Assembly: GCA_964597775.1 (NCBI GenBank)
Contig: CAZQZJ010000003.1
Coordinates: 1 to 59,311 of the forward strand
Reading direction: 5' to 3'
DNA: 59,311 bases
From: an uncultured Methanosarcinales archaeon
Lineage (GTDB): Archaea; Nanobdellota; Nanobdellia; Woesearchaeales; JAGWAF01
Part shown: piece by piece, positions 1 through 59,311 of the stretch
Layout of the letters: every line of letters begins with the position of its first letter
Numbering within the stretch: the stretch's first letter is position 1
Position numbers and translations under genes: made by a program
The notes under the pieces: generated by a model
The model's database searches: none
What the model saw: the letters and a program-made list of their open reading frames with translations, nothing else
What the model was told of the DNA's origin: nothing

Positions 1-66
1 ATAACAGTATATGCTAGCGATGGAGCAGCAGGGGCTGTTATGTATGCGACGCTAGTGGTGTGCTAA
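1..66 (+). CDS. 3' end of an upstream gene (partial)
   Basis: Frame 1 is open from base 1 (ITVYASDGAAGAVMYATLVVC*) to TAA at 64-66; same strand as the following genes. Confidence 0.35.
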   Translation: MTVYASDGAAGAVMYATLVVC

Positions 67-159
67 GCAACCAGAACATGTTTTCTTTTTTTTCCTTTTT
101 ATATTTTCTCAACTTTTAACTGCAACAAGCTTTTATACCCTACTTCCTTATTATTTTAC

Positions 160-780
160 ATGCATAAGAAAGGATTTGAGATTGCAGTGACAATGCTTGT
201 CGTACTCATACTCTCAATAGTTATCTTTGCTGGCGGACTCTACTTGATTCGAGAATACTTTATCTTAGCAAAAGAGGTCCAAGCACAAGTAGATGCAGAT
301 ACTGCAAGACAAATCAATGCTAAACTTCTTGAAGGCATAGAAAAAGTTATTATCCCAATCCATAAAAAACGTGCAACTGGTGGACAGGTTGTTACCTTTG
401 GCATGGGGGTTCTTAATACATTAGGAAACGAAAACACATTTGGCATGGATGTTTCCTTTGTCAATGCCTATGATAAAGACACAGAACAACTTATTGAAGA
501 AGCAGGACAAGACTATATCAACAAAAATTGGATTATACAAGAATATCCGGATTTTCTATTAGAAGCCAATGCACGAAAGGTTATTCCAATTAGTGTTCGT
601 GTAGACAACAAGATGAGTGAAGAGGTGACTACTAGGAGAGGGGGGATTTATGTGTTTAATGTATGCGTATATAAAGATCCATTAAAGCAAATTAATTGTG
701 GCGCAGAAAGATTTATACAACCTGATTTGGATGTGCTTCACGGTAACAAAGTCATAAAAATGTATGTGCAAACAGACTAA
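160..780 (+). CDS. Pilin-like protein with class III (prepilin) signal peptide
   Basis: MHKKG|FEIAVTMLVVLILSIVIF: basic residues, Gly, then a hydrophobic helix, as in archaeal type IV pilin-like proteins; TATA-like TTTTATAC near 131. Confidence 0.7.
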   Translation: MHKKGFEIAVTMLVVLILSIVIFAGGLYLIREYFILAKEVQAQVDADTARQINAKLLEGIEKVIIPIHKKRATGGQVVTFGMGVLNTLGNENTFGMDVSFVNAYDKDTEQLIEEAGQDYINKNWIIQEYPDFLLEANARKVIPISVRVDNKMSEEVTTRRGGIYVFNVCVYKDPLKQINCGAERFIQPDLDVLHGNKVIKMYVQTD

Positions 781-837
781 AAATTGGTTAAAGAAAGATT
801 TATATAGCAAGATATTTGGAAATAAGAAGAGGTTGAT

Positions 838-1440
838 ATGATACTTGACAGGCATCTTGCAAAACGCGGATCACTACAGCTCTCAATTGAAGCTATTGTA
901 GTTCTTATCATTGCTATTACTGTATTAGGGCTTGGACTTTCATTTGTTAAATCACTATTTGGCGGCACATTTGAAAAACTGAAAGGAATTTCAGAACAGC
1001 TTTCTGAAGAAGATAGAAGATCGCTTGAGAATTCGCAATTTGAAATTACCCTTCTTACCTCAGAAATTACAGTTACTGGAAAGGATGTTGGATTAAACTT
1101 TGCTATTCGAAACAACCGTAGATCAACTGTCAAATTCCAACTGCAAGGCAAGGAAGCAGAGAAACGTGCATTTACATGTTTTGATGTGATTGCAGATGAT
1201 ACTATCCGTACACGAGTACGGGATACAGCTAATCCAATTATCAAATTTGATACATTCCCAGACATCAAAGTAGATGCAGGCAAATCAGCAGTGATTCCAC
1301 TTAAGATTAGTGTTGAGGCTACTGCACCACCAACAATCTATGCATGCAAACTTGAACTCAAGATTATTGAAGAGCCAGCAGGACAAGTAGTTCCTGCACA
1401 AATATATTCAACCAAAGAGTTTTCCATTATCAAACAATAA
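838..1440 (+). CDS. Pilin-like protein with class III signal peptide
   Basis: AKRG|SLQLSIEAIVVLIIAITVLGLGL N-terminus and beta-rich C-terminal domain; SD-like GAGGTTGA upstream. Confidence 0.7.
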   Translation: MILDRHLAKRGSLQLSIEAIVVLIIAITVLGLGLSFVKSLFGGTFEKLKGISEQLSEEDRRSLENSQFEITLLTSEITVTGKDVGLNFAIRNNRRSTVKFQLQGKEAEKRAFTCFDVIADDTIRTRVRDTANPIIKFDTFPDIKVDAGKSAVIPLKISVEATAPPTIYACKLELKIIEEPAGQVVPAQIYSTKEFSIIKQ

Positions 1441-1445
1441 AAAAA

Positions 1446-1697
1446 ATGGCAGCAAACAAAAAAGGATCAGTCACTAGAAAAACACTAAAGCGAAAGCTTA
1501 GTGGAACAGAAGAATTTGAGATTATGAAACTTGTGCTTGATAAGGTATTATGGATGGGATTTGGCACACTAACCTACGGACTCTACCTTGCACTTACCTA
1601 TACTCTTGATGAAGCTAGATACTGGTTTTTATCAGGCGCAGTTATTCTACTCCTCTTCTCATGGATTATTATTAAAGAATATGAATTCATCCGGTAA
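1446..1697 (+). CDS. Small two-TM membrane protein
   Basis: 83 aa with two hydrophobic segments; starts 5 nt after the previous stop. Confidence 0.7.
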   Translation: MAANKKGSVTRKTLKRKLSGTEEFEIMKLVLDKVLWMGFGTLTYGLYLALTYTLDEARYWFLSGAVILLLFSWIIIKEYEFIR

Positions 1698-1720
1698 AAA
1701 AAAACCTAGCGGTTTTTTTT
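1697..1720. terminator. Putative bidirectional terminator hairpin
   Basis: A-tract-CC-TAGC-GG-T-tract between convergent genes. Confidence 0.45.
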
Positions 1721-1743
1721 AAAACATAAAATATTAGATACTA

Positions 1744-2403
1744 TTATATTTTTGAGACCAGATTCAGCAATGCCTTTTTCTGATTCTTAGCTAGCACAAT
1801 TCCTGAAGATACTAACACACCACAAGCACCTAATTCAAACGCAACCTTAACATCACGAGCAGTGTGAATTCCAGCACCAACAACCAAACAATTCTTACCA
1901 ACAATCCCTACACAATTTTTTAAGAGATCTGGATTTGCCAAAGACACTGAAATCTTTCCACCAATAAGATCAGGAGGCTCTACTGCAATATAATCAGGTC
2001 TTAACAATGCCAGACCTCTCACTTCTTGATAATTTGATGCACAAACCACCATCTTAAACTTTAATGCTTTTGCATGCGCAAGCGTTTGCTTAATAACAGT
2101 ATAACTCACCTGCTTCTCTACATGATTAAGCAAACTTCCACACACACCTGCACTTTTTAAGCTCTCAATGACTTGAGCACCTGTACATGCGCCACTTGTA
2201 TCTGGATCAACATGCTGTGCAAAAATAGGAACATCAACAGACTCTACAATATGCCTTAAATCCACTGCTTGAGGAATAACAACTATCAAAACACCAGTTT
2301 TTTCAGCAACCCAAGCACAGTGTTTTGCTAATCTTAGTGCAGCATCGCTACTTACCTGCATATAGGTCTTAAAATTAACAAATATTACAGGTTTTTTTAA
2401 CAT
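1744..2403 (-). CDS. tpiA: Triosephosphate isomerase, archaeal type
   Basis: VNFKTY, AQHVD, LLNHVE, VEPPDLIGG and GAGI motifs; ATG at 2403 (MLKKPVIF) preferred to the longer ORF-track start. Confidence 0.95.
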   Translation of the reverse strand: MLKKPVIFVNFKTYMQVSSDAALRLAKHCAWVAEKTGVLIVVIPQAVDLRHIVESVDVPIFAQHVDPDTSGACTGAQVIESLKSAGVCGSLLNHVEKQVSYTVIKQTLAHAKALKFKMVVCASNYQEVRGLALLRPDYIAVEPPDLIGGKISVSLANPDLLKNCVGIVGKNCLVVGAGIHTARDVKVAFELGACGVLVSSGIVLAKNQKKALLNLVSKI

Positions 2404-2425
2404 AGACTCACCTGTGCTTTTTTCA

Positions 2426-3664
2426 TTACTCAAGATCACCTATTTTTACCACAGATTCCTTGCCAGTTCTCATATCTCTTATAGTAACAAGACCTTTTGA
2501 AAAATCTCTTGAACCTATCACAATAACCTGTTTTGCACCAATTCCTGATGCAAACGCAAGCTGCTTTCCTAAACTTCGCCCAGCCAATTCCATCTCAACA
2601 CGATGATGCCTTCGCAAACGCACACACAACTTCCATGCATCATTTTTTACTGAATCATCAACTGGGGCAATCACAAACTCAGGTGAAACATCAATTTGTG
2701 GCATAAGATTTTTCTCTTCTAACAAAAGCAAAAGCGTCGAATAGCCAATCGCCATACCTGTTGCTGGCACAGCATCACCTCCAAATACTTTTACCATTTG
2801 ATCATATCTTCCACCACCACAGACTGCTCTAAACTTTTTCTTTGTATCAAAAATCTCAAAAACAGTGCCTGTATAATATGCAAGCCCACGAACAGTTGAA
2901 AGCGAAATCTGTACAAACTCTGACTCCAACAAATCATAGACTGCCTTAAGTTCATTAAACCCTTCTTGCGCAAGCTTATTCTTCTTAATCTTCTCAAGAG
3001 TTTTCATATCCTTAATCTCAAGTAATTTTAATACTTGTTCAGGATTTTTAAGAAATGCAAGCATCTTCCCAAACTCATCTGTGTTGACCTTATCATATTT
3101 ATCAATAATATGAAACACGTCACCCACCTGATTTTTTGATACACAATCCTCTAATAAACCTTGCATTAACTTACGATTGTTGATAAGTACAACAACATCA
3201 CTTCTTTTAAGACCCAACTCTTTGAGTGTTTCAATAGCAACCCCAATAACCTCAGCATCTGCATAAACACTTGATGAACCAAAAACTTCTACACCCATCT
3301 GATAAAACTCTCTTTGCCTACCATGCTGTGGACGCTCATATCTCCACATATTTGTTGCATACGACCACTTTACTGGTTTTTGCAACTCCTTTTGCAACTG
3401 CACAAACATTCGTGTCAGTGGCACAGTAAGATCAAATCTAAGCCCAAAACGCTCATTACCACGCTGTTCTAAAGTAAAGACTTGCTGCTTAATCTCATCT
3501 CCTTCTTTTTCACAAAGAACAGACCATTCTTCAAATGCAGGAGATTCAACCTCACTAAAATTAAATAGTGAGGCAACCCTGCGAAATACAGAGAACACAT
3601 TATTCTTAACTGCTTGCTCACGCGGATAGTAATCAATAGTACCTTTAGGTCTTTGAAACTTCAT
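2426..3664 (-). CDS. hisS: Histidyl-tRNA synthetase
   Basis: RPKGTIDY, LRFDLTVP, WRYERPQHGRQREFYQ, RGLAYYTG and GGGRYD motifs plus the anticodon-binding domain. Confidence 0.97.
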   Translation of the reverse strand: MKFQRPKGTIDYYPREQAVKNNVFSVFRRVASLFNFSEVESPAFEEWSVLCEKEGDEIKQQVFTLEQRGNERFGLRFDLTVPLTRMFVQLQKELQKPVKWSYATNMWRYERPQHGRQREFYQMGVEVFGSSSVYADAEVIGVAIETLKELGLKRSDVVVLINNRKLMQGLLEDCVSKNQVGDVFHIIDKYDKVNTDEFGKMLAFLKNPEQVLKLLEIKDMKTLEKIKKNKLAQEGFNELKAVYDLLESEFVQISLSTVRGLAYYTGTVFEIFDTKKKFRAVCGGGRYDQMVKVFGGDAVPATGMAIGYSTLLLLLEEKNLMPQIDVSPEFVIAPVDDSVKNDAWKLCVRLRRHHRVEMELAGRSLGKQLAFASGIGAKQVIVIGSRDFSKGLVTIRDMRTGKESVVKIGDLE

Positions 3665-3756
3665 GCAACCAGAACACCTTGCACAGTATTTATAAGTTAC
3701 GGGAAAATTAAACTGTGATTACTTTGTCCAAAAAATGACATTATCCATTTTTTTGG

Positions 3757-3884
3757 GGGGTTGTGGTCTAGCTTGGTATGATTCACGGATGGGGTCCGCG
3801 AGATCGGGTGCACCCAAGGTCTTCTACCTTGTGGCACACAAACTCACGAAGTGAGTTTGTTGGGTTCAAATCCTCCCAACCCCA
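3757..3884 (+). tRNA. tRNA-Pro(GGG) with a 54-nt insertion in the T-stem (50/51 or 51/52)
   Basis: Acceptor GGGGTTG/CAACCCC+A73, D-arm GTCT-AGCTTGGTA-TGAT, anticodon arm CACGG-AT-GGG-GT-CCGCG, GGTTCAAATCC T-arm. Removing 3808-3861 gives a 74-nt cloverleaf. Confidence 0.85.
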
Positions 3885-4167
3885 TTTTGAAGGATTTGGA
3901 CCGTCTGGGCTTTGTGGAACGGTTTATAGTCGATAAAGTGAGAAAGAGCGTCATGATGATCGGATTTCAGATTGCGGCCAAATGAGTGTTCTGTCATGGT
4001 TGTTGACCGGACGCGACTTCTCCGCGCTGTTCGGTTGATTCTCTGTTGACTTTTATCGTCGTTGAACTACATACATGTTCCCCTGCCAAACAGGATTTGG
4101 ACCGTTTTCTAGAAGGTTGACATAACCGAAGGCAAATAGGGAAAATTCTCACCCATAAAAATCCAAA

Positions 4168-4593
4168 TCACTTTTTAAGCACGCCCTCAACTGCTTTGAT
4201 AAAATCTTCCGCAGTCTCAATTACATTCTTGGCCTCACCGTAATCTATCCTGATCGGATCAAGACCATAATTGATGGCATGCCTATCAAGGCGAAGTGTA
4301 TTGAGCTCATTCAAAAACCTCAATTCAAGGCGATCGGCATATTGCTCCTTGACATACACGAACAGCGCAAAATGGCTCTTCTCAACATAACCGTCCCGGA
4401 ACAACAAAGACCTCGCGGCATGAAACATGCTTGCGTAGGCATTTGCGACTGCTTCCTCAGGGACTATCTTCAGGACCTTTTTAGCCACCTCAATCTTATG
4501 CCATGCCCTCTCGATCGATTTTGCCGCCTTCTCATTATCCGGGACGTCCCGCCTGAGAAGACCCTTTGCAACACATTGTTTGATGTCCATCAT
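4168..4593 (-). CDS. HEPN domain protein (putative toxin)
   Basis: AYASMFHAARSLL...KSH and Rx4HxxxY-like LRLDRHAINY; overlaps the upstream MNT gene. Confidence 0.85.
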   Translation of the reverse strand: MMDIKQCVAKGLLRRDVPDNEKAAKSIERAWHKIEVAKKVLKIVPEEAVANAYASMFHAARSLLFRDGYVEKSHFALFVYVKEQYADRLELRFLNELNTLRLDRHAINYGLDPIRIDYGEAKNVIETAEDFIKAVEGVLKK

Positions 4594-5138
4594 CTCACCA
4601 CAGGAATCTCTCCATGAATCGCGATGCCTCCAATGACCACGTTATCATAGAACGCCTTGTCGTCACGGGCCTTGACCTTCCATTGCGAAGGCGTGAATTG
4701 CATCCATGACACCTCACGATCCAAGACTTTCTCCGATTTTAGCCCGTTGAAGGAAACATTTGACCGGGAGATAATCACGATATCCACATCGCTGTCGGGC
4801 ATATCTGTTCCGCGCGCCACCGAGCCGAACAAAATGACTGACAATATCGCCGGGTTCTTTTTGAGGAGCTCCTCGATCAAACCAACCTCATGGATTCGCC
4901 CAAGAGACAGGGACGCTTTAAGATGCCGAACCAGAACATTATCTCTGTCCAGTTCACACAGGATCATCCTTCCAAGGGGCGTTCGCTTCACCAACCGATA
5001 ATCAGCCAAATAGTCGACTACGCGCTTAGCCGACGTGAGCCCTACACCCGCTCGCTTAGCTATCACGGTCATCGATTCGGGATGCTTTGTTTGCGACATG
5101 CTTTCAAAAACACGGAAAAGGGCATAAGATCGGATCAT
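4590..5138 (-). CDS. wHTH plus minimal nucleotidyltransferase (MNT) antitoxin
   Basis: SVILFGSVARG...DSDVDIVII MNT motif and N-terminal HTH (IAKRAGVGLTSAKRVV); ATG at 5138 with an SD-like GGTGTGGG. Confidence 0.88.
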   Translation of the reverse strand: MIRSYALFRVFESMSQTKHPESMTVIAKRAGVGLTSAKRVVDYLADYRLVKRTPLGRMILCELDRDNVLVRHLKASLSLGRIHEVGLIEELLKKNPAILSVILFGSVARGTDMPDSDVDIVIISRSNVSFNGLKSEKVLDREVSWMQFTPSQWKVKARDDKAFYDNVVIGGIAIHGEIPVVR

Positions 5139-5183
5139 ACACCCACACCAATGATCCTTCCTTAAATGGTTTTCCATTATTCA

Positions 5184-5203
5184 ATATTCTTTAAAAAGAA
5201 TAT
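5184..5203. promoter_or_regulatory. Palindromic operator candidate upstream of MNT-HEPN
   Basis: ATATTCTTT-AA-AAAGAATAT (9-bp arms) overlaps a TATA-like TTTTTAAA on the minus strand. Confidence 0.45.
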
Positions 5204-5380
5204 ATCTTCTTTTAAAGGCAGATTACTTCCTTTAAAGGTGAATAAGATTACCAGCCTGGCAGATTCCAGACTGTAGGACAAATGCACTGCTCTCCTCCAA
5301 AAATCCATAGAAATGTAACCGAACAGTCCAGAGAACCCCATTTGCACCAAACATAAAAAGAAGTGCCTTATCCTTGATTT

Positions 5381-8047
5381 GTGGGGATGTTTATTGATTA
5401 TTGCGAGGTTAAGAAAAAGGCTGGCCGTTTCTATGCATATCTCTCTTTTCGTGATAAGAATCTCTCCTATGGCCCAGTATTTCTTGAATATCCATCAATA
5501 GTTAAGTGGGGTGCGTATCCTTACAAAAAAGAGTGCTTGTTAACTCATACCTTCTCTGCAATGCATCTTGATGATGATATGGTAAAAAAGGTAGTTGGTT
5601 ATATAAAAGAAGCATATCCAAGCTGGAATCTCGCAGAGAAGAAGAGGCCTTTTCATGTAGTGCAGGTTTCAAATGCACCAATCCATGATGTACTAGGTTT
5701 ACCAGATTGGATAAAATCATTATTTGAACCTGGCCATTATTCAGAGCAACTAAAATGGCAACTTGGTTGGCCAAATCGAAGAGTTGAGATAGATGAGATA
5801 TTACAGAATGCATTGGTGTTGCATCATAAAATTAATACAACATATGATGAGATTCATAAGAAATGTAGGGGCAGAGTAGATAAAATAAGACCTATTATAA
5901 AAGATAATCTTGCTGAGCTTAGTATTTTATTATCTGAGGTTGATATAAAGAATAAAGCTGTTATCGATACTAGAGATCATGTTGTTGATATATATTTAGA
6001 TTCTTGTTCAGGTTTTCGCCTGCTTTGGCAACAATTAACTGCTGATGAAGTAAAAAGATTGCCATGGTGTTTTCTTGACACTGAAAAAAAGTTTTATCAG
6101 TATAAGGAATTAGCAAGTAACTGTATTGTTTCATTGCTATTTAAACAATGCGATGGCTCTCTAATTGGTGAGATACATACAACTGAGAATCCTGCTAAGG
6201 ATGCATTTGCTGTTGCTGCAGGTGAGGTGTCTGCTGATTTTAGTATTCTACGATATGATAATGAGGCTGGTATGGTACAGGGTGTTAGACAGAAAATAAA
6301 AGAGATGAATCCTTATTTATTGATAGGACATAATATTGGATATGATATAAAGGAGTTAAATAATGATAAGAATTTTAGTGTTGGAATAAGAAATACCAAA
6401 CCTGCACGTCGTGGGTTTTTTAGATTTTTAGATAGATTCCTGTGCCAAGGCATGGAGATTGTAGATACGTATGCATTATTTAAATCACGTGATGTGGATT
6501 ATGCGCGTTATACATTAGAACAGGTTGCTGGATTTCAGAAGATTATCAATTATGAAAAACTAATGCAACTTATTGAAGAGGGAATGCAAGGAAGGCGTGA
6601 ATCACTAAATAATGTATTTTCTTATGCTGGCAAGGATGTGCTGGTTTTATACCATATGTTATGCCATGGCCAGGAGGCAAAACATGATATTCTTAGTGAC
6701 TTGGTTGTTGAGTGCAATACATTTGGCAACTCGCTTACTGAGGCTGCTCATAATGTGGCAAGTGTTTCTAAATTAAGAAAGAAAGTTTTTTATGAAGAAA
6801 CTGGTTTATATCGTGATTTATTAATGCCGCTTAATCTGCGTTTAGCCAGAATAGAGGCGGCAAGACATGGAATTGGAGAGTTAGTGCATGAGGGATTGGG
6901 TTTAGACGCTTATCAAGAACGAGGACTTATAAAAAATGTTCAGAAGTTCTATGTAAACATAGAATCTAGTATGCCTCCATTGCTTTACACAAAATGTGAT
7001 ATTATAAGTTATCTTGAGCATACCTGGGGTAAACACGATTCTCGCCGAAAGTTTCGCCTATCCCAAGTCTTGCGTGCCTTTGCTCAAGATGTTTGGATTG
7101 ATTGGTGGTTTTGTATACAAAAAAATAGAAATCTTGAGGATAAGATTAAGGAATGCCAGCCTGAGTTGATGCAGACTTCTCTTGAGAAATTTCGCCAGGA
7201 TAAAGAATGTTATGAATTGTTTAAGAAAAATAATAAAAATAATAAGCGTCAAAATCTTAGATTAGTTGAAGAATATATCAATAATAACCAGATTTGTGCT
7301 GACCCTTTTTTGCTCAAACACATCTTTGAGCTTGCTATAACATCTGATAGTGCAGATCATCGCTTTTTTGGCGAGCATGGCTTCTCAACAAAACAATGGC
7401 ATGAGCGCTTAAAGGGTTCATTGCGTTTTATTCATGAGTGGATTATGCAACATGAGGTTGTGTATTATGATAATCGAATCTTGTTTGTAAATGGCAACCC
7501 TGATATTCCCTGCTATGTTCATCTTATTCCTTTGGGAAATCGTGATGTGTTACGTGGAGAGTATGGCTTATTATATAAGGAACGTGGTTCATATCGTGGT
7601 TTGGAGATTAAGGAGCACCCAACAAAAAATAATTACTTATTTGATATGGAGCAGAATGCTGCCATTACTGATGCACTCTTAGAAAATGATTTTGAAAAGG
7701 CATGTGGGATCTTGTTTAGTGGTGCGCTTGCACTTAAGAATGGCACAATTGAAAAGAAGCTGTTGTTGTATAAAGAAAATGGAGAGGATTTTACCTTTTG
7801 TGGTGTTGATATAACTGGAACAAGGAGTATGTCTATAGAAGAGGTAGGTAATGGTCTTGAGGATTTTCTACCTAATCTAGAATGGTATGCTCATAAGTCG
7901 TTTGGTGTGAGTAAACAGGGTGCTGCCTTTAGCCAGGGACGCCAACTTGCGCCTTTTTTGTTTTGGAATCTTTCAGATAACCAACGGTTGCATATCAAAA
8001 AAAGATTATCACATATCTGGTTTTCGAATCAGCAGTTGCTTTTTTGA
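5381..8047 (+). CDS. Family B DNA polymerase-like protein; exonuclease motifs present, polymerase motifs degenerate
   Basis: ExoI FLDTE, ExoII IGHNIGYD, ExoIII YAGKD. Motif A-like FYVNIESSMPP and motif C-like VVYYDNRILFV lack the canonical DxxSLYP and YGDTDS. Confidence 0.7.
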   Translation: MGMFIDYCEVKKKAGRFYAYLSFRDKNLSYGPVFLEYPSIVKWGAYPYKKECLLTHTFSAMHLDDDMVKKVVGYIKEAYPSWNLAEKKRPFHVVQVSNAPIHDVLGLPDWIKSLFEPGHYSEQLKWQLGWPNRRVEIDEILQNALVLHHKINTTYDEIHKKCRGRVDKIRPIIKDNLAELSILLSEVDIKNKAVIDTRDHVVDIYLDSCSGFRLLWQQLTADEVKRLPWCFLDTEKKFYQYKELASNCIVSLLFKQCDGSLIGEIHTTENPAKDAFAVAAGEVSADFSILRYDNEAGMVQGVRQKIKEMNPYLLIGHNIGYDIKELNNDKNFSVGIRNTKPARRGFFRFLDRFLCQGMEIVDTYALFKSRDVDYARYTLEQVAGFQKIINYEKLMQLIEEGMQGRRESLNNVFSYAGKDVLVLYHMLCHGQEAKHDILSDLVVECNTFGNSLTEAAHNVASVSKLRKKVFYEETGLYRDLLMPLNLRLARIEAARHGIGELVHEGLGLDAYQERGLIKNVQKFYVNIESSMPPLLYTKCDIISYLEHTWGKHDSRRKFRLSQVLRAFAQDVWIDWWFCIQKNRNLEDKIKECQPELMQTSLEKFRQDKECYELFKKNNKNNKRQNLRLVEEYINNNQICADPFLLKHIFELAITSDSADHRFFGEHGFSTKQWHERLKGSLRFIHEWIMQHEVVYYDNRILFVNGNPDIPCYVHLIPLGNRDVLRGEYGLLYKERGSYRGLEIKEHPTKNNYLFDMEQNAAITDALLENDFEKACGILFSGALALKNGTIEKKLLLYKENGEDFTFCGVDITGTRSMSIEEVGNGLEDFLPNLEWYAHKSFGVSKQGAAFSQGRQLAPFLFWNLSDNQRLHIKKRLSHIWFSNQQLLF

Positions 8048-8132
8048 TTTTTCAAAATCTTTGGTGGTCAAGGAATCTTGGATAGAGTCCTAGTAGGATT
8101 AGCTTTAATAAGTTCTAGGAATTGGTAGGTGT

Positions 8133-8381
8133 GTGGCACAAGGTAATCAGAATAATAGGTATACAGCACAAGGTAATAATGATCCGTTGTATCGAAAGCG
8201 TTTTTATGCATCTCAGTTAAGGCTTTCATTGGCTGCCTTGGTTGGTGGTGTTGGTATTTCCTATGCAGCTATGAATGGGTATGTTCGTGATTCGTATAAA
8301 CCTTCTCTGGTTACTGATCTTGGTGTTGCTGTGGCTGCTGCTGGTTTGGCTGGTGTGTTGTATAATGTTAAGCGTGAGTAG
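8133..8381 (+). CDS. Small membrane protein
   Basis: 82 aa, GTG start, two hydrophobic segments, short N-terminal duplication AQGNQN/AQGNND. Confidence 0.55.
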   Translation: MAQGNQNNRYTAQGNNDPLYRKRFYASQLRLSLAALVGGVGISYAAMNGYVRDSYKPSLVTDLGVAVAAAGLAGVLYNVKRE

Positions 8382-8706
8382 TTGATGGTTGTTGGTGTTG
8401 TGTTTTAGCCCATTCCTGTACTTCTTGTGATCCATGAATATTTGCTTCTGACCCGAGGGAGTAGTAGGTTTTTTTGACAATTCCCCCCCAAGAAAATTCT
8501 CCTTGTTCTTGCCGTACTTCAGTGATAATAAATTCGCCAAGACTTACTCCTTTGTGCAAATGGTAATAAATAGATTCTCGCGTGCATGGTGTGAAGATAG
8601 TGATATAGATTTTATGAATTTCGTAGCCATATGCTTTGTGAACAACTGCTAGTATTTCTGCAATGCGTTGTCGAATCTCTGATCCTACTGGTCTGCCAGG
8701 TTTCAT
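8368..8706 (-). CDS. Winged-helix-like hypothetical protein
   Basis: EIRQRIAEIL...YGYEIHKIY...SIYYHL...KTYYSLG resembles PadR-like wHTH; ATG at 8706. Confidence 0.6.
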   Translation of the reverse strand: MKPGRPVGSEIRQRIAEILAVVHKAYGYEIHKIYITIFTPCTRESIYYHLHKGVSLGEFIITEVRQEQGEFSWGGIVKKTYYSLGSEANIHGSQEVQEWAKTQHQQPSTTHA

Positions 8707-8761
8707 GTGTTTCGCATGTGATCCTTTTATAGATAGCTTTTTATAACTTTGGTAATAGATT

Positions 8762-9487
8762 GTGACTATGAACAAGAAGTTTGGTTTGGTTGCACCAAGA
8801 TTTAAACATGTTATTCTGGCTATATCTATTGCAATTGTGTTGGCATTTTTTGTGAATTATACTCTTACAGTTTTGTATCATGAGCCAGAGTATGATGAAT
8901 TTTGTTCAAGTGAATATCATGAGTATACTGATCGTGCGTCATGCGAGGCTAGCGATGGCAAGTGGTATGACGCTGGGAAGAGTAGGCCTGTTGATTTTTC
9001 TGGTCATGTGAAACCTGGTGTTGAGGTAAGGGATTGTCCTGGTCTTTGCAAGGTTGTTCTTGAGCAGGATGTTTGTAATCAAGCAAATATAACATCTTGC
9101 ATATTTTCAAATGTTGTATTTGAGAATGAATGTATGCAATATGGAGGGATTTTTTTTCCTTCAAAACAATGTCCTACTTCAATAAGTATGTTTAGGGGTC
9201 ATTGTGATGCATATTATACATGCAATTTAAAATTGCAGCAGGCCACTAACTTGTATCGCAGAAATGTTTTTCTTACACAGATTATGATTGGTGGATTGCT
9301 TATGGTTGCAGGTATTGCATTAGCTCTTCCTGCAGTAAGTGGTGGTATAATGAGCGGGGCTGTGATTACTCTTTTTGTTGGATTGGTTGGGTATTGGGAT
9401 ATACTTGATAAGTGGGTGCGTATCAGCATTCTCGGGTTGATTTTAGTGGTGTTGATCTGGCTTGGATATAAGAAACTGCAAAAGTAA
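8762..9487 (+). CDS. Membrane protein with a Cys-rich extracellular loop
   Basis: N-terminal TM, loop with about 11 Cys, four C-terminal TM segments. Confidence 0.75.
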   Translation: MTMNKKFGLVAPRFKHVILAISIAIVLAFFVNYTLTVLYHEPEYDEFCSSEYHEYTDRASCEASDGKWYDAGKSRPVDFSGHVKPGVEVRDCPGLCKVVLEQDVCNQANITSCIFSNVVFENECMQYGGIFFPSKQCPTSISMFRGHCDAYYTCNLKLQQATNLYRRNVFLTQIMIGGLLMVAGIALALPAVSGGIMSGAVITLFVGLVGYWDILDKWVRISILGLILVVLIWLGYKKLQK

Positions 9488-9488
9488 G

Positions 9489-10448
9489 ATGCTATTATTT
9501 GAACTGCATAAGGATAATCTTGATCTTGCACAGACTGAGGTTCTTGCGTTATGTAATACAAAGAAAGGTGTTTTAATTGACAATTTATTTTTGGTAAGAA
9601 GTAGATATGATCCCATATTGCTTAGATTGGCATATACTAGACAAATATTTGAGGTATTAGGAGCAGCAAAAAGCCTGGATTGTTTAGAGAGTTTTCTCAA
9701 ACATGTTAAGATTGGAAGTTGTACTGGTTCATTTTGTGTTCGTGTGTATCCTGCTAATAAACCATTAGAATTATTGGTGGCAAAACAAATATTTCATAAG
9801 TGTAAAAATCCAAGAGTAGATTTGGATGATCCACATAACTTTTTTGCATTATTTTGCTATAAAAACAAGGCTATACTGGCAAAACGTGTCGCACTGATTA
9901 CAAATAATTTTGAATCAAGAAAGGCTCATTATAGAGCTTGTCTTAAACCTGTTAGTCTACATCCTAAATTAGCTGCTGCAATGGTGAACCTTTCTGGAGT
10001 AAGATCTGGTTGTGTATTGGATCCTTGTGCTGGAACAGGAGGGATTCTTCTTGAAGCAGGATTAATGAATCTTGAGATAACTGGTGTTGATGTTGATCCT
10101 GAGATGGTAAATGCCTGTACTAAGAATCTTGCCAAATTTGGTGTTGCAGCAAGGGTGTTACATCAGGACGCATTGCTGCTACAGGGTTCATTTCCTGTGG
10201 TTGTATCTGATCTTCCATATGGCAGAAATACCAAGGATCAAGATGTATCAGCTTTTTTTTATGCAATGTTAAAAATGTTAAGAAGATGGAAGACAAAGAT
10301 AGCTGTGTTTGGTCTTCCTAGTTTTGTGAATGTTAATCTAATTGCAAAAAAGGCTGGTGTAATAGTATCTAACGAGTTTGTAATCTATATACATAAAAGT
10401 TTGTCTAAAAAAATTGTTGTTATAAAAAAAGGGGAGCGCCACTTTTGA
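9489..10448 (+). CDS. trm11: tRNA (guanine-10-N2)-methyltransferase, THUMP plus Rossmann (Trm11/TrmG10)
   Basis: SLHPKLAAAMVNL, VLDPCAGTGGILLEAG and DLPYG motifs; ATG at 9489. Confidence 0.85.
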   Translation: MLLFELHKDNLDLAQTEVLALCNTKKGVLIDNLFLVRSRYDPILLRLAYTRQIFEVLGAAKSLDCLESFLKHVKIGSCTGSFCVRVYPANKPLELLVAKQIFHKCKNPRVDLDDPHNFFALFCYKNKAILAKRVALITNNFESRKAHYRACLKPVSLHPKLAAAMVNLSGVRSGCVLDPCAGTGGILLEAGLMNLEITGVDVDPEMVNACTKNLAKFGVAARVLHQDALLLQGSFPVVVSDLPYGRNTKDQDVSAFFYAMLKMLRRWKTKIAVFGLPSFVNVNLIAKKAGVIVSNEFVIYIHKSLSKKIVVIKKGERHF

Positions 10449-10554
10449 ACCCACTTTTTCGCCTAAACAAATTGAAGGCTGTAGGCGTGAGATGCGAAAT
10501 CTTTTTGTACAAAAACTTAAGTTGGCCAGAGGCCGATATTAAGCGTTTTTTATA
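10423..10554. repeat. Palindromic module array S-U-A
   Basis: S hairpin AAAAAAGGGGAGCGCCACTTTT, CGCCTA/TAGGCG inverted repeat, and module A (10507-10554), near-identical to 46548-46595; between convergent genes. Confidence 0.85.
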
Positions 10555-10567
10555 GAATCTTAATTTT

Positions 10568-11710
10568 TTAATTTCTTTTATTTTGTGTTTGTTTTGTTTT
10601 AGTGTTTTGTTGTTTGTCCTTGTGTATTTCTTTGACAATATAATCAGTACGTTCTTGTGGCACAAGTTTTAGGTTAAATGGCTCTGTTGATCTGTCAATT
10701 ACTTTGATCTTGTAGTCAGATGATTGGACTGGTTCATTGGCATGACTTGGAAGTTCTACTTTTTGTGCTGGAAAGATAGTAGGAACTGTTTCTAGTGCTG
10801 GGAGCTTTGTTGATAATGGTTTTTCTTTTATGCGTTTGAGTGCGATCTTAACTGCTTTGTCATAGCATGTGTCAAGCATGCTCCTCTGATTTTTGTTTGA
10901 CTGTGCAAAAAAGTTTGCTAGTTGAGCATCATTGAATGGTTCAATGTCGTGCCCTCCAAAGAATTCTATTCGTTTTTTAATCATTGCTCGAACACTTGGA
11001 TAGTTTAATGGTTTTAACTCAATGTGGAGGCTATCTTTTTGTTGAATATCGATGCGCTTGATTTGATCTACTGATCCTGTAATAATGATTTGTAGAGGAA
11101 TTTTTCTCTTGTAGAGTATGTCAAGACGTGTGAAACATTCTTTTGGCAGGGATGATGCATCATCAAGCAAGAGAATAAGGGGCTGTTTTTTGGTTTTCAT
11201 TATTATATATTCAAGAATAAGATTCTGATTTGAGAAGTCCCCTGCAGCAATGCGCTGGTAAAGTGAATCTGTTGCTTGATACTTTTTGTTGACTCTGGCT
11301 GCAATATAATCTGCAAGTTTGTTAATACCTGTTTTGTACCAGCTGTAAATAAGGACTTGCTCGTGGATGCCTAGGAGTGATTCAATAATATGTCTGGTAA
11401 ATTCTTTTTCTTTAATTTTTTCGCAAGGAATAAGCGCTATATGATAACGATTTCTATATTTTTGCAGTTCATATCCAAGCCAATTAAGGAGAAGTGATTT
11501 ACCCATTCCTAATGCACCTTTAATAGTTCCAAAGGAGTAGGCTTCAATAATAAAATAATTCAGCCGCTGCATTTCTGCTTCATAACCACTAATAAAATAG
11601 TCAACTGGTTCAAGATTTTCTGTTGTAAATGGATTTGAATTCCATCCTAACTCTTTGTACCAGTCAAGGGTGAATGCTTTTTTTATTTTATTGTTTTGTT
11701 TAGGCGACAT
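10568..11710 (-). CDS. AAA+ ATPase (ExeA/AAA_22-like)
   Basis: Walker A GALGMGKS, Walker B LILLLDDA, low-complexity C-terminal tail. Confidence 0.8.
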   Translation of the reverse strand: MSPKQNNKIKKAFTLDWYKELGWNSNPFTTENLEPVDYFISGYEAEMQRLNYFIIEAYSFGTIKGALGMGKSLLLNWLGYELQKYRNRYHIALIPCEKIKEKEFTRHIIESLLGIHEQVLIYSWYKTGINKLADYIAARVNKKYQATDSLYQRIAAGDFSNQNLILEYIIMKTKKQPLILLLDDASSLPKECFTRLDILYKRKIPLQIIITGSVDQIKRIDIQQKDSLHIELKPLNYPSVRAMIKKRIEFFGGHDIEPFNDAQLANFFAQSNKNQRSMLDTCYDKAVKIALKRIKEKPLSTKLPALETVPTIFPAQKVELPSHANEPVQSSDYKIKVIDRSTEPFNLKLVPQERTDYIVKEIHKDKQQNTKTKQTQNKRN

Positions 11711-11755
11711 AAAATAACAAACAACTGGTTTGTTTAAATAGATTTGGTTGTTATC

Positions 11756-11841
11756 GGCTTTGTCTGAATAGTGTCTTAAAAGCTTGACTTTTCGGACAGA
11801 ATTGGGCCTTTTCGGTCAGGAACCACTTATCGGACAAAGCC
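11756..11841. repeat. Imperfect 18-bp inverted repeat with internal TTTTCGG(A/T)CA direct repeats
   Basis: GGCTTTGTCTGAATAGTG (11756-11773) versus CACTTATCGGACAAAGCC (11824-11841), immediately after the ppsA stop. Confidence 0.6.
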
Positions 11842-11844
11842 TTG

Positions 11845-14325
11845 TTATCTCTGAATCTTTTCTTCGGTTTTGACTATTGTTTTCATAGTTTTAAGTACAG
11901 CATCAGGAGAGAGTGATATTGAATCAATGCCACATTGAACTAAGAATGCTGCGAATTCTGGATAGGTTGATGGCGCGTCTCCACAGATCCCGATTTTGCG
12001 TTTGTGTTTTTTTGCAACCTTAATCACTGTTTCGATAAGTTTTTTGACTGCTGGGTTTCTTTCATCAAAGAGAGGCGAAACAAGAGAGCTGTCCCTATCT
12101 ACTGCAAGAGTGAACTGAGTTAGATCATTGCTGCCAATAGAGAATCCGTCAAAGAGTTGGCAGAATTCCTCTGCAAGAATAACATTGGATGGCACTTCAC
12201 ACATGACATAGATTTGTAGTCCATCCTTCCCTTTTTTAAGCCCATTTTTTGCTAGTTCTGCAAGAACGCTGTGCCCTTCTTGAATAGTGCGGCACATGGG
12301 AATCATGATCTTAAGGTTTTTAAGCCCCATAACTTCTCGAACTCGCAAGAGTGCTTTACATTCAAGAGCAAATGCGTCACGATATTGTGATGAGTAAAAT
12401 CGTGATGCGCCTCTCCACCCAATCATCGGATTTGACTCTTTTGGCTCATAAGCCTCTCCTCCAATAAGGTTTGCGTATTCATTGGTCTTAAAGTCTGCAA
12501 GTCTGAGAATGACATCACGCGGATACATAGCTGCACAAAGTATTCCTACACCTTGCGCAAGTTTGTCAATGTAATATTCTTTTTTGTCGTGGTATCCATA
12601 TGTCATGTTATCTATTGTCATTTTAATATTAGATGGAAGATTTGGATAGTCAACAAGTGCTTTTGGATGGATCTGGATTGAGGAATTGATAATAAACTCT
12701 TCTCTTGCAAGCCCAATGCCATCAACTGGCATGAAACTTGTTTCAAATGCTTGATCTGGATTACCAAGATTGACCATGATCTTGGTTTTTGGTTTAGGCA
12801 GGTTTTTGAGATTTGTTTTCTGAATAGTATAATTGAGTTTTCCTGCAAGTACTCGCCCTGTTTCTCCTGATGAACAATCCAGAGTTATATCCTGGTTGTT
12901 TTTGATTAGGTGGGTGCCATTATTGGTTCCTACAATACATGGAATACCAAGTTCTCTTGAAATGATTGCTGCATGACAAACACGCCCGCCTTGATTTGTG
13001 ATGATGCCTGCTGCCATCTTCATGATTGGTTCCCAATCTGGATCTGTCATTTCAGTGACGAGAATCTGTCCATGTTTGAATGTGTTAATATCTTTAATAT
13101 CACTAATAATTTGTGCTTGACCTATTGAAATTTTTGATCCTACTGAACTTCCAGTAACGATGACTACCCCTTCTTCAAGAAGTTTATATTCTTCAAGTAT
13201 AGTATGATCTTTTTGGCTGTGCACTGTTTCTGCACGTGCTTGTACAATATAAATTTCTCCTGTTTTGCCATCTTTTGCCCATTCAATATCCATTGGAGTC
13301 CAGTGTTTGTTTTTGGCACAGTAATGATTTTCAATAGCGATGCCAAATTGTGCAAGAGAAATAAGTTCATCATCAGTAAGGACAAATCGCCTACGGTCTT
13401 CTAATCTAACACCAATATTCTTGGTTGCTTTGTTGCCTTCAACTGCATAGACCATCTTGATTTTTTTTTCACCAAGTTTTTTACGAATGATTGGGCGATA
13501 TCCTAACTGTAATGTTGGTTTAAAGACATAGAACTCATCTGGATTAACTGCTCCTTGAACAATATTTTCGCCAAGCCCCCATGACCCATTGATAAGAATA
13601 GCGTCGCGAAACCCAGTCTCTGTATCAAGAGTGAACATGACACCTGAAGAAGCGAGATCTGATCTCACCATTTTTTGTATGCCAATAGATAAATAAACTT
13701 TGAAATGATCAAATCCCTTATCTACCCTGTATGAGATTGCTCTATTAGTAAAAAGTGATGCAAAACATTTTTTACAGGCATCAAGCAAATCGTGAATTCC
13801 GTGAATATTAAGATAGGTTTCTTGCTGCCCAGCAAAACTTGCAGTGGGAAGATCTTCTGCTGTTGCTGAACTTCTAACTGCAACATCAGTATTTGATCCA
13901 TATTCATCACAGAGTTTGGAGTATGCTTTTGTGATGGCATTGATGAGTTCTGATGGAAAAATGAGACTTCTGATGATTTCGCGTACACGTGATCCACGTT
14001 TTGCAAGTTCTTCAACATCACGAGTGTTTAGGTTGTGGAGAGCTTCTCTAATTTTGGGTTCTGCATTGTTGTATTGAATAAGGTTTTTATATGCTAGTGC
14101 GCTGATTGCGAATCCGTTAGGTATCTTTACTCCTGCTTTAGTAAGATGTTGGTACATCTCTCCAAGATTTGCATTTTTTCCCCCTACCAAAGCAATATCT
14201 TCTGCACTGATTTGGTCAAACCAGAGAATGAGAGGGTTTGTTTTTTGAGATAAAGAATCTGATTTGTGCAGGATTTTACTAATCCTAACCCTTACTGTGG
14301 CATCTTTTTTTTTCACACTACTCAC
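11845..14325 (-). CDS. ppsA: Phosphoenolpyruvate synthase
   Basis: VGGKNANLGE, VAVRSSATAED, GGRVCHAAIISRELG (phospho-His), GIGLAREEF, NPMIGWRGASR and FSIGSNDL. Start uncertain. Confidence 0.97.
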   Translation of the reverse strand: MSSVKKKDATVRVRISKILHKSDSLSQKTNPLILWFDQISAEDIALVGGKNANLGEMYQHLTKAGVKIPNGFAISALAYKNLIQYNNAEPKIREALHNLNTRDVEELAKRGSRVREIIRSLIFPSELINAITKAYSKLCDEYGSNTDVAVRSSATAEDLPTASFAGQQETYLNIHGIHDLLDACKKCFASLFTNRAISYRVDKGFDHFKVYLSIGIQKMVRSDLASSGVMFTLDTETGFRDAILINGSWGLGENIVQGAVNPDEFYVFKPTLQLGYRPIIRKKLGEKKIKMVYAVEGNKATKNIGVRLEDRRRFVLTDDELISLAQFGIAIENHYCAKNKHWTPMDIEWAKDGKTGEIYIVQARAETVHSQKDHTILEEYKLLEEGVVIVTGSSVGSKISIGQAQIISDIKDINTFKHGQILVTEMTDPDWEPIMKMAAGIITNQGGRVCHAAIISRELGIPCIVGTNNGTHLIKNNQDITLDCSSGETGRVLAGKLNYTIQKTNLKNLPKPKTKIMVNLGNPDQAFETSFMPVDGIGLAREEFIINSSIQIHPKALVDYPNLPSNIKMTIDNMTYGYHDKKEYYIDKLAQGVGILCAAMYPRDVILRLADFKTNEYANLIGGEAYEPKESNPMIGWRGASRFYSSQYRDAFALECKALLRVREVMGLKNLKIMIPMCRTIQEGHSVLAELAKNGLKKGKDGLQIYVMCEVPSNVILAEEFCQLFDGFSIGSNDLTQFTLAVDRDSSLVSPLFDERNPAVKKLIETVIKVAKKHKRKIGICGDAPSTYPEFAAFLVQCGIDSISLSPDAVLKTMKTIVKTEEKIQR

Positions 14326-15329
14326 CTCAACGAACCTAACAACTTTGCAACCTCAACCATACGATTAGAAAAACCCCACTCATTATCATACCAACCAATT
14401 ACCTTAACCAGATTTCCATCCTCTACCTTAGTAAGCGCAGCATCAATAATCACAGAATGTGAATTACCAACAATATCTGAAGATACCAAAGGATCTTCAC
14501 TATACTCTAACACACCCTTAAGATCATATATTGAACAATTTCTTAACAACTCATTAACTTGCTCTCTTGTCACACTCTTATTTAACTCAACAGTCAGATC
14601 TGTAATCGAACCAGTAGCCACAGGCACACGCAACGCAATCCCAGTAATCTTATTCTTAAGCTGAGGAATAACCTCAATAATCGCAGACTCAGCACCAGAA
14701 GAGGTTGGAACAATATTAAGCCCAGCTGCACGACCCCTACGAAAATCATGATGCGAACCATCAACCAGATTCTGATCTGCAGTATAAGCATGAATAGTTG
14801 TATAATACGCACGCAACACACCATAATTATCATTTAACACCTTAACCATAGGAGTAAGACAATTTGTTGTACAAGAACCAATAGAAATAATCACATCATC
14901 CTTTGAAAGGATATGCTCATTAACACCCTTCACAATAGTCTTAACCTTATCAGAACCACTACACGGCGCTGAAATTATCACCTTTTTAGCACCAGCAACA
15001 AGATGCTTACCAGCTAATTCTTTTGTTGTAAAAACACCTGTTGATTCCAACACTACATCCACATCCAACTCCTTCCAAGGCAACTTAGTAGGATCACGCT
15101 GCTCAAAAAGAAAAATCTCTTTACCATTAATTACCAATGAAGAATCTTTTACTTTTATCTCGCCATTAAAACGCTTCTGAATCGAATCATACTTAAACAG
15201 ATACGCAAACATCCTTGGATCACCAGGATTATTCACACCCACAAACTCAAGATCCGAATGCTGCAACCCAGCACGAAGCATCATCCTACCAATACGACCG
15301 AATCCATTAATCCCAACACGAATTACCAT
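14322..15329 (-). CDS. gap: Glyceraldehyde-3-phosphate dehydrogenase, class I (bacterial type)
   Basis: GINGFGRIGR, SIGSCTTNC, ALRVPV and WYDNEWGFS. Confidence 0.97.
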   Translation of the reverse strand: MVIRVGINGFGRIGRMMLRAGLQHSDLEFVGVNNPGDPRMFAYLFKYDSIQKRFNGEIKVKDSSLVINGKEIFLFEQRDPTKLPWKELDVDVVLESTGVFTTKELAGKHLVAGAKKVIISAPCSGSDKVKTIVKGVNEHILSKDDVIISIGSCTTNCLTPMVKVLNDNYGVLRAYYTTIHAYTADQNLVDGSHHDFRRGRAAGLNIVPTSSGAESAIIEVIPQLKNKITGIALRVPVATGSITDLTVELNKSVTREQVNELLRNCSIYDLKGVLEYSEDPLVSSDIVGNSHSVIIDAALTKVEDGNLVKVIGWYDNEWGFSNRMVEVAKLLGSLR

Positions 15330-15433
15330 ATCTATTTCCTAAAAAAGAGGCTATATAAATTTTGGCAATAAAGAAAAATGGCTTTGCTATTTTTTTGAGT
15401 AATGATTAAATACCTTACTTTTACAAATAAATT

Positions 15434-16450
15434 ATGCAAATCACAAGCTTTGAACTAGAGGCATGGGAAGAACAATACCTAAAAACACGATTTCCAAAAC
15501 ACCAATTTGTTATCTCACGCAACAAAATAACGCCAAAAGATCTCAAAACCCTTTGCAACACCACAATTCTCACAATCTTTGTTTACTCACCAATCACTGC
15601 ACAACTACTTACCCAGATGCCAAAACTCAAACTCATATGCACCATGTCAACTGGATATGACCATATTGATCTTGCAGCCTGCGCTAAACTAGGCATCACT
15701 GTATGCAATGTACCATCATACGGAGAAAACACTGTTGCAGAACATGCCATGGCATTAATCCTTGCAATTTCAAGAAAGATCATACCAAGCATTGAACACA
15801 CAAGACGAGGCAACTTCTCACTTGAAGGACTTAGAGGATTTGACCTTAAAAACAAAACACTCGGAGTAGTCGGAGTTGGAAAGATTGGAACACACCTTAT
15901 CACCATGGCAAAAGGATTTGAGATGAAAATACTTGGCTACTCCCACCACCAAGACAAAAGATTAGCAAAAAAACTTGGCTTTTCCTACACTACATTTGAC
16001 AAACTAATCTCAAGATCAGATATTATCTCTTTCCATATTCCATACAACACCTCAACACACCACATGCTTAATGAAAAAAACATAACCCATATCAAAAAAG
16101 GAGCAATCATCATCAACACTGCACGAGGCAGCATCATTAACACAGAAGCACTACTTCACGCACTTGACAAAGGAATCGTATCCTATGCAGGACTTGATGT
16201 GCTTGAAGAAGAATGCCTTATCAAAGAAGACCGTGAATTGCTCTCCACACACTTTGCCAAAAAATGCGACCTTAAAACAGTATTACAAGACCACATCCTA
16301 CTTACAAGAGAAAACGCACTTATCACACCACACAATGCATTCAATTCGCAAGAAGCACTCACCAGAATCCTAGACACAACAGCAAAAAACATCGAAGCAT
16401 TCCTTAAAAAGAAACCAATTAATACTATAACAGAACAGAGGCATTTATGA
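15434..16450 (+). CDS. D-2-hydroxyacid (D-lactate-like) dehydrogenase
   Basis: MSTGYDHID, NVPSYG, VAEHA, GVVGVGKIG, INTARG, GLDVLEEE and ITPHNAF. Confidence 0.92.
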   Translation: MQITSFELEAWEEQYLKTRFPKHQFVISRNKITPKDLKTLCNTTILTIFVYSPITAQLLTQMPKLKLICTMSTGYDHIDLAACAKLGITVCNVPSYGENTVAEHAMALILAISRKIIPSIEHTRRGNFSLEGLRGFDLKNKTLGVVGVGKIGTHLITMAKGFEMKILGYSHHQDKRLAKKLGFSYTTFDKLISRSDIISFHIPYNTSTHHMLNEKNITHIKKGAIIINTARGSIINTEALLHALDKGIVSYAGLDVLEEECLIKEDRELLSTHFAKKCDLKTVLQDHILLTRENALITPHNAFNSQEALTRILDTTAKNIEAFLKKKPINTITEQRHL

Positions 16451-16686
16451 AACGCCAATCCTACACATGGCTTGGATTAAAAATTGGAGTAATCATAACA
16501 ATTACCCTTTTTTTACTACCACTCCTAATTGGACTCTACAACCTCTCAAGCTACCTTGGAGGACTAATCAGAGCATTATTTGGATTTAGCGGAGCAGATG
16601 AATTCTGGAGAATCATAAGCTATGCACTACTCATTGGAATCTGTACAGCAATTGGATACATACTTGATCGCATAAAAAACCATTAA
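16447..16686 (+). CDS. Small membrane protein
   Basis: 79 aa, hydrophobic, 4-nt overlap with the previous gene. Confidence 0.65.
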   Translation: MKRQSYTWLGLKIGVIITITLFLLPLLIGLYNLSSYLGGLIRALFGFSGADEFWRIISYALLIGICTAIGYILDRIKNH

Positions 16687-16709
16687 GTTTGATCAAACAG
16701 ACATCTGCT

Positions 16710-17732
16710 TTATTTTTGGTACGGATCAAACGGATAATCTCTCCTCCTATCTCTTAGAATGCGACGACTTTTTTGAATATCAACCCTGAACCTTTTAACA
16801 ATATTAGAAAAGGTCAAATCTTCTATCTGTCTAGCTGAGAAACCCTGCTGTTGCAAAAACCCCTCAAAAAAAGGCCACCAAGCAATTCCTGGAATGCCAG
16901 ACATATATGGCTCTTTTATTTTTTCCTGCAAAGAATGAGGTGCGTGATCTGTCTCAATCCAATCTATCTTTTTATCTCTTACATATTCAAATATTCTCTT
17001 TTTAGAATCTGGCTCTCGCAATGGAGGATTCATCTTCCAAAGAATACCGTCATCACCACACATCTGATCCCAATCATAGATAAAATGATGCGGACAAATA
17101 CTAGAAGACACATCAACACCCTGTTTTTTTGCTTCAACTACCAAATCAACTGCACTTGGAGAAGATATGTGCGTAATATGTAATTTACCCATAAACCTAG
17201 ATTCACTAACTAAACTTAATTGATCTTTTACAGATTCTACTTCAGCAATCTCCGGCCTTGCATAAGCATGTGTTATAGGCTGAGCTGGATTCCACTGTTT
17301 TGAATCCAGATAAGATTCTTTTTCACAATGAACAGCAAGAACACCATCATAACCTACTCTTACTAATGCTTCATACACTAATCGCTGATCTTCTTTAGTA
17401 ATTACTCCTAAATTTCCCACAGAATGCCCTGCATAGAGTTTCATTCCAACTATTTGGTGGAATTCCCTATATGCATCAACAGCTTGCTTAACTTGTTTGG
17501 GATTTGCAGTAATTCCCATATAAATCCCATAAAAGATATTATGAATGTTTGCATCTTTTGCAAGCTGTAATCTATCTACAACTACATCTCTTGTTATGAT
17601 AGGAGGATCAGTATTAGGCATATCAAATACTGCATCTAAACCAGAATCATACGCCACTTCTAATCCATGCTTTACTGTCTCTTTATGCTTCTGATTAAAA
17701 TCCCGAAAATGAACATGAGCATCTATATACAT
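16710..17732 (-). CDS. pyrC: Dihydroorotase
   Basis: IDAHVHFRD, FDMPNT, LHITHIS, KMNPPLR and TDHAPH; ATG at 17732. Confidence 0.9.
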   Translation of the reverse strand: MYIDAHVHFRDFNQKHKETVKHGLEVAYDSGLDAVFDMPNTDPPIITRDVVVDRLQLAKDANIHNIFYGIYMGITANPKQVKQAVDAYREFHQIVGMKLYAGHSVGNLGVITKEDQRLVYEALVRVGYDGVLAVHCEKESYLDSKQWNPAQPITHAYARPEIAEVESVKDQLSLVSESRFMGKLHITHISSPSAVDLVVEAKKQGVDVSSSICPHHFIYDWDQMCGDDGILWKMNPPLREPDSKKRIFEYVRDKKIDWIETDHAPHSLQEKIKEPYMSGIPGIAWWPFFEGFLQQQGFSARQIEDLTFSNIVKRFRVDIQKSRRILRDRRRDYPFDPYQK

Positions 17733-17740
17733 ATCCTCCC

Positions 17741-18667
17741 TCACCTCTTTTGGATCTTACACACAAAAAAACCCTCAGTATCATTATCCTGAGGCCATAA
17801 CCTTAACGCATCCTTGATTTGAGAATCATACACAGCACCACCAAACTCTAAGATTGGTTGTGAACGTCTTATTGGCAAATCAACTGACTTAACAACAGCA
17901 TCAGGATACTTTCTTAGTAGAACATTAAGTACAGCCTCATTTTCCTCAGGTTCACAAGAACAGGTTGAATACACCAAAGTACCACCCTGACGCAACACCC
18001 CAAACCCAGCCTCAAGCAACTGACACTGCACTGCAGCAAGACGCCTTACCATATTTGGATTCCAAATCCTTAATGTCTTAAGCGACTTACGAATCGTACC
18101 AGTACCAGAACAAGGAGCATCAACTAACACCTTATCAAATCGCTGCTTTATTTTTACAAACTGATTCCCCTGCATCTGCGTCACCACAACATTAGAAACC
18201 CCACACCTCTGCAGATTAATACCCAATGCAGCAATACGCTCACCCTTAACATCATTTGAAACAAGAACACCCTTGTTTTGCATGTACTGCGCAAGCTGAG
18301 ATGATTTAGAACCAGGAGCTGCACACATATCCAACACAATCTCACCAGGCTTTGGATCCAACACAACAGGAGGAATCATCGACGCAGCCTCCTGAACATA
18401 CACATACCCTAATGCATGCTGTACTAAATTACCAACATCCCTTCTGCCTTCCCTATGCTCAAGCCAAAAACCCTCATGACACCAAGGAACTTGAGTAAGC
18501 ACCCAATCATGACTTAACTGCTCCACAATCTGCTTAACAGAAACCTTAAGAGTATTCACACGAATCGACCTTTTTAAAAACCTTGCACACACCTGCTTAA
18601 ATACATCCCAATCTGTAAGTAATCTATAACGCTCCTCAAATAATGGCTTGAACACGAGATCATCCAT
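17741..18667 (-). CDS. RsmB/NOP2-family RNA m5C methyltransferase
   Basis: YVQEAASM, VLDMCAAPGSK, VLVDAPCSGTG, VYSTCSCEPEENE and GFF. Confidence 0.95.
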   Translation of the reverse strand: MDDLVFKPLFEERYRLLTDWDVFKQVCARFLKRSIRVNTLKVSVKQIVEQLSHDWVLTQVPWCHEGFWLEHREGRRDVGNLVQHALGYVYVQEAASMIPPVVLDPKPGEIVLDMCAAPGSKSSQLAQYMQNKGVLVSNDVKGERIAALGINLQRCGVSNVVVTQMQGNQFVKIKQRFDKVLVDAPCSGTGTIRKSLKTLRIWNPNMVRRLAAVQCQLLEAGFGVLRQGGTLVYSTCSCEPEENEAVLNVLLRKYPDAVVKSVDLPIRRSQPILEFGGAVYDSQIKDALRLWPQDNDTEGFFVCKIQKR

Positions 18668-18668
18668 C

Positions 18669-20429
18669 TTAGATCACACTCTTCTCCTGCTCTACACCTA
18701 ATCTTTTTACCATATATGGACCCTTATTTTCATAACCTAACTTATAATAATACCCACGTACACCAACACCTGAAATCACAACCATCTTTGACTTACCATA
18801 AGAGATTGCAATCTCCTCTGCCTTTTGCATCAACATACGACCAAAACCCCTATGCTGAATATGCTGATCATCACCCTTGCCAATCTGTAAAGCCTTACCA
18901 AACACATGCAACTCACGAATCAGAGCAGCATCAAGAGAAATCTCCTCACATAATGACTGCGAAGGAAAACGAAGCCTAACAAAACCAACAATCTTATCCT
19001 CAGACTCAATACTCACAAAAAACTCGCGACCACCAGATGCCTCATACTCCATAACCACACACTGCGGATTCTTTATCACACCAGACTTAATCTCCCTACA
19101 CCTAATACATTGACACACAATCCCACGCTCTTTTTGCAACTCCAACACATACTGACGCAGATTTGTCCTATCCACACCAGCCTTAGCCATATATGTTGGA
19201 ATATCACGCTGAATCCTCATCACCCTACAATACCTTGGAATATCACGCTTAAACTCAGCAATCAAACTCGCAGCTTCCCTTGTTGAAATTGGCTTGAATC
19301 TTCCATCAAGCCAATCACGATACAACCTAGACTCCTTTACCACCAAACACGGATACAACTTCAACATATCTGGACGATAATTAGGATTTGCAAACAACTC
19401 CTTCATACCCTCCAAATCCTGACTTGCATCCTTAACACCAGGAAGTCCAGGCATATAATGCACATTTATCTTAAATCCGAGATCCTTAAGCTCACGAATA
19501 GAACGAATTGTATCAGCAATTGTGTGACCACGATTAATTAGCGCAATCACATCCTCATACACAGACTGCACACCCAACTCCACACGCGTACAACCATACT
19601 TTAGCATCAACAACCCATGCTCAATAAAACCCCAATCAGGCTTAGTCTCAATAGTCAACCCGACACATTTAATATATGAATACTTATCATTATACTCTTG
19701 CGCAGCATCAAGAGTTGAATGTGATGCATATTTTACACCAAGCACCTTTTCTTGAATCCTTTGTGTCCTCTGAGGATTTCCAATATCACCTGGAAGCTCA
19801 AAAAAGATCTTGAACAACTCAAAATCAAATCTGTTTTCACTAACAAACATCCTTGAAAAATCATTAAGAGATTTATACACATGCAAAATATAATCATCCT
19901 GATACTCTTGAGGAAAACTCAGAAAAGTTCCACCTTGAATAATAATCTCAACCTTATCAAAAGAATGCCCAGTTACAACATATTGCTCTAATCGATTCCA
20001 AATCATCAAAAACGGATCAAAATTATTACGAATACCCCTTCTTGTTGAAGGCTCAACACCAGTATAAGACTGCGGAATACCCTGACTTGTCATTGAAGGA
20101 CACATTGTACACGCACCATGCTTACACTGATACGGCCAACTCATAATCGCAATAGGAGAAACCCCTGAAATAGAACGAACTGGCTTTGTAAGCAAAAACT
20201 GCTTAAAAAAATCTAAATCACCACTAGAAACATGCAACAACAGCTCAATATCAGTTGGAATCGACTTTAGATGATACTGCTGACCAAGACGATGCTTAAA
20301 AAGCTGCAACTCCTGCTTCGAAGGTTTATTATCCCTAACATACTCAAGAATCTGATTCACTACATCTGACTTACTTATTTGCTCAACCAACATACATAAC
20401 GTCATGAAGCTCAACCTTAAAAAGGTCAC
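18669..20429 (-). CDS. elp3: Elongator Elp3 (radical SAM plus GNAT) tRNA uridine-34 acetyltransferase
   Basis: CKHGACTMC, IETKPD, RVELGVQS, RIQRDIP, CQCIRCRE, RELHVFG and QHRGFG. True start may be ATG 20405 or 20393. Confidence 0.95.
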   Translation of the reverse strand: MTFLRLSFMTLCMLVEQISKSDVVNQILEYVRDNKPSKQELQLFKHRLGQQYHLKSIPTDIELLLHVSSGDLDFFKQFLLTKPVRSISGVSPIAIMSWPYQCKHGACTMCPSMTSQGIPQSYTGVEPSTRRGIRNNFDPFLMIWNRLEQYVVTGHSFDKVEIIIQGGTFLSFPQEYQDDYILHVYKSLNDFSRMFVSENRFDFELFKIFFELPGDIGNPQRTQRIQEKVLGVKYASHSTLDAAQEYNDKYSYIKCVGLTIETKPDWGFIEHGLLMLKYGCTRVELGVQSVYEDVIALINRGHTIADTIRSIRELKDLGFKINVHYMPGLPGVKDASQDLEGMKELFANPNYRPDMLKLYPCLVVKESRLYRDWLDGRFKPISTREAASLIAEFKRDIPRYCRVMRIQRDIPTYMAKAGVDRTNLRQYVLELQKERGIVCQCIRCREIKSGVIKNPQCVVMEYEASGGREFFVSIESEDKIVGFVRLRFPSQSLCEEISLDAALIRELHVFGKALQIGKGDDQHIQHRGFGRMLMQKAEEIAISYGKSKMVVISGVGVRGYYYKLGYENKGPYMVKRLGVEQEKSVI

Positions 20430-20438
20430 GAGGTTGAT

Positions 20439-21389
20439 TCATCCAATATACAATTCAAACAACATAAAAAGCACAAATATACCAACCAAAACCAAGCCAT
20501 GCTTCCAATTAATATTCTCACGCTCAATAATAAAAAAAGCAATCAAGAGACTTAGCAAGTACACAATAGAAGTCTGATAAATCATACTTGGCACTAAAGC
20601 AAATGGACTTACCAATGCAACAATCCCTAACACAAATAACGAATTTGCAACCATTGACCCTAAGATATTACCAAAAACAAATGCATTCTTCTTCTTTAAA
20701 ACAGTCCCAATCATCACTGCAATCTCAGGCATTGAAGAACCAATACCAATCACAACAAAACTCACAAAAAACAAATTCGCATTCGCCTGCGCTGATATCA
20801 TCACAACAGAAAACACCAACAACCTTGAAGCCAAGAGCATAGCAACCATGCAACCCAAAAACACAACCATACCAGACAACAACTGCTTTAGAGGCACATT
20901 CTTCTTCACCACACCCAACTCACCCTCACCAGCCCACAACAATGCAACATAATACACATAAGCACACAACAAAACAACACCATCAAAACGAGTCAACTCA
21001 CCATCCAAAACCAACAAAATAGGAAGCGCACATGCTAAAAATGTTGTTATAGGCGCATTACCAATAGAACTAAGATCCACCTTTACCCTACGAGCAATCA
21101 TAAAACCAAGACCTAATAAAAAAATCTTAAAAAAATTAGAACCTAAGATAGTACCAAAAATTACAGCACTCTCTCCAATCATAGCACCAACAAAAGAAGC
21201 AGCCATCTCAGGAAACGCAGTACCAATTGCAAGAATCAAAAAACCAACCACATACTCAGAAACGCCTATCTTTCTTGCATACACAGAAAGTGCATCAATC
21301 ATCAGATTAACAGACTTTGCAAGAATTACCAAACTCACCACACCAATCATAACATATGATACAATTGGATATGAAACATCAAAGCTCAT
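20439..21389 (-). CDS. Na+/Ca2+ (CaCA) antiporter family protein
   Basis: Alpha repeats GTAFPE...GSN and GSSMPE...GS; about 10 TM helices. Confidence 0.9.
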   Translation of the reverse strand: MSFDVSYPIVSYVMIGVVSLVILAKSVNLMIDALSVYARKIGVSEYVVGFLILAIGTAFPEMAASFVGAMIGESAVIFGTILGSNFFKIFLLGLGFMIARRVKVDLSSIGNAPITTFLACALPILLVLDGELTRFDGVVLLCAYVYYVALLWAGEGELGVVKKNVPLKQLLSGMVVFLGCMVAMLLASRLLVFSVVMISAQANANLFFVSFVVIGIGSSMPEIAVMIGTVLKKKNAFVFGNILGSMVANSLFVLGIVALVSPFALVPSMIYQTSIVYLLSLLIAFFIIERENINWKHGLVLVGIFVLFMLFELYIG

Positions 21390-21694
21390 TGGTTCTTAGA
21401 CTTCTTTTTCCCATCCACCAAAAACTTCAAACGCGCATTCTCATGAGCAATATCAAGCATCCTCTGATTAATCTGCGCAAACTTATCAGATAAATCAATA
21501 ATCTGATCAACCAACCTATCCTTTGATCGCTCAAAATTAGTTCTCACCTCTTTAAGCTCATTCTCCTTAGACATCACGTGATTACGCGTATCATCCACCT
21601 CCTTTTCCAAAGAAGCAATCCTACCTTTTTGTGAAACAATAATCTTCTCTTTTAACACATCAGACTGACTGCTAAACAGATCAAAAATTCCCAT
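21386..21694 (-). CDS. Coiled-coil hypothetical protein
   Basis: Heptad-rich; ATG at 21694 after AGGTGATG; overlaps the antiporter start. Confidence 0.7.
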   Translation of the reverse strand: MGIFDLFSSQSDVLKEKIIVSQKGRIASLEKEVDDTRNHVMSKENELKEVRTNFERSKDRLVDQIIDLSDKFAQINQRMLDIAHENARLKFLVDGKKKSKNQ

Positions 21695-21807
21695 CACATC
21701 ACCTTGAAAAAACCAGCTACGCTGATTTTTAATTATCACTGATACACCAGGCTACAGGATTTATAAACATTTCGCTCGAAATTATTAAATAGCACATTAA
21801 CAATTAG

Positions 21808-22587
21808 GTGGTTATGGTTTTAAAGAAACAACTTTTGTTTATTCTTCTCTGGCCAATAATCGCTGCATTACTATCTTTTTTGTTAAAAGCAAATACGTTG
21901 GCTTCAACATTGCTTTTCTTTGGAATTCCTGCAGTATATCTTTCTTTCCTAAAAAAAGACTGTGTGAGAATGGTGACAATATTTTCTGTAATATTTAGCA
22001 TTCCATTTGCTATTATTTTGGATTATGTGATGGAAATTACCGGCGGATGGTATATTCCGAAATCGGTTTTTGACCCTTTGCGGTTGTTTGGATACGTGTC
22101 TCTTGAACAGTTGATTTGGCTGTTCTTGTTCATGTACCTTGTTGGAATTTTTTACGAAGTGTTTTTTGACAAGAAGTGCACGCATAAATTGAATACGCCG
22201 AAACTCAAATATGCGATTTTTGGACTTGTGGTATTTTTTGGAATGTTCATAATTCTGCATATTACAAAACATGAGTTACTTAAAATTAACTTTTTCTACT
22301 TAAAATTCGGAATTATATTGGCACTTCTCCCATTTTTATTCGCACTTTTCCATTTTCCTGATCTTTACAGCGCCATGTTAATTATTGGTAGTTATTTCGC
22401 TTATTTATCATTTATTTACGAAATTACTGCGCTGTCATTGGGGCAGTGGACTTTTCCTGCAGTTGATCAGTTTATTGGATTTGTGAATGTTGGCGGCGTG
22501 ACTTTTCCTATTGAAGAGTTCTTGTTTTGGATTCTTTTAGGCTCACTTGCCACACTGACATATTACCGCTATTTTGGAGAGAAATAA
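21808..22587 (+). CDS. Tandem lycopene cyclase-domain membrane protein
   Basis: Two repeats of D/E-x4-G-x-W...G-x-P/S-x-E-E/Q (LDYVMEITGGWYIP...GYVSLEQ; YEITALSLGQWTFP...GVTFPIEE). Confidence 0.65.
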   Translation: MVMVLKKQLLFILLWPIIAALLSFLLKANTLASTLLFFGIPAVYLSFLKKDCVRMVTIFSVIFSIPFAIILDYVMEITGGWYIPKSVFDPLRLFGYVSLEQLIWLFLFMYLVGIFYEVFFDKKCTHKLNTPKLKYAIFGLVVFFGMFIILHITKHELLKINFFYLKFGIILALLPFLFALFHFPDLYSAMLIIGSYFAYLSFIYEITALSLGQWTFPAVDQFIGFVNVGGVTFPIEEFLFWILLGSLATLTYYRYFGEK

Positions 22588-22956
22588 AGAAATTGCCTGA
22601 AAACTGACTATCCCACCCTTCGCTTTGTTCACTCCGCAGCAAGCTGTGGTGTATTGGTCAGTTTTCTCGCTTCGCGACTGGCAATTTATATAGGAAATAA
22701 CCTTAATTTTAGGATATTTCACAAACGAAAGTAAGGTTATTTCCTAATAATCAAATCACTTTAATAATGGTAAAACATCTGATAATTAAAGTGATTTGAT
22801 ATAATTTCAGAATTGGGTTGTGCAACCGTAGCAGAGCTGTGTGGTATTGAACCCAATTCTGAAATAAAAAAAGTGCGCCTATTTTTGATTTGTCAAAGTC
22901 CACTAACATACTTGTTAAGCCCCAACCTATTGCAGAGGCACTGGCTTAACAAGTAC
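22583..22956. repeat. Palindromic module array Q-R1-R2-P-S-B
   Basis: Q 22583-22687, R1 22691-22746, R2 22750-22800, P 22804-22865, S-like 22866-22887 and B 22909-22956; each recurs elsewhere in the window. Confidence 0.92.
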
Positions 22957-23001
22957 CTACTAACGAAGAATTTAAATAACTCCTCATTACACTGTTAGAA
23001 C

Positions 23002-23715
23002 ATGAAGGTTCGAATAAAACGAGGAGAACAAGTACCACCAGCACCAACATACACACTACCACGAAACGAATCTAAAACCAAAACACAATCTATGATACAG
23101 CGCAAAACTATGGTACACAAACCAGAACCACCATATCTTACTATTGCATTTCTAATCCTAATCATCAGCAGCCTTTACTGGGCACAAACAAACCAGAACA
23201 CAGTAACACAACTCACATACACAGACCAAGAAATTCTACACAACCTTACCCAAACACACACTGACCTCACTGCAACAGACCTGAGTATTATCAACACTGA
23301 AAACCTACTTGTGACAAATGCATTATTCCACGTAACCCAATTCAACCCTGCAAAACGCATGGCACTTTACCGTGCACTAAGCAGCGGAAACAACAGCTAT
23401 GAATCCCGCATTCTTAAACACTGGCAAACAAACATATCAGACACTACACCAGTTACTGATGTACGCAATGACCTAATGACAAGCTTTTTATCAATCAGAC
23501 CAGAAGCAACACCAAAACAAGAAACCATTGCAAACCTTTTTGACTCACTTGATGACTTGCTACGCAAAAAAACCATGCTTTTAACCCTTACACAACAACT
23601 CCAAGAACAACATTATACCACCACAACAAAGATATTAGCATCTCAACGCATTGCAACCATTGCATGGATCATCTTTGCAATGATCACCTTACTCTTTCTT
23701 TTTCTAAAACGATAA
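23002..23715 (+). CDS. Two-TM membrane protein with a helical extracellular domain
   Basis: TM near aa 46-62, a C-terminal TM, and a Thr/Gln-rich helical middle. Confidence 0.7.
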   Translation: MKVRIKRGEQVPPAPTYTLPRNESKTKTQSMIQRKTMVHKPEPPYLTIAFLILIISSLYWAQTNQNTVTQLTYTDQEILHNLTQTHTDLTATDLSIINTENLLVTNALFHVTQFNPAKRMALYRALSSGNNSYESRILKHWQTNISDTTPVTDVRNDLMTSFLSIRPEATPKQETIANLFDSLDDLLRKKTMLLTLTQQLQEQHYTTTTKILASQRIATIAWIIFAMITLLFLFLKR

Positions 23716-23725
23716 CAAGGGATCT

Positions 23726-24493
23726 ATGAATTACCTAAGAGTTATCAGCCCTGGATTTGACACAGGAGCCAGACACATGGCATGGGACGAAGCCATACTT
23801 AACCATGTGAACACAAACCAAAGCCCACCAACACTTCGACTCTACTACTTCAACCCACCAGCAGTCACACTATCATCAGAATGCCACCTAGATATTATCA
23901 ATAAAACTACCTGCACACAACAACAAATTGATATTATCCGCAGACCAACTGGAGGATCAGCACTTTTTCACAACAGAAAAGATCTTGCTTATTCATTTAT
24001 CGCACCAATCTATTTATTTGAAGAACAAAAACCAGTAAAGATAATGCGCAATATCTGTAACCAAATTGCTAGTGCATTTACTACAATTGGAATCCCTGCA
24101 TATCTTAACCAAAAAAGCAATACCAATATCCTTATCGACGGGAAAAAAATAAGTGGAAGCGCAAGCATGATCAAAACCAACGCCATACTTGTCCACGGAA
24201 GCATCTTTCACAATATTGACACAATACTCATCAGTTCACTAATTAACATCCCACAACAAGATCTTGAAAACAGAATGATTGGAATTTCCACATACACCAA
24301 CAACCATGCTGAAATCCATAATGCCATTATCAACGCACTCTCATACAAACTTGAAATCAGAATTAATGAAACAGCAACTGAATCTGAACATCATGACATG
24401 CACAGAATACTCCAAGACAAATTCAGCACTACATCAGAATGGCTCACAGCAGGAAAGAAACACAAAAAATACTGTGGATCAAGCATCGAATGA
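23726..24493 (+). CDS. Lipoate-protein ligase A / LipM-like octanoyltransferase
   Basis: HMAWDEAIL, TLRLY, RRPTGGSALFH, GKKISGSA and VHGSI; adjacent to the dehydrogenase operon. Confidence 0.9.
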   Translation: MNYLRVISPGFDTGARHMAWDEAILNHVNTNQSPPTLRLYYFNPPAVTLSSECHLDIINKTTCTQQQIDIIRRPTGGSALFHNRKDLAYSFIAPIYLFEEQKPVKIMRNICNQIASAFTTIGIPAYLNQKSNTNILIDGKKISGSASMIKTNAILVHGSIFHNIDTILISSLINIPQQDLENRMIGISTYTNNHAEIHNAIINALSYKLEIRINETATESEHHDMHRILQDKFSTTSEWLTAGKKHKKYCGSSIE

Positions 24494-24528
24494 AAAAATG
24501 CTCGGCTGTGCCACAGCCTCGCATTTTT
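24494..24528. terminator. Putative bidirectional terminator
   Basis: AAAAATGC-TC-GGCTGT-GCC-ACAGCC-TC-GCATTTTT between convergent genes. Confidence 0.6.
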
Positions 24529-24549
24529 ATTAAGAGGTAATAAAGACTT

Positions 24550-25923
24550 CTAATCACGTTCAATTAACAACAAATCAGGATCCTCAAGATGCTCCTTTAC
24601 CACATTCATAAAACGCGCAGCCTGTGCACCATCAAGAATCCTATGATCAAATGTTAGTGACAAGGGAAGTACCAACCTAGACATTATCTGATGCTCAACT
24701 ATCCTTGGCAACTCCTGCATTCTTCCCACACCAAGAATTGCAGCCTCAGGAAAATTTACAATTGGAGTAAAATGCGTGCCTCCAATTGAACCAATATTTG
24801 TAATTGTAAAAACACCACCTTTTAGATCAGCAGGATCAAGCTTACGATCTTGCGCCTTTTTCACCAAATCTTGTAATTCTTTAGCAATCTCAAGCACAGA
24901 TTTTGCATCAACAGACTTAATCACTGGAACTAACAAACCATCATCTATATCAACAGCCACACCAATATTGAAATATTTCTTAACAACAACCTCTTCTTGC
25001 ACATCATCAAGCGAAGATGCCAGAATTGGAAACTGCCTTATCCCAGCAACAACAGCCTTAATAATAAACGGCATCAAAGTCAACTTTACTCCTTTTTTAT
25101 CAGCAACAAGCTTCTGCTTTTGACGAATCTCCCACAGATGCGTCACATCAACATCATCCATATGAGTCACTGGAACAACAGATGCAAGAGCTTGAACCAT
25201 ATGCTTTGCAGTTACCTTTCTAATACCAAGTAATTGAATATGATCAATATACCCATACAAATCATACTTACGCACCAATTTTGGAGATGGACTACTATCA
25301 ACTGGAGATAATGAACTATCAGAAACAGATTTAAAACCTGATTTTAGAGCTACAAGAACATCATCCTGAGTAACAACAGCACCTACACCTGAAGGTTTAA
25401 TATTCTTAATATCAACTCCAAGTGACAAAGCTAATTTCCTTACTGCAGGAAGAGCAAGAGGTGAACTTTGCATACCTATTTTCTGATCTGAAGAATTTGA
25501 AACAGAGGCATTTCCTGTTATCAAACCTTTAGTCAAATCACCATTATCCTCAGAAGCTTCTTCTAATTCACCTACAACACCTGACCAGTGTTTTATCTGC
25601 TGCATATCCTTATTCTTAGAAACCACCTGCTGCTTAGACATTAACTCTACCATCCGTCCTCCAGATATTGCAGTAGCAACTACCTCATCATCACTACCAA
25701 TTACCACAAGCACATCACCAACCCTGATTTTCTCACCCTCATTACCAAATCTATTGAGAATCCTACCTTTTTTTGGAGAAGGAATCTCAACAATAGCCTT
25801 ATCAGTCTCAACCTCAAGAAGAACTTGATCTGCATCAACCATATCACCTTGCTTCACATGCCACTTCACAATCTCACCCTCTACAATACCCTCACCAACA
25901 TCAGGAAAACGAAACTCTATCAC
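24550..25923 (-). CDS. pdhC: 2-oxoacid dehydrogenase E2 (dihydrolipoamide acyltransferase)
   Basis: One lipoyl domain (EVETDKA), PSBD (ALPAVRKLA...G...DDV) and catalytic DHRILDG. Substrate specificity not resolved. Confidence 0.93.
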   Translation of the reverse strand: MIEFRFPDVGEGIVEGEIVKWHVKQGDMVDADQVLLEVETDKAIVEIPSPKKGRILNRFGNEGEKIRVGDVLVVIGSDDEVVATAISGGRMVELMSKQQVVSKNKDMQQIKHWSGVVGELEEASEDNGDLTKGLITGNASVSNSSDQKIGMQSSPLALPAVRKLALSLGVDIKNIKPSGVGAVVTQDDVLVALKSGFKSVSDSSLSPVDSSPSPKLVRKYDLYGYIDHIQLLGIRKVTAKHMVQALASVVPVTHMDDVDVTHLWEIRQKQKLVADKKGVKLTLMPFIIKAVVAGIRQFPILASSLDDVQEEVVVKKYFNIGVAVDIDDGLLVPVIKSVDAKSVLEIAKELQDLVKKAQDRKLDPADLKGGVFTITNIGSIGGTHFTPIVNFPEAAILGVGRMQELPRIVEHQIMSRLVLPLSLTFDHRILDGAQAARFMNVVKEHLEDPDLLLIERD

Positions 25924-26894
25924 TGCACCATCACCTGCTTTATCGCACGAACAATCCGAAACATATCAGGAATATAATACTGCTCTAAACGCGCCAAAGG
26001 CATAACTGTATCAAAACCAGTAACACGAACTGGAGATGCCTGCAATGAATACAAACAATGCTCAACAACAACAGCCAAAAGCTCTGCAGCAAACCCACAC
26101 AACCTTGGAGCTTCATTCACAATCACAACCCTACCAGTTTTTTGCACAGATGAGATAATAGCACCCTTATCCAATGGAGAAAGCGTCTGCAGATCAATAA
26201 CCTCAACTGAATACCTATTTGAAACCTCTTGCGCAGCTTCTATACAAGTTCTCATCATCGCACCATAAGAAATCAATGTAAGATCAGAACCCTCCTTAAC
26301 CACACGTGCCTTACCTAATGGAATCACATACTCCTCCTCAGAAACCTCCTCTTTAATTGCACGATACACACGTTTAGGCTCTAAAAATAGCACAGGATCA
26401 GGATCACGAATCGCAGCAACCATCAAACCCTTAGCAGCAAAAGGAGTACTTGGAGTCACTACTTTTAACCCAGGGATATGTGCATAAAAGGCTTCAACAG
26501 ATTCAGAATGATGCTCTAATGCACGAATCCCACCAGTATACGGCGAACGAATCACCATCTGCGCATGAAACCTACCACGAGAACGATTCCTAATCCGCGC
26601 CACATTATTAATAATCTGATCAAAAGCAGGAGCAAGAAAACCCTCAAACTGAATCTCACACACAGGCTTAAGACCAAAACAAGACATACCAAAACACGAA
26701 CCAACAATACCAGACTCAGCAAGAGGCGTATCAAACACACGCTTTTCCCCAAATAAATCCAACAAACCCTGAGTCACACGAAACACACCACCATTTTTTG
26801 CAACATCCTCACCACACACAATAACAGCAGAATCTTTTAACATCTCCTGACGAAGCGCAAGATTAATTGCCTCCACCATATTCAAGCGAGGCAT
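25920..26894 (-). CDS. pdhB: 2-oxoacid dehydrogenase E1 beta
   Basis: GEDVAKNGGVFRVT, DTPLAESG, EHHSES, DPDPVLFLEPK and KTGRVVIV. Confidence 0.95.
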   Translation of the reverse strand: MPRLNMVEAINLALRQEMLKDSAVIVCGEDVAKNGGVFRVTQGLLDLFGEKRVFDTPLAESGIVGSCFGMSCFGLKPVCEIQFEGFLAPAFDQIINNVARIRNRSRGRFHAQMVIRSPYTGGIRALEHHSESVEAFYAHIPGLKVVTPSTPFAAKGLMVAAIRDPDPVLFLEPKRVYRAIKEEVSEEEYVIPLGKARVVKEGSDLTLISYGAMMRTCIEAAQEVSNRYSVEVIDLQTLSPLDKGAIISSVQKTGRVVIVNEAPRLCGFAAELLAVVVEHCLYSLQASPVRVTGFDTVMPLARLEQYYIPDMFRIVRAIKQVMVQ

Positions 26895-28018
26895 TACTTA
26901 CCACCTTCTTTTTTTTCATGCAGAATCTTTATGAGCTCCTGCTTTTGCTCAACCAAATCAGGAGTAGGATACTCATACATCCAATCAAAAAAATCAGTAG
27001 GATCAGGCACTGGAATCTTTTCAAATATCTGTACTTCATCTTCAACTTCCTTTGTCAAAGAAACCACCAGTTCCTTATCCTTTTGCTCTGACCACATCTT
27101 TTTCTGTATCAAAAATTTCTTCAAACGAAGAATTGGATCCTTTAACCTCCACTGCTCAACCTCTTTAGGATCACGATACCTTGATGCATCATCAGCAGTT
27201 GTATGATCTGAAAAACGATATGTTAAACACTCAATAACACTTGGCCCTTTTCCATTCCTTGCTTTTATCAATGCATCACCAACTACCTTAATCACAGCAA
27301 GCACATCCATTCCATCAACCTGAACACCACTAATACCTGCAGCAAACGCCTTCTGAGCAAGAGTCTGCGCCATACTCTGACACGAACAAGGAAACCTACC
27401 TTTACATATAGCACATGAACGAGAAACTGAGATTGCCCACTGATTATTCTCAATAACAAAAACCACTGGAGCCACAAATACACCTGCAAAATTCATTGCT
27501 TCACTTACATCACCAACAGAGGTTGCACCATCACCAAGAAACACTAACGAAGCCCAAGACTCACCCTTCAAACTCGCAGCCATTGCAGCACCAACTGCAT
27601 GCAAGGCCTGCGAACCAACACAGATCTGAATTGGAAACAGATTCACAGCCTTAGGCAGATTCATACTCCTCTCATCACCAGCACTATACTGATACAACTG
27701 ATGCAAAGGAGCACCTCTTGCAATAAACGCACCCCAATCACGATACAAAGGAAAAATCCAATCATCCTTACCCACTGCATACGCAGCACCAACCTGAGTC
27801 GCTTCCTGACCTTGACAAGAAGCAAGGGTTCCTACACGACCCTGACGCTGCAACAACAACCCCTTACTATCAAATAGTCTTGTACGCAACATTAACCTAT
27901 AAACCCCTAGCAACTCCTTATTTGATATATCAGGAAGAAACTTAGCATCTACTTTACCATTTTCATCAAGAACCTGAACATATTCAATTTTATACCTTGC
28001 CACTACCTTCTTAGACAT
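26894..28018 (-). CDS. pdhA: 2-oxoacid dehydrogenase E1 alpha with a Cys4 insertion
   Basis: RQGR...GQEA, TPP motif GDGATS...ENNQWAIS and YRFSDHTTADDASRYR; ATG at 28018 (MSKKVV). Confidence 0.95.
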   Translation of the reverse strand: MSKKVVARYKIEYVQVLDENGKVDAKFLPDISNKELLGVYRLMLRTRLFDSKGLLLQRQGRVGTLASCQGQEATQVGAAYAVGKDDWIFPLYRDWGAFIARGAPLHQLYQYSAGDERSMNLPKAVNLFPIQICVGSQALHAVGAAMAASLKGESWASLVFLGDGATSVGDVSEAMNFAGVFVAPVVFVIENNQWAISVSRSCAICKGRFPCSCQSMAQTLAQKAFAAGISGVQVDGMDVLAVIKVVGDALIKARNGKGPSVIECLTYRFSDHTTADDASRYRDPKEVEQWRLKDPILRLKKFLIQKKMWSEQKDKELVVSLTKEVEDEVQIFEKIPVPDPTDFFDWMYEYPTPDLVEQKQELIKILHEKKEGGK

Positions 28019-28955
28019 GATGCATATCCCCCAAAAACAACTCTGCAGCACGATAACTTGAACGCACCAGAGGACCAGCAGCCACATATCTAAAACCACA
28101 AGAGAGTGCCTCTTGCTTTAACACATCAAAATCCTGAGGCGAGACAAACTCCACAACAGGAATATGCCTAGGTGATGGCTGAAGATACTGACCAAAGGTC
28201 ACAACCTCAACACCAACTGCACGCAAATCAACACATGCAACAAGAACCTCACCTCTTGATTCACCAAGACCAAGCATCAAGGAAGACTTTGTAATAATAG
28301 AAGAATCCTTCTGCTTTACAAAATGTAGTACCTCAAGTGATTGTTCATACCCAGCACGAGGATCCCGCACCTTTCTTTGCAAGGACTGCACAGTCTCGAG
28401 ATTATGCGCAATCACATCAGGTTTGGCATCAATAATGATCTGCAAGAGTTCACGATTACCACAAAAATCAGGGATAAGAACCTCAATCTTAATAGTTGGA
28501 CACTGCTGCCTCACCTCCTTAATGCATGCTGCAATATGATATGCTCCTTGATCCTTAAGATCATCACGATCAACACTTGTAATCACAACATAAGACAAAC
28601 CAAGTTGTGCAATTGCAGATCCAATCCTTTGTGGCTCATGCGGATCAAGAGGTTTTGCAGGAAAACCAGTCTTGACATGACAGAATTTACACGCCCTTGT
28701 ACAGGTATCACCCATTACCATCACTGTCACAGTACCACCAGACCAACACTCACTAATATTCGGACACCTAGCTTCTTCACAAACAGTCACTAGATTTAAT
28801 GATCTTAACAATGATTTGATCTCTACATACTTTTTACCTGGAGGACGAATCTTAAACCAGGCAGGTAAGCTATGCTTAACTAACAACCTACTTTTTTCAT
28901 CAATACCTGACACTACCTGCAATACATTATTTGCACTCATCATCCTGTAGCCCAT
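28011..28955 (-). CDS. lipA: Lipoyl synthase
   Basis: CEEARCPNISEC auxiliary cluster, CTRACKFC radical SAM motif, HNLETV, GQYLQP and RSSY. Confidence 0.96.
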   Translation of the reverse strand: MGYRMMSANNVLQVVSGIDEKSRLLVKHSLPAWFKIRPPGKKYVEIKSLLRSLNLVTVCEEARCPNISECWSGGTVTVMVMGDTCTRACKFCHVKTGFPAKPLDPHEPQRIGSAIAQLGLSYVVITSVDRDDLKDQGAYHIAACIKEVRQQCPTIKIEVLIPDFCGNRELLQIIIDAKPDVIAHNLETVQSLQRKVRDPRAGYEQSLEVLHFVKQKDSSIITKSSLMLGLGESRGEVLVACVDLRAVGVEVVTFGQYLQPSPRHIPVVEFVSPQDFDVLKQEALSCGFRYVAAGPLVRSSYRAAELFLGDMHHV

Positions 28956-29206
28956 TTCTTAAGAACATCAATATTCACAGCACCACAAATCCACTTCCCA
29001 GTCTTTGTATTAAAAAAAAACGGAACACCACCACAAAAACCCTTATCATAACCAGCCAAAAGCTTTGCATTCTTCTCATCATGCCACACCTCCAAACGAT
29101 CCACATTTACCCCCAACTCCTTCTCTAATTGATCAACTAAAGGATCCATCTCATGACAGTGAGTACATTCCCTTCCAGTAAACATGATAAGATAGGACTG
29201 TGCCAT
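28940..29206 (-). CDS. Thioredoxin-like protein
   Basis: CTHC active site and GGVP cis-Pro motif; first gene of the lipA-E1-E2 operon. Confidence 0.85.
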   Translation of the reverse strand: MAQSYLIMFTGRECTHCHEMDPLVDQLEKELGVNVDRLEVWHDEKNAKLLAGYDKGFCGGVPFFFNTKTGKWICGAVNIDVLKKWATG

Positions 29207-29228
29207 AACCTTTTTTTGAAAAAGATTG

Positions 29229-29238
29229 TATATAAATA
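29229..29238 (-). promoter_or_regulatory. TATA box of the trx-lipA-pdhABC operon
   Basis: TATTTATATA on the minus strand about 25-30 nt upstream of the ATG at 29206. Confidence 0.55.
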
Positions 29239-29292
29239 GTGCGTTTCCTCTGATTTGTAATAGCTACTCTCCAACTGATTTGTCAAGGATCG

Positions 29293-29436
29293 ATGTTAGC
29301 TTTCCTTTCTAAATTTATTGAGTTTGAGTACGTATTAAGCAGGGGTCAGTAGTCTGGTCAGTTGGTAGAGGGCATTCTTGCAGGACTTATCACCATTGGA
29401 CTAATCCTTATCAAACTGATTCATCGTACTTGTTAA
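29293..29436 (+). pseudogene. Possible small membrane-protein pseudogene
   Basis: MLAFLSKFIEFEYVLSRGQ*SGQLVEGILAGLITIGLILIKLIHRTC*: one internal TAG (29350-29352), a TM-like C-terminus, and a stop supplied by the adjacent repeat. Confidence 0.35.
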
Positions 29437-29685
29437 GACCCTATCTGTTGCAGAGGCGCTGACTTGTGTTTGCATTCGCAAACACACAACGCCGCTCGCA
29501 CCTCACAGAACTATTCAAAGAAACCCTCCTATCTGGAACCTCCTCGGGTTTGCGTAGAACTTCATAATAGTGCTCGCATCCTGGCACAATCGAACCCTTC
29601 GGCTTTCGCTGTGCACAAGGTCGAAATGCGACCTTGTTGCGTTCCACGCCAGCGCCTCTGCATAACACCTGGCTTAACAAGTACG
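29425..29685. mobile_element. 261-bp non-autonomous REPIN/MITE-like element built from two inverted module-B ends
   Basis: 13-bp terminal IR CGTACTTGTTAAG/CTTAACAAGTACG, subterminal IR TGCAGAGGCGCTG/CAGCGCCTCTGCA, flanking direct repeat ATTCAT (29419-29424, 29686-29691), and a GC-rich multi-hairpin core. Confidence 0.8.
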
Positions 29686-29747
29686 ATTCATACCAATGTT
29701 TAAAAACTTGCAGAGACTCTAACTAAAAACCGCACAGCGGTTTTTCC

Positions 29748-29820
29748 AGGCCTGTGGTCTAGCGGCTATGACGCCACCTTCACATGGTGGAGGTCAAGGG
29801 TTCAAATCCCTTCAGGCCTA
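29748..29820 (+). tRNA. tRNA-Val(CAC)
   Basis: AGGCCTG/CAGGCCT+A73, anticodon arm CCACC-TT-CAC-AT-GGTGG, T-arm AAGGG-TTCAAAT-CCCTT. Confidence 0.95.
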
Positions 29821-29898
29821 TTAACCTTGTTCAGAGTTGGTGGTATGTGATTTTGGTAACAAACAAACCTTTTTATAATCCTGACTATCCTCAAGATT

Positions 29899-30150
29899 GT
29901 GGACCAAAACCCTGAACCAAATATTCCAGATCCAAATACTGAAGAACAACGATTTGCCGTACTTATCCTACGCAGAATAGATAAACAAACCAAACAAACA
30001 CACCTCTCAATGCAAACACGAGGAGAAGGAATCACACTTGCAGAAGCAGCAATCATTCTTGAAGGTTGGTCAAAAAAAGTCAAAACTGAACTCCAACGAC
30101 CATTCACTGACAACCTTATCTTTGGAGGAAACGAAGCTAAAACAACCTAA
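29899..30150 (+). CDS. Hypothetical protein
   Basis: 83-aa ORF, GTG start, host-like codon style, convergent with the next gene. Confidence 0.55.
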   Translation: MDQNPEPNIPDPNTEEQRFAVLILRRIDKQTKQTHLSMQTRGEGITLAEAAIILEGWSKKVKTELQRPFTDNLIFGGNEAKTT

Positions 30151-30653
30151 ACATTCACAAGAACATCTGCTCTTAACCCTGCAACCATACCTAAACTACC
30201 AATACCACTTACACCAATTATTGTAATCACATCTAAATTTTTTGTAACACGCAACACCTCTTCAATCACACTTGCAAACATAAAATGAAGATCATCTTTA
30301 TCTAACTCTTCTTTATAAAAAAGCCTATCAAAACCAGAAATAACTAACACCTTACTTTTATATTTTTGCAACACTTGCTCAATCCTTATTATAAGATCAC
30401 GAAACTCAACTGCAGAAAGAGGACGAGCAAGCATAATCTTATGCATATCACAAATCAAAGGCTTGTGATAATACTGCCCAACAAACACAGGATTAAAGGT
30501 AGCAGCAGCATCAATAAAAGTCACCATACCAGAGGATTGTAATCTTAATGCCAATGAAATCAAGAGTGTTGAGGTTATTGCCACATCACCTTGCAACACA
30601 ACCACTTTACCAGAATTGCACTCAAAATCCTCACACCACAAATCCTGTCTCAT
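30147..30653 (-). CDS. Degenerate RadA/RecA-like (ImuA-like) protein
   Basis: VTFIDAAATFNP, MLARPLS and VLVISGFDRLFY resemble RecA-fold strands; no Walker A (LQGDVAITS). Confidence 0.6.
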   Translation of the reverse strand: MRQDLWCEDFECNSGKVVVLQGDVAITSTLLISLALRLQSSGMVTFIDAAATFNPVFVGQYYHKPLICDMHKIMLARPLSAVEFRDLIIRIEQVLQKYKSKVLVISGFDRLFYKEELDKDDLHFMFASVIEEVLRVTKNLDVITIIGVSGIGSLGMVAGLRADVLVNV

Positions 30654-30793
30654 ACCACTTTACTTTATTTTACTATTTAAATCCCGATTGGATCCTTGTC
30701 TAGTGTGCCTAGTCCGATTTATTTATAAACAACAAGAACAATCTCTTCTTGTTTAATATAATGATTCATAATTGAGAATAATATCTCTTCAAG

Positions 30794-32101
30794 ATGACTA
30801 CTATAGAACAACCACAACGACTTCAAAAAATCCTTTCAGGAGCAGGGATTGCATCACGCAGAAAATCTGAAGAATATATCACATCTGGAAGAATTACAGT
30901 CAATGGACAACGCATTCTCCAACTCGGCACCAAGGCACTACCTACTGATGATATCAAAGTTGACGGAGAAAAAATAAATATCCAACCTAAGATCTATATT
31001 GCACTTCACAAACCAAGCGGCTACCTTGTCACTACACCACCTTCCAAACGACGCACTGTCTTTGACCTTGTCCGCATACCACACAGACTCTTTTATGTTG
31101 GAAGACTTGACTATGAAACAGAAGGACTGCTCCTGCTTACCAACGACGGCGCATTTGCACAACAGATGTCTCATCCACGATTTGAAAAAGAAAAGACCTA
31201 CCTCGTCACTATCCAAGGCAGACTCTCCAGAGAGGATATTGAAACACTGGGACGAGGAATCAAGATCAAAAGCATCGGCCTTGAAACACAAAGCTCACCT
31301 TTAGTGCACATCTGGCCAGTCACAGTACGCGTCATATCTGAAGGAAAATACTCTACCTACGAATTCTCCATCCACGAAGGACGCAAAAACATCATCCGCC
31401 GAGTCATAGCACACTTTGGCAAAGAAGTAGATAAACTCCGACGCATACGCATCGGAAACCTAGGCCTTGCAGGAATCTCACCAGGCAAATGGCGATACCT
31501 TAGACCAGAAGAAGTTGAGGCCATGCTCAAACCGACAAAAATTAACAAACCAACACCACGACCAATCACCACATTTGTAGATGAAAAAGAATTCCGCAAA
31601 ACAGGATTTAGCAGATTTGGAAGCAAAGAACAAAGACGAACAAAATTTACTGAAACAGACAAAAGAGGAACACTACAATTTGAACGCAAGCAACCACATT
31701 CCTACACAGAAAAACAAAAATACAGAACACCATCACGAAACTTCCAACGCGAGGAACGAAATGAAGCGCCCTTACAACGATTTGATCGTGACACCCTACA
31801 ACGCAATGATAGCGACCGACCTGCACGACAGTTTGATCGTGCACCACTACGAGGTCGAGACAAAGGAAGATCAGAACCTCTATTCAAGAGACACACACGA
31901 GAATACAATAAAGAACGACCATTCCAAGAAAAAAAACCATTCAAATTCCGAAAACAAACTAATCCACAAACATCACCTTCTGAAGCACCTAGTTCCACAC
32001 CCAAAACATGGGGAAGTCGTGAAGACTACGCTGCATTCAAAGAACGCAGAGCACAACGCCCAGCTAAAAATCGATATTCTCGAAGAAGAAGAAATGCCTA
32101 G
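30794..32101 (+). CDS. RsuA/RluB-family pseudouridine synthase with S4 domain and long basic tail
   Basis: RLQKILSGAGIASRRKSEE (S4), LHKPSG, VGRLDYETEGLLLLTNDG and EGRKNIIRR; about 185-aa R/K/E-rich tail. Confidence 0.93.
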   Translation: MTTIEQPQRLQKILSGAGIASRRKSEEYITSGRITVNGQRILQLGTKALPTDDIKVDGEKINIQPKIYIALHKPSGYLVTTPPSKRRTVFDLVRIPHRLFYVGRLDYETEGLLLLTNDGAFAQQMSHPRFEKEKTYLVTIQGRLSREDIETLGRGIKIKSIGLETQSSPLVHIWPVTVRVISEGKYSTYEFSIHEGRKNIIRRVIAHFGKEVDKLRRIRIGNLGLAGISPGKWRYLRPEEVEAMLKPTKINKPTPRPITTFVDEKEFRKTGFSRFGSKEQRRTKFTETDKRGTLQFERKQPHSYTEKQKYRTPSRNFQREERNEAPLQRFDRDTLQRNDSDRPARQFDRAPLRGRDKGRSEPLFKRHTREYNKERPFQEKKPFKFRKQTNPQTSPSEAPSSTPKTWGSREDYAAFKERRAQRPAKNRYSRRRRNA

Positions 32102-32161
32102 CAGTGTTTCTTTTATTTTCCTCTTACTTGATAGGATTCTTTGTATAAGTCTTAAGAACTA

Positions 32162-32271
32162 TAGGAAATAACCTTAATTTTAGGATATTTCAAAAATGAA
32201 AGTAAGGTTATTTCCTAATAATCAAATCACTTTAATCTGGGAAAAATATCCTATAATTAAAGTGATTTGAT
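32162..32271. repeat. Palindromic modules R1-R2
   Basis: Arms TAGGAAATAACCTTA/TAAGGTTATTTCCTA and ATCAAATCACTTTAAT/ATTAAAGTGATTTGAT are identical to 22691-22800; cores differ slightly; between convergent genes. Confidence 0.92.
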
Positions 32272-32296
32272 ATACCTAATCAGTTTTTCAAAACGC

Positions 32297-33370
32297 TTAT
32301 AGTTTACACAAACTAATTGGCTTTCTTGTATCATCATAAAAACCAGATCTGCATTTGAGTTCAGGCTTACAATCAAAATCAGTGTTGCAACCAATGTTCT
32401 CTGATCTTGCTCTTTTTGGAGAACAAACCTTTGATTTATACAAATCATGGTATAAACAATCTATTTGCAAAGATTCTTTTTTCCCACCCCTTCCTAATAT
32501 TTCTTGAGCACACTCATCCTTTTTTTTACAGGATTCATTTAATCCACTAAACTCTGGTAAACAAATCCAAATTGGCTTATTTGTCTCATCATAAAAACCA
32601 GGCTTACAAACTAAAGACACAGCACAATCACTATTGGAGTTACATATAACATTCTTAGGCCGAGATGTCATAACTTGGCATACCTTTGATTTATAATCCT
32701 CATGGTACAAACATTTCAAACTAGGATCACACTCCACATTTCCACCACATACCTCATTTAACAATGCAAACTCTGGTTTGCATAACCCAATGGGCTTATT
32801 GGTCTCATCATAAAAACCAGACTTGCAGACTAAAGACACAGTGCAATCACTATTAGAATTACAGATAACATTGTTTAGACGCTTATTTCCAAAGGTACAA
32901 ATCTTGGTCTTAAAATCATCATGATATAAACAATCTGAGGATACAATCTTATTATCCTTATCAAGAAGCCTACACTCACTGCTTTTTATACAGCTTTGAT
33001 TAAAACCCTTAAACTCTGGCTGACATAAACTAATTTTCTTACCTTGATTGTCTCTAAATCCTTTAATACACCCAAGTCCTAACTGACAGTCACTATTTAA
33101 CGAGCATTCTAGACCAGAAACCCTATTATGCTTTGGAATACAAACGTTTCCTTGCTTATCTGAACTATACCCACATTCTGTAGATTCACACTCACTATCA
33201 CTCTGACAAGGCACTTCTAATGCATTATAAGAAGCTCTTAGATCGACATCACTCACTTCAAAACCAGTAATAGAAGTATGATATTTGGAAACTGTAAACA
33301 TAGAAAAGATACTGACAACGAGTACAAAAAATAATATAATAAGCTCTGAATGACTATTCATTACAATCAC
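32297..33370 (-). CDS. Membrane-anchored or secreted Cys-rich repeat protein
   Basis: N-terminal TM plus ITG motif, about 9 C-x5-C-x5-C-type units, and a 219-nt internal tandem repeat (32583 versus 32802). Confidence 0.85.
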   Translation of the reverse strand: MIVMNSHSELIILFFVLVVSIFSMFTVSKYHTSITGFEVSDVDLRASYNALEVPCQSDSECESTECGYSSDKQGNVCIPKHNRVSGLECSLNSDCQLGLGCIKGFRDNQGKKISLCQPEFKGFNQSCIKSSECRLLDKDNKIVSSDCLYHDDFKTKICTFGNKRLNNVICNSNSDCTVSLVCKSGFYDETNKPIGLCKPEFALLNEVCGGNVECDPSLKCLYHEDYKSKVCQVMTSRPKNVICNSNSDCAVSLVCKPGFYDETNKPIWICLPEFSGLNESCKKKDECAQEILGRGGKKESLQIDCLYHDLYKSKVCSPKRARSENIGCNTDFDCKPELKCRSGFYDDTRKPISLCKL

Positions 33371-33801
33371 CTTTTTTTATACACTTAATATTATTTGTTT
33401 ATATATCTTTCTTGATAAGAGATGCTAAACAAAATTCAAGAAACAACATGAGACATATCTTTACTGGTACTTGTTTAGCTCCTCTTAGAAGACAGGAGCG
33501 CTGGCTTATAAAATTGTAGTACGAATACCCACAGATTCAACAAAAATTTAAGTTTACACCCTTGTATAACAATTGATTCTATTTCTGTTTTGTTATTAGG
33601 CAATTCATTCAATAAATTATTGGAGAAACCACAAATAAATATTTCGCATTCTATAACAATATCTAGTATTAAGCGCAATAAAACTACGCTTAATGCATGT
33701 TCTGCGTAATTGAGAATTCGGCGCACGCATACCTTTACTATATTGAATCCATCAGGTTTAAATCGCAAAACTTATTTAGTAGCTTCATTAACCTATTTAC
33801 T

Positions 33802-34566
33802 ATGACTGAATTTATTGGAATTAGATCGAAATTGTATAAAGAATGTTTGGAAGAATTTCCTCATGCAAGAGACGAAGAAATCAATGCAATAAAAAAATAC
33901 CTTAATCCCAAAAGCAATGAGACTATTCTTGAAGTTGGCGCAGGAAGCGGTCTTCTTTCTGAAGTTTTATCTGAAGTCTTAAAGAATGGAAAATTAATCG
34001 TATCAGATCCTTCAGCAGAGCAACTTCAAGCAATAAAGAACAAACCCAACATCCAAATCGTTAATGAAAGTGTCGATAATTTAAGTTTGGAAGATAAAAC
34101 CATTGATGCTGTTTGTTCTTTGGGAGCGATGCATCATTGCTTCAATAAAACAAAAGCTTTCCAGAATTTTGCTCGCATACTAAAGCCAGATGGTAGACTA
34201 GTTATCGCTGATGTTTTTAATGGTTCATCATTAGCCAAACATTTTGATGTTCAAGTCGCAAAATATTGCATTACTGGACACGAAGTTGCGTTTTGGACAG
34301 ATGAATTTGCTGAAAGCCTTTGTTTTTTGGCTGGATTTGAAAAACCCAAAATTTCCCAGTTAAACATTCGTTGGAAATTTAGTTCAAAAGAAGATGTCGG
34401 AATTTTTTTATATAAAATTCATGCAATGACAAAAACTACGCCAGCAGAGTGTTTGAGAGGTGCAGAAGAAATTCTTGGTATAATCAAAAAAGACAACCAG
34501 TATTATTTGGGCTGGCCATTAAAAGTTATTATAACTAAAAAGATTAATCCCAAACCTTCTTTATAG
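33802..34566 (+). CDS. Class I SAM-dependent methyltransferase
   Basis: ILEVGAGSG, DAVCSLGAMHH and RILKPDGRLVIAD; ATG at 33802. Confidence 0.9.
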   Translation: MTEFIGIRSKLYKECLEEFPHARDEEINAIKKYLNPKSNETILEVGAGSGLLSEVLSEVLKNGKLIVSDPSAEQLQAIKNKPNIQIVNESVDNLSLEDKTIDAVCSLGAMHHCFNKTKAFQNFARILKPDGRLVIADVFNGSSLAKHFDVQVAKYCITGHEVAFWTDEFAESLCFLAGFEKPKISQLNIRWKFSSKEDVGIFLYKIHAMTKTTPAECLRGAEEILGIIKKDNQYYLGWPLKVIITKKINPKPSL

Positions 34567-34614
34567 AGAAATAAACGAAACCTTTATAAATAGTGTTACT
34601 ACTAATAAGTTAAT

Positions 34615-35319
34615 ATGAAAGCATTAGTTATCGGCGGGACCAGAGGCTTTGGAAAAGAAATTTCAGACCAACTTTTGGATAAAGGATACAATTTAATTAC
34701 TGTCAGTCGTTCAACTTCTGGTTACAAAAACTACCCTCATTATTCATGTGATGTAGGAGATTTGGATTCTTGGCAGAAAACCCTACAACAAATAAAATCC
34801 GAGCATAAAAACTTAGATTTTTTAGCTTGTGTTGCTGGATTTACAAAAGCAAGATTTTCTAAAGATTTGACCATTGATGATTGGAATCAAACTCTTTCAA
34901 GAAATGTTATTTATGTCGCCTTAGCACTTCAAGAATTATCTGAGTTGCTTCATACTTCCAATCATCCAAGAGTATTAACAGTTGGTAGCCAATGGTCGTA
35001 TAAAATAGGTTGCGATGAACTTGTTCCATACACAGTCGCTAAACATGCCTTAAGAACACTAACAGAAGATTTCGCTCAAAGAAATTCAAGAATCCAAATC
35101 AATCATTATTGTGCGCCAACAATGGATACGCCAGGATATTGGGAAGTAAGAGAATCATTTCAAAATATCGGGCAAGAATCTACAATAAAGAGTTTTGTGC
35201 CTGATAGATTAACAGATCCAAAAGTTGTAGCAAAATCAATCATAGACAAAACATTGGAAACCGACGCCTCTGGTTCCACTTTTGTTATTAAACCTGATGG
35301 ATTGATTGAAAAACTATAA
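34615..35319 (+). CDS. Short-chain dehydrogenase/reductase
   Basis: ALVIGGTRGFGK, YTVAK (YxxxK) and CAPTMDT; TATA-like TTTATAAAT near 34583. Confidence 0.9.
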   Translation: MKALVIGGTRGFGKEISDQLLDKGYNLITVSRSTSGYKNYPHYSCDVGDLDSWQKTLQQIKSEHKNLDFLACVAGFTKARFSKDLTIDDWNQTLSRNVIYVALALQELSELLHTSNHPRVLTVGSQWSYKIGCDELVPYTVAKHALRTLTEDFAQRNSRIQINHYCAPTMDTPGYWEVRESFQNIGQESTIKSFVPDRLTDPKVVAKSIIDKTLETDASGSTFVIKPDGLIEKL

Positions 35320-35390
35320 GCGCCGAATTCTCAACTTGCTCCGCTTCGCTACGCACCCCGCTGCGCTCTCCTCCTTTCAGTCGTCGGGAC

Positions 35391-35486
35391 GCCTAACAAG
35401 GATTATGAGGAAAATGACTCGGTTCGCCATTTTCCCAAATTGCCTACGCTTCGCTTCGGCAACTTCTCTTAATCGCGATGTTATAT
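35391..35486 (+). other. Integron attC-like recombination site
   Basis: R'' GCCTAAC (RYYYAAC) to R' GTTATAT; L boxes GATTATGAG/CTCTTAATC; inner hairpins including GCTTCGC motifs. Confidence 0.7.
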
Positions 35487-35507
35487 TCAATTCGCAAGCT
35501 TGCCTTG

Positions 35508-35765
35508 TTAATAGACTCGTTCTCTAATATCAATTGCAAAGATGATAATGTGATGATTATCATTATCTACTCTGTATAGCACACGGTAATCTCCAATACG
35601 TATTCTGAACACACCATGCCTACCAACAATTGCCTTGGCATCATGAGGAACCGGTTGATCTTGGAGAAGTGTTTCTGTCTTGTCTACAATCCTTTGTGCA
35701 ATATGTTTATCTGCTTTCTTTAGAAATTTCTGAGGTTGAATATCATATTGAATTCCAAATTTCAT
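35508..35765 (-). CDS. relE: RelE/ParE-family toxin
   Basis: KFLKK...FRIRIGDYRVLYRVD...IDIRERVY. Confidence 0.9.
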   Translation of the reverse strand: MKFGIQYDIQPQKFLKKADKHIAQRIVDKTETLLQDQPVPHDAKAIVGRHGVFRIRIGDYRVLYRVDNDNHHIIIFAIDIRERVY

Positions 35766-35947
35766 ATCCCAAACTCATTCCTCAGTGATTCGCTGGAGAC
35801 AAGAAGATTTTCTTTTTCGTGTTTATAGCTTGCATCAAGTAATTCGCTTTCTTCTGCTGCCAAGAACATATCCCTGTCTGGTATCTCTTCTCTTATTGTT
35901 TTTAGTTCTCTTCTTATAAGTACTAATTCCTGTTTGATATCTTCCAT
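35762..35947 (-). CDS. Cognate antitoxin (acidic, about 61 aa)
   Basis: Small acidic ORF overlapping the toxin start by 4 nt; ATG at 35947 or 35959. Confidence 0.8.
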   Translation of the reverse strand: MEDIKQELVLIRRELKTIREEIPDRDMFLAAEESELLDASYKHEKENLLVSSESLRNEFGI

Positions 35948-36611
35948 TTCGGTGCCCATACAGTTTGTAACAACTCCAGCTTTAAAAACATATCGGCAAG
36001 CTTGTGAACTCTTCGCCAATTTTTGTTTCACAAAAACCATTGTACTTTGACTCGGTCACTTCGTGACGAATATAACCGGAGAAGCCGTCCCACAATTCTT
36101 CCCTAATAACCCCATTTCCAAAAAAAAAGATAATTTAGGGGAATTTAGCAGTATTTCGTCTGCATCATTCTCCGTAATACATGAGAATCCTTTTCCTATC
36201 TGTTCCTGAATATATCTTTTATGCCAAATTGTTAATTCTCATCTCTTGGCATTGCCCCTCAATAATTGATTTCAAAACTTCTTTAAATTAAATGGTTTGC
36301 GTGAGAAAATTGGAAACACAGCTTCCAAATTCTTGGAACAGAGTTCCAAGAAACCCAGATTTAGCTGGATTTATTTTAGGAGTATGTCATTCTTGCTTGT
36401 GCAAAAATGGGACGTCGCTCGCACTTATCTTTATTGTATTATCTTTTTCTTCAGACGATCTTGCAGTGTCATCTGACGCAATTTCAGATTATGCTCTAAA
36501 TGATTAATAATCACATTTGTATTTAGTGTACGAAGATCAAGCAGATCACCAGCAAGCCTAAACTCTGGCTTTAACCTTTGTTCTTGTGACTTCACTTTTA
36601 ATCTGTTCATT

Positions 36612-37133
36612 CTAATGACCCTCAAACTCAACTAATGTAAACACCTTGTATTTATCAAGCTTCTCTTTTCCTCTTAGATCTGGAAGACCTATTACAAATG
36701 CGCATTCATGAACAATCCCACCAACCTGCTCAACTAACTTTGTTGCTGCTAGTACTGTACCACCAGTAGCAATCAGATCATCAACCACCAGCACACGATC
36801 ACCAGACTTTAGTGCATCAACATGCATCTCTATCTTATCAAAACCATACTCAAGCGCATATTCCTGCTCAACAACCTTACCAGGCAGCTTGCCTTTCTTT
36901 CTTATTGGAACAAAGGGCTTATTCAAACGATCTGCTAATGCAGCACCAATAATAAAACCACGAGCCTCAATACCAGCAACTACATCTACATCTTGATGCT
37001 GATAACGCTGTGCAAGCTGATTAATAGTTTGCTGAAATGCCTCTTTATTACCAAGCAAAGTAGTAATGTCACGAAACATAATACCAGATTTTGGAAAGTT
37101 TGGAATTGTACGAATGGCTGATTTGAGATCCAT
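36612..37133 (-). CDS. apt: Adenine phosphoribosyltransferase
   Basis: IPNFPKSGIMFRDIT, GIEARGF, YALEYG and VDDLIATGGT. Confidence 0.97.
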   Translation of the reverse strand: MDLKSAIRTIPNFPKSGIMFRDITTLLGNKEAFQQTINQLAQRYQHQDVDVVAGIEARGFIIGAALADRLNKPFVPIRKKGKLPGKVVEQEYALEYGFDKIEMHVDALKSGDRVLVVDDLIATGGTVLAATKLVEQVGGIVHECAFVIGLPDLRGKEKLDKYKVFTLVEFEGH

Positions 37134-37290
37134 ATTCTTAGAATAAAGGGTTCATATAAATGACTTGCGAAAAGTCACAGCAACAAATATATAGTACAAA
37201 CAGGTGAAGAGTAAACGTGTTTGGTCGAGCTCAGATCACTTTGTTTATTAGTTACCACATAGTTGTACTTAATAATTGGTAATACAATGC

Positions 37291-38076
37291 TCACATCATC
37301 GACGTCTTGATTGCCTCACGACAAGCACAATTCTCAAACCCTATTCTGGGAATTACCTTAATAATGAGCTTCTTCACATTCTCAGCATTTCTCTTCATTT
37401 TTTCAAGAACCATATCTAAAGTAACAGGCTCCTCAGCTTCACGCCAACAATCATAATCTGTAGACATAGCAATAGGCTGATAACAAATACCAGCTTCCCT
37501 TGCAAGAACAGCCTCAGGAACTGTAGTCATATTAATCACATCAGCACCCCACATACGAAACATGTGAGACTCTGCTTTAGTTGAAAATCGTGGACCTTCA
37601 ATTGTGACCATAGTCCCTTTTTTGTGATGTTCAAGATTGAGCTCTACTGCTGTTTCTGATAAAAGAGATCTGAGCTGTGGACAAAATGGCTCTGCCATAG
37701 AAATGTGACAAACTTCTTGACCTTCATAGAATGTTTGATATCGTTTTGTAGTACGATCAATAAATTGATCAATAAAAACTAGATTGCCAGGCCGAATCTC
37801 CTCACGCAAAGAACCACAAGCTGTAGGAGCAAGAATATGAGTAACACCAAGATCCTTAAGAGCCCAGATATTTGCTCTTGAGTTGACATGTGTTGGATTG
37901 ATTTGATGCCTATTACCATGCCTTGGAATAATCACACAAGCAACACCATCTAAGCTACCAGTGGTAATAAGATCACTAGGAGTACCATATGGCGTGTGTT
38001 TTTTTATCTGTTGTATGTTACCTAGTATGTTAGGATTATCTATTCCAGAACCGCCAATAATACCAATCTTTACCAT
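37291..38076 (-). CDS. mtnP: 5'-methylthioadenosine phosphorylase
   Basis: [38 protein letters not shown] and TDYDCW. Confidence 0.95.
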
Positions 38077-38083
38077 ATTCCCA

Positions 38084-38596
38084 TTACCCCTTTGGAATCC
38101 TCATTGCAAAACGCTTTTCTAGACCAGTATGCAATCCATCCATAAGCGCCTGATACTCCAATGCACTTATATCCTTTTCCTTATCATACTCAGAAAATCT
38201 AGACTCCAACAATAAAACATGATACGCAGTCTTTCCAAGAAACTCAAACAAATCCTCTGGATGAGAACCATACTTTAGAAAATATGAAACAATATCATGC
38301 ACAAAATTAACCTGATACACCTCATTTTGATTACGATCCAATGTACGACTACGAAGTTCAACCAAACTATCTAAACCAGATTCATTCTTGGATTGACACA
38401 GCCTCCAAAGTTCTCTTAACAAACGAGATTTCTCCTTATTCCTAAACTCCTTGGTAAAACCACTTGCATAAACCTTCCTATTTTCATCATAATTTTCAAA
38501 AGTCGAATGAGCAATCACCACACCAACCTGAGTATCCTCTAATCCAATACTATTTGCCTGCTTAAAAATCTGATAAAAATTCTTCATTACATTCAC
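38084..38596 (-). CDS. Hypothetical protein
   Basis: 170-aa ORF tightly packed in the phoH-mtnP operon. Confidence 0.7.
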
Positions 38597-40413
38597 CTAT
38601 TAAGCACAGCTACTAACTCAGCAACTGGCGAACGCTTTATCTCTTTATCAGGAAAACTGTAATGCGCATACAACTTTTCTCCAGGAAGCTTATCAAGAAT
38701 CATGGAAAACCCATTGCTCTCATACGACAAGAGACGCATCTCATGAATCTGAGAAGGGTCACCTGCAATCACTAACTTTGAATTACGACCAATACGACCA
38801 ACAATAACCTTCATCTCCTGCTGCGTATAATCATGAGCCTCATCAACAAAGACAAAGGCATTCCGAATCGTACGACCACTCATAAATGTCAATGGCTCAA
38901 TCTTAAGAATCTTATACTTCTCAAGAAGACTCATCTGATTTTCAATAGCAGACTTTTGATCAAGAGAAGCACCATCATAATTAAAAATTTCATACACAGT
39001 ATCCTCAATAGGACCAACCCATGCACTCAACTTCTCATCTTTACTACCAGGCAAATATCCAATATCAGGCCCCTTTGTCACCAATGGCCTCATATAAATA
39101 ATCCGCTGATACTGCCCATCACGAACCTGCATCAAAGCGGCAAGCAATGAACAAAGAGTCTTACCAGTACCAGCCTTACCTAGAATCGAAACCACACTAA
39201 TATGAGGATTAAGCAAGAGTTCCATAACATTTTCCTGATGCCTTGTCAATTGATATGGGGGACACAAGCGCAGGTACACAGGATTTTTCACATTTTTTGA
39301 CCCAATCACATGCTCTAATGCAACAACAAAACCAAACATTCTCTTATATTTATCAGCATCATTCTCTGCCTGACCAATATTATTATACTCATTAAGCTTG
39401 GTTCTTTTTTGAAAAGGATCCTTTATACCAGCGATCAAATTTTTTGCTGTTTTGCTAAGCTGCTTAAATGAAGAAGACTTATTTATTACCACCTCAGATT
39501 CGCTAAATTGTGAAGATACACCTGAATCGCCTTTTTTCCCAGAAAAATTCTTTGACCGAAAAAACCTAAATCCATATATCCTTTTTTTGTCTGCATCAAC
39601 AAAACCAACTCGCGCTACATCTTGACCTGAAGCATACATATACACAACCTGATTTGGCTTAATCGAACTCAAATTACTCTCACCCAGAATATCCTCTATT
39701 GGCAATCTACGTTTTTTTACAAAATCCTTTAACACACCCCCACTCACCATCTTCTCTACCCAACCAATATAAAGCTGATTTGGATCCCTTACAGCATGAA
39801 ACCGATACTTCTGAGCCTCAACACCTAATTCCATTGCCTTTTTGCGTGCATGCATATCATCAGAAACAAAAAACACTTTCACAGGAGACAAACGCTGCTG
39901 CAACTGATTTATAGCACCAACAATCCTTGCATCTGGAGAAGGATTATACAAACCCTTTACAAAACTCTCATCCCCAGAATCAAACCTAAAATACAATGCC
40001 TTATTTTCCAACTCAATACCTGAATTAGCAAGCTCCCTAGAAGACTTATAAAAACCTAATTGGGTTATATATTCAAAAACGCTAATTGCCTTTGTAGCAG
40101 AAGCACGAACTGCCTCAGACTTATCCTTTCTTCCCTTAAGATGATCCAATTCATCATCAACTGTTGAAAGAAGAATCACACCATTTGGATCAGGAGAATA
40201 ACTCACTGCCTGATTTGCAAACAAATCACCAAGACGATCCTTGGTCAACTCCTCAGGAATCTTATTACCACTAAGCACAAAGGCAGCAAAACCACAACTG
40301 GCAATCAACACATTTGTATCAGGAACATAAACCTGCTTAATATTATTAGCCAGCAAACGATCCTTTGTATTCTCAATAAGCGCTTCTAAACCCTTGCTAG
40401 ATAATAACCCCAT
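38593..40413 (-). CDS. PIN-PhoH (PhoH2-like) protein
   Basis: PIN YVPDTNVLI...D...DD; ATPase GKAGTGKT, GYLPGSKDEK, GRTI, VFVDEA and GDPSQ. Confidence 0.9.
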   Translation of the reverse strand: MGLLSSKGLEALIENTKDRLLANNIKQVYVPDTNVLIASCGFAAFVLSGNKIPEELTKDRLGDLFANQAVSYSPDPNGVILLSTVDDELDHLKGRKDKSEAVRASATKAISVFEYITQLGFYKSSRELANSGIELENKALYFRFDSGDESFVKGLYNPSPDARIVGAINQLQQRLSPVKVFFVSDDMHARKKAMELGVEAQKYRFHAVRDPNQLYIGWVEKMVSGGVLKDFVKKRRLPIEDILGESNLSSIKPNQVVYMYASGQDVARVGFVDADKKRIYGFRFFRSKNFSGKKGDSGVSSQFSESEVVINKSSSFKQLSKTAKNLIAGIKDPFQKRTKLNEYNNIGQAENDADKYKRMFGFVVALEHVIGSKNVKNPVYLRLCPPYQLTRHQENVMELLLNPHISVVSILGKAGTGKTLCSLLAALMQVRDGQYQRIIYMRPLVTKGPDIGYLPGSKDEKLSAWVGPIEDTVYEIFNYDGASLDQKSAIENQMSLLEKYKILKIEPLTFMSGRTIRNAFVFVDEAHDYTQQEMKVIVGRIGRNSKLVIAGDPSQIHEMRLLSYESNGFSMILDKLPGEKLYAHYSFPDKEIKRSPVAELVAVLNR

Positions 40414-40477
40414 AATACAAACAGGAACACACCAGTATTTTTAAGCATGCATTGTCCCTAACAAGGAAATAAACTTT

Positions 40478-42316
40478 CTATGTAATTGTACTTCTTGTTT
40501 CTAACTCAACCCACTTTTGAATAATTTGAGGAGGAGTTCCTGCTTGACGAATCAAATTTCCATGAGTTGCAACCCAGGTATAATTACCTGGACGAATAGC
40601 AAGCAAATCAAATTGCGGCGCAACACTCGAGGCTGGATCAAGCCTGGCATGAACCTTGACAAAAGAAATCCCATTATCCCCCAAATAAGATGCATACTGC
40701 AGAGTGGTACGTAAACATGCAAAACTTGCATCACCACCACCTGTCTGATTCAGACGACCGAAATAGCTATCACAGAGTGCCTGCTGCTGATAAGAATAAA
40801 AATCCTCATACAAATACTGAACAGAATAATTCTGCAACAACCCAACCACAGTATTGCTATTATTACCATACAACATCACTGCTGTATCTGCAACACGCTT
40901 ATTTATATCAACAAAAGGAGAGGCATGTGTGCGACGCGCAAGAACCACCTTTTTACCAGTAAGAGCATTAAACGCAAACCCTGTTTCTTCATGCGTCACT
41001 AGAAATACAGCAGTATTTGGCACAGTATCAATAATCTCTGAAGCAAGCACAAACATAGGATTTTCTTGCCTACCAACACGAGTCCACTGATCTGAATCAT
41101 ACATCCCATAAATACCATATGCATGAGCAACAACAAGCAATGCTGCAACACAAAAACAAATGGATTTGAGATTTGCACTAGAAAGTGATCGATATATAAT
41201 ATAGATTGCCATAACAAAGAGAAGAGGCTGTGCAAGATCAAACACATACCCAAATGCATAATACCCAATCGATGTCTTAAAAAGGGGAAGGGTTAGAAGA
41301 GGATGAAAAAAACCAATTGCAGCTGTAACAAAAACAAGAAACGGAACATGAAACCTACGCATTCTAGTTAGAGAGAAAAAAAGACCTGCAAGAGCAAGCA
41401 ATGAAAAAGGAAGATTAACCCACATCCTTAGATTAAAAAACAAATACTCCACCATATCCCAAACAGCACCAAATGTAAGAGTATCACCTGCAGCAACATA
41501 ATCTGCCCAACGATTCGGCGTAACTCCATGATATACAAAAAAAGCAGGAGCCCAAAATAACATTCCAATAGGCAAACCAATCAAAAGAATCGGCAACACC
41601 CACAACACTTGCTGCTTTATACTATCAAAAACATCATTTATGCGGATCAACTGGAAACTGGAATTATCATATCTTACATGCTGCTCAATAACCCTCCACA
41701 CCATAAGAAGCCCGAGATAAATAAAAGCAGCAATCCACAATGCCACCTGAGACAAACCAGTAAGACCAAGAGCAATCCCTGCAAACACACGCTTTGGTAA
41801 AGATGGCAAGGATGTCGCAGTTGAAACTGCAAGAATAAAAAGAGGAAAAATCACAAGTTGACCAAATGGACTTGGAGCTGCATGCGGTATCTGCAAAGTA
41901 ACCCAATACATTGCAAAAAGCAAACCAAAGGTCTTACTCTCAAAGACATGCAACCCTAACAAATAGGAAATAATCCCTGAAAACAAAGTAGTAAAAAGTG
42001 GAGCATAGATATCAGCAGAAAGAGCAGATAATCCACTTATCTTTGCAAAAACAACCACCAAAAGATGAAAGATCCAAGGATAATGAGCATACTCACCTAA
42101 AAATTGTGAACTCATCAAAGGAGACCCACCATTATAAATATGATTAACAACACTAAAATGATAATACACATCCCCACCATACACAGGACTTGGAAGAGAA
42201 TAAAACTGAGAAAAAAGAAAAAACTCTATACCTAACCAGACAAGTAGAACACTACAAACTGCAATTGTTTGCCACGACAAAAAAAAATCACGAATACCCA
42301 TATTAAATTGTGGCAT
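40478..42316 (-). CDS. Multi-TM GT-C-fold glycosyltransferase-like protein
   Basis: GGDVYYH and HYPWIFH first-loop motifs, about 11 TM and a soluble C-terminal domain; overlaps the aglB stop. Confidence 0.6.
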   Translation of the reverse strand: MPQFNMGIRDFFLSWQTIAVCSVLLVWLGIEFFLFSQFYSLPSPVYGGDVYYHFSVVNHIYNGGSPLMSSQFLGEYAHYPWIFHLLVVVFAKISGLSALSADIYAPLFTTLFSGIISYLLGLHVFESKTFGLLFAMYWVTLQIPHAAPSPFGQLVIFPLFILAVSTATSLPSLPKRVFAGIALGLTGLSQVALWIAAFIYLGLLMVWRVIEQHVRYDNSSFQLIRINDVFDSIKQQVLWVLPILLIGLPIGMLFWAPAFFVYHGVTPNRWADYVAAGDTLTFGAVWDMVEYLFFNLRMWVNLPFSLLALAGLFFSLTRMRRFHVPFLVFVTAAIGFFHPLLTLPLFKTSIGYYAFGYVFDLAQPLLFVMAIYIIYRSLSSANLKSICFCVAALLVVAHAYGIYGMYDSDQWTRVGRQENPMFVLASEIIDTVPNTAVFLVTHEETGFAFNALTGKKVVLARRTHASPFVDINKRVADTAVMLYGNNSNTVVGLLQNYSVQYLYEDFYSYQQQALCDSYFGRLNQTGGGDASFACLRTTLQYASYLGDNGISFVKVHARLDPASSVAPQFDLLAIRPGNYTWVATHGNLIRQAGTPPQIIQKWVELETRSTIT

Positions 42317-45122
42317 TCTTAACCACAGACTTATTCTTAGACTTTAAAGAAACACCCTTAGATACCTGAGTAACATTAGTAGTAAAATTATATTGGCTAT
42401 ACGGATAATTCGTGCTATTCCCATCCCAATCAACACGATATGTAATAACACGCGCACCAGTCACACCACTCTGATCATAAAACTTATCAAAATACTGCAA
42501 ACCCAATCCCTCTAAGAAATACATTCGCGTAAAAAGCCCAGTACCTAATGGGTACTGAGAAAAAATCATCGTATAATCAGAAGTAGAGGAAGGCAACAAA
42601 AGCCCATCAAGCTCATTAACACTTTGATTAAATGATTTTATACGAAGCTCACCATTCTCAACATACACCAAACGCTTGACACTTGACACCCCATTATTCT
42701 GATTAGGACTCCAATTAGTCAGATTAACCTCAACACCATTCTGACACCTCACAATATCATCCTGCTTTTTACACCCAGAACCACCTGCATAACCAGGCCA
42801 AGGAGCAATCCAACTATTAATACTTCGATCATCATGCAAAGACCTTAACTCATCAACAAGTCGTGTTGCCTGAGCCTCATCAAGACCCAGACTTTGAACA
42901 TACTCAATAGATTGACGCCTTGAAGTATTCTTTGTATTAATATAGATATTTGCCCTTGTAAAATTCCAACTCCCAAAATGCGCCCAAACACCACCCTTAC
43001 CAATCATATCATCACTTGCAATCACAAAAGACTCAGGAGGATTACAATGCGTGTACTCAAGAATATGATCAGGATCAGAGACATTACTCTTAAGAAGCTC
43101 TACACGCGCAGCATCAAGATCCAACTTAAATATGCTATACAATAGGTCAACAGCTTTAACAGTATCATTACCAAACTCTTGCTCAAGCAAATCAGCTGCA
43201 CGATTACTACCACAATTAAGCATACGCAAAATACCAACAGCCTCTTTTTCATCAGAATCAAGCAGCATTTTACCAACCCAATGAGCAACTGGCGTATTCT
43301 GTGTTCCACCATCAAAGGTTGTTGGACGCTGAGCAACAGCCTTAAACCAATGCCCAAAATCCCACCAAGACGTAAGAATAGCATTAGGCTCTGCAACATC
43401 ACGAATATGCGTAAGCGAACTCCACCAAGCATCAGAAATAAGAGGAATATTCTGTTTACTCACAGCCTTTGCAGAAGGCCACTGATTACTAAAAATAAGC
43501 ATGATAAAAAGAATAACAGCAATAACATTTTTTGCTGATGGAACACCCATATGATCATACAGCCACTTTCCAATCACCTCACAAAGATTTCCAACAAAAC
43601 TTGCAAAACAAATCGTAATCGGAAGCGAAAGCAACATCAGAAAACGAACACCCTTAGTACTTGCATACACAGTAGATGCAATCCAAAACAACAAAATAAG
43701 ACCAAACTTAAAATCATAATGATTATGCTCATCTTTTTTTGTCATAGCAAAACCAATCCCTATTAATGCAATAATTGCATATGTCCAACCACCAATACTA
43801 CCAAGAATACCCTGCAAATCAACAGTATTAAGCTCAGCCACAGTTGTATACACATTTGGCCACAAAGTTTGTTTTGCAGCTGCCTGAATAGCTATAAAAA
43901 GAAAAGGTTGTTTTGCAGCCTCAATAAAAAAATTAAACTCACGAAAGATTGTTACAAAAAAACCTGAGCTGAAGATGTATACTACTAGAACTAGTGCAGT
44001 TGTCTTAAGAGATTTAAGGGTTGTTGCAGGCTCTCTGCGATACGAGATAGATGCACGCAGAATCATATAAGCAATAGTACCAGCAAGTGCAATCCAAAAC
44101 ACATGCCACCACCCACTCCATGCCCAAGCATACAACCCACTTAACAAACCAGCAAGCCCTGACCATACTAGCTTTGTACGAAGGGTTTTTCCATCATAGG
44201 CCTCAAGATACGCCCAAATCACCAACAAAGGAAAAACAATACTATACACATCAGTATCTGGCACACCAGCACTGGTACGCGCAAGTGTAGCTGGATTAAT
44301 AGCCATATACAATGCTGCAAAAAAACCACCAATAGGACCTGCAAACTTACGACCAATAAAAAATGCAGGAATAGGAGCAATAAGAGCTATAAGAAATGGA
44401 AGCCAAAACATCGTCTTAAACACAGTCACACTTGGATCAAAGAAATGCCAAAGCCCATACATCCAGGCTCCAAGATGAATATGCAAATTATCACCGGGAG
44501 GAATACCAAGAGGAGCAAGAACAAAGGTATCCCACAGAACAGTGCCATTAATAATCGCATTTCCCAAATGCCCATACTGAACCAGATTCCACGTCTCCCT
44601 AAAATATGCATATGAATCAATATCTAAAAGCATATGATCACCATCAGGCGTACGATACCTTGACTTAAAATACTCAGATTGCGACTTAACCTGCTCATCA
44701 AGCTGAGCCTTATTCTCCTGCAAAAAACGCTGCAAATCAACCTGAATCAACTCATTACGCTTATCAACAGGAAGATTCGGATACTGCCTCTGAATCTGCG
44801 CAGTTATTGATCCTCTTACATTATTTGTAAGCGTATCACGAGCCCACCCATCAGTAATAGGCATCTCCCATGGAGTCGCACGCAAATATGCTGAAAACCC
44901 AATTGCAATAAGAATAAAAATCGCTGCATGATGAACAACAAGAAAATGCCAAACAGCTTTAGGATTCCATGAAATAGCAACATCATCTGTATGCATATCT
45001 TCTCTATGTGTACCATCTTTATGGGATGACTTGTGTGTTTCATGCTCTTCACCACCTTTCTTAAAAATATTCTTTAACCAAGAAAGATTAAGCTCAACCT
45101 CATCATCTTTTTTATTTGTCAT
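42303..45122 (-). CDS. aglB: Oligosaccharyltransferase AglB (STT3)
   Basis: DIDSYAY, PDTD, VAELN, RF, WWDFGH and FDGGT motifs. Confidence 0.95.
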   Translation of the reverse strand: MTNKKDDEVELNLSWLKNIFKKGGEEHETHKSSHKDGTHREDMHTDDVAISWNPKAVWHFLVVHHAAIFILIAIGFSAYLRATPWEMPITDGWARDTLTNNVRGSITAQIQRQYPNLPVDKRNELIQVDLQRFLQENKAQLDEQVKSQSEYFKSRYRTPDGDHMLLDIDSYAYFRETWNLVQYGHLGNAIINGTVLWDTFVLAPLGIPPGDNLHIHLGAWMYGLWHFFDPSVTVFKTMFWLPFLIALIAPIPAFFIGRKFAGPIGGFFAALYMAINPATLARTSAGVPDTDVYSIVFPLLVIWAYLEAYDGKTLRTKLVWSGLAGLLSGLYAWAWSGWWHVFWIALAGTIAYMILRASISYRREPATTLKSLKTTALVLVVYIFSSGFFVTIFREFNFFIEAAKQPFLFIAIQAAAKQTLWPNVYTTVAELNTVDLQGILGSIGGWTYAIIALIGIGFAMTKKDEHNHYDFKFGLILLFWIASTVYASTKGVRFLMLLSLPITICFASFVGNLCEVIGKWLYDHMGVPSAKNVIAVILFIMLIFSNQWPSAKAVSKQNIPLISDAWWSSLTHIRDVAEPNAILTSWWDFGHWFKAVAQRPTTFDGGTQNTPVAHWVGKMLLDSDEKEAVGILRMLNCGSNRAADLLEQEFGNDTVKAVDLLYSIFKLDLDAARVELLKSNVSDPDHILEYTHCNPPESFVIASDDMIGKGGVWAHFGSWNFTRANIYINTKNTSRRQSIEYVQSLGLDEAQATRLVDELRSLHDDRSINSWIAPWPGYAGGSGCKKQDDIVRCQNGVEVNLTNWSPNQNNGVSSVKRLVYVENGELRIKSFNQSVNELDGLLLPSSTSDYTMIFSQYPLGTGLFTRMYFLEGLGLQYFDKFYDQSGVTGARVITYRVDWDGNSTNYPYSQYNFTTNVTQVSKGVSLKSKNKSVVKNATI

Positions 45123-45161
45123 CGTCCCTACTGGGCAACTCTGCCTGATTTTTAAATCTAT

Positions 45162-46244
45162 CTAGATTAAGAATTTTGCAAACCTCCATAACCTTGGCTC
45201 TTGAAGCAAGAGTTTAAAAAAGAATTTCTTTGGATGATCACGATCATGACACTCCAAAAGCTGCTTATTCTTATCTGACTTAAAAATATCAATAAGCATA
45301 TTCCAATTTGCATCAGTAAATTTATCCATTACTTGTCTCATCTTTAAATGCAACCACAAATCAAGACCCATACTTTTACGCCACTCTTTTTCATAACTCC
45401 GATTATTAATAATTGCATCTGCACATGCCTTAGCAGCTATCATTGACTGAATAATACCACCACCAGTCGTAGCTTTCACCTGAAGCGCAGCATCACCAAT
45501 AAGGTATATATTGCCTTTTTGAGTTACCACATTTGGATTATAAATAGGCACAAGACCACCTTGATATGAAATAAACTTAGTCACACCACGATTCTTACAC
45601 ATCAAATCAAAAATTGCCTTACCCTGACGATGAGCAAGCAAACCAATCCGAACAACATCACTATTCTCTGGAACAATCCATGAAAACGTACCTATATTTG
45701 TAAAAAATTCGATCTTATTATCATTAGGAAGATACGCCCTTGCTTGAACACCAAACCAGAACTTACGATCACACCACATACCATTATTCTTTGCAATCAT
45801 ACTTGTCGGACCATCAGCACCAATAAGATAATCATGCTTTACACTCTTAATATTCTGTTGTGCAATATCCTTAACCCTAGTTGTGGTTTTTGTGTTAGAT
45901 TGCACACGATGCTTTGTATAAAACATCGCACCAGCATCCTGCGCCTTCTTAGCAAGATGCCTATCAAATTCCTCACGATGAATAATCACATTATCCCTCT
46001 TCATACTCACATCAACATAGTTTGAACCACAGATAATACGCGCAACCTGCGAGGTATTCACGAGAACAGGCTTAATATCTAAAAATGAATAAAGCTGACT
46101 AGTAAGAATCCCAGTACATTGAAATGGTTCACCAATGGTTTCATGCTCTTCAAAAACAGACACCCTAAACCCAGCCTTTGCAAGCTGATAAGCTGCCCAA
46201 TTTCCTGCAGGACCTGCACCAACAATCGTAACACGCTTTGCCAT
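45162..46244 (-). CDS. Geranylgeranyl reductase-family flavoprotein
   Basis: IVGAGPAG, QCTG, IGADGPTS, SWIVP and IGDAALQVKATTGGGI. Confidence 0.9.
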   Translation of the reverse strand: MAKRVTIVGAGPAGNWAAYQLAKAGFRVSVFEEHETIGEPFQCTGILTSQLYSFLDIKPVLVNTSQVARIICGSNYVDVSMKRDNVIIHREEFDRHLAKKAQDAGAMFYTKHRVQSNTKTTTRVKDIAQQNIKSVKHDYLIGADGPTSMIAKNNGMWCDRKFWFGVQARAYLPNDNKIEFFTNIGTFSWIVPENSDVVRIGLLAHRQGKAIFDLMCKNRGVTKFISYQGGLVPIYNPNVVTQKGNIYLIGDAALQVKATTGGGIIQSMIAAKACADAIINNRSYEKEWRKSMGLDLWLHLKMRQVMDKFTDANWNMLIDIFKSDKNKQLLECHDRDHPKKFFFKLLLQEPRLWRFAKFLI

Positions 46245-46330
46245 AAAGACCTACACAATAAGAGTAGTTTATAATGATTAAGAAAGAAGAACTTTGAATA
46301 ACCCATTGATAAAAAAATACCCCACAATGA

Positions 46331-46595
46331 AAAAATGGGAGCGCCCCTTTTAAACCACCTTCTGCCTTGCTTTATTTCAGAATTGGGTTCAATACCCCAC
46401 AGCTCTGCTACTGTTGCACAATCCGATTCTGAAATTAGAAATTGTTGGTCGCGAAGCGAGAAAACTGACCAATATCCCACAGCTTGCTGCGGAGTGAGCG
46501 AAGCGAAGGGTGGGATGGTCAGTTTTCAGGCAATTTCTTTATTCTTGGTACAAAAACTTAAGTTGGCCAGAGGCCGACATTAAACGTTTTTTTAT
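46331..46595. repeat. Palindromic module array S-P-Q-A (P and Q inverted relative to the 22.6 kb array)
   Basis: By manual alignment P (46374-46435) differs from 22804-22865 at 4 of 62 positions and Q (46439-46543) from 22583-22687 at 8 of about 105; A at 46548-46595. Confidence 0.92.
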
Positions 46596-46670
46596 AAGTA
46601 ACTAAAACACCCAAGTTTAAAAATGATATATCATTATTAGTATTGGATCAATTTGGATTGATCATCTGCA

Positions 46671-48515
46671 ATGATATACCAACCACTACCAACCACACTT
46701 AGATCATTATACCAATCAACTGCAAAGGCTATTGTAGGTCTTACCCTTATTCAGTCCATTGCATTTGCTGGTAATATACCCCAAGCCAACCGCGTTGAGG
46801 TAGCTGATTACTGGAATAGCAACAAAGTCCAACAAATACTTATTGACACCTACAAAAAAAAGAACCCTAAAAACTATACAAGCATTGTAGAATCCATTAA
46901 CAATGCAGCAAACAGCCTACGAGTCAAGATACGAACAACCAATGGAAAAACTGTTGAATTCAAATTACCAAACGAAAATACCTACAGACCAATTCTTACA
47001 GATCAAGAGGTAGTAGGAGGTATTGATAATATTGTTCAAGAATCAGATTTTGAAGAAAAGAATCTCCTAGCTATTCCAACACCAGAGCCATCTCCTACAA
47101 AACCTAGTCTTGAAGAACCCAGACCAGAACAAACAAATGCCACCTATCCACAGATAACCCCAGAACAATTTACAAGCAGACTTGAAGAGATCAGCAAAGA
47201 ACTAATCAATTCCCAAAGACACAAAGCAAATGCTAGACCATACCAAGTGATTCTTACTGATGCTAAGACGTTATGGTACAGCTTTTTAAGAACAGCATAC
47301 CCCTATGTTGCAGAACAAGACATCCCCTTATTTTACCAATATATAATCAAGAGCCCTTATTTTGTCAATCGTGAAGAAAAGCTCCTTCCAACATATAATA
47401 AAGTGGTAGTTTCCGAGCTTGCAAAATTACTAAACCATACCCAAGTAATACAGCAGTATGCACCAAAATTCTCAGAAAAGATACGAGAACAGCTAACACT
47501 AGAAATAAAGATCCTTGAAGAACACAAAAAGAGAATCATACAAAAAGGAAACTGGGCAGAGAATGTCACTGACAAATTCATATTTACAGAGGAGATCAGA
47601 GATTCGCATGTAGAAAATATCAAAAAGGTCGTGATTCGGGCGGAAAGCTACCTACCACGAGATAGCGATGGCAACATCATACAAAAAGACAAACTGGACA
47701 GAAATGGATGGGTTTACTACCATGCCAACAGCGCAATCCGAACCAACAACCCATTTGAAAATGATTTTACACACGCAGAATTTGGCACTACCATGATCAT
47801 GCACGCATTCCAATACAGAAACGAATTTAGCATGGATGCGTGGATCAACCCAGACACATTTGCATGGTACATGGACATGCACCAACGCATAGGCCATGTA
47901 CTTGATGACATGTTTGACCATGTCCAAAAACACACTGACTTACGCGAATATCTCCAAACTTGCCTACAACCAGAACACCTCACTATAAACACTGACTATG
48001 ACGGCAAACCACACTACAAATTTGGATTTACCACTACCAAAGAATATGTTGATGGTTTTGCAGCTGCTCGCAAACATATGGATGATATCTACCAACAAAA
48101 CACATCACTAGCTGGATTTTTGGAAAGATCCTTTCTCAAACTCCCTATACATGTACTTGATCGTTCCTTTATTAATCTCGGAAAAATCGGTGAAGACATA
48201 GGAGAAGGAAAAATCGCACGACTTGCCTCAACAGATGTATGGAGACTACTTAGCAACTACTTTTTTTTTAAGAACTATGAAGCCATGCTACATGGAAACA
48301 CAGACGCCCTTGCATCACACATTCTTTTCGGAGCTGGAGAAACATCACCAAGAGATGCTGCAGAAGGATTATACAATAATTTGACATCATTTGCACGAGA
48401 CAGTGTTGACATGAAAGGACGGCTTGCAGCTGGACTTAGCACCTATTTTAACACAGACTATTTAATCAATGGAGTTCCTGCCTCATATCGGTTTTTACAT
48501 GATTCAATACGATAA
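46671..48515 (+). CDS. Secreted hypothetical protein: shared N-domain, Pro linker and a ~450-aa unknown domain
   Basis: Signal peptide-like N-terminus (...QSIAFA); N-domain near-identical to that of 49784..50557; His-rich helical C-domain. Confidence 0.85.
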   Translation: MIYQPLPTTLRSLYQSTAKAIVGLTLIQSIAFAGNIPQANRVEVADYWNSNKVQQILIDTYKKKNPKNYTSIVESINNAANSLRVKIRTTNGKTVEFKLPNENTYRPILTDQEVVGGIDNIVQESDFEEKNLLAIPTPEPSPTKPSLEEPRPEQTNATYPQITPEQFTSRLEEISKELINSQRHKANARPYQVILTDAKTLWYSFLRTAYPYVAEQDIPLFYQYIIKSPYFVNREEKLLPTYNKVVVSELAKLLNHTQVIQQYAPKFSEKIREQLTLEIKILEEHKKRIIQKGNWAENVTDKFIFTEEIRDSHVENIKKVVIRAESYLPRDSDGNIIQKDKLDRNGWVYYHANSAIRTNNPFENDFTHAEFGTTMIMHAFQYRNEFSMDAWINPDTFAWYMDMHQRIGHVLDDMFDHVQKHTDLREYLQTCLQPEHLTINTDYDGKPHYKFGFTTTKEYVDGFAAARKHMDDIYQQNTSLAGFLERSFLKLPIHVLDRSFINLGKIGEDIGEGKIARLASTDVWRLLSNYFFFKNYEAMLHGNTDALASHILFGAGETSPRDAAEGLYNNLTSFARDSVDMKGRLAAGLSTYFNTDYLINGVPASYRFLHDSIR

Positions 48516-48517
48516 AA

Positions 48518-48566
48518 GTACTTGTTAAGACCCTATCGGTTGCAGAGGCGCTGGCTTAACAAGTAC
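48518..48566. repeat. Stand-alone module B (49 bp)
   Basis: GTACTTGTTAAG-ACCCTATCGGTTGCAGAGGCGCTGG-CTTAACAAGTAC, 2 nt after a stop codon. Confidence 0.92.
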
Positions 48567-48601
48567 CAATAGAACTAATCTTTTTAAAGTTCGAAATCTT
48601 T

Positions 48602-49699
48602 ATGCTAATCATGACTTATTCCAACCTTTCCCCATTACGACCATACATACGACAAATAAGATTACACCTTAAACAAAGATATCTTGGTTTTATTGGAGGC
48701 TCGCTTGGAGAAGATAGCGAACGCAAGGTGCTAACAAATGGAATTATTCGTGATGCCATGATCTACCTAAAATCACAGAATACCCTTATCACAACAAATA
48801 ATTTACAAAAGATCTTATTTGACACACAATGTAGATTAAATTATGAATTTCTTGAAAGCCACAGCCCTACCTATATCTTATTTGATAAGTCGGCTCAACA
48901 CGATGCTATCAAAGCACGCAATATATTTATTAAACAGAATATACAGAATGATACTGCAATATTTACTGAGACATCTACACAAGAACAAGATCCTATTTAT
49001 CAAGTTGATAATAGCATCAACATAACACCAAACAAACAAGAAGCTCAGAAAACACAAACACAACAACAAGAAGGAATTAGTACAGACCATTCTTCACAAC
49101 CTAATAACACACAACAAGCAAGATATACACTAAACCTTTCCCCACCACCTAATGAAAACGAGAGATTTCACAAACTCTACAAAAAATTAGATTATTTGAT
49201 TCTTGGAGGCATCGTAGGTATTGCTGCTGGCGCAATAAGCGTATACACCCTATCCCAGCTAGGAAAGGTTACACATTACGACCTACGCAGCAGATTGCAT
49301 GAAGTGCGCAAAGAAATAGTAGGATCAAAAAATACACTAGATGCTAGTAAGCAAGTAGAACTTGTAAAAAAGATTGATACTATCACAAATCTTGTTCTGA
49401 AATCTGCAACAAAAACTACATCACTTGAAACACAATTAAGAAAAGTTGAAAAACAACTTGGAGATATTCAGCATGTTGTTACTCAAGACAAAACAACAAA
49501 AGAATTACAAACCCTACAACAACGTCTTAATAATATATATGCCCAATTATCTGACCTTAAAAAACAAAAGAATACTGAGAAAACACCAGTTTCTATAATA
49601 CATTCTTCTGAGACAAAAAAAAGACAAGATACTACAAACAAACCTGTTGACTCAACTCTTCTAAAATTACAGAAAGCACTCAAGACTGCAGGCTTCTAG
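48602..49699 (+). CDS. Single-TM coiled-coil protein
   Basis: Gln-rich linker, TM YLILGGIVGIAAGAISVY and C-terminal coiled coil. Confidence 0.75.
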   Translation: MLIMTYSNLSPLRPYIRQIRLHLKQRYLGFIGGSLGEDSERKVLTNGIIRDAMIYLKSQNTLITTNNLQKILFDTQCRLNYEFLESHSPTYILFDKSAQHDAIKARNIFIKQNIQNDTAIFTETSTQEQDPIYQVDNSINITPNKQEAQKTQTQQQEGISTDHSSQPNNTQQARYTLNLSPPPNENERFHKLYKKLDYLILGGIVGIAAGAISVYTLSQLGKVTHYDLRSRLHEVRKEIVGSKNTLDASKQVELVKKIDTITNLVLKSATKTTSLETQLRKVEKQLGDIQHVVTQDKTTKELQTLQQRLNNIYAQLSDLKKQKNTEKTPVSIIHSSETKKRQDTTNKPVDSTLLKLQKALKTAGF

Positions 49700-49783
49700 A
49701 TTTTTTAAATGATGATTTTCACCTCAACTTTATAAATATGTTACTACTTCTAAAAAGTAATTATTAGATTTGGGGGGGTTGCA

Positions 49784-50557
49784 ATGAAATATACAACATC
49801 AGCACAAGACTTGTTTACATCATTATACAAAACAACTGCTAAATGTATAGCAGGAATTACCCTACTCCAATCAATTGCATTTGCAGACACTATACCACAA
49901 ACATATCGAGTTGAAGTTGCTGATTATTGGAACAGCAACAAAGTCCAACAAATACTTATTGACACCTACAAAAAAAAGGATCCTAAAAACTATACTGACC
50001 TTGTAGAATCCATTAACAATGCAGCAAACAGCCTACGAGTCAAGATACGAACAACCAATGGAAAAACTGTTGAATTCAAATTACCAAACGAAAATACCTA
50101 CAGACCAATTCTTACAGATCAAGATGTAGTAGGAGGTATTGATAATATTGTTCAAGAATTAGATTCTGAAGAAGAAACCACAGGATTTGAATACAAACCA
50201 TTGCCACTTCCTTCTCCAGAACCTACGCCAAGCCCTGCACCACAGACTCCTCCTTCTTATTCTGATTCACGTCCTAAGATTCCTTTGGATGTTCCTGGTC
50301 CAGAATATGACAGCAGATTAAATAACACAGAAAAAAGTCCAGAAGAACACCGTACACGTATCAACAATGCAGTTCCTATTATTCTAGGAGGTACAATCTT
50401 ATACCTTATTTTGAGAGGAAGAGGTAGTAGCAGAAGCAACCAAGCTCCAGCAAGGGGCAGTATTGGAAGCGGTTCTGGAGGAGGCGGAGGAAGTGGTAGT
50501 GGAACAAGCCCTGGATTTAACCCAAATAATCACATTGGCCCTGGAGACACTAGATAG
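49784..50557 (+). CDS. Secreted or anchored protein: shared N-domain, Pro linker, TM and Gly-rich tail
   Basis: Same N-domain as 46671..48515; TM AVPIILGGTILYLIL; GSGGGGGSG tail. Confidence 0.85.
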   Translation: MKYTTSAQDLFTSLYKTTAKCIAGITLLQSIAFADTIPQTYRVEVADYWNSNKVQQILIDTYKKKDPKNYTDLVESINNAANSLRVKIRTTNGKTVEFKLPNENTYRPILTDQDVVGGIDNIVQELDSEEETTGFEYKPLPLPSPEPTPSPAPQTPPSYSDSRPKIPLDVPGPEYDSRLNNTEKSPEEHRTRINNAVPIILGGTILYLILRGRGSSRSNQAPARGSIGSGSGGGGGSGSGTSPGFNPNNHIGPGDTR

Positions 50558-50566
50558 GAAACACCT

Positions 50567-53539
50567 ATGAGATCAACTATATCAGGAATTGGACTACTGC
50601 TTATTATCACTACATTTACCTTAGTTTTAGCAACTCAAACACAAGGATTCTTAATGCGCACAGCTGGATTTGACTTTAACACAAATCTTTCAATCCCAAG
50701 CACCATCACTTTTGGCGGACAAAACTTTAACGCCAACCCAGTTGTAGACATTCCTAATGTTCAAGGAAACCTTGCACAAGAAATCACACATGCATCACCT
50801 GGATATATTACTGATACTGACGATATTTTCTTTGACAACCAACTCACAAACTGCACAACACAACCCCTTTGCCAGATGAGCGTGTTCTTACCACCAGGAG
50901 GATTGTTTAACACAACATGCAAAATTGACACCATATTTAATGATTATAACTGCATTATCACAAATAATGGACTTGAGAGCAGATTCTTCTGGAAACCAAC
51001 AGAAAACAGAGTAACAGTACACAACTTCTTAGTTAGCCAAACAGAATCACAAATCAATCCACCACCATCAATTGCTGCTATAGTAAACCCACTAAACGGC
51101 ACTGCACCACTAGCAGTCACATTCACAATCTCTATCACAGACAACAGCCGAGTTGAGAGTGCACAGATTATTTTTGGTGATGGAACTACGCAAGGCATTG
51201 GAACAACAGCGAGTGTAAATCACATCTACACTAATGGAGGAAGCTTTAAAGCAATCATTGTAGCGTTTGATGACAGAGGCTTATCAGCAACACGGAATTT
51301 TACCATTACAAGCACAGGACCACCTGCACCTGTATTTAACAACACCATTCTCTTTACACTCAATACGCAAAGCGTTGATTTTAACACCAACCAAACCATC
51401 TCACCAAGCACAATAATATTCAACAATTTTTTAACAACCACTACAAAAACTGCAAATCCACAAGCAATATTTAGTTTGTCAAGTAACACCATCGTAGAAA
51501 TAACACATACAGCTACAGGATATCTAAATGATACTGATGACCTTTACCTTGATTTCCAACTACCTACATGCTCAGACACAGTGTGCAATATATCATCACT
51601 AAATACCAACGGACAACTCTTCACCACCAACTGCTTACTCAACACAACACCAAACCAATACCTGTGCACTGTAAAAAACCAAGGACTCACAAGCAACTTT
51701 ATCTACAACAATGGCACAACCACAGCAACCTACACCAACTTTCTTGTAGCACAAAACACAACACAAAATGGTACACAAAACCAAGCACCAAATATCACAG
51801 TAGCCTCAATAAATCCAACAACAGGAAATGCACCACTCACACCATTCTTTATACACAATGTAACTGACGATGGACAAGTAAACTCAGTACTCTGGATATT
51901 TGGAGACGGCACAACTCAAAACTTTGGCTCAAACGCAGCATTTACACATATATATAATACACCAGGAACATACACAGCAACAATAGCTGCATTTGATAAT
52001 CAAGGACTTAGCACATCTAGAAATTTCCAGATTATTGTTAATGGCACAAGCACAAACACACCACCCACAATCATCTTAGCAAGCGTAAACCCACTTAACG
52101 GAACCATACCACTCACTGTAAACTTTTCTGCAAATGTAACAGATGACACTGGAATCTCAAATGTGATCTGGATATTTGGAGATGGCCAACAACAAGCTGT
52201 ATCAGCAAACAGCCAAATTACACACCTCTACCCTTTTGCTGGAACGTTTCAAGCAACCTTACTAGCTACTGACAATCAAGGTGCACAAACAACAAGAATA
52301 TTCACCATCACAACCACAAATGCAACTACACCTGGAAATCAAACAAACCAAGCACCAAACATTACTGCAAGTGTTATTCCTAATGTTGGAAACGTTCCAT
52401 TAACTGCACTATTTAATGCAAATGTAACAGATGATGGAAGTGTTGCAAGAGTAACCTGGTTTTTTGGCGATGGTCAAACACAAAACGTTTCAGCACACAG
52501 CACCATCTTCCATACTTATACAAATCAAGGAAGCTTTATTCCAGTTATCCTAGCAACAGATAACCAAGGAGTATCAAGTTCACGATCATTTAGCATCACT
52601 ATTAACCCACCAAATCCAAACAACACAGCGCCCCACATATTTGCAACAGTAACACCACTTCGAGGCAATCTTCTTTTAACTACAACATTTTTTGTTAATG
52701 CTACAGATCCAGATGGATTTTCCTCAGTTGCATGGTTTTTTGGCGATGGAACAAGCCAGATTGTAAATCCGCTTAGTGCTATTAACCATATCTACACAAC
52801 TGTGGGAAGATTTATTGCACAACTTGTTGCCATAGACACTTTTGGCCTTGCATCATTTCTAAATTTCACCATTGATGTGGCAGCAAGCGGAGTGAATCAA
52901 ACACCATTACTTGGACCAAACATTGCTGCAAGCGCAGAACCATTATCTGGCACAGCACCACTCATAGTCACCTTTACTACAAATATTACACCAAACAATG
53001 CCTCTATTGTAAGCGTTGTGTGGCTGTTTGGAGATGGATCATTTCAAGGAGTAGGAAATAATAGCCAAATCACACACACTTATACACAACCTGGATTGTT
53101 TACTGCACAGATTATAGCAACAGATGCACAGAACAAAACAACTGCTAAACAATTTGTCATTTCTGTAAATGCAGACAATGCCAAGACTACTGAGGAAGAA
53201 CCTCTTGTAAAACTTTTTGTAAACAGCATCTTTTTACCAAATGCCTATGATCTTAAACCAGGAGAAGACCTTGAAGGTGCTATCACATTTAAGAGTACTG
53301 GAGATTTACGACTCAATAAGATGCACGTTACTATGATGATCCCTGAACTAGGTATCTACACACGAAAAGGCCCTGTTGATCTAGGAGGCAAGGGACGATC
53401 TATTAACATCCCTATCAGACTCCCTATCCCAGATGATACACAACCTGGTGAATATACTATCCGAGTAAGTATAAGCAATGATGATACACGACGAACCATT
53501 CACAGAGAAACTGTGATTCGCGTGAGCAATGGTGATTAA
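50567..53539 (+). CDS. Surface protein with six PKD domains and two Cys4 repeats
   Basis: Signal peptide, six P-x-G-x-x-PL...(W)xFGDG...H-x-Y units and a C-terminal Ig/CARDB-like domain. Confidence 0.9.
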   Translation: MRSTISGIGLLLIITTFTLVLATQTQGFLMRTAGFDFNTNLSIPSTITFGGQNFNANPVVDIPNVQGNLAQEITHASPGYITDTDDIFFDNQLTNCTTQPLCQMSVFLPPGGLFNTTCKIDTIFNDYNCIITNNGLESRFFWKPTENRVTVHNFLVSQTESQINPPPSIAAIVNPLNGTAPLAVTFTISITDNSRVESAQIIFGDGTTQGIGTTASVNHIYTNGGSFKAIIVAFDDRGLSATRNFTITSTGPPAPVFNNTILFTLNTQSVDFNTNQTISPSTIIFNNFLTTTTKTANPQAIFSLSSNTIVEITHTATGYLNDTDDLYLDFQLPTCSDTVCNISSLNTNGQLFTTNCLLNTTPNQYLCTVKNQGLTSNFIYNNGTTTATYTNFLVAQNTTQNGTQNQAPNITVASINPTTGNAPLTPFFIHNVTDDGQVNSVLWIFGDGTTQNFGSNAAFTHIYNTPGTYTATIAAFDNQGLSTSRNFQIIVNGTSTNTPPTIILASVNPLNGTIPLTVNFSANVTDDTGISNVIWIFGDGQQQAVSANSQITHLYPFAGTFQATLLATDNQGAQTTRIFTITTTNATTPGNQTNQAPNITASVIPNVGNVPLTALFNANVTDDGSVARVTWFFGDGQTQNVSAHSTIFHTYTNQGSFIPVILATDNQGVSSSRSFSITINPPNPNNTAPHIFATVTPLRGNLLLTTTFFVNATDPDGFSSVAWFFGDGTSQIVNPLSAINHIYTTVGRFIAQLVAIDTFGLASFLNFTIDVAASGVNQTPLLGPNIAASAEPLSGTAPLIVTFTTNITPNNASIVSVVWLFGDGSFQGVGNNSQITHTYTQPGLFTAQIIATDAQNKTTAKQFVISVNADNAKTTEEEPLVKLFVNSIFLPNAYDLKPGEDLEGAITFKSTGDLRLNKMHVTMMIPELGIYTRKGPVDLGGKGRSINIPIRLPIPDDTQPGEYTIRVSISNDDTRRTIHRETVIRVSNGD

Positions 53540-53661
53540 GTAAATGAAGACGCTATTAAATACACTATTAAGTAGGTATTACTGTTCACTACTACAAAAT
53601 AAGAATAATGAAAACCTTTAAATAGAAGTAGGCTTTCCAGCCTGCATTGAGGGGTATTATC

Positions 53662-54960
53662 ATGAACCAAAAAAGATATTCATTAGGCATTTTATTGGTG
53701 ATGGTCATATCACTTTTTGCAATATCTTTAGTACACGCAGCACCTATTGCGATTCGCATTGATGAGGTTAGAGTAGACGACTTTGTTCTATTGCCTAATG
53801 AAGTAAATAGACTGGATATTCAACGCGGACAAGAAATCCCTGTTGACATTAAACTTACTGCTCTTAATGACACGAAAAATGTTGAGGTTGAAGCATTTAT
53901 CTCAGGCTTTGAATTCAATGACATTGAACCTATACAAGACTCAACTAGACTTTTTGATGCAGACACCAATGTATCCTATATCAAACGCCTTCGATTACGC
54001 ATCTCAGATGATGTAGACGAGGACGACTACAAACTTCGAATCATTATATCTGATAGAAACGGCGACCAACTTATTCAAACATACAGCCTTAAACTTGACG
54101 TACCAAGACACAGCCTACGGCTTGAAGATGTTATTTTCACACCACAAGACAACGTGATTGCTGGCAAGGCATTACTAACTACAGTTCGATTAGAAAACAA
54201 AGGAGAAAAACGCGAAGATGACGTACGCGTTACTGTTTCAATTCCAGAATTAGGAGTACAAGCAACAGATTACATTGATGAATTACGTGTCAATGACGAA
54301 GAAGAAACAGAAGAACTCTTCCTAAAAATCCCTGCAAATGCCAAATCAGGAAAATACCTTATCCGAGTAGATGTTGAATTCCAACAACGCCATAACAAAC
54401 TCTCAGCAACCAAAACAATCAATATCATTGGAACTGAAGACGGCGCTACAACAGGAATTGATGGCACTAAAGAAACACCAAAAGCAATAATTAGTGTAAA
54501 CTCACAACTTGAAAGCACCCAGGCAGGAAAATCAGCCATATTCCCTATCACTGTACAAAACAATGCAGCAGGAAGCAAAATTGTTGTAGTTACTGTCTCT
54601 GGCACTGATGAGTTTGCTGATATACAAATCAACCCAACAGGAACAATGATTATTGACAGCAAGGAACTAAAACTCTTCACAATCCAGATTACACCATATG
54701 AAGATGCACTATTAGGAACAAAAGTATTCAAAGCTACAATTAAAGTTGGGGACTCAATATCTAAAGAGATTCCACTTACAATCAATATTACAGAACCAGT
54801 GGCATCAAGTATGCAAACTGTAAAAAAAATTCTTGAAGGTGCATTAGTCTTTTTTGTAATCCTCCTTGTTGTCATAGGTCTTGCAATAGCATCAAGAAAA
54901 CAACGAGAACAAAAAGAAGGTTCATCGTCATCTATCACCCAGATGCAGACCTATTATTGA
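53662..54960 (+). CDS. S-layer-like Ig/CARDB-domain protein with a C-terminal anchor
   Basis: Signal peptide, beta-rich domains (VRLENKGEKREDDVRV) and C-terminal TM; ATG at 53662. Confidence 0.8.
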   Translation: MNQKRYSLGILLVMVISLFAISLVHAAPIAIRIDEVRVDDFVLLPNEVNRLDIQRGQEIPVDIKLTALNDTKNVEVEAFISGFEFNDIEPIQDSTRLFDADTNVSYIKRLRLRISDDVDEDDYKLRIIISDRNGDQLIQTYSLKLDVPRHSLRLEDVIFTPQDNVIAGKALLTTVRLENKGEKREDDVRVTVSIPELGVQATDYIDELRVNDEEETEELFLKIPANAKSGKYLIRVDVEFQQRHNKLSATKTINIIGTEDGATTGIDGTKETPKAIISVNSQLESTQAGKSAIFPITVQNNAAGSKIVVVTVSGTDEFADIQINPTGTMIIDSKELKLFTIQITPYEDALLGTKVFKATIKVGDSISKEIPLTINITEPVASSMQTVKKILEGALVFFVILLVVIGLAIASRKQREQKEGSSSSITQMQTYY

Positions 54961-55059
54961 GTTCTTACAAGGTCATACAGAAGATAAATAGGAGGATGCT
55001 TTGTTGGGAATGGAAAGAACCCTACCACACATGAGCACCTATGGGGAAATATTGCAACG

Positions 55060-57702
55060 ATGAAAAAGCTAACCTATTATGGACTAATCATCCTCATCAT
55101 ATTCTTATCAGTAAAGGCTGCACTAGCACAAGGAATTGATATAGAAATCACCACATCACAATTACCATCTCCCCCATGCACGCCACAAATCTTTGATCTG
55201 AACATTATCAATCTCGAAACTGAATTTATTGATGAATACACCTTTAATTTAGACCAACTCAATGATTTCGCCACCTTTTCTAAACCCTCTCTAACACTTG
55301 CACCAGAACAAATTGGAACAACACGATTAAGTATTATCCTACCATGCGACCAATACGGACGATTTGACATACAACTTCAAACCAAAAACCAAGGCAGCAA
55401 CGAGATATTTCTAACACCACTTATTTTTGAAATCTTACCAACAGGCATTCCAAAGATAGCACCAGATGTTGATATTATTATCATCCCAGAAAATAAAAGT
55501 CAAGCCAAGATTAGAGTAAAAAACCTTGGCAATGAAGATACTACCTACAAGGTGAGTGTAGAGGATGCTGATTTTGTCAATGCATCAGTTACCCAAATCA
55601 GCATACCAGGCGGTGAAGAATCATCTTTTAAACTTATTATTGACCCACCAAAAGAACTCAGATTTCAAGACTACCCAATAACCATTGTATTACAGACCAC
55701 ATCCACTGGAATTGAGTATGCACGCCAGATCATTCTTAGACACCAAAAAGAATCCAAACTTAAAACACTCTTCACACAACAAATCATTTCAATCCTTGCT
55801 AGCATATGCTTAATAGGACTAGCAATATTTGGAACCACCAGACTCAAACACCACCTTAACAACACAAAAGATGAACGATTACAACGAAGATTAGAACGCA
55901 AAGCACAAAAAGAAGCTGCAAAAGAAGAAAGACGCCAAACAAAGAAGCAGAAAAGACTTGAAAACATAAGACAACAACAAGCAAAGGAATTAGCTAAACT
56001 TACTCTCAAGGAAGAAAGACAATTAGCACGAACCAAAGCCAAACACGAACAATGGCACACAGCACTTATTCCTATCTTAGAAAAAGAGATTAAACAAGAA
56101 AATCTAGTAATACCAAAAACTTCACAGGATAGACCAGGAAGAAAATTATTTTGGCTAATCACTACAATTATTGTTATCTTATTAGGAATAGGAGGATACA
56201 CTATTCGTGATGTCCTACCTGAATACCTTATCTTTATTACCAGCGGATTTTTAATGGGAATTACATGCCTTTTACTCTACAAATTCATAACTAAAAGACG
56301 AACTGAATGGCTAAAAATAAAACTCTTTAATGAGGTTCACACACTTAAACAACAACTGCGTGAAAACCTCACAAGAGAAAATATTGTTGTAAAAAAAACA
56401 GATATTAAATTATTACGCGGATCTCACACCAAACAATGGCTTGTACTTGGCATATTTATTATTATCCTATTTGGAATAAGTTTAACATCCTGGCTTTTTA
56501 GAGAAACCATAGCAAACCAGGCATTGATGCTAACTCTAGCAACAGCAGGTTCTGCAACACTTCTTTTTATCTTAGGATGCATTAGCACTTATCAGCAACA
56601 CAAAAATACAACCATCACCCCATTAGGAGACATTCCTACAAATAGACTTGTAAACCTTAACACACACCACAACAGTGGCCTAACAAACTGCACTATCAAA
56701 ATAAAATCAAGCACTGAAGGACTTATTATTGGCACATATATACACCACTCACAACCCACATTCACTGACCCAGACGGAATTCCATACAAATTCATAGAAC
56801 TACGATCAAATGCAGACAGAAACATTGAAAGAATACAATTAACATTTTCCATACCAAAATCCTGGCTAAAACACAACACCATAACAAAAGAAGCAGTCAT
56901 ACTACAACGCTACAGCGGAGGACGATGGAAACCGCTTACTACACAAGAAATAAACGAAGACCTAACAAAAATTATATACAACGCTGAATCTGAGGGCATT
57001 GGCTTTTTTGCTATTAGCGGCAAATCAGAACCCAAACCAAAACCAACAAACAAGCAACCTCCTACTGAACCTGAAATAAAGATTCGACGAAAGATTCTAG
57101 CACCTGAAAAGGTTGACGCACTTTTTGAAACCAGAACATCAAAAAGAATGCTACCAACAAAAAAAATAGCCATTATACTCGGAATCTTACTTATCCTCCT
57201 TAGCCTGGTAGCAGGTTCATACTATCTTCTCCTCCAACAGATACAGATTCAACCAAAACAAACAACAATTGATACAACACTAGAAAATCTAAGCAACGAA
57301 ATTTCTCAAACCACTAGAGAGATTGCTGGTATTACAAATTTATCAGGCGGCATACCAAACCAGCTTATTAATGGATCTGCAACCCTAATTAACCTTAACC
57401 AATACTTCCAAGACCCTGAACAAGAATCACTAATCTTTTCAAACACACCTGCAGAAAACCTTACTATTTCCTATGAAAACGGTATTGCAACTATTAACTC
57501 AAAACCAGGATTTAGTGGAGATGAAATCATCTTATTTACAGCAACTGACCCTTATAACAACAGTGTATCATCAAACCCAGTAATTATATCAATAATCCAG
57601 CAACCCACACAAAAAGTTATTTCTTCAAACCTGCTAATTATTATTGCCTTTGGATTAGTCTTCATTACCCTAATTATTGCACTCTTATTCCTTCGACGCT
57701 GA
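55060..57702 (+). CDS. Multi-pass surface protein with a PGF-pre-PGF-like domain
   Basis: Signal peptide, two Ig-like domains, TM, charged coil, two TM hairpins, IPKSWL...LQRYSGGRWKPL...GFFAIS, cadherin-like domain and C-terminal TM. Confidence 0.8.
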   Translation: MKKLTYYGLIILIIFLSVKAALAQGIDIEITTSQLPSPPCTPQIFDLNIINLETEFIDEYTFNLDQLNDFATFSKPSLTLAPEQIGTTRLSIILPCDQYGRFDIQLQTKNQGSNEIFLTPLIFEILPTGIPKIAPDVDIIIIPENKSQAKIRVKNLGNEDTTYKVSVEDADFVNASVTQISIPGGEESSFKLIIDPPKELRFQDYPITIVLQTTSTGIEYARQIILRHQKESKLKTLFTQQIISILASICLIGLAIFGTTRLKHHLNNTKDERLQRRLERKAQKEAAKEERRQTKKQKRLENIRQQQAKELAKLTLKEERQLARTKAKHEQWHTALIPILEKEIKQENLVIPKTSQDRPGRKLFWLITTIIVILLGIGGYTIRDVLPEYLIFITSGFLMGITCLLLYKFITKRRTEWLKIKLFNEVHTLKQQLRENLTRENIVVKKTDIKLLRGSHTKQWLVLGIFIIILFGISLTSWLFRETIANQALMLTLATAGSATLLFILGCISTYQQHKNTTITPLGDIPTNRLVNLNTHHNSGLTNCTIKIKSSTEGLIIGTYIHHSQPTFTDPDGIPYKFIELRSNADRNIERIQLTFSIPKSWLKHNTITKEAVILQRYSGGRWKPLTTQEINEDLTKIIYNAESEGIGFFAISGKSEPKPKPTNKQPPTEPEIKIRRKILAPEKVDALFETRTSKRMLPTKKIAIILGILLILLSLVAGSYYLLLQQIQIQPKQTTIDTTLENLSNEISQTTREIAGITNLSGGIPNQLINGSATLINLNQYFQDPEQESLIFSNTPAENLTISYENGIATINSKPGFSGDEIILFTATDPYNNSVSSNPVIISIIQQPTQKVISSNLLIIIAFGLVFITLIIALLFLRR

Positions 57703-57776
57703 AAAGAATTCTTAGATGAAAAATGATGACTCACATATCAAGATTTATAAACCAAACACAGATTCAGAGCATAGCC

Positions 57777-57932
57777 GGGGCTGTAGTATAACTTGGCTAG
57801 AATAGGTGGCTCCAGTCATGGAGCGATGAGCTGCAGTAATCTGTAGCAATGAAATAAACCTATGGTCTGTTGAAGCCTTTGCTTCAAGGAAGAGACCACC
57901 GGATCAGGGTTCAAATCCCTGCAGCCCCACCA
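57777..57932 (+). tRNA. tRNA-Trp(CCA) with a canonical 37/38 intron (57816-57894) and encoded CCA
   Basis: GGGGCTG/CAGCCCC-A-CCA; anticodon stem GGTGG/CCACC; BHB with central helix CTCC/GAAG (one mismatch) and intron stem CATGGAGC/GCTTCAAG; TTTATAAA about 30 nt upstream. Confidence 0.95.
57816..57894 (+). ncRNA. Intron-encoded box C/D-like guide RNA (putative Cm34/Cm39)
   Basis: TGGAGC-g-ATGA and TGGTCT-g-TTGA: antisense elements place C34 and C39 opposite the fifth nt upstream of D-like boxes. Confidence 0.55.
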
Positions 57933-57965
57933 TTTCTTTAACCACAATTTAATTTATGATTTAAT

Positions 57966-58553
57966 TTATGCATACGGTGCCTTTCGCTGTTCTTCCCTAC
58001 GATTACGCTGCATTGTAGCCATAAGCCGCTCAAGCGTATCAATCTTAGCAAGCAATTCACGCTTGTTCTTATCCTCAGCAAGCAACATCTTATGATGCTG
58101 CGTAAGCTCAAAATCCTCTTTTTTAATTACACCAACAACCTCAACAAGACGAGATATATGCGTGTTAAGTTGGACAAGATTTTTTCCAACAGATTCAATA
58201 TCAGCCTTAAGATTTATTACATGTGTTTTTTCTACCTCAAGATTTTTACCATACTTTAGAAATTCATCAGTTAACTCCTTTTCAAACCTCTCAAGCATGA
58301 TCTTCTGCACTCCTTTATTAATAACCCTAAACTCATCAAGTTCTCTAAGAAGATCTGATTTAAACTTCACAAGATTCTCATGATAACTTGTAAAAACCTC
58401 TTCTTGATCTTTATTCTTCTTTGCAAGCACACTAATCTCTTTTTTGTACTGAATAGACAATTCAACAACAAGCTTTTTTTGCTCAACTAACTCCTTGCTA
58501 AGAGAATCAATACCCTCCTTAAGATCAAGGATCTCTTTTATTTTGCCAAACAT
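57966..58553 (-). CDS. Coiled-coil hypothetical protein
   Basis: 195 aa, continuous heptads, ATG start. Confidence 0.8.
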   Translation of the reverse strand: MFGKIKEILDLKEGIDSLSKELVEQKKLVVELSIQYKKEISVLAKKNKDQEEVFTSYHENLVKFKSDLLRELDEFRVINKGVQKIMLERFEKELTDEFLKYGKNLEVEKTHVINLKADIESVGKNLVQLNTHISRLVEVVGVIKKEDFELTQHHKMLLAEDKNKRELLAKIDTLERLMATMQRNRREEQRKAPYA

Positions 58554-58573
58554 AACTAAAGAATAAATAGCTC

Positions 58574-58945
58574 CTATTTATTAGTTGATGATAGTAACCC
58601 TTGCTCTTTTCCGCTGTTAATGATTTCTTCAAGTTGCCCTTGCTTTTTCTTAAGATCTTCAAGTTCTCGCTGCATCCTAATCATATAATGCTGTGCCTGT
58701 TCCTGATGATTCTGGGGATCAGATGAGTAGAATCTTGTGCAGGTTGGACACTCGTACCAAGAGATATCTTCAATTAAATCAGTTGCATATGCAAGCATGG
58801 TTTTATCAATGGGACAAGATGGGGATTTTTTGTTTATGTGAGCATATTGAAACTTTGTTGGATAAACAAGATGTTTATCATCTTGTGAGTTATTCTGATT
58901 AGTCATAATCCCATGAAAAAATATGAAGTATTTATTTCTTTGCAA
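58574..58945 (-). CDS. Zinc-ribbon plus coiled-coil small protein
   Basis: CPID...CPTC followed by a coiled coil; true start probably MTNQNN. Confidence 0.7.
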   Translation of the reverse strand: MQRNKYFIFFHGIMTNQNNSQDDKHLVYPTKFQYAHINKKSPSCPIDKTMLAYATDLIEDISWYECPTCTRFYSSDPQNHQEQAQHYMIRMQRELEDLKKKQGQLEEIINSGKEQGLLSSTNK

Positions 58946-58987
58946 AATTTCCGTAAGAATTATATACTTGCCTGATCATGCTTTATC

Positions 58988-59224
58988 ATGGCAAACTTTA
59001 TTGAAAAGATCCAAAAAATAAATGAACTTGCAACTATTCTACTTAAGTCTGGCAAAGCAAAAGACTCTGTTGAAGCACACCAAATGGCTGAAGCTACTAT
59101 TGATGGCGGCACTGACATGGCTGACTTTAACAAAAACGCCAAAAAAACTGTTGATGAATTTCAGAGATACGGCGATGCAGTCAGAAAAAATGATATGAAA
59201 CAACCACGTGACTGGAAATCCTAA
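58988..59224 (+). CDS. Small helical hypothetical protein
   Basis: 78-aa ATG ORF, divergent from the previous gene, with an AT-rich promoter-like region upstream. Confidence 0.65.
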   Translation: MANFIEKIQKINELATILLKSGKAKDSVEAHQMAEATIDGGTDMADFNKNAKKTVDEFQRYGDAVRKNDMKQPRDWKS

Positions 59225-59226
59225 AT

Positions 59227-59311
59227 TATAAAAAATGCTTAAGTAGGCCAGAGACCGACATTAAGCGTTTTTGTACCAAGAATAAAGAAATTGCCTAAAA
59301 ACTTACCATCC
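59227..59311. repeat. Palindromic module array A-Q (truncated by the window end)
   Basis: TATAAAAAATGCTTAA-GTAGGCCAGAGACCGACA-TTAAGCGTTTTTGTAC followed by CAAGAATAAAGAAATTGCC..., the Q start as in the reverse complement of 46519-46547. Confidence 0.9.

Follow-up and report, generated by a model that had tools for sequence, protein, structure and literature searches.

The recombination sites of integron gene cassettes (attC) have been described in bacteria and in archaea (Ghaly et al., 2022; PMC9668308). These sites have inverse core boxes, one ending in AAC and the other beginning with GTT. The crossover has been mapped to G|TT, and the start of a cassette is complementary to the R'' box of its own site. 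Integron arrays are composed of same-strand cassettes with mostly promoterless ORFs and occasional inverted cassettes, and a divergent tyrosine recombinase gene lies at one array end. Their cargo includes toxin-antitoxin (TA) pairs, acetyltransferases and methyltransferases. The family of sites described here has all of these features in common with integrons, the recombinase gene being found in relatives of the locus. MAGs of Woesearchaeales and Pacearchaeales have been reported to contain CALINs that lack IntI (PMC9668308, data S1). The TA cassettes of sedentary integrons have their own promoter, are often inversely oriented and are thought to stabilise arrays (PMC13108822; citations in PMC9668308), and the TA cassette at this locus resembles those of sedentary chromosomal integrons in both promoter and orientation.

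Two other known systems invite comparison. Like the sites of this family, the Vibrio cholerae repeats (VCRs) are long sites of recombination whose sequence is conserved within a lineage. VCRs are substrates of IntIA and show the canonical extrahelical bases, whereas the locus has an archaeal host, no integrase and decayed neighbouring sites. The dif-type sites of Xer systems are short (about 28 bp) and double-stranded, with an 11-6-11 layout. These systems include archaeal XerA-dif, pdif modules and IMEX elements, and the likeness is that the recombinases adjacent to related arrays are closest to archaeal XerA. Unlike dif-type sites, the sites of the family fold into large structures, have core boxes of the integron type and follow cassette logic, and in complete sites about 82-130 nt of folded DNA separates the core boxes.

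The DNA analysed here is a stretch of 59,311 nt (the window), archaeal and Woesearchaeota-like. The segment 33649-36076 is probably a decayed two-cassette relic of a non-canonical integron-like gene-cassette system. The original prediction had also called the locus a relic, and the whole arrangement lies in a housekeeping neighbourhood. The analysis supports the cassette reading, which takes the TA pair to be a genuine mobile gene cassette left behind in the chromosome of an archaeon. The features are as follows.

33649..33709, plus strand: putative site 0, a recombination site in minimal, degenerate form (identified by reading the sequence)
33700..35480, plus strand: cassette A, with outer repeat arms, methyltransferase, SDR and its own site (site 1)
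33710-33724: left outer-repeat arm of cassette A, TTGAGAATTCGGCGC, half of a perfect 15-nt inverted repeat
33802-34566: SAM-dependent methyltransferase of cassette A (Pfam)
34615-35319: SDR oxidoreductase of cassette A (Pfam)
35320-35334: right outer-repeat arm of cassette A, GCGCCGAATTCTCAA, the other half of the perfect 15-nt inverted repeat
35320..35492, plus strand: site 1 of cassette A, the one complete site of the window (covariance model, nhmmer, 22-mer matches)
35481..36006, plus strand: body of cassette B, with left arm TTCGCAAGCTTGCC, minus-strand cargo and right arm GGCAAGCTTGTGAA
35508..35765, minus strand: ParE/RelE-family toxin gene, 85 aa (Pfam PF05016, E 7e-11)
35762..35959, minus strand: antitoxin gene, 65 aa (aligned with antitoxins of 64-65 aa from four related loci)
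35995..36076, plus strand: putative site 2, cassette B's own site, truncated (positional rules and reading of the sequence)
36278..36372, plus strand: possible further, heavily decayed site (CCAAATT linker, two hairpins in register with the model)

The ends of cassette B were the starting point of the original prediction, and they are present as it described them. GTTATATTC at 35480-35488 and its exact reverse complement GAATATAAC at 36068-36076 are the sole two occurrences in the window (0.81 expected by chance), and a GTCAC-TTC-GTGAC hairpin (36055-36067) directly abuts GAATATAAC on its 5' side. GTTATATTC is the cassette start, and GAATATAAC is the R'' box of the same cassette's own truncated recombination site. 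Taken alone, this 9-nt inverted repeat is weak evidence, because it ranks only 23rd of 51 among the inverted repeats of a 1.1-kb stretch. It becomes significant in context because complementarity between start and R'' is the rule in 21 cassettes of related arrays; the identical pair is also found in one related cassette (metagenome contig L112). A second family rule is kept by a 14-nt outer inverted repeat, TTCGCAAGCTTGCC (35491-35504) and GGCAAGCTTGTGAA (35995-36008), which begins exactly 11 nt past the G of GTTA. The left end of cassette B matches a cassette in L112 at all of 32 nt, and its right end shows 90% identity to that cassette over 21 nt. The TA pair lies, as proposed, within a cassette that starts at G|TTATATTC and whose ends obey the family rules, and its genes are inverted relative to the cassette, the cargo being on the minus strand.

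The second site had been described as truncated, and cassette B's own site is indeed cut just after its R''. The putative site 2 retains an outer repeat arm and the start of a 5' domain, AACTCTTCG (36007-36015), followed by a TTTTTGT/ACAAAAA hairpin at 36020-36036, by CATTGTACT (36038-36046; compare the family motif CGTTGCACT) and by CTCGG. Its last parts are the GTCAC-TTC-GTGAC hairpin and R'', with the Y domain and R' absent. This architecture agrees with the 5' domains of array copies; the distance from the repeat arm to R'' is 81 nt (family range 57-90), and R'' complements the start of cassette B at 9/9 positions. By the author's estimate, a 9/9 R'' within 2.5 kb would coincide by chance with a 14-nt repeat at offset 11 and the right distance with a probability of about 1e-7. 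Sites 0 and 2 were both missed by sequence HMMs and by the covariance model in the window scan, and their assignment rests on the positional rules and on reading by eye.

Cassette B had been thought solitary. A methyltransferase and SDR cassette (33700-35480) adjoins it instead, and the complete site belongs to that upstream cassette. Both end rules hold for cassettes A and B alike, and the TA cassette thus has a neighbour of its own kind. The start of cassette A is marked by the R' of site 0, G|TTCTGCGT (33699-33707), which agrees at 7/9 positions with the complement of cassette A's own R''. The remainder of site 0 would comprise an R''-like TTCTATAAC at 33649-33657 and a hairpin ATTAAGCG/CGCTTAAT (33668-33675 / 33687-33694) with the spacer GCAT. 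Its position supports it, the 15-nt outer inverted repeat beginning exactly 11 nt past its G. The methyltransferase of cassette A is 71% identical in nucleotides to the first, recombinase-adjoining cassette in contigs L115/L121, and the SDR with its junction TAAGCGCCGAATTCTCAACTC was found again in an Aenigmarchaeota MAG. A search for a cassette partner of the minus-strand GTTATCTGTAATTC (32857-32870) found none.

Site 1 is larger than first described. The attC of the original prediction, which began at 35391, is the 3' half of a conserved element spanning 35320-35492, and the conserved 5' domain puts the site start at 35320/35331. The element is composed of the outer repeat arm, a 5' domain (35331-35388) with the nearly invariant AACTTGCTCCGCTTCGCTACGCACCCCGCTGCGCTCTCC, the R'' box ACGCCTAAC (35389-35397), a Y-shaped domain (35398-35479), the R' box G|TTATATTC (35480-35488) and a tail whose last bases are AATT. 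Site 1 has the highest GC content of all 120-nt stretches in the window (56.7% against a mean of 38%), and 3/10 of its P2 pairs are mismatched. The nhmmer score was 155 bits, and the covariance model gave 95.5 bits (E 3e-19) for 35391-35488, a score that is partly circular because the window copy is among the model's 31 copies. No other strong copy was found in the window with this model, and sequence HMMs built for the 3' and 5' arms and for the 5' domain matched site 1 only. BLAST of the element against plasmids and two scans of viral collections gave no match. A minus-strand reading, with one complete TA cassette and its attC downstream of the toxin, was rejected, the family's top strand being the plus strand of the window and the site following the upstream gene. 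Synteny with the nearest MTAP relatives (L008, L009) stops at MTAP, and the insertion edges are not mapped by it. Logan contig ends at 35367 were considered as a possible insertion polymorphism; the multi-copy 5' domain, which breaks k-mer assemblies, is the better explanation.

The rules applied above come from metagenome contigs. A 22-mer from 35342-35363 matches 19 contigs exactly, and 10 complete copies of the element were aligned. The copies form same-strand arrays with gene-sized spacing (nine copies in 8.2 kb in L116; three to four each in L114, L118, L119, L112 and L117), and the ORFs of the arrays stop 10-60 nt short of the next site. In 21 array cassettes the first nine bases complement the downstream R'' of the same cassette at a mean of 8.57/9 positions, perfectly in 15, against a background of 6.12/9 for the adjacent site and 6.13/9 for all-against-all comparison. 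The outer repeat of these cassettes, with its left arm at offset 11, averages 12.9 nt of exact match compared with 6.7 in controls. Cassettes have also been found to change places: one 880-nt cassette (91-94% identity) was found in three contexts unrelated to each other, bounded on the left exactly at |TTATCTG and on the right at R'', and L110 and L112 part ways directly after GTTAT. A minority of copies are 'empty' short forms such as AGATAAC-AAGG-GTTATAT (L106, L111). The anatomy of the sites, the family rules, the arrays and the mobility of cassettes between contexts are all evident from these contigs.

Covariation in 31 copies bears on what the fold is made of. In these copies 95.6% of cells are paired, against 23-45% in slid controls, and TAAC/GTTA is invariant. 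Double changes were counted in 218 cells (69 in shuffles) and single-side changes in four. Among 775 cells there were seven G.T and seven A.C mismatches (0.9% each), no commoner than other mismatches. The stems therefore covary with no wobble pairs tolerated on either strand, as expected of folded DNA rather than RNA; on comparative grounds this points to a structure that acts at the DNA level.

How closely does the family follow the canonical integron? The core boxes of site 1 fit RYYYAAC/GTTRRRY (GCCTAAC at 35391-35397; GTTATAT at 35480-35486) with one deviation from RRR, and each cassette start complements its own R'', at 9/9 positions in cassette B and 7/9 in cassette A. This part of the assignment to integron-type attC stood. 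The fold did not follow: the centre is Y-shaped, a conserved three-way junction, and the L stem has 10 uninterrupted base pairs with a 1 x 3-4 nt internal loop, no conserved bulge and strand-symmetric mismatches, where the L''/L' stem of canonical sites has conserved extrahelical bases and unpaired central spacers of about 5 nt that make recombination selective for the bottom strand. Family sites, at 160-200 nt, also differ from integron attCs in an added 5' domain of 60-90 nt and an outer repeat of 10-17 nt, and their breakpoints fall at R'' as well as at R'. To our knowledge, canonical attCs have neither an extra 5' domain nor an outer repeat. The nine validated archaeal attCs (PMC9668308) have in common the 5' arm motif AACAA..T..A.C.GA, which is absent from the window family. 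CALINs are defined by at least two sites less than 4 kb apart and no integrase; three sites lie within 2.4 kb here, of which just one is complete and detectable by the model (95.5 bits).

The original prediction that intI is absent from the window was borne out, as no recombinase gene of any kind was found in the 59 kb scanned. No intI with an IntI-specific domain adjoins an array in the relatives either, and the only tyrosine recombinases in about 130 kb of array-bearing loci are without that domain. In L121 such a gene is transcribed divergently from an array whose sites score 18, 103, 26 and 16 bits; in L128/L129 a recombinase that is just 50% identical adjoins sites of 80, 66, 48 and 24 bits; in L102 the gene is 6.7 kb from a site. 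These array-adjacent enzymes are XerA-like, with best matches to archaeal XerA (PDB 4a8e, 5hxy; NCBIfam NF040815), and they align to VchIntIA in two pieces, an insertion of about 60 aa being absent. We infer that the Xer-type enzyme is the cassette recombinase. It may instead be the housekeeping chromosome-dimer resolvase of these small genomes, adjoining the arrays for another reason. The contigs with recombinase-bearing arrays are Patescibacteria-like (bacterial), and the window is archaeal. The original label of an archaeal integron therefore tells only part of the story.

Is an ordinary integron remnant sufficient? Under this explanation the sites are ordinary attCs, IntI is elsewhere in the genome or acts in trans, and the Xer-type genes beside the arrays are a coincidence. 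The core boxes fit, the complementary cassette ends and the G|TT crossover are exactly integron logic, and CALINs without IntI are on record for Woesearchaeales and Pacearchaeales (PMC9668308). A small home-made attC model (six validated archaeal attCs, without a positive control) gave a single marginal match in the family (L119, 15 bits, E 0.29), but the same model, again without a positive control, left the window site unscored at E<=10. The lack of conserved extrahelical bases, the uninterrupted stem with its small internal loop as against the roughly 5-nt spacers of the nine validated archaeal attCs, and recombinases that, in about 130 kb of array-bearing loci, all lack the IntI-specific domain make this an unlikely explanation, if still the strongest of the rivals considered. 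The dispersed-repeat explanation, in which a MITE- or REP-type repeat is spread by a transposase or shuffled by homologous recombination only, with no dedicated site-specific system, would account for a 5' domain that is identical over at least 40 nt between contigs of different environments and breaks assemblies (L102/L105, L006/L007), for some breakpoints at the end of the identical 5' stretch and for the 'empty' short forms. It is hard to reconcile with array copies that are strictly same-strand and gene-spaced, and with a left cassette edge exactly at |TTA where the flanks are non-homologous. The cassette-specific complementarity of R'/R'' and of the outer repeat is predicted by a circular intermediate and not by transposition, and no transposase or RAYT was found in the loci with scanned genes or Pfam hits (part of the array ORFs). 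We consider this reading quite improbable.

A GAA triloop closed by C-G is a known stable DNA hairpin. This matters for the proposal that a structured RNA (for example a 3'-UTR, terminator, processing signal or ribozyme) is cotranscribed with the gene upstream, and that an RNA function and not recombination explains why the element recurs after many genes. Many of the element's loops read CTTCGG on the sense strand, resembling the stable UUCG RNA tetraloop, but are GAA triloops closed by C-G on the opposite strand. The element does always begin 13-15 nt past the stop codon of a same-strand gene, and it is large, multi-helix and strongly covarying. The equal, low counts of G.U and A.C (seven each in 775 cells) and the four single-side against 218 double changes show that wobble is not tolerated, and Rfam gave no match in the region at the gathering threshold or even at E 10. 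An RNA also fails to predict the complementarity of the first nine bases to an R'' about 1 kb away, the outer repeat around the cargo, or the recurrence of one cassette in three settings, bounded by R' and R''. It is very improbable. Almost no weight is due to the view that an ordinary chromosomal TA module is merely flanked by accidental features of AT-rich intergenic DNA: the 9-mer pair alone is unremarkable and the TA relatives elsewhere are plain chromosomal modules, but the features follow family-wide rules, the comparison with the family refutes chance, and the joint probability estimated above is far too low.

The preferred reading, a decayed relic of a non-canonical cassette system, can be put as a mechanism. 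Each cassette is laid out as G|TTAnnnnn, two bases, left arm, cargo, right arm, a 5' domain of 60-90 nt and R'' (nnnnnTAAC). In the circular cassette, R'' would pair with its own first nine bases and the outer arms with each other, and these pairings would close a large folded DNA site whose centre is the 10-bp stem and the three-way junction. The cuts of a tyrosine recombinase would fall at G|TT and, it appears, at the mirror-image position of R'' too, allowing cassettes to be inserted and excised, presumably with both strands used. The breakpoints at R'' could also come from homologous recombination in the near-identical 5' domains and not from a second cleavage site. In the window, cassette A carries the methyltransferase and the SDR, and cassette B, with the inverted ParE/RelE TA pair and its own TATA-type promoter, would have been inserted at the G|TT of site 1. 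The window cassettes are probably fixed, given the lack of a recombinase within 59 kb, the missing Y domain of site 2, the minimal form of site 0 and the three main-stem mismatches of site 1.

It is quite possible, though tentative, that these sites belong to a distinct integron-like class with large strand-symmetric folded sites and an Xer-type recombinase without the IntI domain, native to arrays of Patescibacteria (CPR), from which cassettes crossed into DPANN chromosomes. The crossing is suggested by the methyltransferase cassette, 71% identical in nucleotides to a first-position CPR cassette, by the 5' domain identical over at least 40 nt and by the recurrence of the SDR cassette junction in the Aenigmarchaeota MAG. 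If this is true, gene-cassette capture is not bound to the IntI integrase and the canonical attC fold, and an Xer-type enzyme on a differently built folded site does the same job in ultra-small CPR bacteria. CPR bacteria and DPANN archaea occupy the same aquifers, and the same cassettes are found inside archaeal chromosomes. The class would then offer a concrete, testable route of gene flow between two domains among episymbiotic groundwater organisms, and surveys that look for integrons by IntI and the attC model may count too few cassette systems.

A stretch downstream of cassette B (36278..36372) scored 13.9 bits with the covariance model (E about 1 for the whole window); its position and strand are the sole grounds for regarding it as a decayed site, and it is suggestive.

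The cargo of cassette B has the form of a type II TA module, a small ParE/RelE-fold toxin preceded by a small overlapping antitoxin gene, as judged from its genes. The toxin scored 43 bits with PF05016 (cut-off 23) and 26.7 bits with NCBIfam RelE_StbE, slightly below the cut-off of 27.9. It has 40 relatives at 53-72% identity, and the two with source names are from Woesearchaeota and Nanoarchaeota. The antitoxin gene matched no Pfam or NCBIfam family; it starts at 35959 and not at 36040 (65 aa and not the 92-aa ORF), lies upstream of the toxin gene and overlaps its start by 4 nt. A TTTTTAAA box read from the sequence lies at 35981-35988 on the minus strand, 22-29 nt upstream of the antitoxin ATG, and is conserved in L091. 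Exact-protein look-ups with the toxin, the SDR and APRT returned the same population only, and no allele without the TA pair. Type II ParE/RelE modules of DPANN archaea resemble the window pair in the 85-aa toxin, the 65-aa antitoxin, the 4-nt overlap and the gene order. These relatives adjoin housekeeping genes without cassette sites; cassette ends frame the window copy alone. Four relatives whose contexts in other DPANN contigs were compared are solitary, without such sites or the element (0/4 contexts), and a general association of this TA family with cassettes is therefore rejected. If it acts at all, the TA pair is now probably an ordinary addiction or stabilising module, and it offers a plain example of an addiction module left over after array decay.

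The window holds what is very probably the relic of an integron-like system, made up of two cassettes and devoid of a recombinase; the sites of this system, and probably its recombinase, differ from those of canonical integrons. The original prediction, a solitary archaeal integron-type toxin-antitoxin cassette at 35391-36076, was right in its essentials, as the feature is real and its family widespread. It is revised in two respects: there are two cassettes, and their sites differ from canonical attC. The sequence features were located correctly. GTTATATTC (35480-35488) and its exact complement GAATATAAC (36068-36076) are the sole two copies in the window, the hairpin GTCAC-TTC-GTGAC stands immediately 5' of the second, and the toxin-antitoxin (TA) pair lies between them on the minus strand. 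The extent proposed for the first site, 35391-35488, takes in only the 3' half of a larger conserved element, whose window copy spans 35320-35492. The features of the region, very probably a cassette relic of this family, are as follows.

33649-33709: site 0, a minimal hairpin site
G|TTCTGCGT (G at 33699) to 35480: cassette A, carrying a methyltransferase and an SDR
33710-33724 / 35320-35334: outer repeat of cassette A, perfect over 15 nt, offset 11
35320-35492: site 1, which belongs to cassette A; no other site in the window is complete
G|TTATATTC (G at 35480): start of cassette B
TTCGCAAGCTTGCC 35491-35504 / GGCAAGCTTGTGAA 35995-36008: outer repeat of cassette B, offset 11
35508-35765, minus strand: ParE/RelE toxin, 85 aa (Pfam PF05016, E 7e-11)
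35959 (start), minus strand: antitoxin, 65 aa, from an alignment with 4 relatives
35995-36076: site 2, cassette B's own site

GC content in the window peaks in the 170 nt that separate the SDR gene from the toxin (56.7% against a mean of 38%). A 22-mer from this island, left of the predicted start, has exact matches in 19 metagenome contigs. Comparison of their flanks delimited a conserved element of 160-200 nt, whose start lies 13-15 nt past the stop codon of a gene on the same strand and whose end lies ~13 nt beyond a GTTA. Alignments of 10 complete copies, and then of 31, showed that the fold of the 3' half combines a TAAC/GTTA helix of 4 bp, a 10-bp stem and a three-way junction that bears two hairpins, with CCCAAATT and AACTTC as conserved linkers. 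The helices covary very strongly: across the 31 copies, 95.6% of cells are paired, compared with 23-45% when partners are slid, and double changes number 218 against 69 in shuffles and against only 4 single-side changes. Among 775 cells there are 7 G.T and 7 A.C, equal on both strands and no commoner than other mismatches. The lack of a wobble excess and the scarcity of single-side changes are as expected of a structure selected at the DNA level and count against an RNA; no Rfam family matched the element. The sites are likely to act as folded DNA. The 5' domain is almost invariant, and independent short-read assemblies are interrupted in it: contigs L006 and L007 have ends at the equivalent of window position 35367, and of two contigs from the same aquifer well (L102/L105) one ends and the other starts there. 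These breaks imply that the element is multi-copy in that community and disrupts assembly.

A profile HMM and a covariance model recovered arrays of same-strand sites at gene-sized spacing, with 9 sites in 8.2 kb of one contig (L116) and 3 or 4 each in L114, L118, L119, L112 and L117. Array ORFs stop 10-60 nt ahead of the next site, and inverted genes occur in a minority of cassettes. Two rules hold over 21 cassettes. The start 9-mer, GTTAnnnnn, is on average complementary to the cassette's own downstream R'' box at 8.57 of 9 positions (15/21 perfect), compared with 6.12/9 for the adjacent site's R'' and an all-against-all background of 6.13/9. An inverted outer repeat, exact over a mean of 12.9 nt (6.7 in controls), has its left arm 11 nt after the G of GTTA and its right arm 57-90 nt before R'', an arrangement that brackets the 5' domain. 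Both rules are predicted by a circular cassette intermediate with crossover at G|TT. Mobility is seen directly in one 880-nt cassette present at 91-94% identity in 3 unrelated contexts, bounded on the left precisely at |TTATCTG and on the right at R''; likewise, L110 and L112 diverge immediately past GTTAT. Breakpoints at both R' and R'', together with the absence of extrahelical bases, suggest that either strand can be used. Alternatively, the R'' breakpoints could stem from homologous recombination within the near-identical 5' domains.

Several unusual cassettes were noted. In L116 (flipped, 1213-2346) a full-length archaeal/eukaryotic-type tyrosyl-tRNA synthetase (NF006330, 446 bits) lies between two sites, its start matching its own R'' at 9/9; mobile cassettes seldom carry an enzyme of this housekeeping type. 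Two tandem ~66-nt units in L107 (flipped, about 1150-1300), bounded by GCCTAAC-TCA|ATTAGGC, look like gene-less micro-cassettes. "Empty" short sites, for example AGATAACAAGG|GTTATATTCAATT, are present in L106 and L111.

In the window, site 1 scores 95.5 bits with the covariance model, with 3/10 pairs of the main stem mismatched. The start of cassette A matches its own R'' (ACGCCTAAC, 35389-35397) at 7/9. A second perfect inverted repeat of 16 nt (33746-33761 / 35288-35303; AATCCATCAGGTTTAA / TTAAACCTGATGGATT) is nested inside the outer one, and its right arm overlaps the last SDR codons; the terminal repeat of cassette A therefore spans ~50 nt with an internal loop and extends into coding sequence. 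The SDR has close relatives across several DPANN phyla, and an Aenigmarchaeota MAG retains it with the junction TAAGCGCCGAATTCTCAACTC, the remainder having decayed. There (L130, 863-960) the SDR shares 82% identity with the window copy; behind it come the 20-nt junction known from the window (GCGCCGAATTCTCAACTC) and then a 5' domain in decay, and SUF genes adjoin. The locus looks like another relic of this cassette in an archaeon.

In cassette B the TA pair is inverted, and a TTTTTAAA box precedes the antitoxin ATG by 22-29 nt. The cassette's site 2 retains R'' (GAATATAAC, a 9/9 complement of the cassette start) and a 5' domain with AACTCTTCG at its start, two hairpins (the second being the predicted GTCAC hairpin) and a degraded CGTTGCACT motif; it has lost the Y domain and R'. 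The same R'/R'' pair recurs in an L112 cassette with different cargo; the left ends are identical over 32 nt and the right ends 90% identical across 21 nt. Sites 0 and 2 gave no match with sequence HMMs, and both rest on the positional rules. The covariance model also matched 36278-36372 weakly (13.9 bits, E about 1), possibly because another site has decayed there. On the minus strand at 32857-32888, within an unannotated 354-aa ORF (32297-33361), GCGTCTAAACAATGTTATCTGTAATTC resembles an "empty" site and holds a 14-nt exact match to the R' and tail of cassettes in L115, L118, L104 and L106; a search for a matching R'' partner found none.

No tyrosine recombinase was present across the window. 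In L121 the gene for a 284-aa tyrosine recombinase and an array are divergently transcribed. The first cassette of this array holds a homologue of the window methyltransferase (71% nucleotide identity) and is followed by sites of 18, 103, 26 and 16 bits. A recombinase only 50% identical to that of L121 (L128/L129) directly adjoins sites of 80, 66, 48 and 24 bits, with SmpB, IF3, L35 and L20 on its other side, and a third (L102) lies 6.7 kb from a site. Their best match is archaeal XerA (NF040815; PDB 4a8e, 5hxy); against VchIntIA they align in two pieces, the IntI-specific insertion being absent. That the cassette recombinase is itself a Xer-type enzyme has roughly an even chance. As those of their relatives that carry a name are Patescibacteria, and TrmD is encoded on the flank of one array, the recombinase-bearing arrays are bacterial (CPR). 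On a Kuenenbacteria-like contig (L123/L124, 1053-1585), the array-type recombinase gene is bordered at its 3' end by a YafQ/ParE toxin and a DUF6364 antitoxin.

The family shares with integrons its cassette logic, core boxes, crossover position, array layout and TA cargo. Integrons have been reported from Archaea, among them CALINs that lack IntI in Woesearchaeales and Pacearchaeales (PMC9668308). However, the sites described here lack extrahelical bases, are Y-shaped at the centre and have both a 5' domain and an outer repeat, and the recombinases beside the arrays are Xer-type. The 5'-arm motif common to the nine validated archaeal attCs is absent from the family. A small model built from 6 validated archaeal attCs gave the window site no score, a result that counts neither for nor against a canonical site. 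Full-text literature searches on Patescibacteria or CPR returned nothing relevant to integrons or attC.

The window DNA is archaeal: it encodes an intron-containing tRNA, Elp3, an STT3/AglB-like protein and a PGF-pre-PGF protein, and its MTAP has its nearest relatives in Nanoarchaeota and Woesearchaeota MAGs. Three independent assemblies of the locus come from Hainich aquifer well H51, so the junctions are not assembly artefacts. A 153-nt tRNA match at 57777-57929 (Rfam, 38.8 bits), missed by ARAGORN, is consistent with a tRNA of archaeal type that contains an intron. Another GC-rich island between genes (29428-29660, up to 55.8% GC), just upstream of tRNA-Val (29748-29820), had no Rfam match at the gathering threshold and could represent a structured element, RNA or DNA, that has yet to be described. 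Finally, a 1.4-kb stretch at 50-56% GC in this 38% GC genome (3734-5150), spanning minus-strand ORFs 4168-4593 and 4590-5177, may be foreign DNA.

Follow-up and report, generated by a model that had tools for sequence, protein, structure and literature searches.

A head domain shared by two neighbouring archaeal surface-protein genes is probably explained by copying and recent gene conversion

How did two secreted proteins, encoded close together, come to begin almost identically and end with nothing in common? The question is raised by two genes, here called A and B, in a window of 59,311 nt (the whole stretch of DNA that was analysed) from a small groundwater archaeon with a 1.19-Mb genome. 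The preliminary description of the locus had noticed the near-identical N-terminal domain, and this is borne out, with 240/251 nt identical between 46806-47056 and 49922-50172 and a perfect identity of 124 nt within them (46885-47008 = 50001-50124). It had also likened the layout, a constant N-terminus joined to variable C-termini, to polymorphic effector or adhesin systems. We prefer another reading, to which we give a probability of roughly 0.65 as a whole explanation, namely that the N-terminal domain (the head) was copied into A, was later subject to gene conversion, and brought the docking specificity of B to A. The features of the two genes are:

46616..46623, + strand: TATA-like box TTTAAAAA, putative archaeal promoter, 48-55 nt upstream of the A start
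46671..48515, + strand: gene A, ORF of 614 aa, with signal peptide, head, Pro/Glu-rich linker and all-α C-domain
46671..46769, + strand: putative Sec-type signal peptide of A, aa 1-33, cleavage between AFA and G, read from the sequence
46699..47060, + strand: repeat copy 1 (gene A), left part 46699-46799 73% identical and core 46800-47060 95% identical
46770..47057, + strand: head (N-) domain of A, aa 34-129, predicted α-α-α-β-β-β-α from the AlphaFold2 model of the B copy
46885..47008, + strand: exact run of 124 nt shared with 50001-50124 (159 nt in assembly L016)
47058..47165, + strand: acidic, Pro-rich linker of A, aa 130-165, native to A by orthologue alignment
47166..48512, + strand: C-domain of A, ~450 aa, predicted all-α, six invariant His, 42% and 37% identical to P0002 and P0003
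49729..49737, + strand: putative TATA-like box TTTATAAAT, 47-55 nt upstream of the B start
49784..50557, + strand: gene B, ORF of 257 aa
49815..50176, + strand: repeat copy 2 (gene B), probable source of the head domain, which is single-copy in the G002 B-orthologue

The direct repeat (46699-46998 and 49815-50114, offset 3116 nt) covers a total tract of ~360 nt, in which the 124-nt exact run is flanked by further exact runs of 45 and 34 nt. Up- and downstream of it the DNA of A and B is unrelated (7-10 of 30 positions identical), and it is far beyond chance, the longest repeats among 2-kb stretches elsewhere being ~28 nt. At the protein level A and B match with E = 1e-72 (BLASTP), the similarity stops at the Pro-rich linker, as had been described, and the head domains are 93% identical. 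Co-transfer of the linker with the head was rejected (DNA score of A against B 20, shuffled controls 16.6 ± 2.8). The 124-nt run gave no sign of RNA structure on either strand (z = +1.25 and +1.56), and the idea that it embeds a structured RNA was rejected.

Synonymous differences between the copies affect 14 of 39 codons in the leader and 1 of 77 in the core (Fisher p = 4e-7), a mosaic that speaks for an older copying event and recent gene conversion after it. The paralogous tract is closer within the genome (93% aa) than are the B heads between genomes (30-37%); together with homogenised synonymous sites, mosaic boundaries, unrelated flanks and a linker that scores no higher than shuffles, this is the pattern by which gene conversion is recognised. 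Two of the three SNPs between two assemblies lie inside the repeat and each equals the paralogue's base, although one of them, at 47009, is unphasable and the other would agree with a 1-in-3 chance. The 47009/50125 G/T site sits within the 159 nt of identity, which short k-mers cannot phase, and its match to the paralogue may reflect assembler cross-talk.

The TATA-like boxes of the two genes resemble each other and lie at the same distance from the start codon when aligned. A scan for sigma-70 promoters and terminators gave counts equal to those of shuffled sequence and was uninformative for an archaeon, and Rfam found nothing in the upstream spacer. The B protein appears to consist of a signal peptide (aa 1-34, cleavage between AFA and D), the head (aa 35-130) and a Pro-rich stalk (aa 131-195); beyond these, as the preliminary description stated, it has only a membrane segment and a Gly tail, the former a short hydrophobic stretch (aa 196-210) and the latter of RGRG/Gly-Ser type. 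Class III (type IV pilin-like) signal peptides have a K/R-G/A cleavage motif and a hydrophobic segment of ~20 aa that is retained in the mature protein. This class was rejected here, since A reads K-A-IVGL and B K-C-IAGI and the h-region is of 14 residues and ends in AFA; all five leaders end, as judged by eye and not by a predictor, in a signal peptidase I site of the AxA or YA type.

The C-domain of A was described as a ~450-aa His-rich domain; the size holds, but His amounts to only 3.9%, and what stands out is that six His are invariant across three orthologues, accompanied by conserved Asp and Glu. The full-length A model (AlphaFold2, 3-sequence alignment, pLDDT 38.8) was too poor for a fold search. 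The head model, made from the B copy, was better (AlphaFold2 pLDDT 75.6, pTM 0.65), and its fold search returned no relative (best PDB E = 0.83, best BFVD E = 0.095, TM <0.4 for both). Scans of A, B, the intervening gene mid and their orthologues against Pfam and NCBIfam gave nothing above the cut-off, apart from weak coiled-coil matches of mid in Pfam, and profiles of A and of the head found nothing below E = 0.16 among PDB sequences. Lacking relatives in Pfam, NCBIfam and PDB sequences, and in Foldseek for the head alone, the three proteins are, by these searches, lineage-restricted ORFans.

More distant searches define who carries the head. An exhaustive HMMER search of 1.84 billion protein representatives retrieved A, B and two A-orthologues without the head, leaving A and B as the only carriers there. 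Word-indexed homologue searches with A, B and the A profile returned self matches only, and the A and head profiles had no match in contigs of JGI metagenomes and of IMG/VR. In sets of 101 and 401 related genomes, the head was found beyond A and B only in the B-orthologue of a same-genus genome, G002. Further candidates were set aside: head matches in a pair of secreted proteins, each ~730 aa long, from genomes of the same order (hhalign probability only 9.8%), and, for lack of significant similarity, a 292-aa protein in B's position and a 558-aa protein proposed as an A-relative, both in genome G001.

The G002 locus has complete synteny (AglB, GGR, A-orthologue without head, mid, B-orthologue with head). 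Its B-orthologue is laid out as B, with a head 30-37% identical, and the domain is single-copy in that genome. Since a same-genus B-orthologue thus has it, the ~95-residue head was, judged by these orthologues, ancestrally B's. The known A-orthologues (535 and 501 aa) have a signal peptide, linker and C-domain and lack the N-domain, which appears in the three-way A alignment as a clean insertion. Because both lack it, the C-domain is, on this alignment, the resident part of A and the N-domain the newcomer. The C-domain is, over its whole length, ~37-43% identical in two other lineages, the match to P0002 beginning at residue 139, and the motif SLEEP in the linker lines up with the start of the mature A-orthologues, for which reason we regard the linker as native to A.

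The leader adds a further strand. A motif Y-x-x-T/A-A/S-K-x-I/L is common to A and B in every genome, and its form in the A leader, YQSTAKAI, is specific to this locus, occurring genome-wide in A and B alone. The leader of the window's A is ~67% identical (aa) to that of the window's B, as against ~30% to the leaders of its orthologues. In the preferred reading, a ~360-nt tract of B, comprising the signal-peptide h-region and the head, would have been copied into A between its leader and native acidic linker, a step probably seeded by the common leader motif. The left end of the tract (73% nt identity) would be the older part and the 260-nt core would have been re-homogenised very recently, to judge by how unevenly the synonymous differences are spread. 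Non-reciprocal homologous recombination (gene conversion) between the direct copies, which are separated by 3.1 kb, would then have left the exact runs of 45, 124 and 34 nt.

What the head may do is suggested by the neighbourhood, which contains:

46320..46620, strand not assigned: dispersed intergenic repeat-module array upstream of A, 56 matches in the 1.19-Mb genome
48518..48566, strand not assigned: hairpin module with 12-bp arms GTACTTGTTAAG / CTTAACAAGTAC and a 25-nt loop, 19 matches genome-wide
48602..49699, + strand: middle gene (mid), ORF of 365 aa, with an N-domain, one TM helix (aa 198-217) and a coiled-coil-like C-terminal region
50567..53539, + strand: secreted protein of 990 aa, six PKD domains, C-terminal anchor lacking (Pfam PKD_4 1.4e-61, PKD 9.8e-54)

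A, mid and B make up a lineage-restricted cassette of three genes within a cell-surface island that extends from GGR and AglB to the six-PKD protein. The mid gene lies downstream of A in all three contexts (orthologues L009:4476-5681 and L015:1723-2160). The PKD gene starts 10 nt past the B stop, and in G001 it overlaps by 4 nt the gene of a Gly-tail membrane protein that precedes it; from this gene order, the PKD protein is a likely functional partner of B. B would, as a weaker inference, be a type-I membrane protein holding its small α/β head on a Pro-rich stalk, and A a secreted all-α protein to which the head gives B's binding or docking specificity. The docking target could be the PKD protein, B itself or a partner cell, and A with its head would be surface-tethered instead of freely released. 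The preliminary description held that A is bracketed by module arrays, which is literally true of the upstream array and of the hairpin between A and mid, but these modules are dispersed genome-wide and not specific to A. The upstream array varies in its sub-module combinations between genomic matches and has a word depth of 230-400x, against ~9x for genes; the hairpin's word depth is roughly threefold. An inverted copy of the array, 85% identical, lies just beyond the end of the window.

Several other accounts of the repeat have to be weighed. An assembly artefact (chimera or collapsed repeat) might be suspected from the fact that contigs of several assemblies break within the repeat, and a DGR template/variable pair from the presence of one reverse-transcriptase fragment in the genome, but both are already refuted. 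A contig of 12,957 nt from an independent assembly matches at 99.98% identity with the same gene order, contigs from several runs have the A/B arrangement, and the independent contig L016 carries the identical 614-aa ORF, bar E113D. No chimera could create the diverged homologous flanks of A and its internal bases at 46863-46884, which differ from B, and unitigs connect A-specific sequence with both core ends. The DGR candidate fails on its mismatch spectrum, which is not adenine-specific (adenine in copy A at 6/14 and in copy B at 2/14 of the core mismatches, and in copy B at 16/27 of those in the leader), and on the location of the only RVT_1 match, on another contig (C10); moreover, what the repeat encodes is a signal peptide with the N-terminal domain, whereas the variable repeat of a DGR lies at the C-terminus of its target. 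It is quite improbable that the repeat serves as a deletion switch, by which the A C-domain and mid would be lost and the A promoter and leader fused to B, giving surface heterogeneity in the population. A perfect direct identity of 124-159 nt is ample for homologous recombination, and in run X4 one Logan contig of 913 nt (depth 4.7) links 46706-46884 with 50001-50700. However, depth in X4 is 2-5x, the A-right and B-left branches are uncovered and an assembler with k=31 would produce such a join by default, while the joint is absent from the seven other runs (X1-X3, X5-X8) and no reciprocal deletion product was seen. The repeat had been said to allow deletion or exchange; exchange is supported by a core homogenised even at synonymous sites, and across the repeat one low-depth contig connects A-left with B-right.

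A reading that we consider unlikely, though not negligible, places the head in both A and B since the genus ancestor, kept alike by concerted evolution and lost from A in the G002 and ERR7850083 lineages. The A-orthologues are about equidistant and their tree cannot be rooted, the leader motif in A and B of all genomes speaks for an old relationship of the 5' ends, and of the two parts of the repeat the leader is clearly the older. Against this, an ancestral head needs one or two clean in-frame deletions sparing signal peptide and linker as well as long-term conversion, the A leader of the window is nearer to B's than to its orthologues', indicating replacement in the window's lineage, and G002 has a single copy of the domain. 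Parsimony alone cannot separate gain in A from loss in other lineages, because there are only three A-orthologues, roughly equidistant (42, 37 and 44% identity). Very improbable, and close to refuted, is the view of A and B as a polymorphic effector/immunity or adhesin pair, with an N-domain for trafficking or docking, exchangeable C-terminal payloads and mid as immunity protein. It has in its favour the common N-terminus with unrelated C-termini, a gene always directly downstream of A, and secreted products within a variable surface island. Yet the polarity is the reverse of constant N and variable C: across three lineages the A C-domain stays collinear, with 37-44% identity, so it is not polymorphic, whereas the N-domain is absent from the A-orthologues. 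The N-region, which in polymorphic toxins recurs in many proteins, has two carriers here plus one diverged copy in the same-genus B-orthologue. The preliminary description had named the existence of no copies beyond these two as grounds for refuting its reading, and apart from that one diverged copy this is essentially what the searches show. B's payload is only a stalk, TM segment and tail. Pfam, NCBIfam and PDB-sequence searches found no toxin domain in A or its orthologues, the genome has no orphan C-terminal cassettes or other C-domain homologue, and no recognisable immunity protein was found; mid, a coiled-coil membrane protein of 365-401 aa, differs from the small toxin-adjacent immunity proteins described in PMC8416519. 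We regard as improbable a more far-reaching proposal, in which the head is a new module docking onto the PKD array or B stalk of a DPANN-type cell and the repeat is a recombination device; if true, conversion would retarget proteins to the surface, deletion would switch A and mid off, and a contact surface would be remodelled without dedicated enzymes.

If head copying and conversion are the right reading, the locus is a clean, datable case in which domain accretion was succeeded by gene conversion, in an archaeal genome of episymbiont size, and would indicate that homologous recombination between short repeats still reshapes the surface proteins of reduced genomes. The surface-protein island, which adjoins the N-glycosylation machinery, is the region of the genome likeliest to mediate contact between cells. 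The locus yields three lineage-restricted protein families for which no relatives were detected: an α/β head (~95 aa), an all-α, His-bearing secreted domain (~450 aa) and a TM/coiled-coil partner. A tempting but wrong "polymorphic toxin" label is removed from A, mid and B. The practical value lies mostly in annotation and as an evolutionary note; as the searches stand, the A/B head is not a widespread swappable-payload system.

Among known systems, domain accretion by partial gene duplication and fusion is a general mechanism, and A would follow it in gaining the N-terminal domain of a neighbouring gene, in frame, between signal peptide and mature part. A and B depart from plain accretion in that donor and recipient appear to be still in recombinational contact, because of which the copy retains 93% identity in protein and as much as 100% in DNA. 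Polymorphic toxin systems (Zhang et al. 2012; Makarova et al. 2019), as PMC8416519 summarises them, are likewise secreted, with a common N-terminus, differing C-termini and, as after A, a gene that always follows; they differ from A/B in the two-carrier N-domain, the conserved C-domain, and the lack of toxin domain, cassettes and typical immunity gene here. The VARTIG loci of Thermococcales begin with a large Ig protein of arCOG07710 type that has a hypervariable C-terminal Ig domain (PMC8416519). Shared with them are a large surface protein of Ig-like (here PKD) type at the centre of an archaeal locus, an involvement of recombination, and neighbouring membrane- and secreted-protein genes that differ between close relatives (A and mid in G000 and G002, an unrelated 558-aa protein in G001). 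The resemblance is in locus logic only, as lineage and families differ, the PKD protein lies downstream and not first, and recombination at A/B is intragenomic and affects a non-Ig head domain. Close parallels are found in the concerted evolution, by gene conversion, of paralogous genes for surface or outer-membrane proteins, as in omp2a and omp2b of Brucella (PMC7050475), the MgPa repeats of Mycoplasma genitalium (PMC2169797) and receptor-domain shuffling in CEACAMs (PMC8860441). Unlike those, A and B share only a leader and one small domain, the rest being unrelated; they have neither a donor-cassette archive nor evidence of antigenic or phase variation, and their host is a small-genome groundwater archaeon in which all the proteins concerned are ORFans. 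As in those systems, nearby genes for exposed proteins are homogenised at synonymous sites, in a mosaic tract, while flanks and orthologues have diverged.

Genes A, mid and B are co-directed and lie in a surface island, preceded by genes for a GT-C-like protein, AglB/STT3 (6e-36) and an FAD reductase, and followed by genes for a PKD protein, a CARDB-like protein and a large multipass protein. The PKD gene starts 10 nt past B, and its product has a four-Cys/PKD region at the N-terminus and no anchor. Further along the window, Rfam places an intron-containing tRNA at 57777-57929 (153 nt, 38.8 bits), which ARAGORN missed. Together with AglB, this tRNA marks the genome, a small one, as archaeal.

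Genes of the locus (window coordinates)
46671-48515, + strand, gene A, ORF of 614 aa
48602-49699, + strand, mid, ORF of 365 aa
49784-50557, + strand, gene B, ORF of 257 aa
50567-53539, gene for the PKD protein, 990 aa, six PKD domains (Pfam PKD_4, 1.4e-61)

The 5' parts of A and B are joined by a direct repeat whose copies are offset by 3116 nt. Alignment in register gave 240 identical nucleotides out of 251 (46806-47056 vs 49922-50172), with exact runs of 45 nt (46818-46862), 124 nt (46885-47008) and 34 nt (47010-47043), in agreement with the coordinates and numbers of the preliminary description. Identity is at background (7-10 out of 30) upstream of ~46690 and downstream of ~47065, and the right boundary of the repeat lies at ~47060. 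At the protein level A matches B with E = 1e-72, and the match stops at the Pro-rich linkers; homology between the linkers themselves was rejected, their resemblance being compositional only.

The possibility that this repeat is an assembly chimera was dismissed. An independently assembled groundwater contig, L016 (12,957 nt), is 99.977% identical to window 46529-59311, with genes for 614, 365, 257 and 990 aa in an unchanged order, and identical pieces of the locus occur in Logan contigs of eight metagenome runs from at least four studies, the groundwater runs X1-X4 among them. At k=31 such contigs should break where the repeat is exact, and they do; unitigs nevertheless connect A-specific sequence with both ends of the core, the right part of the repeat. 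Moreover, the left part, or leader, of A is homologous to that of B but diverged (73% nt identity), and the A copy has bases of its own clustered at 46863-46884, with an exact run on either side, features that a chimera cannot yield.

Module arrays had been described as bracketing gene A. Repeats do flank it, but they are copies of families dispersed in intergenic regions throughout the genome rather than a feature of this gene. The modular array of ~270 nt has 56 matches in 1.19 Mb, with varying combinations of sub-modules, and a hairpin with a 12-bp stem has 19 matches genome-wide; the metagenome word depth of these repeats is 25-45 times that of neighbouring genes.

Dispersed repeats in the window
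46320-46620, modular array
48518-48566, hairpin
22583-22957 and 29426-29465, further sites of these families
46339-46597 and 59226-59311 (running on in L016:12698-12957), inverted copies of the modular repeat

The inverted copies, 85% identical, flank a 12.7-kb segment starting from gene A and could support its inversion. Both the window and L016 end inside a modular-repeat copy, indicating that this repeat breaks assemblies. Elsewhere in the genome, a full modular-array copy, 98% identical (C10:6441-6713), lies 6 kb from the only PF00078 reverse-transcriptase match, a fragment at a contig start (G000:C10:57-482).

The A, mid and B proteins and their orthologues showed no match to any Pfam or NCBIfam family or PDB sequence. 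The head, the N-domain common to A and B, was modelled with moderate confidence (pLDDT 75.6, pTM 0.65; order α-α-α-β-β-β-α), and the model had no fold relative in PDB or BFVD. The full-length model of A failed (pLDDT 38.8) and suggests no more than an all-α C-domain. This C-domain (aa 166-614), previously called His-rich, is only moderately so (3.9% His, six invariant among orthologues); A carries invariant His, Asp and Glu residues. In B, RGRG and a Gly/Ser tail come after a hydrophobic segment of 15 residues; mid contains a single TM helix, and its C-terminal half resembles a coiled coil. The leaders terminate with AxA- or YA-type sites (AFA/G, AFA/D, LYA/Q, SYA/Q and AYA/C, the slash marking cleavage) and, as read from the sequences without a predictor, are consistent with Sec signal peptides.

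The head is rare. The genome of the window (1.19 Mb in 79 contigs) contains exactly two copies, and a search of 101 relatives gave only weak matches, one of which, in the same-genus genome G002, proved to be real. A head profile retrieved nothing beyond the window's genome from 401 genomes of the order, and no further heads came from word-indexed searches, JGI metagenome contigs or IMG/VR. When protein A was run by exhaustive phmmer on 1.84 billion cluster representatives, four proteins were retrieved: A itself, the A-orthologues P0002 (535 aa) and P0003 (501 aa), and B. Weak head-like stretches (27% identity, hhalign probability 9.8%) occur at L010:4446-4655 (genome G037) and L011:1289-1522 (genome G059), at one and the same internal region of two secreted proteins of ~730 aa that belong to other families within the order; the likeness reflects either remote kinship or chance.

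The orthologous loci show where the head belongs. A contig of G002, L009, is fully syntenic with the window, encoding AglB (-), a geranylgeranyl-reductase-like FAD protein (-) and orthologues of A (535 aa), mid (401 aa) and B (>273 aa, ending at the contig edge). Its A-orthologue aligns to A from residue 139 onward only (42% identity) and consists of a signal peptide, an acidic Pro-rich linker and the C-domain. This layout recurs in P0003 (37% identity), which is encoded in a different metagenome (ERR7850083) and again followed by a mid-orthologue. When the three A proteins are aligned, the ~100-residue head of A stands out as a clean insertion that separates leader from linker. The G002 B-orthologue has the head, only 30-37% identical, together with a Pro-rich stalk, a short TM, RGRG and a Gly-rich tail; this single head copy reciprocally matches A and B. 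The presence of the head in this B-orthologue and its absence from the A-orthologues indicate that the head is native to B and that the C-domain is the conserved resident part of A. In G001, also of the same genus, different genes lie between the reductase and the PKD gene (L051, G001:C18, 6408-9153): one for an unrelated 558-aa S/T/P-rich secreted protein, followed by one for a 292-aa product that has a TM, ends in a Gly-rich 'GPGF' tail and is not significantly similar to B; this second gene shares 4 nt with the start of the PKD gene. Gene content at this position thus varies within the genus.

The repeat is not of uniform age. Between A and B, codons 11-49 (leader) carry 14 synonymous and 11 non-synonymous differences, and codons 50-126 (head) carry 1 and 5; the synonymous contrast is significant (Fisher p = 4e-7) and excludes a single age. 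Judged by these substitutions, the leader part is older and the 260-nt core appears very recently homogenised. The A leader is ~67% identical to the B leader and ~30% to those of its own orthologues, indicating that the leader was also exchanged in the window's lineage, but earlier. Every A and B protein, whatever its genome, carries in its leader the motif [YF]-x-x-[TAI]-[AS]-K-x-[ILV] with a hydrophobic stretch after it; no other ORF of the window's genome has this motif, which offers a pre-existing homology patch on the 5' side.

Leader motif sites
Window, 46671-46740 (A) and 49784-49856 (B)
L009 (G002), 2840-2940 and 5762-5890
L015 (contig of P0003), 170-250

The window's B leader is closer to A-type leaders than to the G002 B leader. 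The leader may have moved from A to B and the head from B to A, in opposite directions, on the weak signal of short sequences. Three SNPs separate the two assemblies over 12.8 kb, which are otherwise identical: one (A/C) at 52111 in the PKD gene and two inside the repeat, both at positions that distinguish A from B and each showing the base of the paralogue. The latter resemble continuing conversion but are suggestive only, as 47009/50125 lies inside 159 nt of identity that short k-mers cannot phase.

Several other explanations were considered. The preliminary description raised the possibility of a polymorphic effector or adhesin system, with swappable C-terminal payloads behind a constant N-domain and mid as a candidate neutraliser. 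Set against the features of polymorphic toxin systems (PMC8416519), the head has only two carriers, the C-domain is orthologous and not polymorphic, neither a toxin domain nor orphan cassettes were found, and the immunity candidate is atypical; this proposal was abandoned. The repeat is not a DGR template/variable pair, since its mismatches are not adenine-specific and the sole reverse-transcriptase match is on another contig; nor did a structured RNA account for the nucleotide conservation (z-scores +1.25 and +1.56).

A deletion switch between the direct repeats is ambiguous. In one run (X4), a 913-nt contig fuses the left of A to the right of B over the 124-nt repeat (46706-46884 + 50001-50700), lacking 3116 nt; however, at 2-5x depth, where the alternative branches are uncovered, this joint is to be expected of a de Bruijn assembler in any case, and no other run contains it. 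It may be a true deletion variant or else a shortcut of the assembler. The head in A, in turn, was either gained in the lineage of the window or present from early on in both A and B and later lost elsewhere, the gain being ~3.5 times as likely.

We favor, with a probability of about 0.65, a copying of the head into A followed by conversion. This account is based on the two direct copies, the ancestry of the head in B, its absence from both other A-orthologues, and the mosaic divergence with a core nearly free of synonymous differences. With the common leader as anchor, homologous or homeologous recombination would have brought a partial copy of the 5' part of B into A, and the core would have been re-converted later. 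A docking function of the head is a tentative and rather unlikely proposal: B might be a membrane-anchored stalk that displays the head outside the cell and works with the anchor-less PKD protein, and the secreted, putatively all-α A might have acquired the same head and hence the same docking partner. A, mid and B are new proteins with an extremely restricted distribution; domain accretion and gene conversion between neighbouring surface-protein genes are a well-known kind of event.

Follow-up and report, generated by a model that had tools for sequence, protein, structure and literature searches.

[quoted passage not shown]

The tRNA-Trp intron guide is the textbook example of an intron that directs modification of the RNA in which it resides. 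It is described as a classical box C/D guide in Haloferax volcanii and, as sR50, in Pyrococcus, specifying Cm34 and Um39 (PMC4090602, PMC7994747). The elements of the classical guide run in the order stem, C box, anti-39 arm, D' box, loop, C' box, anti-34 arm, D box, and stem. Archaeal C/D particles generally perform best when they contain a pair of symmetric motifs. A half-mer C/D RNA, which contains a single K-turn and one guide, has given a crystal structure of the Pyrococcus furiosus C/D RNP with target RNA (PMC6239191). Two further systems bear on RNA circles and on departures from this order. Nanoarchaeum equitans has 26–27 C/D sRNAs, and two of these, sRNA24 and sRNA26, are stand-alone sRNA genes said to attain the correct box order in the circle only (PMC3491384). 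The tRNA-Trp intron of Sulfolobus solfataricus forms a stable circle that has stretches complementary to positions 34 and 39 but no consensus boxes (PMC3326292).

The window analyzed here is a single stretch of DNA of 59,311 nucleotides, and a tRNA-Trp(CCA) gene with a 79-nt intron is located at 57777–57932 on its forward strand, as are all features described below. The gene content of the window is archaeal, and includes AglB/STT3, ELP3, HisRS, PEP synthase, GAPDH, a pyruvate dehydrogenase cluster, RsmB, and a pseudouridine synthase. Identical copies of window proteins are present on contigs of Hainich groundwater metagenomes. Among named genomes, the nearest tRNA-Trp genes are those of Nanoarchaeota and Woesearchaeota MAGs (L025, L016, and L002). 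Genes for fibrillarin, Nop5, and L7Ae are absent from the window and from 10 kb beyond it, and a local tblastn search of 1 Mb of loci with fibrillarin and Nop5 queries gave no matches, a result that is uninformative at a locus length of about 8 kb. Both fibrillarin and Nop5 serve as archaeal single-copy markers that are nearly universal (PMC9258230). A regex scan of the window for a stand-alone classical C/D sRNA found none, the AUGAUGA at 57723 being without a partner box, and a permissive Rfam scan of 57500–58200 showed no C/D family above noise (top score 18 bits against a gathering score of 50).

The tRNA itself is well supported. Rfam matches a tRNA at 57777–57929 with 38.8 bits (gathering score 29) and about 83 inserted bases in the anticodon loop, and ARAGORN with introns allowed reports tRNA-Trp(cca) i(38,79); the spliced sequence gives a clean tRNA-Trp cloverleaf. 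The 5' exon (57777–57815; positions 1–37), which ARAGORN recovers from both the precursor and the spliced form, carries the anticodon loop CUCCAG (57810–15) with C34 at 57812. The intron (57816–57894) occupies the canonical 37/38 site, and can also be written as 57815–57893 with the same product, because G57815 and G57894 are identical. The 3' exon (57895–57932) holds positions 38–73, with C39 at 57896, and a genome-encoded CCA at 57930–32. About 29 nt upstream of the tRNA start, a TATA-like TTTATAAA (57744–57751) is a probable archaeal promoter, judged by its reading and position. In its default mode, ARAGORN missed the gene at 57777–57932. Default tRNA finders miss a long intron with a relaxed splice motif, and such missed introns may be one reason why tRNA-Trp has been reported as "missing" from genomes of Woesearchaeales and Pacearchaeales (bioRxiv 10.64898/2026.05.13.725050).

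An initial annotation had read this intron as a circularly permuted box C/D guide that becomes active upon splicing. The motifs on which it relied are all present in the sequence: TGGAGC (57819–24), ATGA (57826–29), AATGAAA (57848–54), TGGTCT (57863–68), TTGA (57870–73), and AGGAAGA (57887–93). For comparison, an exon-anchored pattern scan of GTDB species genomes yielded 38 loci and a similar scan of metagenomes yielded at least 120 further loci; the matches listed in both scans provide a set of 125 distinct tRNA-Trp introns with an intact anticodon stem. Among these listed matches, 69 of the 125 have the classical order C, anti-39 guide, D', C', anti-34 guide, D. For instance, locus L043 reads UUAGGU, AUGAUUA (C), CAAGAGGGUCAU, CUGA (D'), CGU, AUGAUGA (C'), GUAACUGGAGCG, AUGA (D), CCUAC, and GAAGAG up to the splice site. 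The layout of the window intron is found in 44 of the 125 introns among the matches listed, and proceeds from a short linker through (U)GGAGCG, NNGA, a hairpin, NNN-GA, a spacer, a GGU-type anti-C39 arm, and a second hairpin to N-GAAGA-K. Its named carriers are Woesearchaeota, Nanoarchaeota/Nanoarchaeia, Altiarchaeales/Altiarchaeota, and Aenigmatarchaeota. The order previously taken as known, in which the first guide (D') addresses position 39 and the last guide (D) position 34, was confirmed in Haloferacaceae loci, in L006, and in 61 classical introns; the guide order of the window intron is indeed reversed relative to Haloferacaceae and other classical introns.

The best explanation of these layouts, with a probability of roughly 70%, is circular permutation: the intron would be an "inside-out" version of the box C/D guide carried by archaeal tRNA-Trp introns. 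The permuted layout is new, and the device, a methylation guide within the tRNA-Trp intron, is known. Literature searches returned no description of a permuted tRNA-Trp intron guide, which is absence of evidence only.

The core of the permuted intron is a self-contained K-turn in mid-intron, in which the D box and the C box adjoin across a closed 7-bp hairpin (57830–47) and the targeting arms lie outside. The D box AUGA (57826–57829) is the non-bulged strand of this K-turn. Hairpin 1 (57830–57847), with 57830–36 paired to 57841–47 and a UAAU loop, is its closed "terminal" stem according to folds and covariation. The C box (57848–57855) consists of the bulge AAU (57848–50), the sheared GA (57851–52), and a following AAU, its 7-mer reading AUGAAAU (57849–55). 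Tandem sheared G.A pairs, a 3-nt bulge, and a flanking stem, by which the C (RUGAUGA) and D (CUGA) boxes form the K-turn of a C/D guide, are all present.

Conservation of this element is extensive among the matches listed. GA occupies positions 3–4 of the D box in 44 of 44 permuted introns, with AUGA in 23 and CUGA in 14, as well as GUGA, UUGA, UGGA, CGGA, AGGA, and CCGA; in Altiarchaeota the D box is the consensus CUGA. Of the 44 listed permuted introns, 40 have a hairpin of 3 bp or more and, after it, a 3-nt bulge and GA. Their C box reads AUGAUUA, AUGAUGA, AUGACGA, or AUGAAUA, the consensus AUGAUUA/AUGAUGA/AUGACGA matching the classical C box, and AUGAAAU of the window is the most degenerate among those listed. 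The two boxes also covary. Position 1 of the D box (4n) changes with the C-box base two after the GA (4b), A occurring with U and C with G, so that 4n:4b is paired in 24 of 40 listed permuted introns against 15.8 in shuffles, a value reached by 20 of 10,000 shuffles. A D box with G at position 2 is accompanied by C at 3b of the C box in 3 of 3 cases. In hairpin 1, double changes are found at 7 of 7 pairs (34 sequences), and an automatic parser, which mis-parsed a few, counts 30 distinct stem sequences among the listed permuted introns. The K-turn geometry ascribed to ATGA, the hairpin, and AATGAAA is therefore borne out as conserved and covarying.

The window string UGGAGCG-AUGA is identical to the guide and D box of the commonest classical introns, and the commonest permuted-intron C box, AUGAUUA, is that of the classical introns. 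Since guide, D box, and C box all match, the central pair corresponds to the terminal C/D motif of classical introns, except that a loop closes its stem. It had been proposed that the first guide has no C-box partner until the intron is circularized. This does not hold, as ATGA corresponds to the classical D box and has its C box, AATGAAA, across hairpin 1; guide 1 thus possesses a complete K-turn without circularization. A reading of GCGATGA (57823–29) as a 5' C box was rejected, as relatives have CUGA, GUGA, UGGA, or CGGA there, and because only the GA is conserved at 57826–29, the first box behaves as a D-type box. The complementarity of the 5' strand of hairpin 1, GCUGCAG, to tRNA bases 57919–25 was taken as chance, as relatives show no covariation there.

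Guide arm 1, UGGAGC (57819–57824), is complementary to positions 31–36 of the tRNA (GCUCCA, 57809–14), as seen in sequence and fold. G57821, the fifth base upstream of ATGA, faces C34 (57812), which agrees with the target previously assigned by the +5 rule. In the permuted introns among the matches listed, (U)GGAGCG is invariant (44 of 44), and the identical string stands 5' of the classical D box; none of the 44 departs from the +5 register to C34 or from the single-base gap that precedes the D box. Arm 1 offers no covariation evidence either way, because its sequence never varies. The guide-target duplex is short, with 6 bp per arm in the window and 5–9 bp across the listed permuted introns. 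In contrast, classical anti-34 arms have about 10 bp and the usual C/D guide duplex about 8–12 bp, a length that the window arms do not reach. The intron probably guides the methylation of C34 (Cm34).

Guide arm 2, UGGUCU (57863–57868), is complementary to the 3' splice junction AG/ACCA (57893–98; the slash marks the splice site), and G57865 faces C39 (57896). As had been noted, this is the +5 register, G57865 being the fifth base upstream of TTGA, at which hairpin 2 starts. Independently of pairing, arm 2 was anchored solely on a GGU located 7–10 nt beyond the window formed by the 3-nt bulge, GA, and 2 nt of the C box, which is the case in 26 introns among the matches listed. Against the intron bases n-1 and n, 50 of 52 cells are paired compared with 31.0 in shuffles (0 of 10,000 as high), and against position 41, 21 of 26 are paired compared with 13.1 (6 of 10,000 as high). 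The pairs seen are A:U, U:A, and G:C at n-1, G:C, U:A, C:G, and A:U at n, and all four Watson-Crick types at position 41; double changes occur at 3 of 6 pairs in the 34-sequence alignment. The arm 2 helix takes in two intron bases in addition to exon positions 38–41, and so its substrate is the unspliced precursor.

Beyond arm 2, hairpin 2 (57870–57887) has 7 bp (57870–76 with 57881–87) and a CUUU loop, and begins 14 nt after the C box, at the D' site. Double changes are present at 6 of its 7 pairs in the 34-sequence alignment. The spacer from the end of the C box to hairpin 2 is 12–14 nt in 28 of 28 permuted introns among the matches listed (12 nt in 8, 13 in 15, and 14 in 5, including the 14 nt of the window), whereas the other segments of the listed matches vary, with 3–16 nt for the 5' linker, 13–36 for hairpin 1 plus bulge, and 5–34 from hairpin 2 to the splice site. 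Classical introns have 12-nt spacers, and the window intron shows the C-to-D'-type spacing of about 12 nt that is usual for a C/D guide. A fixed C-box spacer is what the ruler of a C/D particle would be expected to impose.

The earlier assignment of TTGA (57870–73) as a D-like box was not upheld, as these are the first four bases of the covarying hairpin 2. Their columns change with compensation (U-A/C-G, G-C/A-U/U-A, and A-U/U-A/C-G/G-C), and in the subclade of the window, where UUGA is present in 10 of 11 members, L028 has UUGG with a compensating CCAA. At the D' site, GA occurs in 8 of 28 permuted compared with 54 of 61 classical introns among the matches listed. The central ATGA/AATGAAA K-turn is conserved in relatives (44 permuted introns among the matches listed), and TTGA as a D' box is not. 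No second C'/D' K-turn or K-loop is conserved in the listed permuted introns, and a K-turn around hairpin 2 as C or NC stem was rejected, as none of the registers considered places the GA on the non-bulged strand; the sole workable option has a 5-nt bulge and a 3-bp stem. A second C'/D' motif is possible in the window's subclade only, going by its UUGA in 10 of 11 members. Methylation of position 39 by this intron is a more tentative proposal than that of position 34, and may well not occur.

Short arms of this kind raise the question of whether the matches could have arisen by chance in an ordinary long intron. The arms have only 6 bp each. When the intron was shuffled 100,000 times with dinucleotide content preserved, 885 shuffles offered C34 a Watson-Crick arm of 6 bp or more with NNGA at +5, and 288 offered one to C39, such that single arms are found in 0.3–0.9% of shuffles. 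Both arms together, on the other hand, appeared once in the 100,000, and the layout recurs with strong covariation in 44 introns among the matches listed, so that the comparative data refute a chance origin and leave it a negligible probability. A covariance model gives a further measure of this structure. The model was built from the 11 closest sequences, the window's subclade, and searched at E up to 0.01; it matched 34 permuted loci and 0 of 56 non-permuted loci (nearly all of classical order) among those searched. In the resulting alignment of 34 sequences, 94.2% of cells are paired compared with 75.1% in shuffles and 36–48% in slid controls, and the covariation score is 0.380 compared with 0.102, with 0 of 500 shuffles as high. 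The alignment leans towards structure, because it is fitted to the model, and the independent anchor-based counts agree with it.

The 3' end of the intron, AGGAAGA (57887–93), had been regarded as a C-like box. This assignment fails, as the heptamer is the 3' strand of the splice motif, pairing with C32, U33, and C35. The archaeal splice motif is a 4-bp helix flanked by two 3-nt bulges (PMC4090602). In the window, GGAAGAG (57888–57894) provides the 3' strand of such a bulge-helix-bulge, a role supported by its pairing and by the classical introns. The central helix consists of C35-G57889, C34 opposite A57890 (the one mismatch), U33-A57891, and C32-G57892. The bulges AG/U and AG/A are correctly placed, the 3' bulge being A57893, G57894, and A38, and C57817-G57888 closes the 5' bulge (A36, G37, and U57816) as the single pair of the inner helix. 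Read from its pairing, this putative processing site amounts to a relaxed bulge-helix-bulge motif. The last seven intron bases follow N-GAAG-NN in 25 of 44 permuted and 42 of 69 classical-order introns among the matches listed. Since GAAGAG ends classical introns that have all four boxes elsewhere, the heptamer needs no explanation as a C box.

This last point bears directly on whether the RNA must become a circle in order to act. One version of this idea is that the guide is complete only as a circle, in which AGGAAGA would serve as a C or C' box about 11 nt upstream of the D box and would pair with UUGA (57870–73) into a second K-turn or K-loop, and the excised RNA would methylate other precursors in trans. 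In a circle, the order of boxes and guides is that of a circular classical C/D RNA, and the segment from GGAAGA across the junction to the D box measures 9–12 nt in Woese-type introns, but more than 20 nt in Altiarchaeota. A perfect UGAUGA directly precedes the terminal GAAGAU in L026, L034, L100, and L067 (UGAGGA in others), and in Altiarchaeota a UGAAGAA is retained apart from, and upstream of, a canonical GGAG splice strand (L004 and L032). Nevertheless, GAAGAG ends 42 of the 69 classical-order introns among the matches listed and is explained by the splice motif, and the D box already has a C box across hairpin 1. Completion of the guide by circularization is thus improbable. In a closely related version, the ligated GGAAGA(G), then 10–11 nt upstream of the D box, would double as C' and form with UUGA another L7Ae site, such that a two-site, trans-acting particle would exist only after splicing. 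Such a K-turn of UUGA and GGAAGA would call for a bulge of 5 nt and for a perfect 7-bp hairpin to open 4 of its pairs; the columns of UUGA show the covariation of a helix, with the UUGG of L028 compensated by CCAA, and the listed permuted introns have GA at the UUGA site in only 8 of 28. This double use of the splice strand also appears unlikely.

A broader proposal, in which an RNA circle is both the origin and the working form of the permuted intron, draws on other archaea. The tRNA-Trp introns of these organisms form stable circles, and the Haloferax circle is reported to guide methylation (PMC3326292); N. equitans sRNA24 is both permuted and circular (PMC3491384). If true, the guide RNA would be switched on by its own excision and would act on the next precursor. 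In the window intron, circularization cannot be a prerequisite in cis, as arm 2 needs the unspliced precursor. There is no specific support for the activation by splicing or circularization that the initial annotation had put forward. The K-turn is complete as encoded, arm 2 requires the precursor, and the one box that would depend on the circle is a hypothetical C' upstream of guide 1, for which the evidence is weak; nothing shows circularization to be a requirement for function. This combined origin and action as a circle is given a low probability.

According to ViennaRNA predictions, the minimum of the precursor is a guide-bound fold of -64.2 kcal/mol (z = -4.65), in which arm 1 pairs with positions 31–36 and arm 2 spans the 3' junction, with both hairpins, the acceptor stem, and the T arm intact. 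When the anticodon stem and the splice helix are forced, the predicted energy is -49.7 kcal/mol. Since the guide-bound fold rather than the splice-competent one is the predicted minimum, a sequence of assembly, methylation, and remodeling is proposed for the permuted guide. The naked precursor would fold into the guide-bound form, with arm 1 on bases 31–36 and arm 2 across the 3' splice junction. L7Ae could then bind the central K-turn of the precursor, upon which the particle would assemble and Nop5-fibrillarin would 2'-O-methylate C34. C39 might perhaps be methylated too, provided that a degenerate D' or the base of hairpin 2 is enough for this. The RNA would subsequently refold to the anticodon stem and the bulge-helix-bulge, and the splicing endonuclease would cut and release the intron. 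The analysis establishes the layout, its conservation, the covariation of the K-turn and helices, the register, and the spacing, and protein binding, methylation, and the order of these events are inferred.

The same predictions lend themselves to an explanation without methylation, in which the K-turn recruits L7Ae as a stabilizer of the fold, the antisense helices time or control splicing, and the element is a relic of a C/D RNA. A structural role would fit the predicted advantage of 14 kcal/mol that the guide-bound fold has over the splice-competent one, as well as the shortness of the arms and the lack of a second box pair. However, the invariant +5 register, the one-base gap, and the 12–14 nt spacer represent the geometry of the fibrillarin ruler, which a structural clamp does not need, and the string of guide and D box is identical to that of classical introns. 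A purely structural role is therefore unlikely, and the inside-out methylation guide is preferred.

A natural version of the tRNA-Trp intron guide with its K-turn in the center would matter for several reasons. It would show that a single hairpin-closed C/D K-turn is kept by selection across several DPANN phyla. It would also allow a clean test, in a natural system, of whether a second C'/D' site, or a covalent connection between C' and guide, is necessary for archaeal C/D particles. Lastly, circular intron intermediates or tandem duplication suggest themselves as a way in which guide RNAs may be rearranged.

In comparison with the classical guide of Haloferax and Pyrococcus, the window intron shares the gene, the intron position 37/38, and the target positions 34 and 39. 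In both, UGGAGC-N-(A/C)UGA places C34 at +5, the anti-39 arm spans the 3' splice junction, and the splice strand is GAAGAG/GGAG. The order in the window is anti-34 guide, D box, hairpin, C box, and anti-39 guide, unlike the classical arrangement given above, and its C/D K-turn is closed by an internal hairpin, whereas the classical one is formed by the intron ends. The window intron also differs in being without a conserved C'/D' pair, in its anti-34 arm of 6 bp as opposed to about 10, and in having C rather than U at position 39.

The sRNA24 and sRNA26 of N. equitans (Randau, 2012; PMC3491384) have in common with this intron their DPANN origin, a D box upstream of the C box, and a link to circular RNA. 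In contrast to those stand-alone genes, the window element is a tRNA intron, its C/D pair looks functional as encoded, and its layout is conserved across several phyla. The engineered half-mers (PMC6239191) contain one stem-closed K-turn and a single-stranded guide 5' of the D box, which is the architecture of 57819–57855; they are artificial, whereas the window element occurs in nature and has a further arm 3' of the C box. Finally, the S. solfataricus intron resembles that of the window in its short complementarities to both positions and its boxes off consensus, but in the window intron type one bona fide C/D K-turn is clearly conserved.

At window 57889-57892, where the splice motif forms its central helix, the sequence is GAAG instead of GGAG, placing a conserved A opposite C34. 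The majority of introns in either layout share this A facing C34: among the matches listed, it occurs in 25/44 permuted and 42/69 classical introns. The base directly 5' of the second hairpin of the intron (window 57869) is a G in 26 of 28 permuted introns, and within the helix formed by the anti-C39 arm it opposes the conserved G two bases before the last intron base (n-2, window 57892).

The tRNA-Trp gene itself (57777-57932) was not called by ARAGORN in default mode. The combination of a long intron and a relaxed splice motif may be what causes tRNA-Trp genes to be missed, as in the Woesearchaeales and Pacearchaeales genomes reported to lack tRNA-Trp (bioRxiv 10.64898/2026.05.13.725050). 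Its CCA 3' end (57930-57932) is encoded in the genome; in most relatives it is not. Between the end of the ORF at 55060-57702 and the tRNA promoter lies an intergenic AUGAUGA (57723-57729), a perfect C-box consensus for which neither a D-type partner nor a guide was found, and which is probably a chance occurrence. In three bins labeled "uncultured Methanosarcinales" (loci L018, L022, and L033), the tRNA-Trp is of Woesearchaeota type and contains the permuted intron; these are probably mis-binned contigs.

Elsewhere in the window, a HEPN-domain gene adjoins an MNT-type nucleotidyltransferase gene on the minus strand (4168-5177), and the two look like a toxin-antitoxin pair. The ORF at 32297-33370 (-) has no Pfam match; it contains internal repeats spaced about 220-255 nt apart, with the motif TGGTTTTTATGATGAGAC.AATAAGCC at 32811, 32592, and 32337. 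A cluster at 23726-28955 encodes lipoate-protein ligase, the E2, E1 beta, and E1 alpha components of a 2-oxoacid dehydrogenase, and lipoyl synthase, which is notable for a host resembling a small-genome DPANN archaeon. A RuBisCO large subunit is also present on a neighboring contig (L159).

The search pattern also matched tRNA-like genes of Iainarchaeum (L003, L015, L017), in which the anticodon-arm region ...CACCUCCAG is followed by an insert of 61-64 nt holding GGUGAUG and UUGAUGA motifs; this insert may represent an additional layout. In an Aenigmatarchaeota-like variant (L019:6138-6240, L106, L146), a long hairpin separates the D box from the C box, and its 5' strand is the anti-39 arm (GGGUCU/GGGUAU). 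AUGA/UUGA follows this arm at +5, so that one C box is common to two D-type boxes. This arrangement could act as a two-state switch, guiding either position 34 or position 39. A Micrarchaeota-like variant (L008, L052, L058, L066, L071, L077, L087, L148) has a degenerate 5' C box (AUGUUUA) and a central D'-hairpin-C' K-turn, yet its guides keep the classical order, with the anti-39 guide first.

Follow-up and report, generated by a model that had tools for sequence, protein, structure and literature searches.

An intergenic hairpin whose interior is inverted relative to its flanks in one of three copies on a woesearchaeal contig

Module A is a 50-base palindrome, a long AT-footed hairpin, that occurs three times in the window (the whole 59,311-nt stretch of DNA analyzed here), at 10507-10555, 46548-46597, and 59226-59276. 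The last of these copies raises the question of whether, and by what route, the center of a hairpin has been turned around while its surroundings stayed in place. The original prediction rested on the second and third copies, and the sequences it quoted for them proved correct on rereading; it held that an 18-bp core between two TTAA motifs is inverted in the third copy and took this as direct evidence of recombination between the arms, by a site-specific invertase or by cruciform resolution. The copy at 10507-10555 was absent from that account. We refer to the three copies, in order of position, as c1, c2, and c3. Module A is the last, 3' unit of a composite intergenic repeat that runs P-box, S1, S2, Q, GTAC, A, and the copies and their adjoining arrays lie as follows.

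10427 to 10506, plus strand: short array upstream of c1, with a P-box at 10433-10450 and a unique spacer of about 55 nt that ends in TTTTTGTAC
10507 to 10555, plus strand: module A copy c1, core at 10521-10538, without Q; same orientation in L022-L025
46330 to 46551, plus strand: array X upstream of c2, with a P-box at 46338-46355, S1 at about 46374-46437, S2 at about 46436-46535, and Q at 46529-46551
46548 to 46597, plus strand: module A copy c2, core at 46562-46579, flanks and core both in the plus register; confirmed in L027
59226 to 59276, minus strand: module A copy c3, core at 59243-59260; junction identical in L001-L005
59273 to 59311, minus strand: array Y, with Q and the start of S2, leaving the contig end and continuing in L001 to about 9421

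The window is a single contig whose far end falls within a repeat array. Pfam scans of 48 window open reading frames (ORFs) returned ordinary archaeal chromosomal functions, including STT3/AglB oligosaccharyltransferase, PEP synthase, GAPDH, TIM, HisRS, pyruvate dehydrogenase E1/E2, lipoyl synthase, ELP3, PhoH-PIN, and a PKD-repeat surface protein. None of the window ORFs was present in the protein collection searched. Contigs of metagenomes from Hainich groundwater well H51 carry genes identical to those of the window, and the homologues of a window protein are annotated as proteins of Candidatus Woesearchaeota or Nanoarchaeota metagenome-assembled genomes (MAGs). A phage origin of the window was considered and rejected, given that it has no similarity to phage records and carries housekeeping archaeal genes.

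Several other features of the contig deserve mention in their own right. A 153-nt tRNA gene interrupted by a long intron lies at 57777-57929 (plus strand; Rfam match of 38.8 bits) and was missed by ARAGORN. A 300-nt direct repeat (46699-46998 and 49815-50114; 88% identical) comprises the 5' parts of two neighboring genes of 614 and 257 amino acids, neither with a Pfam match; the two have paralogous N termini and belong to a cluster of large secreted or surface-type proteins. The ORF at 32297-33370, which has no Pfam match, contains three tandem units of 219 to 255 nt that are 75 to 79% identical (32302-32936, minus strand), and its product is an internally repetitive protein. Finally, a GC-rich segment of about 270 nt (29415-29695, plus strand) lies inside one member of the GTACTTGTTAAG...CTTAACAAGTAC hairpin family, whose remaining copies (22904-22956 and 48514-48566) are each only about 50 nt long. 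This segment folds at -108 kcal/mol (z = -8.5 against shuffled sequences) with a 28-bp closing stem, is located 50 nt upstream of tRNA-Val, has no Rfam match up to an E value of 5, and is a candidate for either a structured RNA of no known family or a nested insertion.

The copies of module A fold as hairpins on both strands. In the fold, the A-run pairs with the T-run, CG(C/T) with (A/G)CG, and TTAA with TTAA, followed by a G...C upper stem and an AGA loop, and an unpaired (bulged) A precedes the 3' TTAA. The arms, A5-C-(GC)-TTAA on one side and TTAA-(G/A)C(G/A)-T5-7 on the other, span 10 to 13 bp and are paired in every fold, and the direction of the module is set only by the loop, the bulged A, and a few mismatches. 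Read from its GTAC side, c1 is GTAC-AAAAAC-TTAA-GTTGGCCAGAGGCCGATA-TTAA-GCG-T6-ATAG. From the GTAC/Q side, c2 is GTAC-AAAAAC-TTAA-GTTGGCCAGAGGCCGACA-TTAA-ACG-T7-ATAA and c3, on the minus strand, is GTAC-AAAAAC-GC-TTAA-TGTCGGTCTCTGGCCTAC-TTAA-GCA-T6-ATAA; on the plus strand, c3 reads TTATAAAAAATGC-TTAA-GTAGGCCAGAGACCGACA-TTAA-GCG-TTTTT-GTAC. The c1 copy sits between convergent genes at 9462-10448 (plus strand) and 10568-11710 (minus strand), and c3 also lies between convergent genes. We also observed a C/T polymorphism between Hainich assemblies at position 10537 in the c1 core: L023 and L024 have GACATTAA, and the window, L022, and L025 have GATATTAA. With the T allele, a G-C pair of the plus strand becomes G-U.

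The flip in c3 is real. With GTAC-A5, Q, and the T6-7-ATA tail as the reference, the 18-nt core, the AGA loop, and the bulged A of c3 are all reverse complemented: the loop AGA has become TCT, and the bulged A is found on the other side. The c2 and c3 cores are identical at 16 of 18 positions when one is flipped, compared to 11 of 18 plus end gaps when it is not. Six characters (three loop bases, the bulged A, and two stem mismatches) allow the core to be told apart from its reverse complement; five of them favor the flip, and none speaks against it. A covariance model of the hairpin frame scored the three copies at 61.4, 51, and 47.8 bits on the plus strand and at 31.8, 21.9, and 17.2 bits on the minus strand, a difference of about 30 bits; all three cores are on the plus strand, and the arrays run plus, plus, and minus. 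The flanks keep to the arrays. Q lies on the plus strand at 46529-46551 and on the minus strand at 59273-59295, with none expected by chance; the left flank (Q plus GTACAAAAAC) is alignable in the array orientation only; and GTACAAAAAC, TTTTTTATA, and the run lengths of A5 versus T6-7 track array orientation in all three copies. The flanks of c3 follow the minus-strand array, and its bulged A (59260) stands in the plus-strand register. This comparison is one of three copies, two of which carry Q, and flank orientation is set strongly by GTAC plus Q and weakly by T6-7-ATA(A/G) and the run lengths (estimated p of about 0.01 to 0.04). The inversion of the core relative to its flanks in the 59226 copy is thus borne out by both the core alignment and the strand difference of the covariance model.

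The bounds of the inverted segment are less sharp than originally proposed. Because the flank features track array orientation, both breakpoints lie within the palindromic arms, and the inverted segment can be no shorter than 19 nt and no longer than about 43 nt. The arms A5-C-(GC)-TTAA are themselves palindromic, and the breakpoints cannot be placed within them because the informative arm positions are symmetric pairs. The inversion therefore cannot be assigned exactly to the stretch from TTAA to TTAA, even though the inversion itself stood. No observation marks TTAA as the point of exchange; the TTAA on both sides of the core belongs to the conserved palindromic stem, and there is no demonstrable target-site duplication. 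The idea of recombination between the arms fares similarly. Its best reading is an arm-enabled inversion of the hairpin interior, but to call the sequence direct evidence was too strong because, with palindromic arms, insertion in the opposite register or gene conversion would leave the same sequence.

A first concern was that the flip reflects misassembly, and several observations bear on this. The contigs of several assemblies break inside the arrays (at least four assemblies have contigs that end there), and L005 links the 59226 copy to a different array version, both of which speak for an artefact. However, the path that matters, from the stop codon of the unique 78-aa gene through module A into Q, is less than 100 nt long and is identical in the window and in L001 to L005, which are independent ENA and Logan assemblies of different samples made with two assembly pipelines. 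We therefore ruled out misassembly, one of the outcomes that had been named as refuting the flip. The c1 orientation agrees in five assemblies (the window and L022 to L025, which differ only by the C/T polymorphism in the core), and that of c2 agrees in two (the window and L027, a contig beginning inside Q). No alternative orientation was found at the consensus level at any of the three loci in 6, 5, and 2 assemblies, respectively, for c3, c1, and c2; each locus has one orientation, fixed at the consensus level. Point mutation or evolution of the flanks could in principle have produced the same pattern without any inversion, given that the core is nearly palindromic and has few informative positions. 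Yet this route would take a minimum of four substitutions and two indels within 19 nt, against a background divergence of 13%. Taken together, an artefact or convergent change is the least credible of the explanations that we considered.

The L005 contig, from the 0.1-µm fraction, is of separate interest. It joins the 59226 copy of module A and Q to the other array version, with a 115-nt module and an S2 resembling those of X and Z (compare L005 540-828 with L001 9155-9420). Strain variation would explain this version, as would a chimeric assembly path along a 29-nt stretch common to the arrays.

The arrays themselves constrain how c3 arose. Arrays X (46330-46597) and Y are collinear and 86.8% identical over 228 ungapped positions, and array Y runs in L001 through S2, S1, and a P-box (L001, about 9395-9421, minus strand). 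The P-box has the sequence AAAAAA(T/G)GGAGCGCC(A/C)CTTTT(A/G)AAC. It opens each array (10433-10450, 46338-46355, and the L001 copy), where it reaches into the 3' end of the gene upstream and provides that gene's final codons and stop. At 10433-10450, it overlaps the last codons and the stop of a methyltransferase gene (ending ...KKGERHF*). Likewise, a 110-aa protein in L001 ends in ...KKMERHF*, of which seven codons come from the array Y P-box; the orthologues in relatives are without this 7-aa tail, which means that insertion of the array rewrote the C terminus of the protein. In five relatives, reached via homologues of the 78-aa gene (64 to 74% amino acid identity), the two convergent genes at the array Y site lie end to end or overlap, and both array and hairpin are missing, whereas in the window genome, the array fills the entire 247-nt intergenic space. 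The empty site in all five relatives indicates that the array is a lineage-specific insertion. These loci were also considered as a source for the ancestral c3 orientation, but all of them are without the array and are uninformative on an in situ flip.

Other repeats of the window and of related contigs have a mosaic build. An extra 115-nt module, itself made of two hairpins, lies between S1 and S2 at 22583-22873 and in L005, and it occurs alone at 32160-32274 in the window and at 7420-7550 in L014. The S1/S2 hairpins are found with or without it (including at 46366-46543), and the intergenic repeats are thus mosaics. The L014 contig, reached by one partial match when translated array ORFs were used as protein bait, carries an array without module A.

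Module A is itself a member of a conserved hairpin frame, in which the lower stem and its bulged A are constant and the top varies. The order of the frame is A-run, CG(C/T), TTAA, G-stem-loop-C, bulged A, TTAA, (A/G)CG, and T-run. Copies found outside the window are as follows; the pattern used to search for the frame fixed the arms and left the core free.

L006 1071 to 1119: frame copy in JACQSU01
L006 1239 to 1281: frame copy
L007 370 to 420: frame copy in JACQSU01
L016 4654 to 4694: frame copy
L017 132 to 169: frame copy

The frame together with the same core occurs once in the distant Woesearchaeota MAG JACQSU01 (L006), at a nonorthologous site; we considered L006 as an orthologue of the c1 locus and rejected it, since the 328-aa neighbors are unrelated. 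JACQSU01 has the frame with two quite different cores (L006 1071-1119 and L007 370-420), the L007 copy also lying between convergent genes, and two to three further examples with other cores are present in JGI metagenomes. In every case, the core nevertheless builds a stem of 4 bp or more immediately upon the frame, and three upper-stem pairs show compensatory changes. In c3, L007, L006-ii, and L016, the frame is found in the sense direction directly past a same-strand stop codon. Beyond the window, the scan of genome contigs for the core gave one match (JACQSU01), JGI metagenome scans gave none for the core and three for the frame, and scans of viral contigs gave none for either. The covariance model found no further members of the frame in the 141 kb of sequence searched. 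Rfam gave no match at the gathering threshold in the window and only chance-level matches up to an E value of 5 in the three arrays, and a literature search found no paper describing the hairpin or repeat family.

These data allow for a reading in which nothing was inverted. The hairpin would have kept its plus orientation throughout, either because the array was inserted at opposite feet of two hairpins or because the hairpin was inserted either way round beside Q. The plus-strand position of all three cores next to arrays that run plus, plus, and minus counts in favor of this reading. It also draws on the hairpin in JACQSU01 (L006), which lacks the GTAC, Q, and ATAA flanks, and on c1, which is module A without S1, S2, and Q and indicates that the modules reassort. 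In addition, the frame lies in sense just past a same-strand stop in the four copies named above, and the c2 core is closer to that of c1 than to that of c3, although Q is common to c2 and c3. The states common to c1 and c2 and not found in c3 (loss of the left GC and T at core position 3) are derived, suggesting that the modules have some independent history. Against it, an identical ATA(A/G) tail and an identical A5/T6-7 asymmetry would have to arise on opposite sides of the hairpin, and a site found empty in all relatives would have to receive two separate insertions instead of one. It also leaves unexplained why the divergence of the cores (11%) matches that of the arrays (13%). We regard this reading as unlikely, although it is the most serious of the alternatives.

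By comparison, one inversion after duplication accounts for the divergence directly. The identity of the flipped core (16 of 18 positions, or 89%) is close to the 86.8% of the arrays, which fits the presence of module A in the ancestral array and a single inversion after the array was duplicated. Furthermore, because the site is empty in relatives and the array fills the intergenic space, the most economical history is one composite insertion, with the flip taking place inside the array.

An inversion could also have been copied in from elsewhere. In ectopic gene conversion, another copy of module A would have paired with c3 in the inverted register via the arms, and its core would have been copied backwards. 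The arms, as near-perfect palindromes, match equally well whichever way round they pair, and the genome has several near-identical copies. Moreover, c1 and c2 closely resemble each other although their arrays differ, which suggests that A modules have converted one another or been copied recently. However, arms of 12 to 13 bp are short for homologous exchange, and no donor with the c3-specific bases (A at core positions 3 and 12) was present in the 141 kb searched. The outcome of such an event is indistinguishable from that of an in situ inversion in the present data. We consider gene conversion rather improbable, below the reading without inversion.

The agents named in the original prediction fit the data poorly. 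In a programmed switch, a site-specific recombinase or a hairpin-specific nuclease acting at TTAA or at the arms would flip the core. It is true that the inverted segment is bordered by inverted repeats, and that the frame is kept across two distant Woesearchaeota genomes while the core varies, which leaves room for a dedicated protein partner. Nevertheless, no recombinase or transposase domain was found in the 48 window ORFs or in the genes of the L001 extension, and the Pfam scans of the window ORFs specifically returned no Resolvase, Phage_integrase, invertase, or transposase domain, although an ORF with no Pfam match could still encode such an enzyme. A segment of 18 to 30 bp is too short for the synapsis of duplex sites, given that duplex DNA cannot loop over such a distance, and to our knowledge it is far below the size of any invertase-driven switch. 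Each locus has a single orientation in 6, 5, and 2 assemblies, and the near-palindromic core has no obvious orientation-dependent signal. An invertase as the cause is therefore made unlikely by the domain scans, the segment length, and the fixed orientation, and we give a programmed switch very little credence. Cruciform resolution fails for a different reason, since cutting a cruciform yields hairpin-capped breaks and not an inversion.

A related and more speculative idea starts from the frame. Stripped of its core, the frame would form a perfect palindrome of 20 nt. Conceivably, AAAAACG(C/T)TTAAG...CATTAA(A/G)CGTTTTT is a cassette holder with the "empty" form AAAAACGCTTAAGCGTTTTT, in which an unrecognized hairpin-specific enzyme of DPANN archaea would cut the TTAA feet and swap or invert cores, and c3 would be a footprint of its activity. 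We think this quite improbable, hardly more credible than the programmed switch.

The explanation that we favor, at somewhat better than even confidence, is that after the duplication of X and Y, the hairpin interior of one copy was inverted by a replication template switch between the arms. Arrays X and Y would have been copied from a common ancestor that already ended in module A, and the hairpin interior of one array would then have been swapped for its own reverse complement, eased by the palindromic arms of 12 to 13 bp. The nascent strand would jump to the complementary strand within one arm, copy through the core, and return within the other arm. The loop, bulge, and mismatches would thereby be inverted and the outer flanks left intact. 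Such an inversion was probably neutral, because the hairpin forms either way, and would now be fixed in the population. Intermolecular template switches that join inverted-repeat arms at least about 10 bp long are known to invert the spacer and leave the flanks intact (PMC8604942), hairpin loops in rRNA genes have been inverted by template switching (PMC8794818), and hairpin-associated small inversions of 4 to 50 bp are pervasive in plastid DNA (PMC12371153). Several points weigh against it: the comparison is one of three copies, two of them with Q; the homology of the distal flank is short, amounting to ATA(A/G) plus run length; the derived states common to c1 and c2 point to some independent history of the modules; and the segment here is at least 19 nt long and itself a hairpin, whereas documented cases are mostly 2 to 8 nt. 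We infer both the mechanism and the in situ event.

What the hairpin may do is suggested by its position and its T-runs. Module A has runs of T5-7 on both strands and, judged by these and by its position, would most likely act as a bidirectional terminator or an RNA 3'-end hairpin. A terminator role draws no support from a scan with a simple terminator consensus, which did not call module A, and hairpin terminators are not enriched in the genome (15 versus 13.2 expected and 14 versus 13.0 expected). Measured against the perfect L006 stem, the window copies have four stem substitutions, and three of these are C to T on the array-sense strand, which leaves G-U wobbles in an array-sense RNA; in each copy, moreover, the array-sense strand gives the more favorable fold of the inner stem. 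The wobble pattern is compatible with selection on an array-sense transcript that ends in the hairpin, with numbers too small to carry weight.

In summary, c3 is a clean, assembly-verified inversion of a hairpin interior in an archaeal chromosome, and it is a warning for the alignment and classification of repeats, given that core and flanks may differ in orientation. Palindromic arms uncouple the orientation of the core from that of the flanks, which bears on how the evolution of modular intergenic repeats in DPANN genomes is modeled, and the arrays bear on why metagenome assemblies fragment. The surrounding repeat system is more interesting than the flip: the array inserts at gene ends, rewrites C termini, and ends in a frame that is conserved between distant Woesearchaeota.

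Several known systems resemble parts of what we observed. Invertase switches such as Hin/Gin, FimB/E, and "invertons" likewise have a segment found in two orientations and bounded by inverted repeats. Unlike these, which span hundreds of base pairs, the module A segment is 18 to 30 bp with no recombinase gene detected in the ORFs scanned, its orientation is fixed per locus, and it carries nothing that is obviously orientation dependent. REP/BIME-type and MITE-like repeats are closer to the repeat system as a whole, since they are short, imperfect, dispersed intergenic palindromes, often past stop codons, that form mosaics with other modules, occur in both orientations, and break assemblies. 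In keeping with such a class, there are three copies in 59 kb, the core recurs at a nonorthologous site in JACQSU01, and the orthologous site is empty in relatives. The differences are that no RAYT or transposase was found in the sequence searched, that there is no GTAG-type head, that the host is an archaeon, and that it is the lower stem that is conserved, whereas the upper stem varies. For the flip itself, the nearest match is the template-switch inversion of inverted-repeat spacers and hairpin loops (PMC8604942, PMC8794818, PMC5453318), in which short arms of at least about 10 bp flank a segment that becomes its reverse complement, asymmetries included, while the flanks are unchanged and the hairpin is preserved; unlike those cases, which usually involve 2 to 8 nt, the module A segment is at least 19 nt, is itself a stem-loop, and belongs to an archaeal dispersed repeat. 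The minute inversions of plastid DNA, as described by Kelchner and Wendel (1996) and cited in PMC12371153, are similar in size (4 to 50 bp) and setting (intergenic hairpins near gene 3' ends, with the inverted repeats of the stem as flanks) and are, by that account, recurrent and apparently neutral. They differ in that c3 lies in a DPANN archaeal chromosome and is set against paralogous copies in one genome, not one locus across species. Collectively, these comparisons make the flip a fresh example of a known mutation type that by itself implies no new mechanism; it looks like an ordinary small palindrome inversion made during DNA copying, not a programmed switch.
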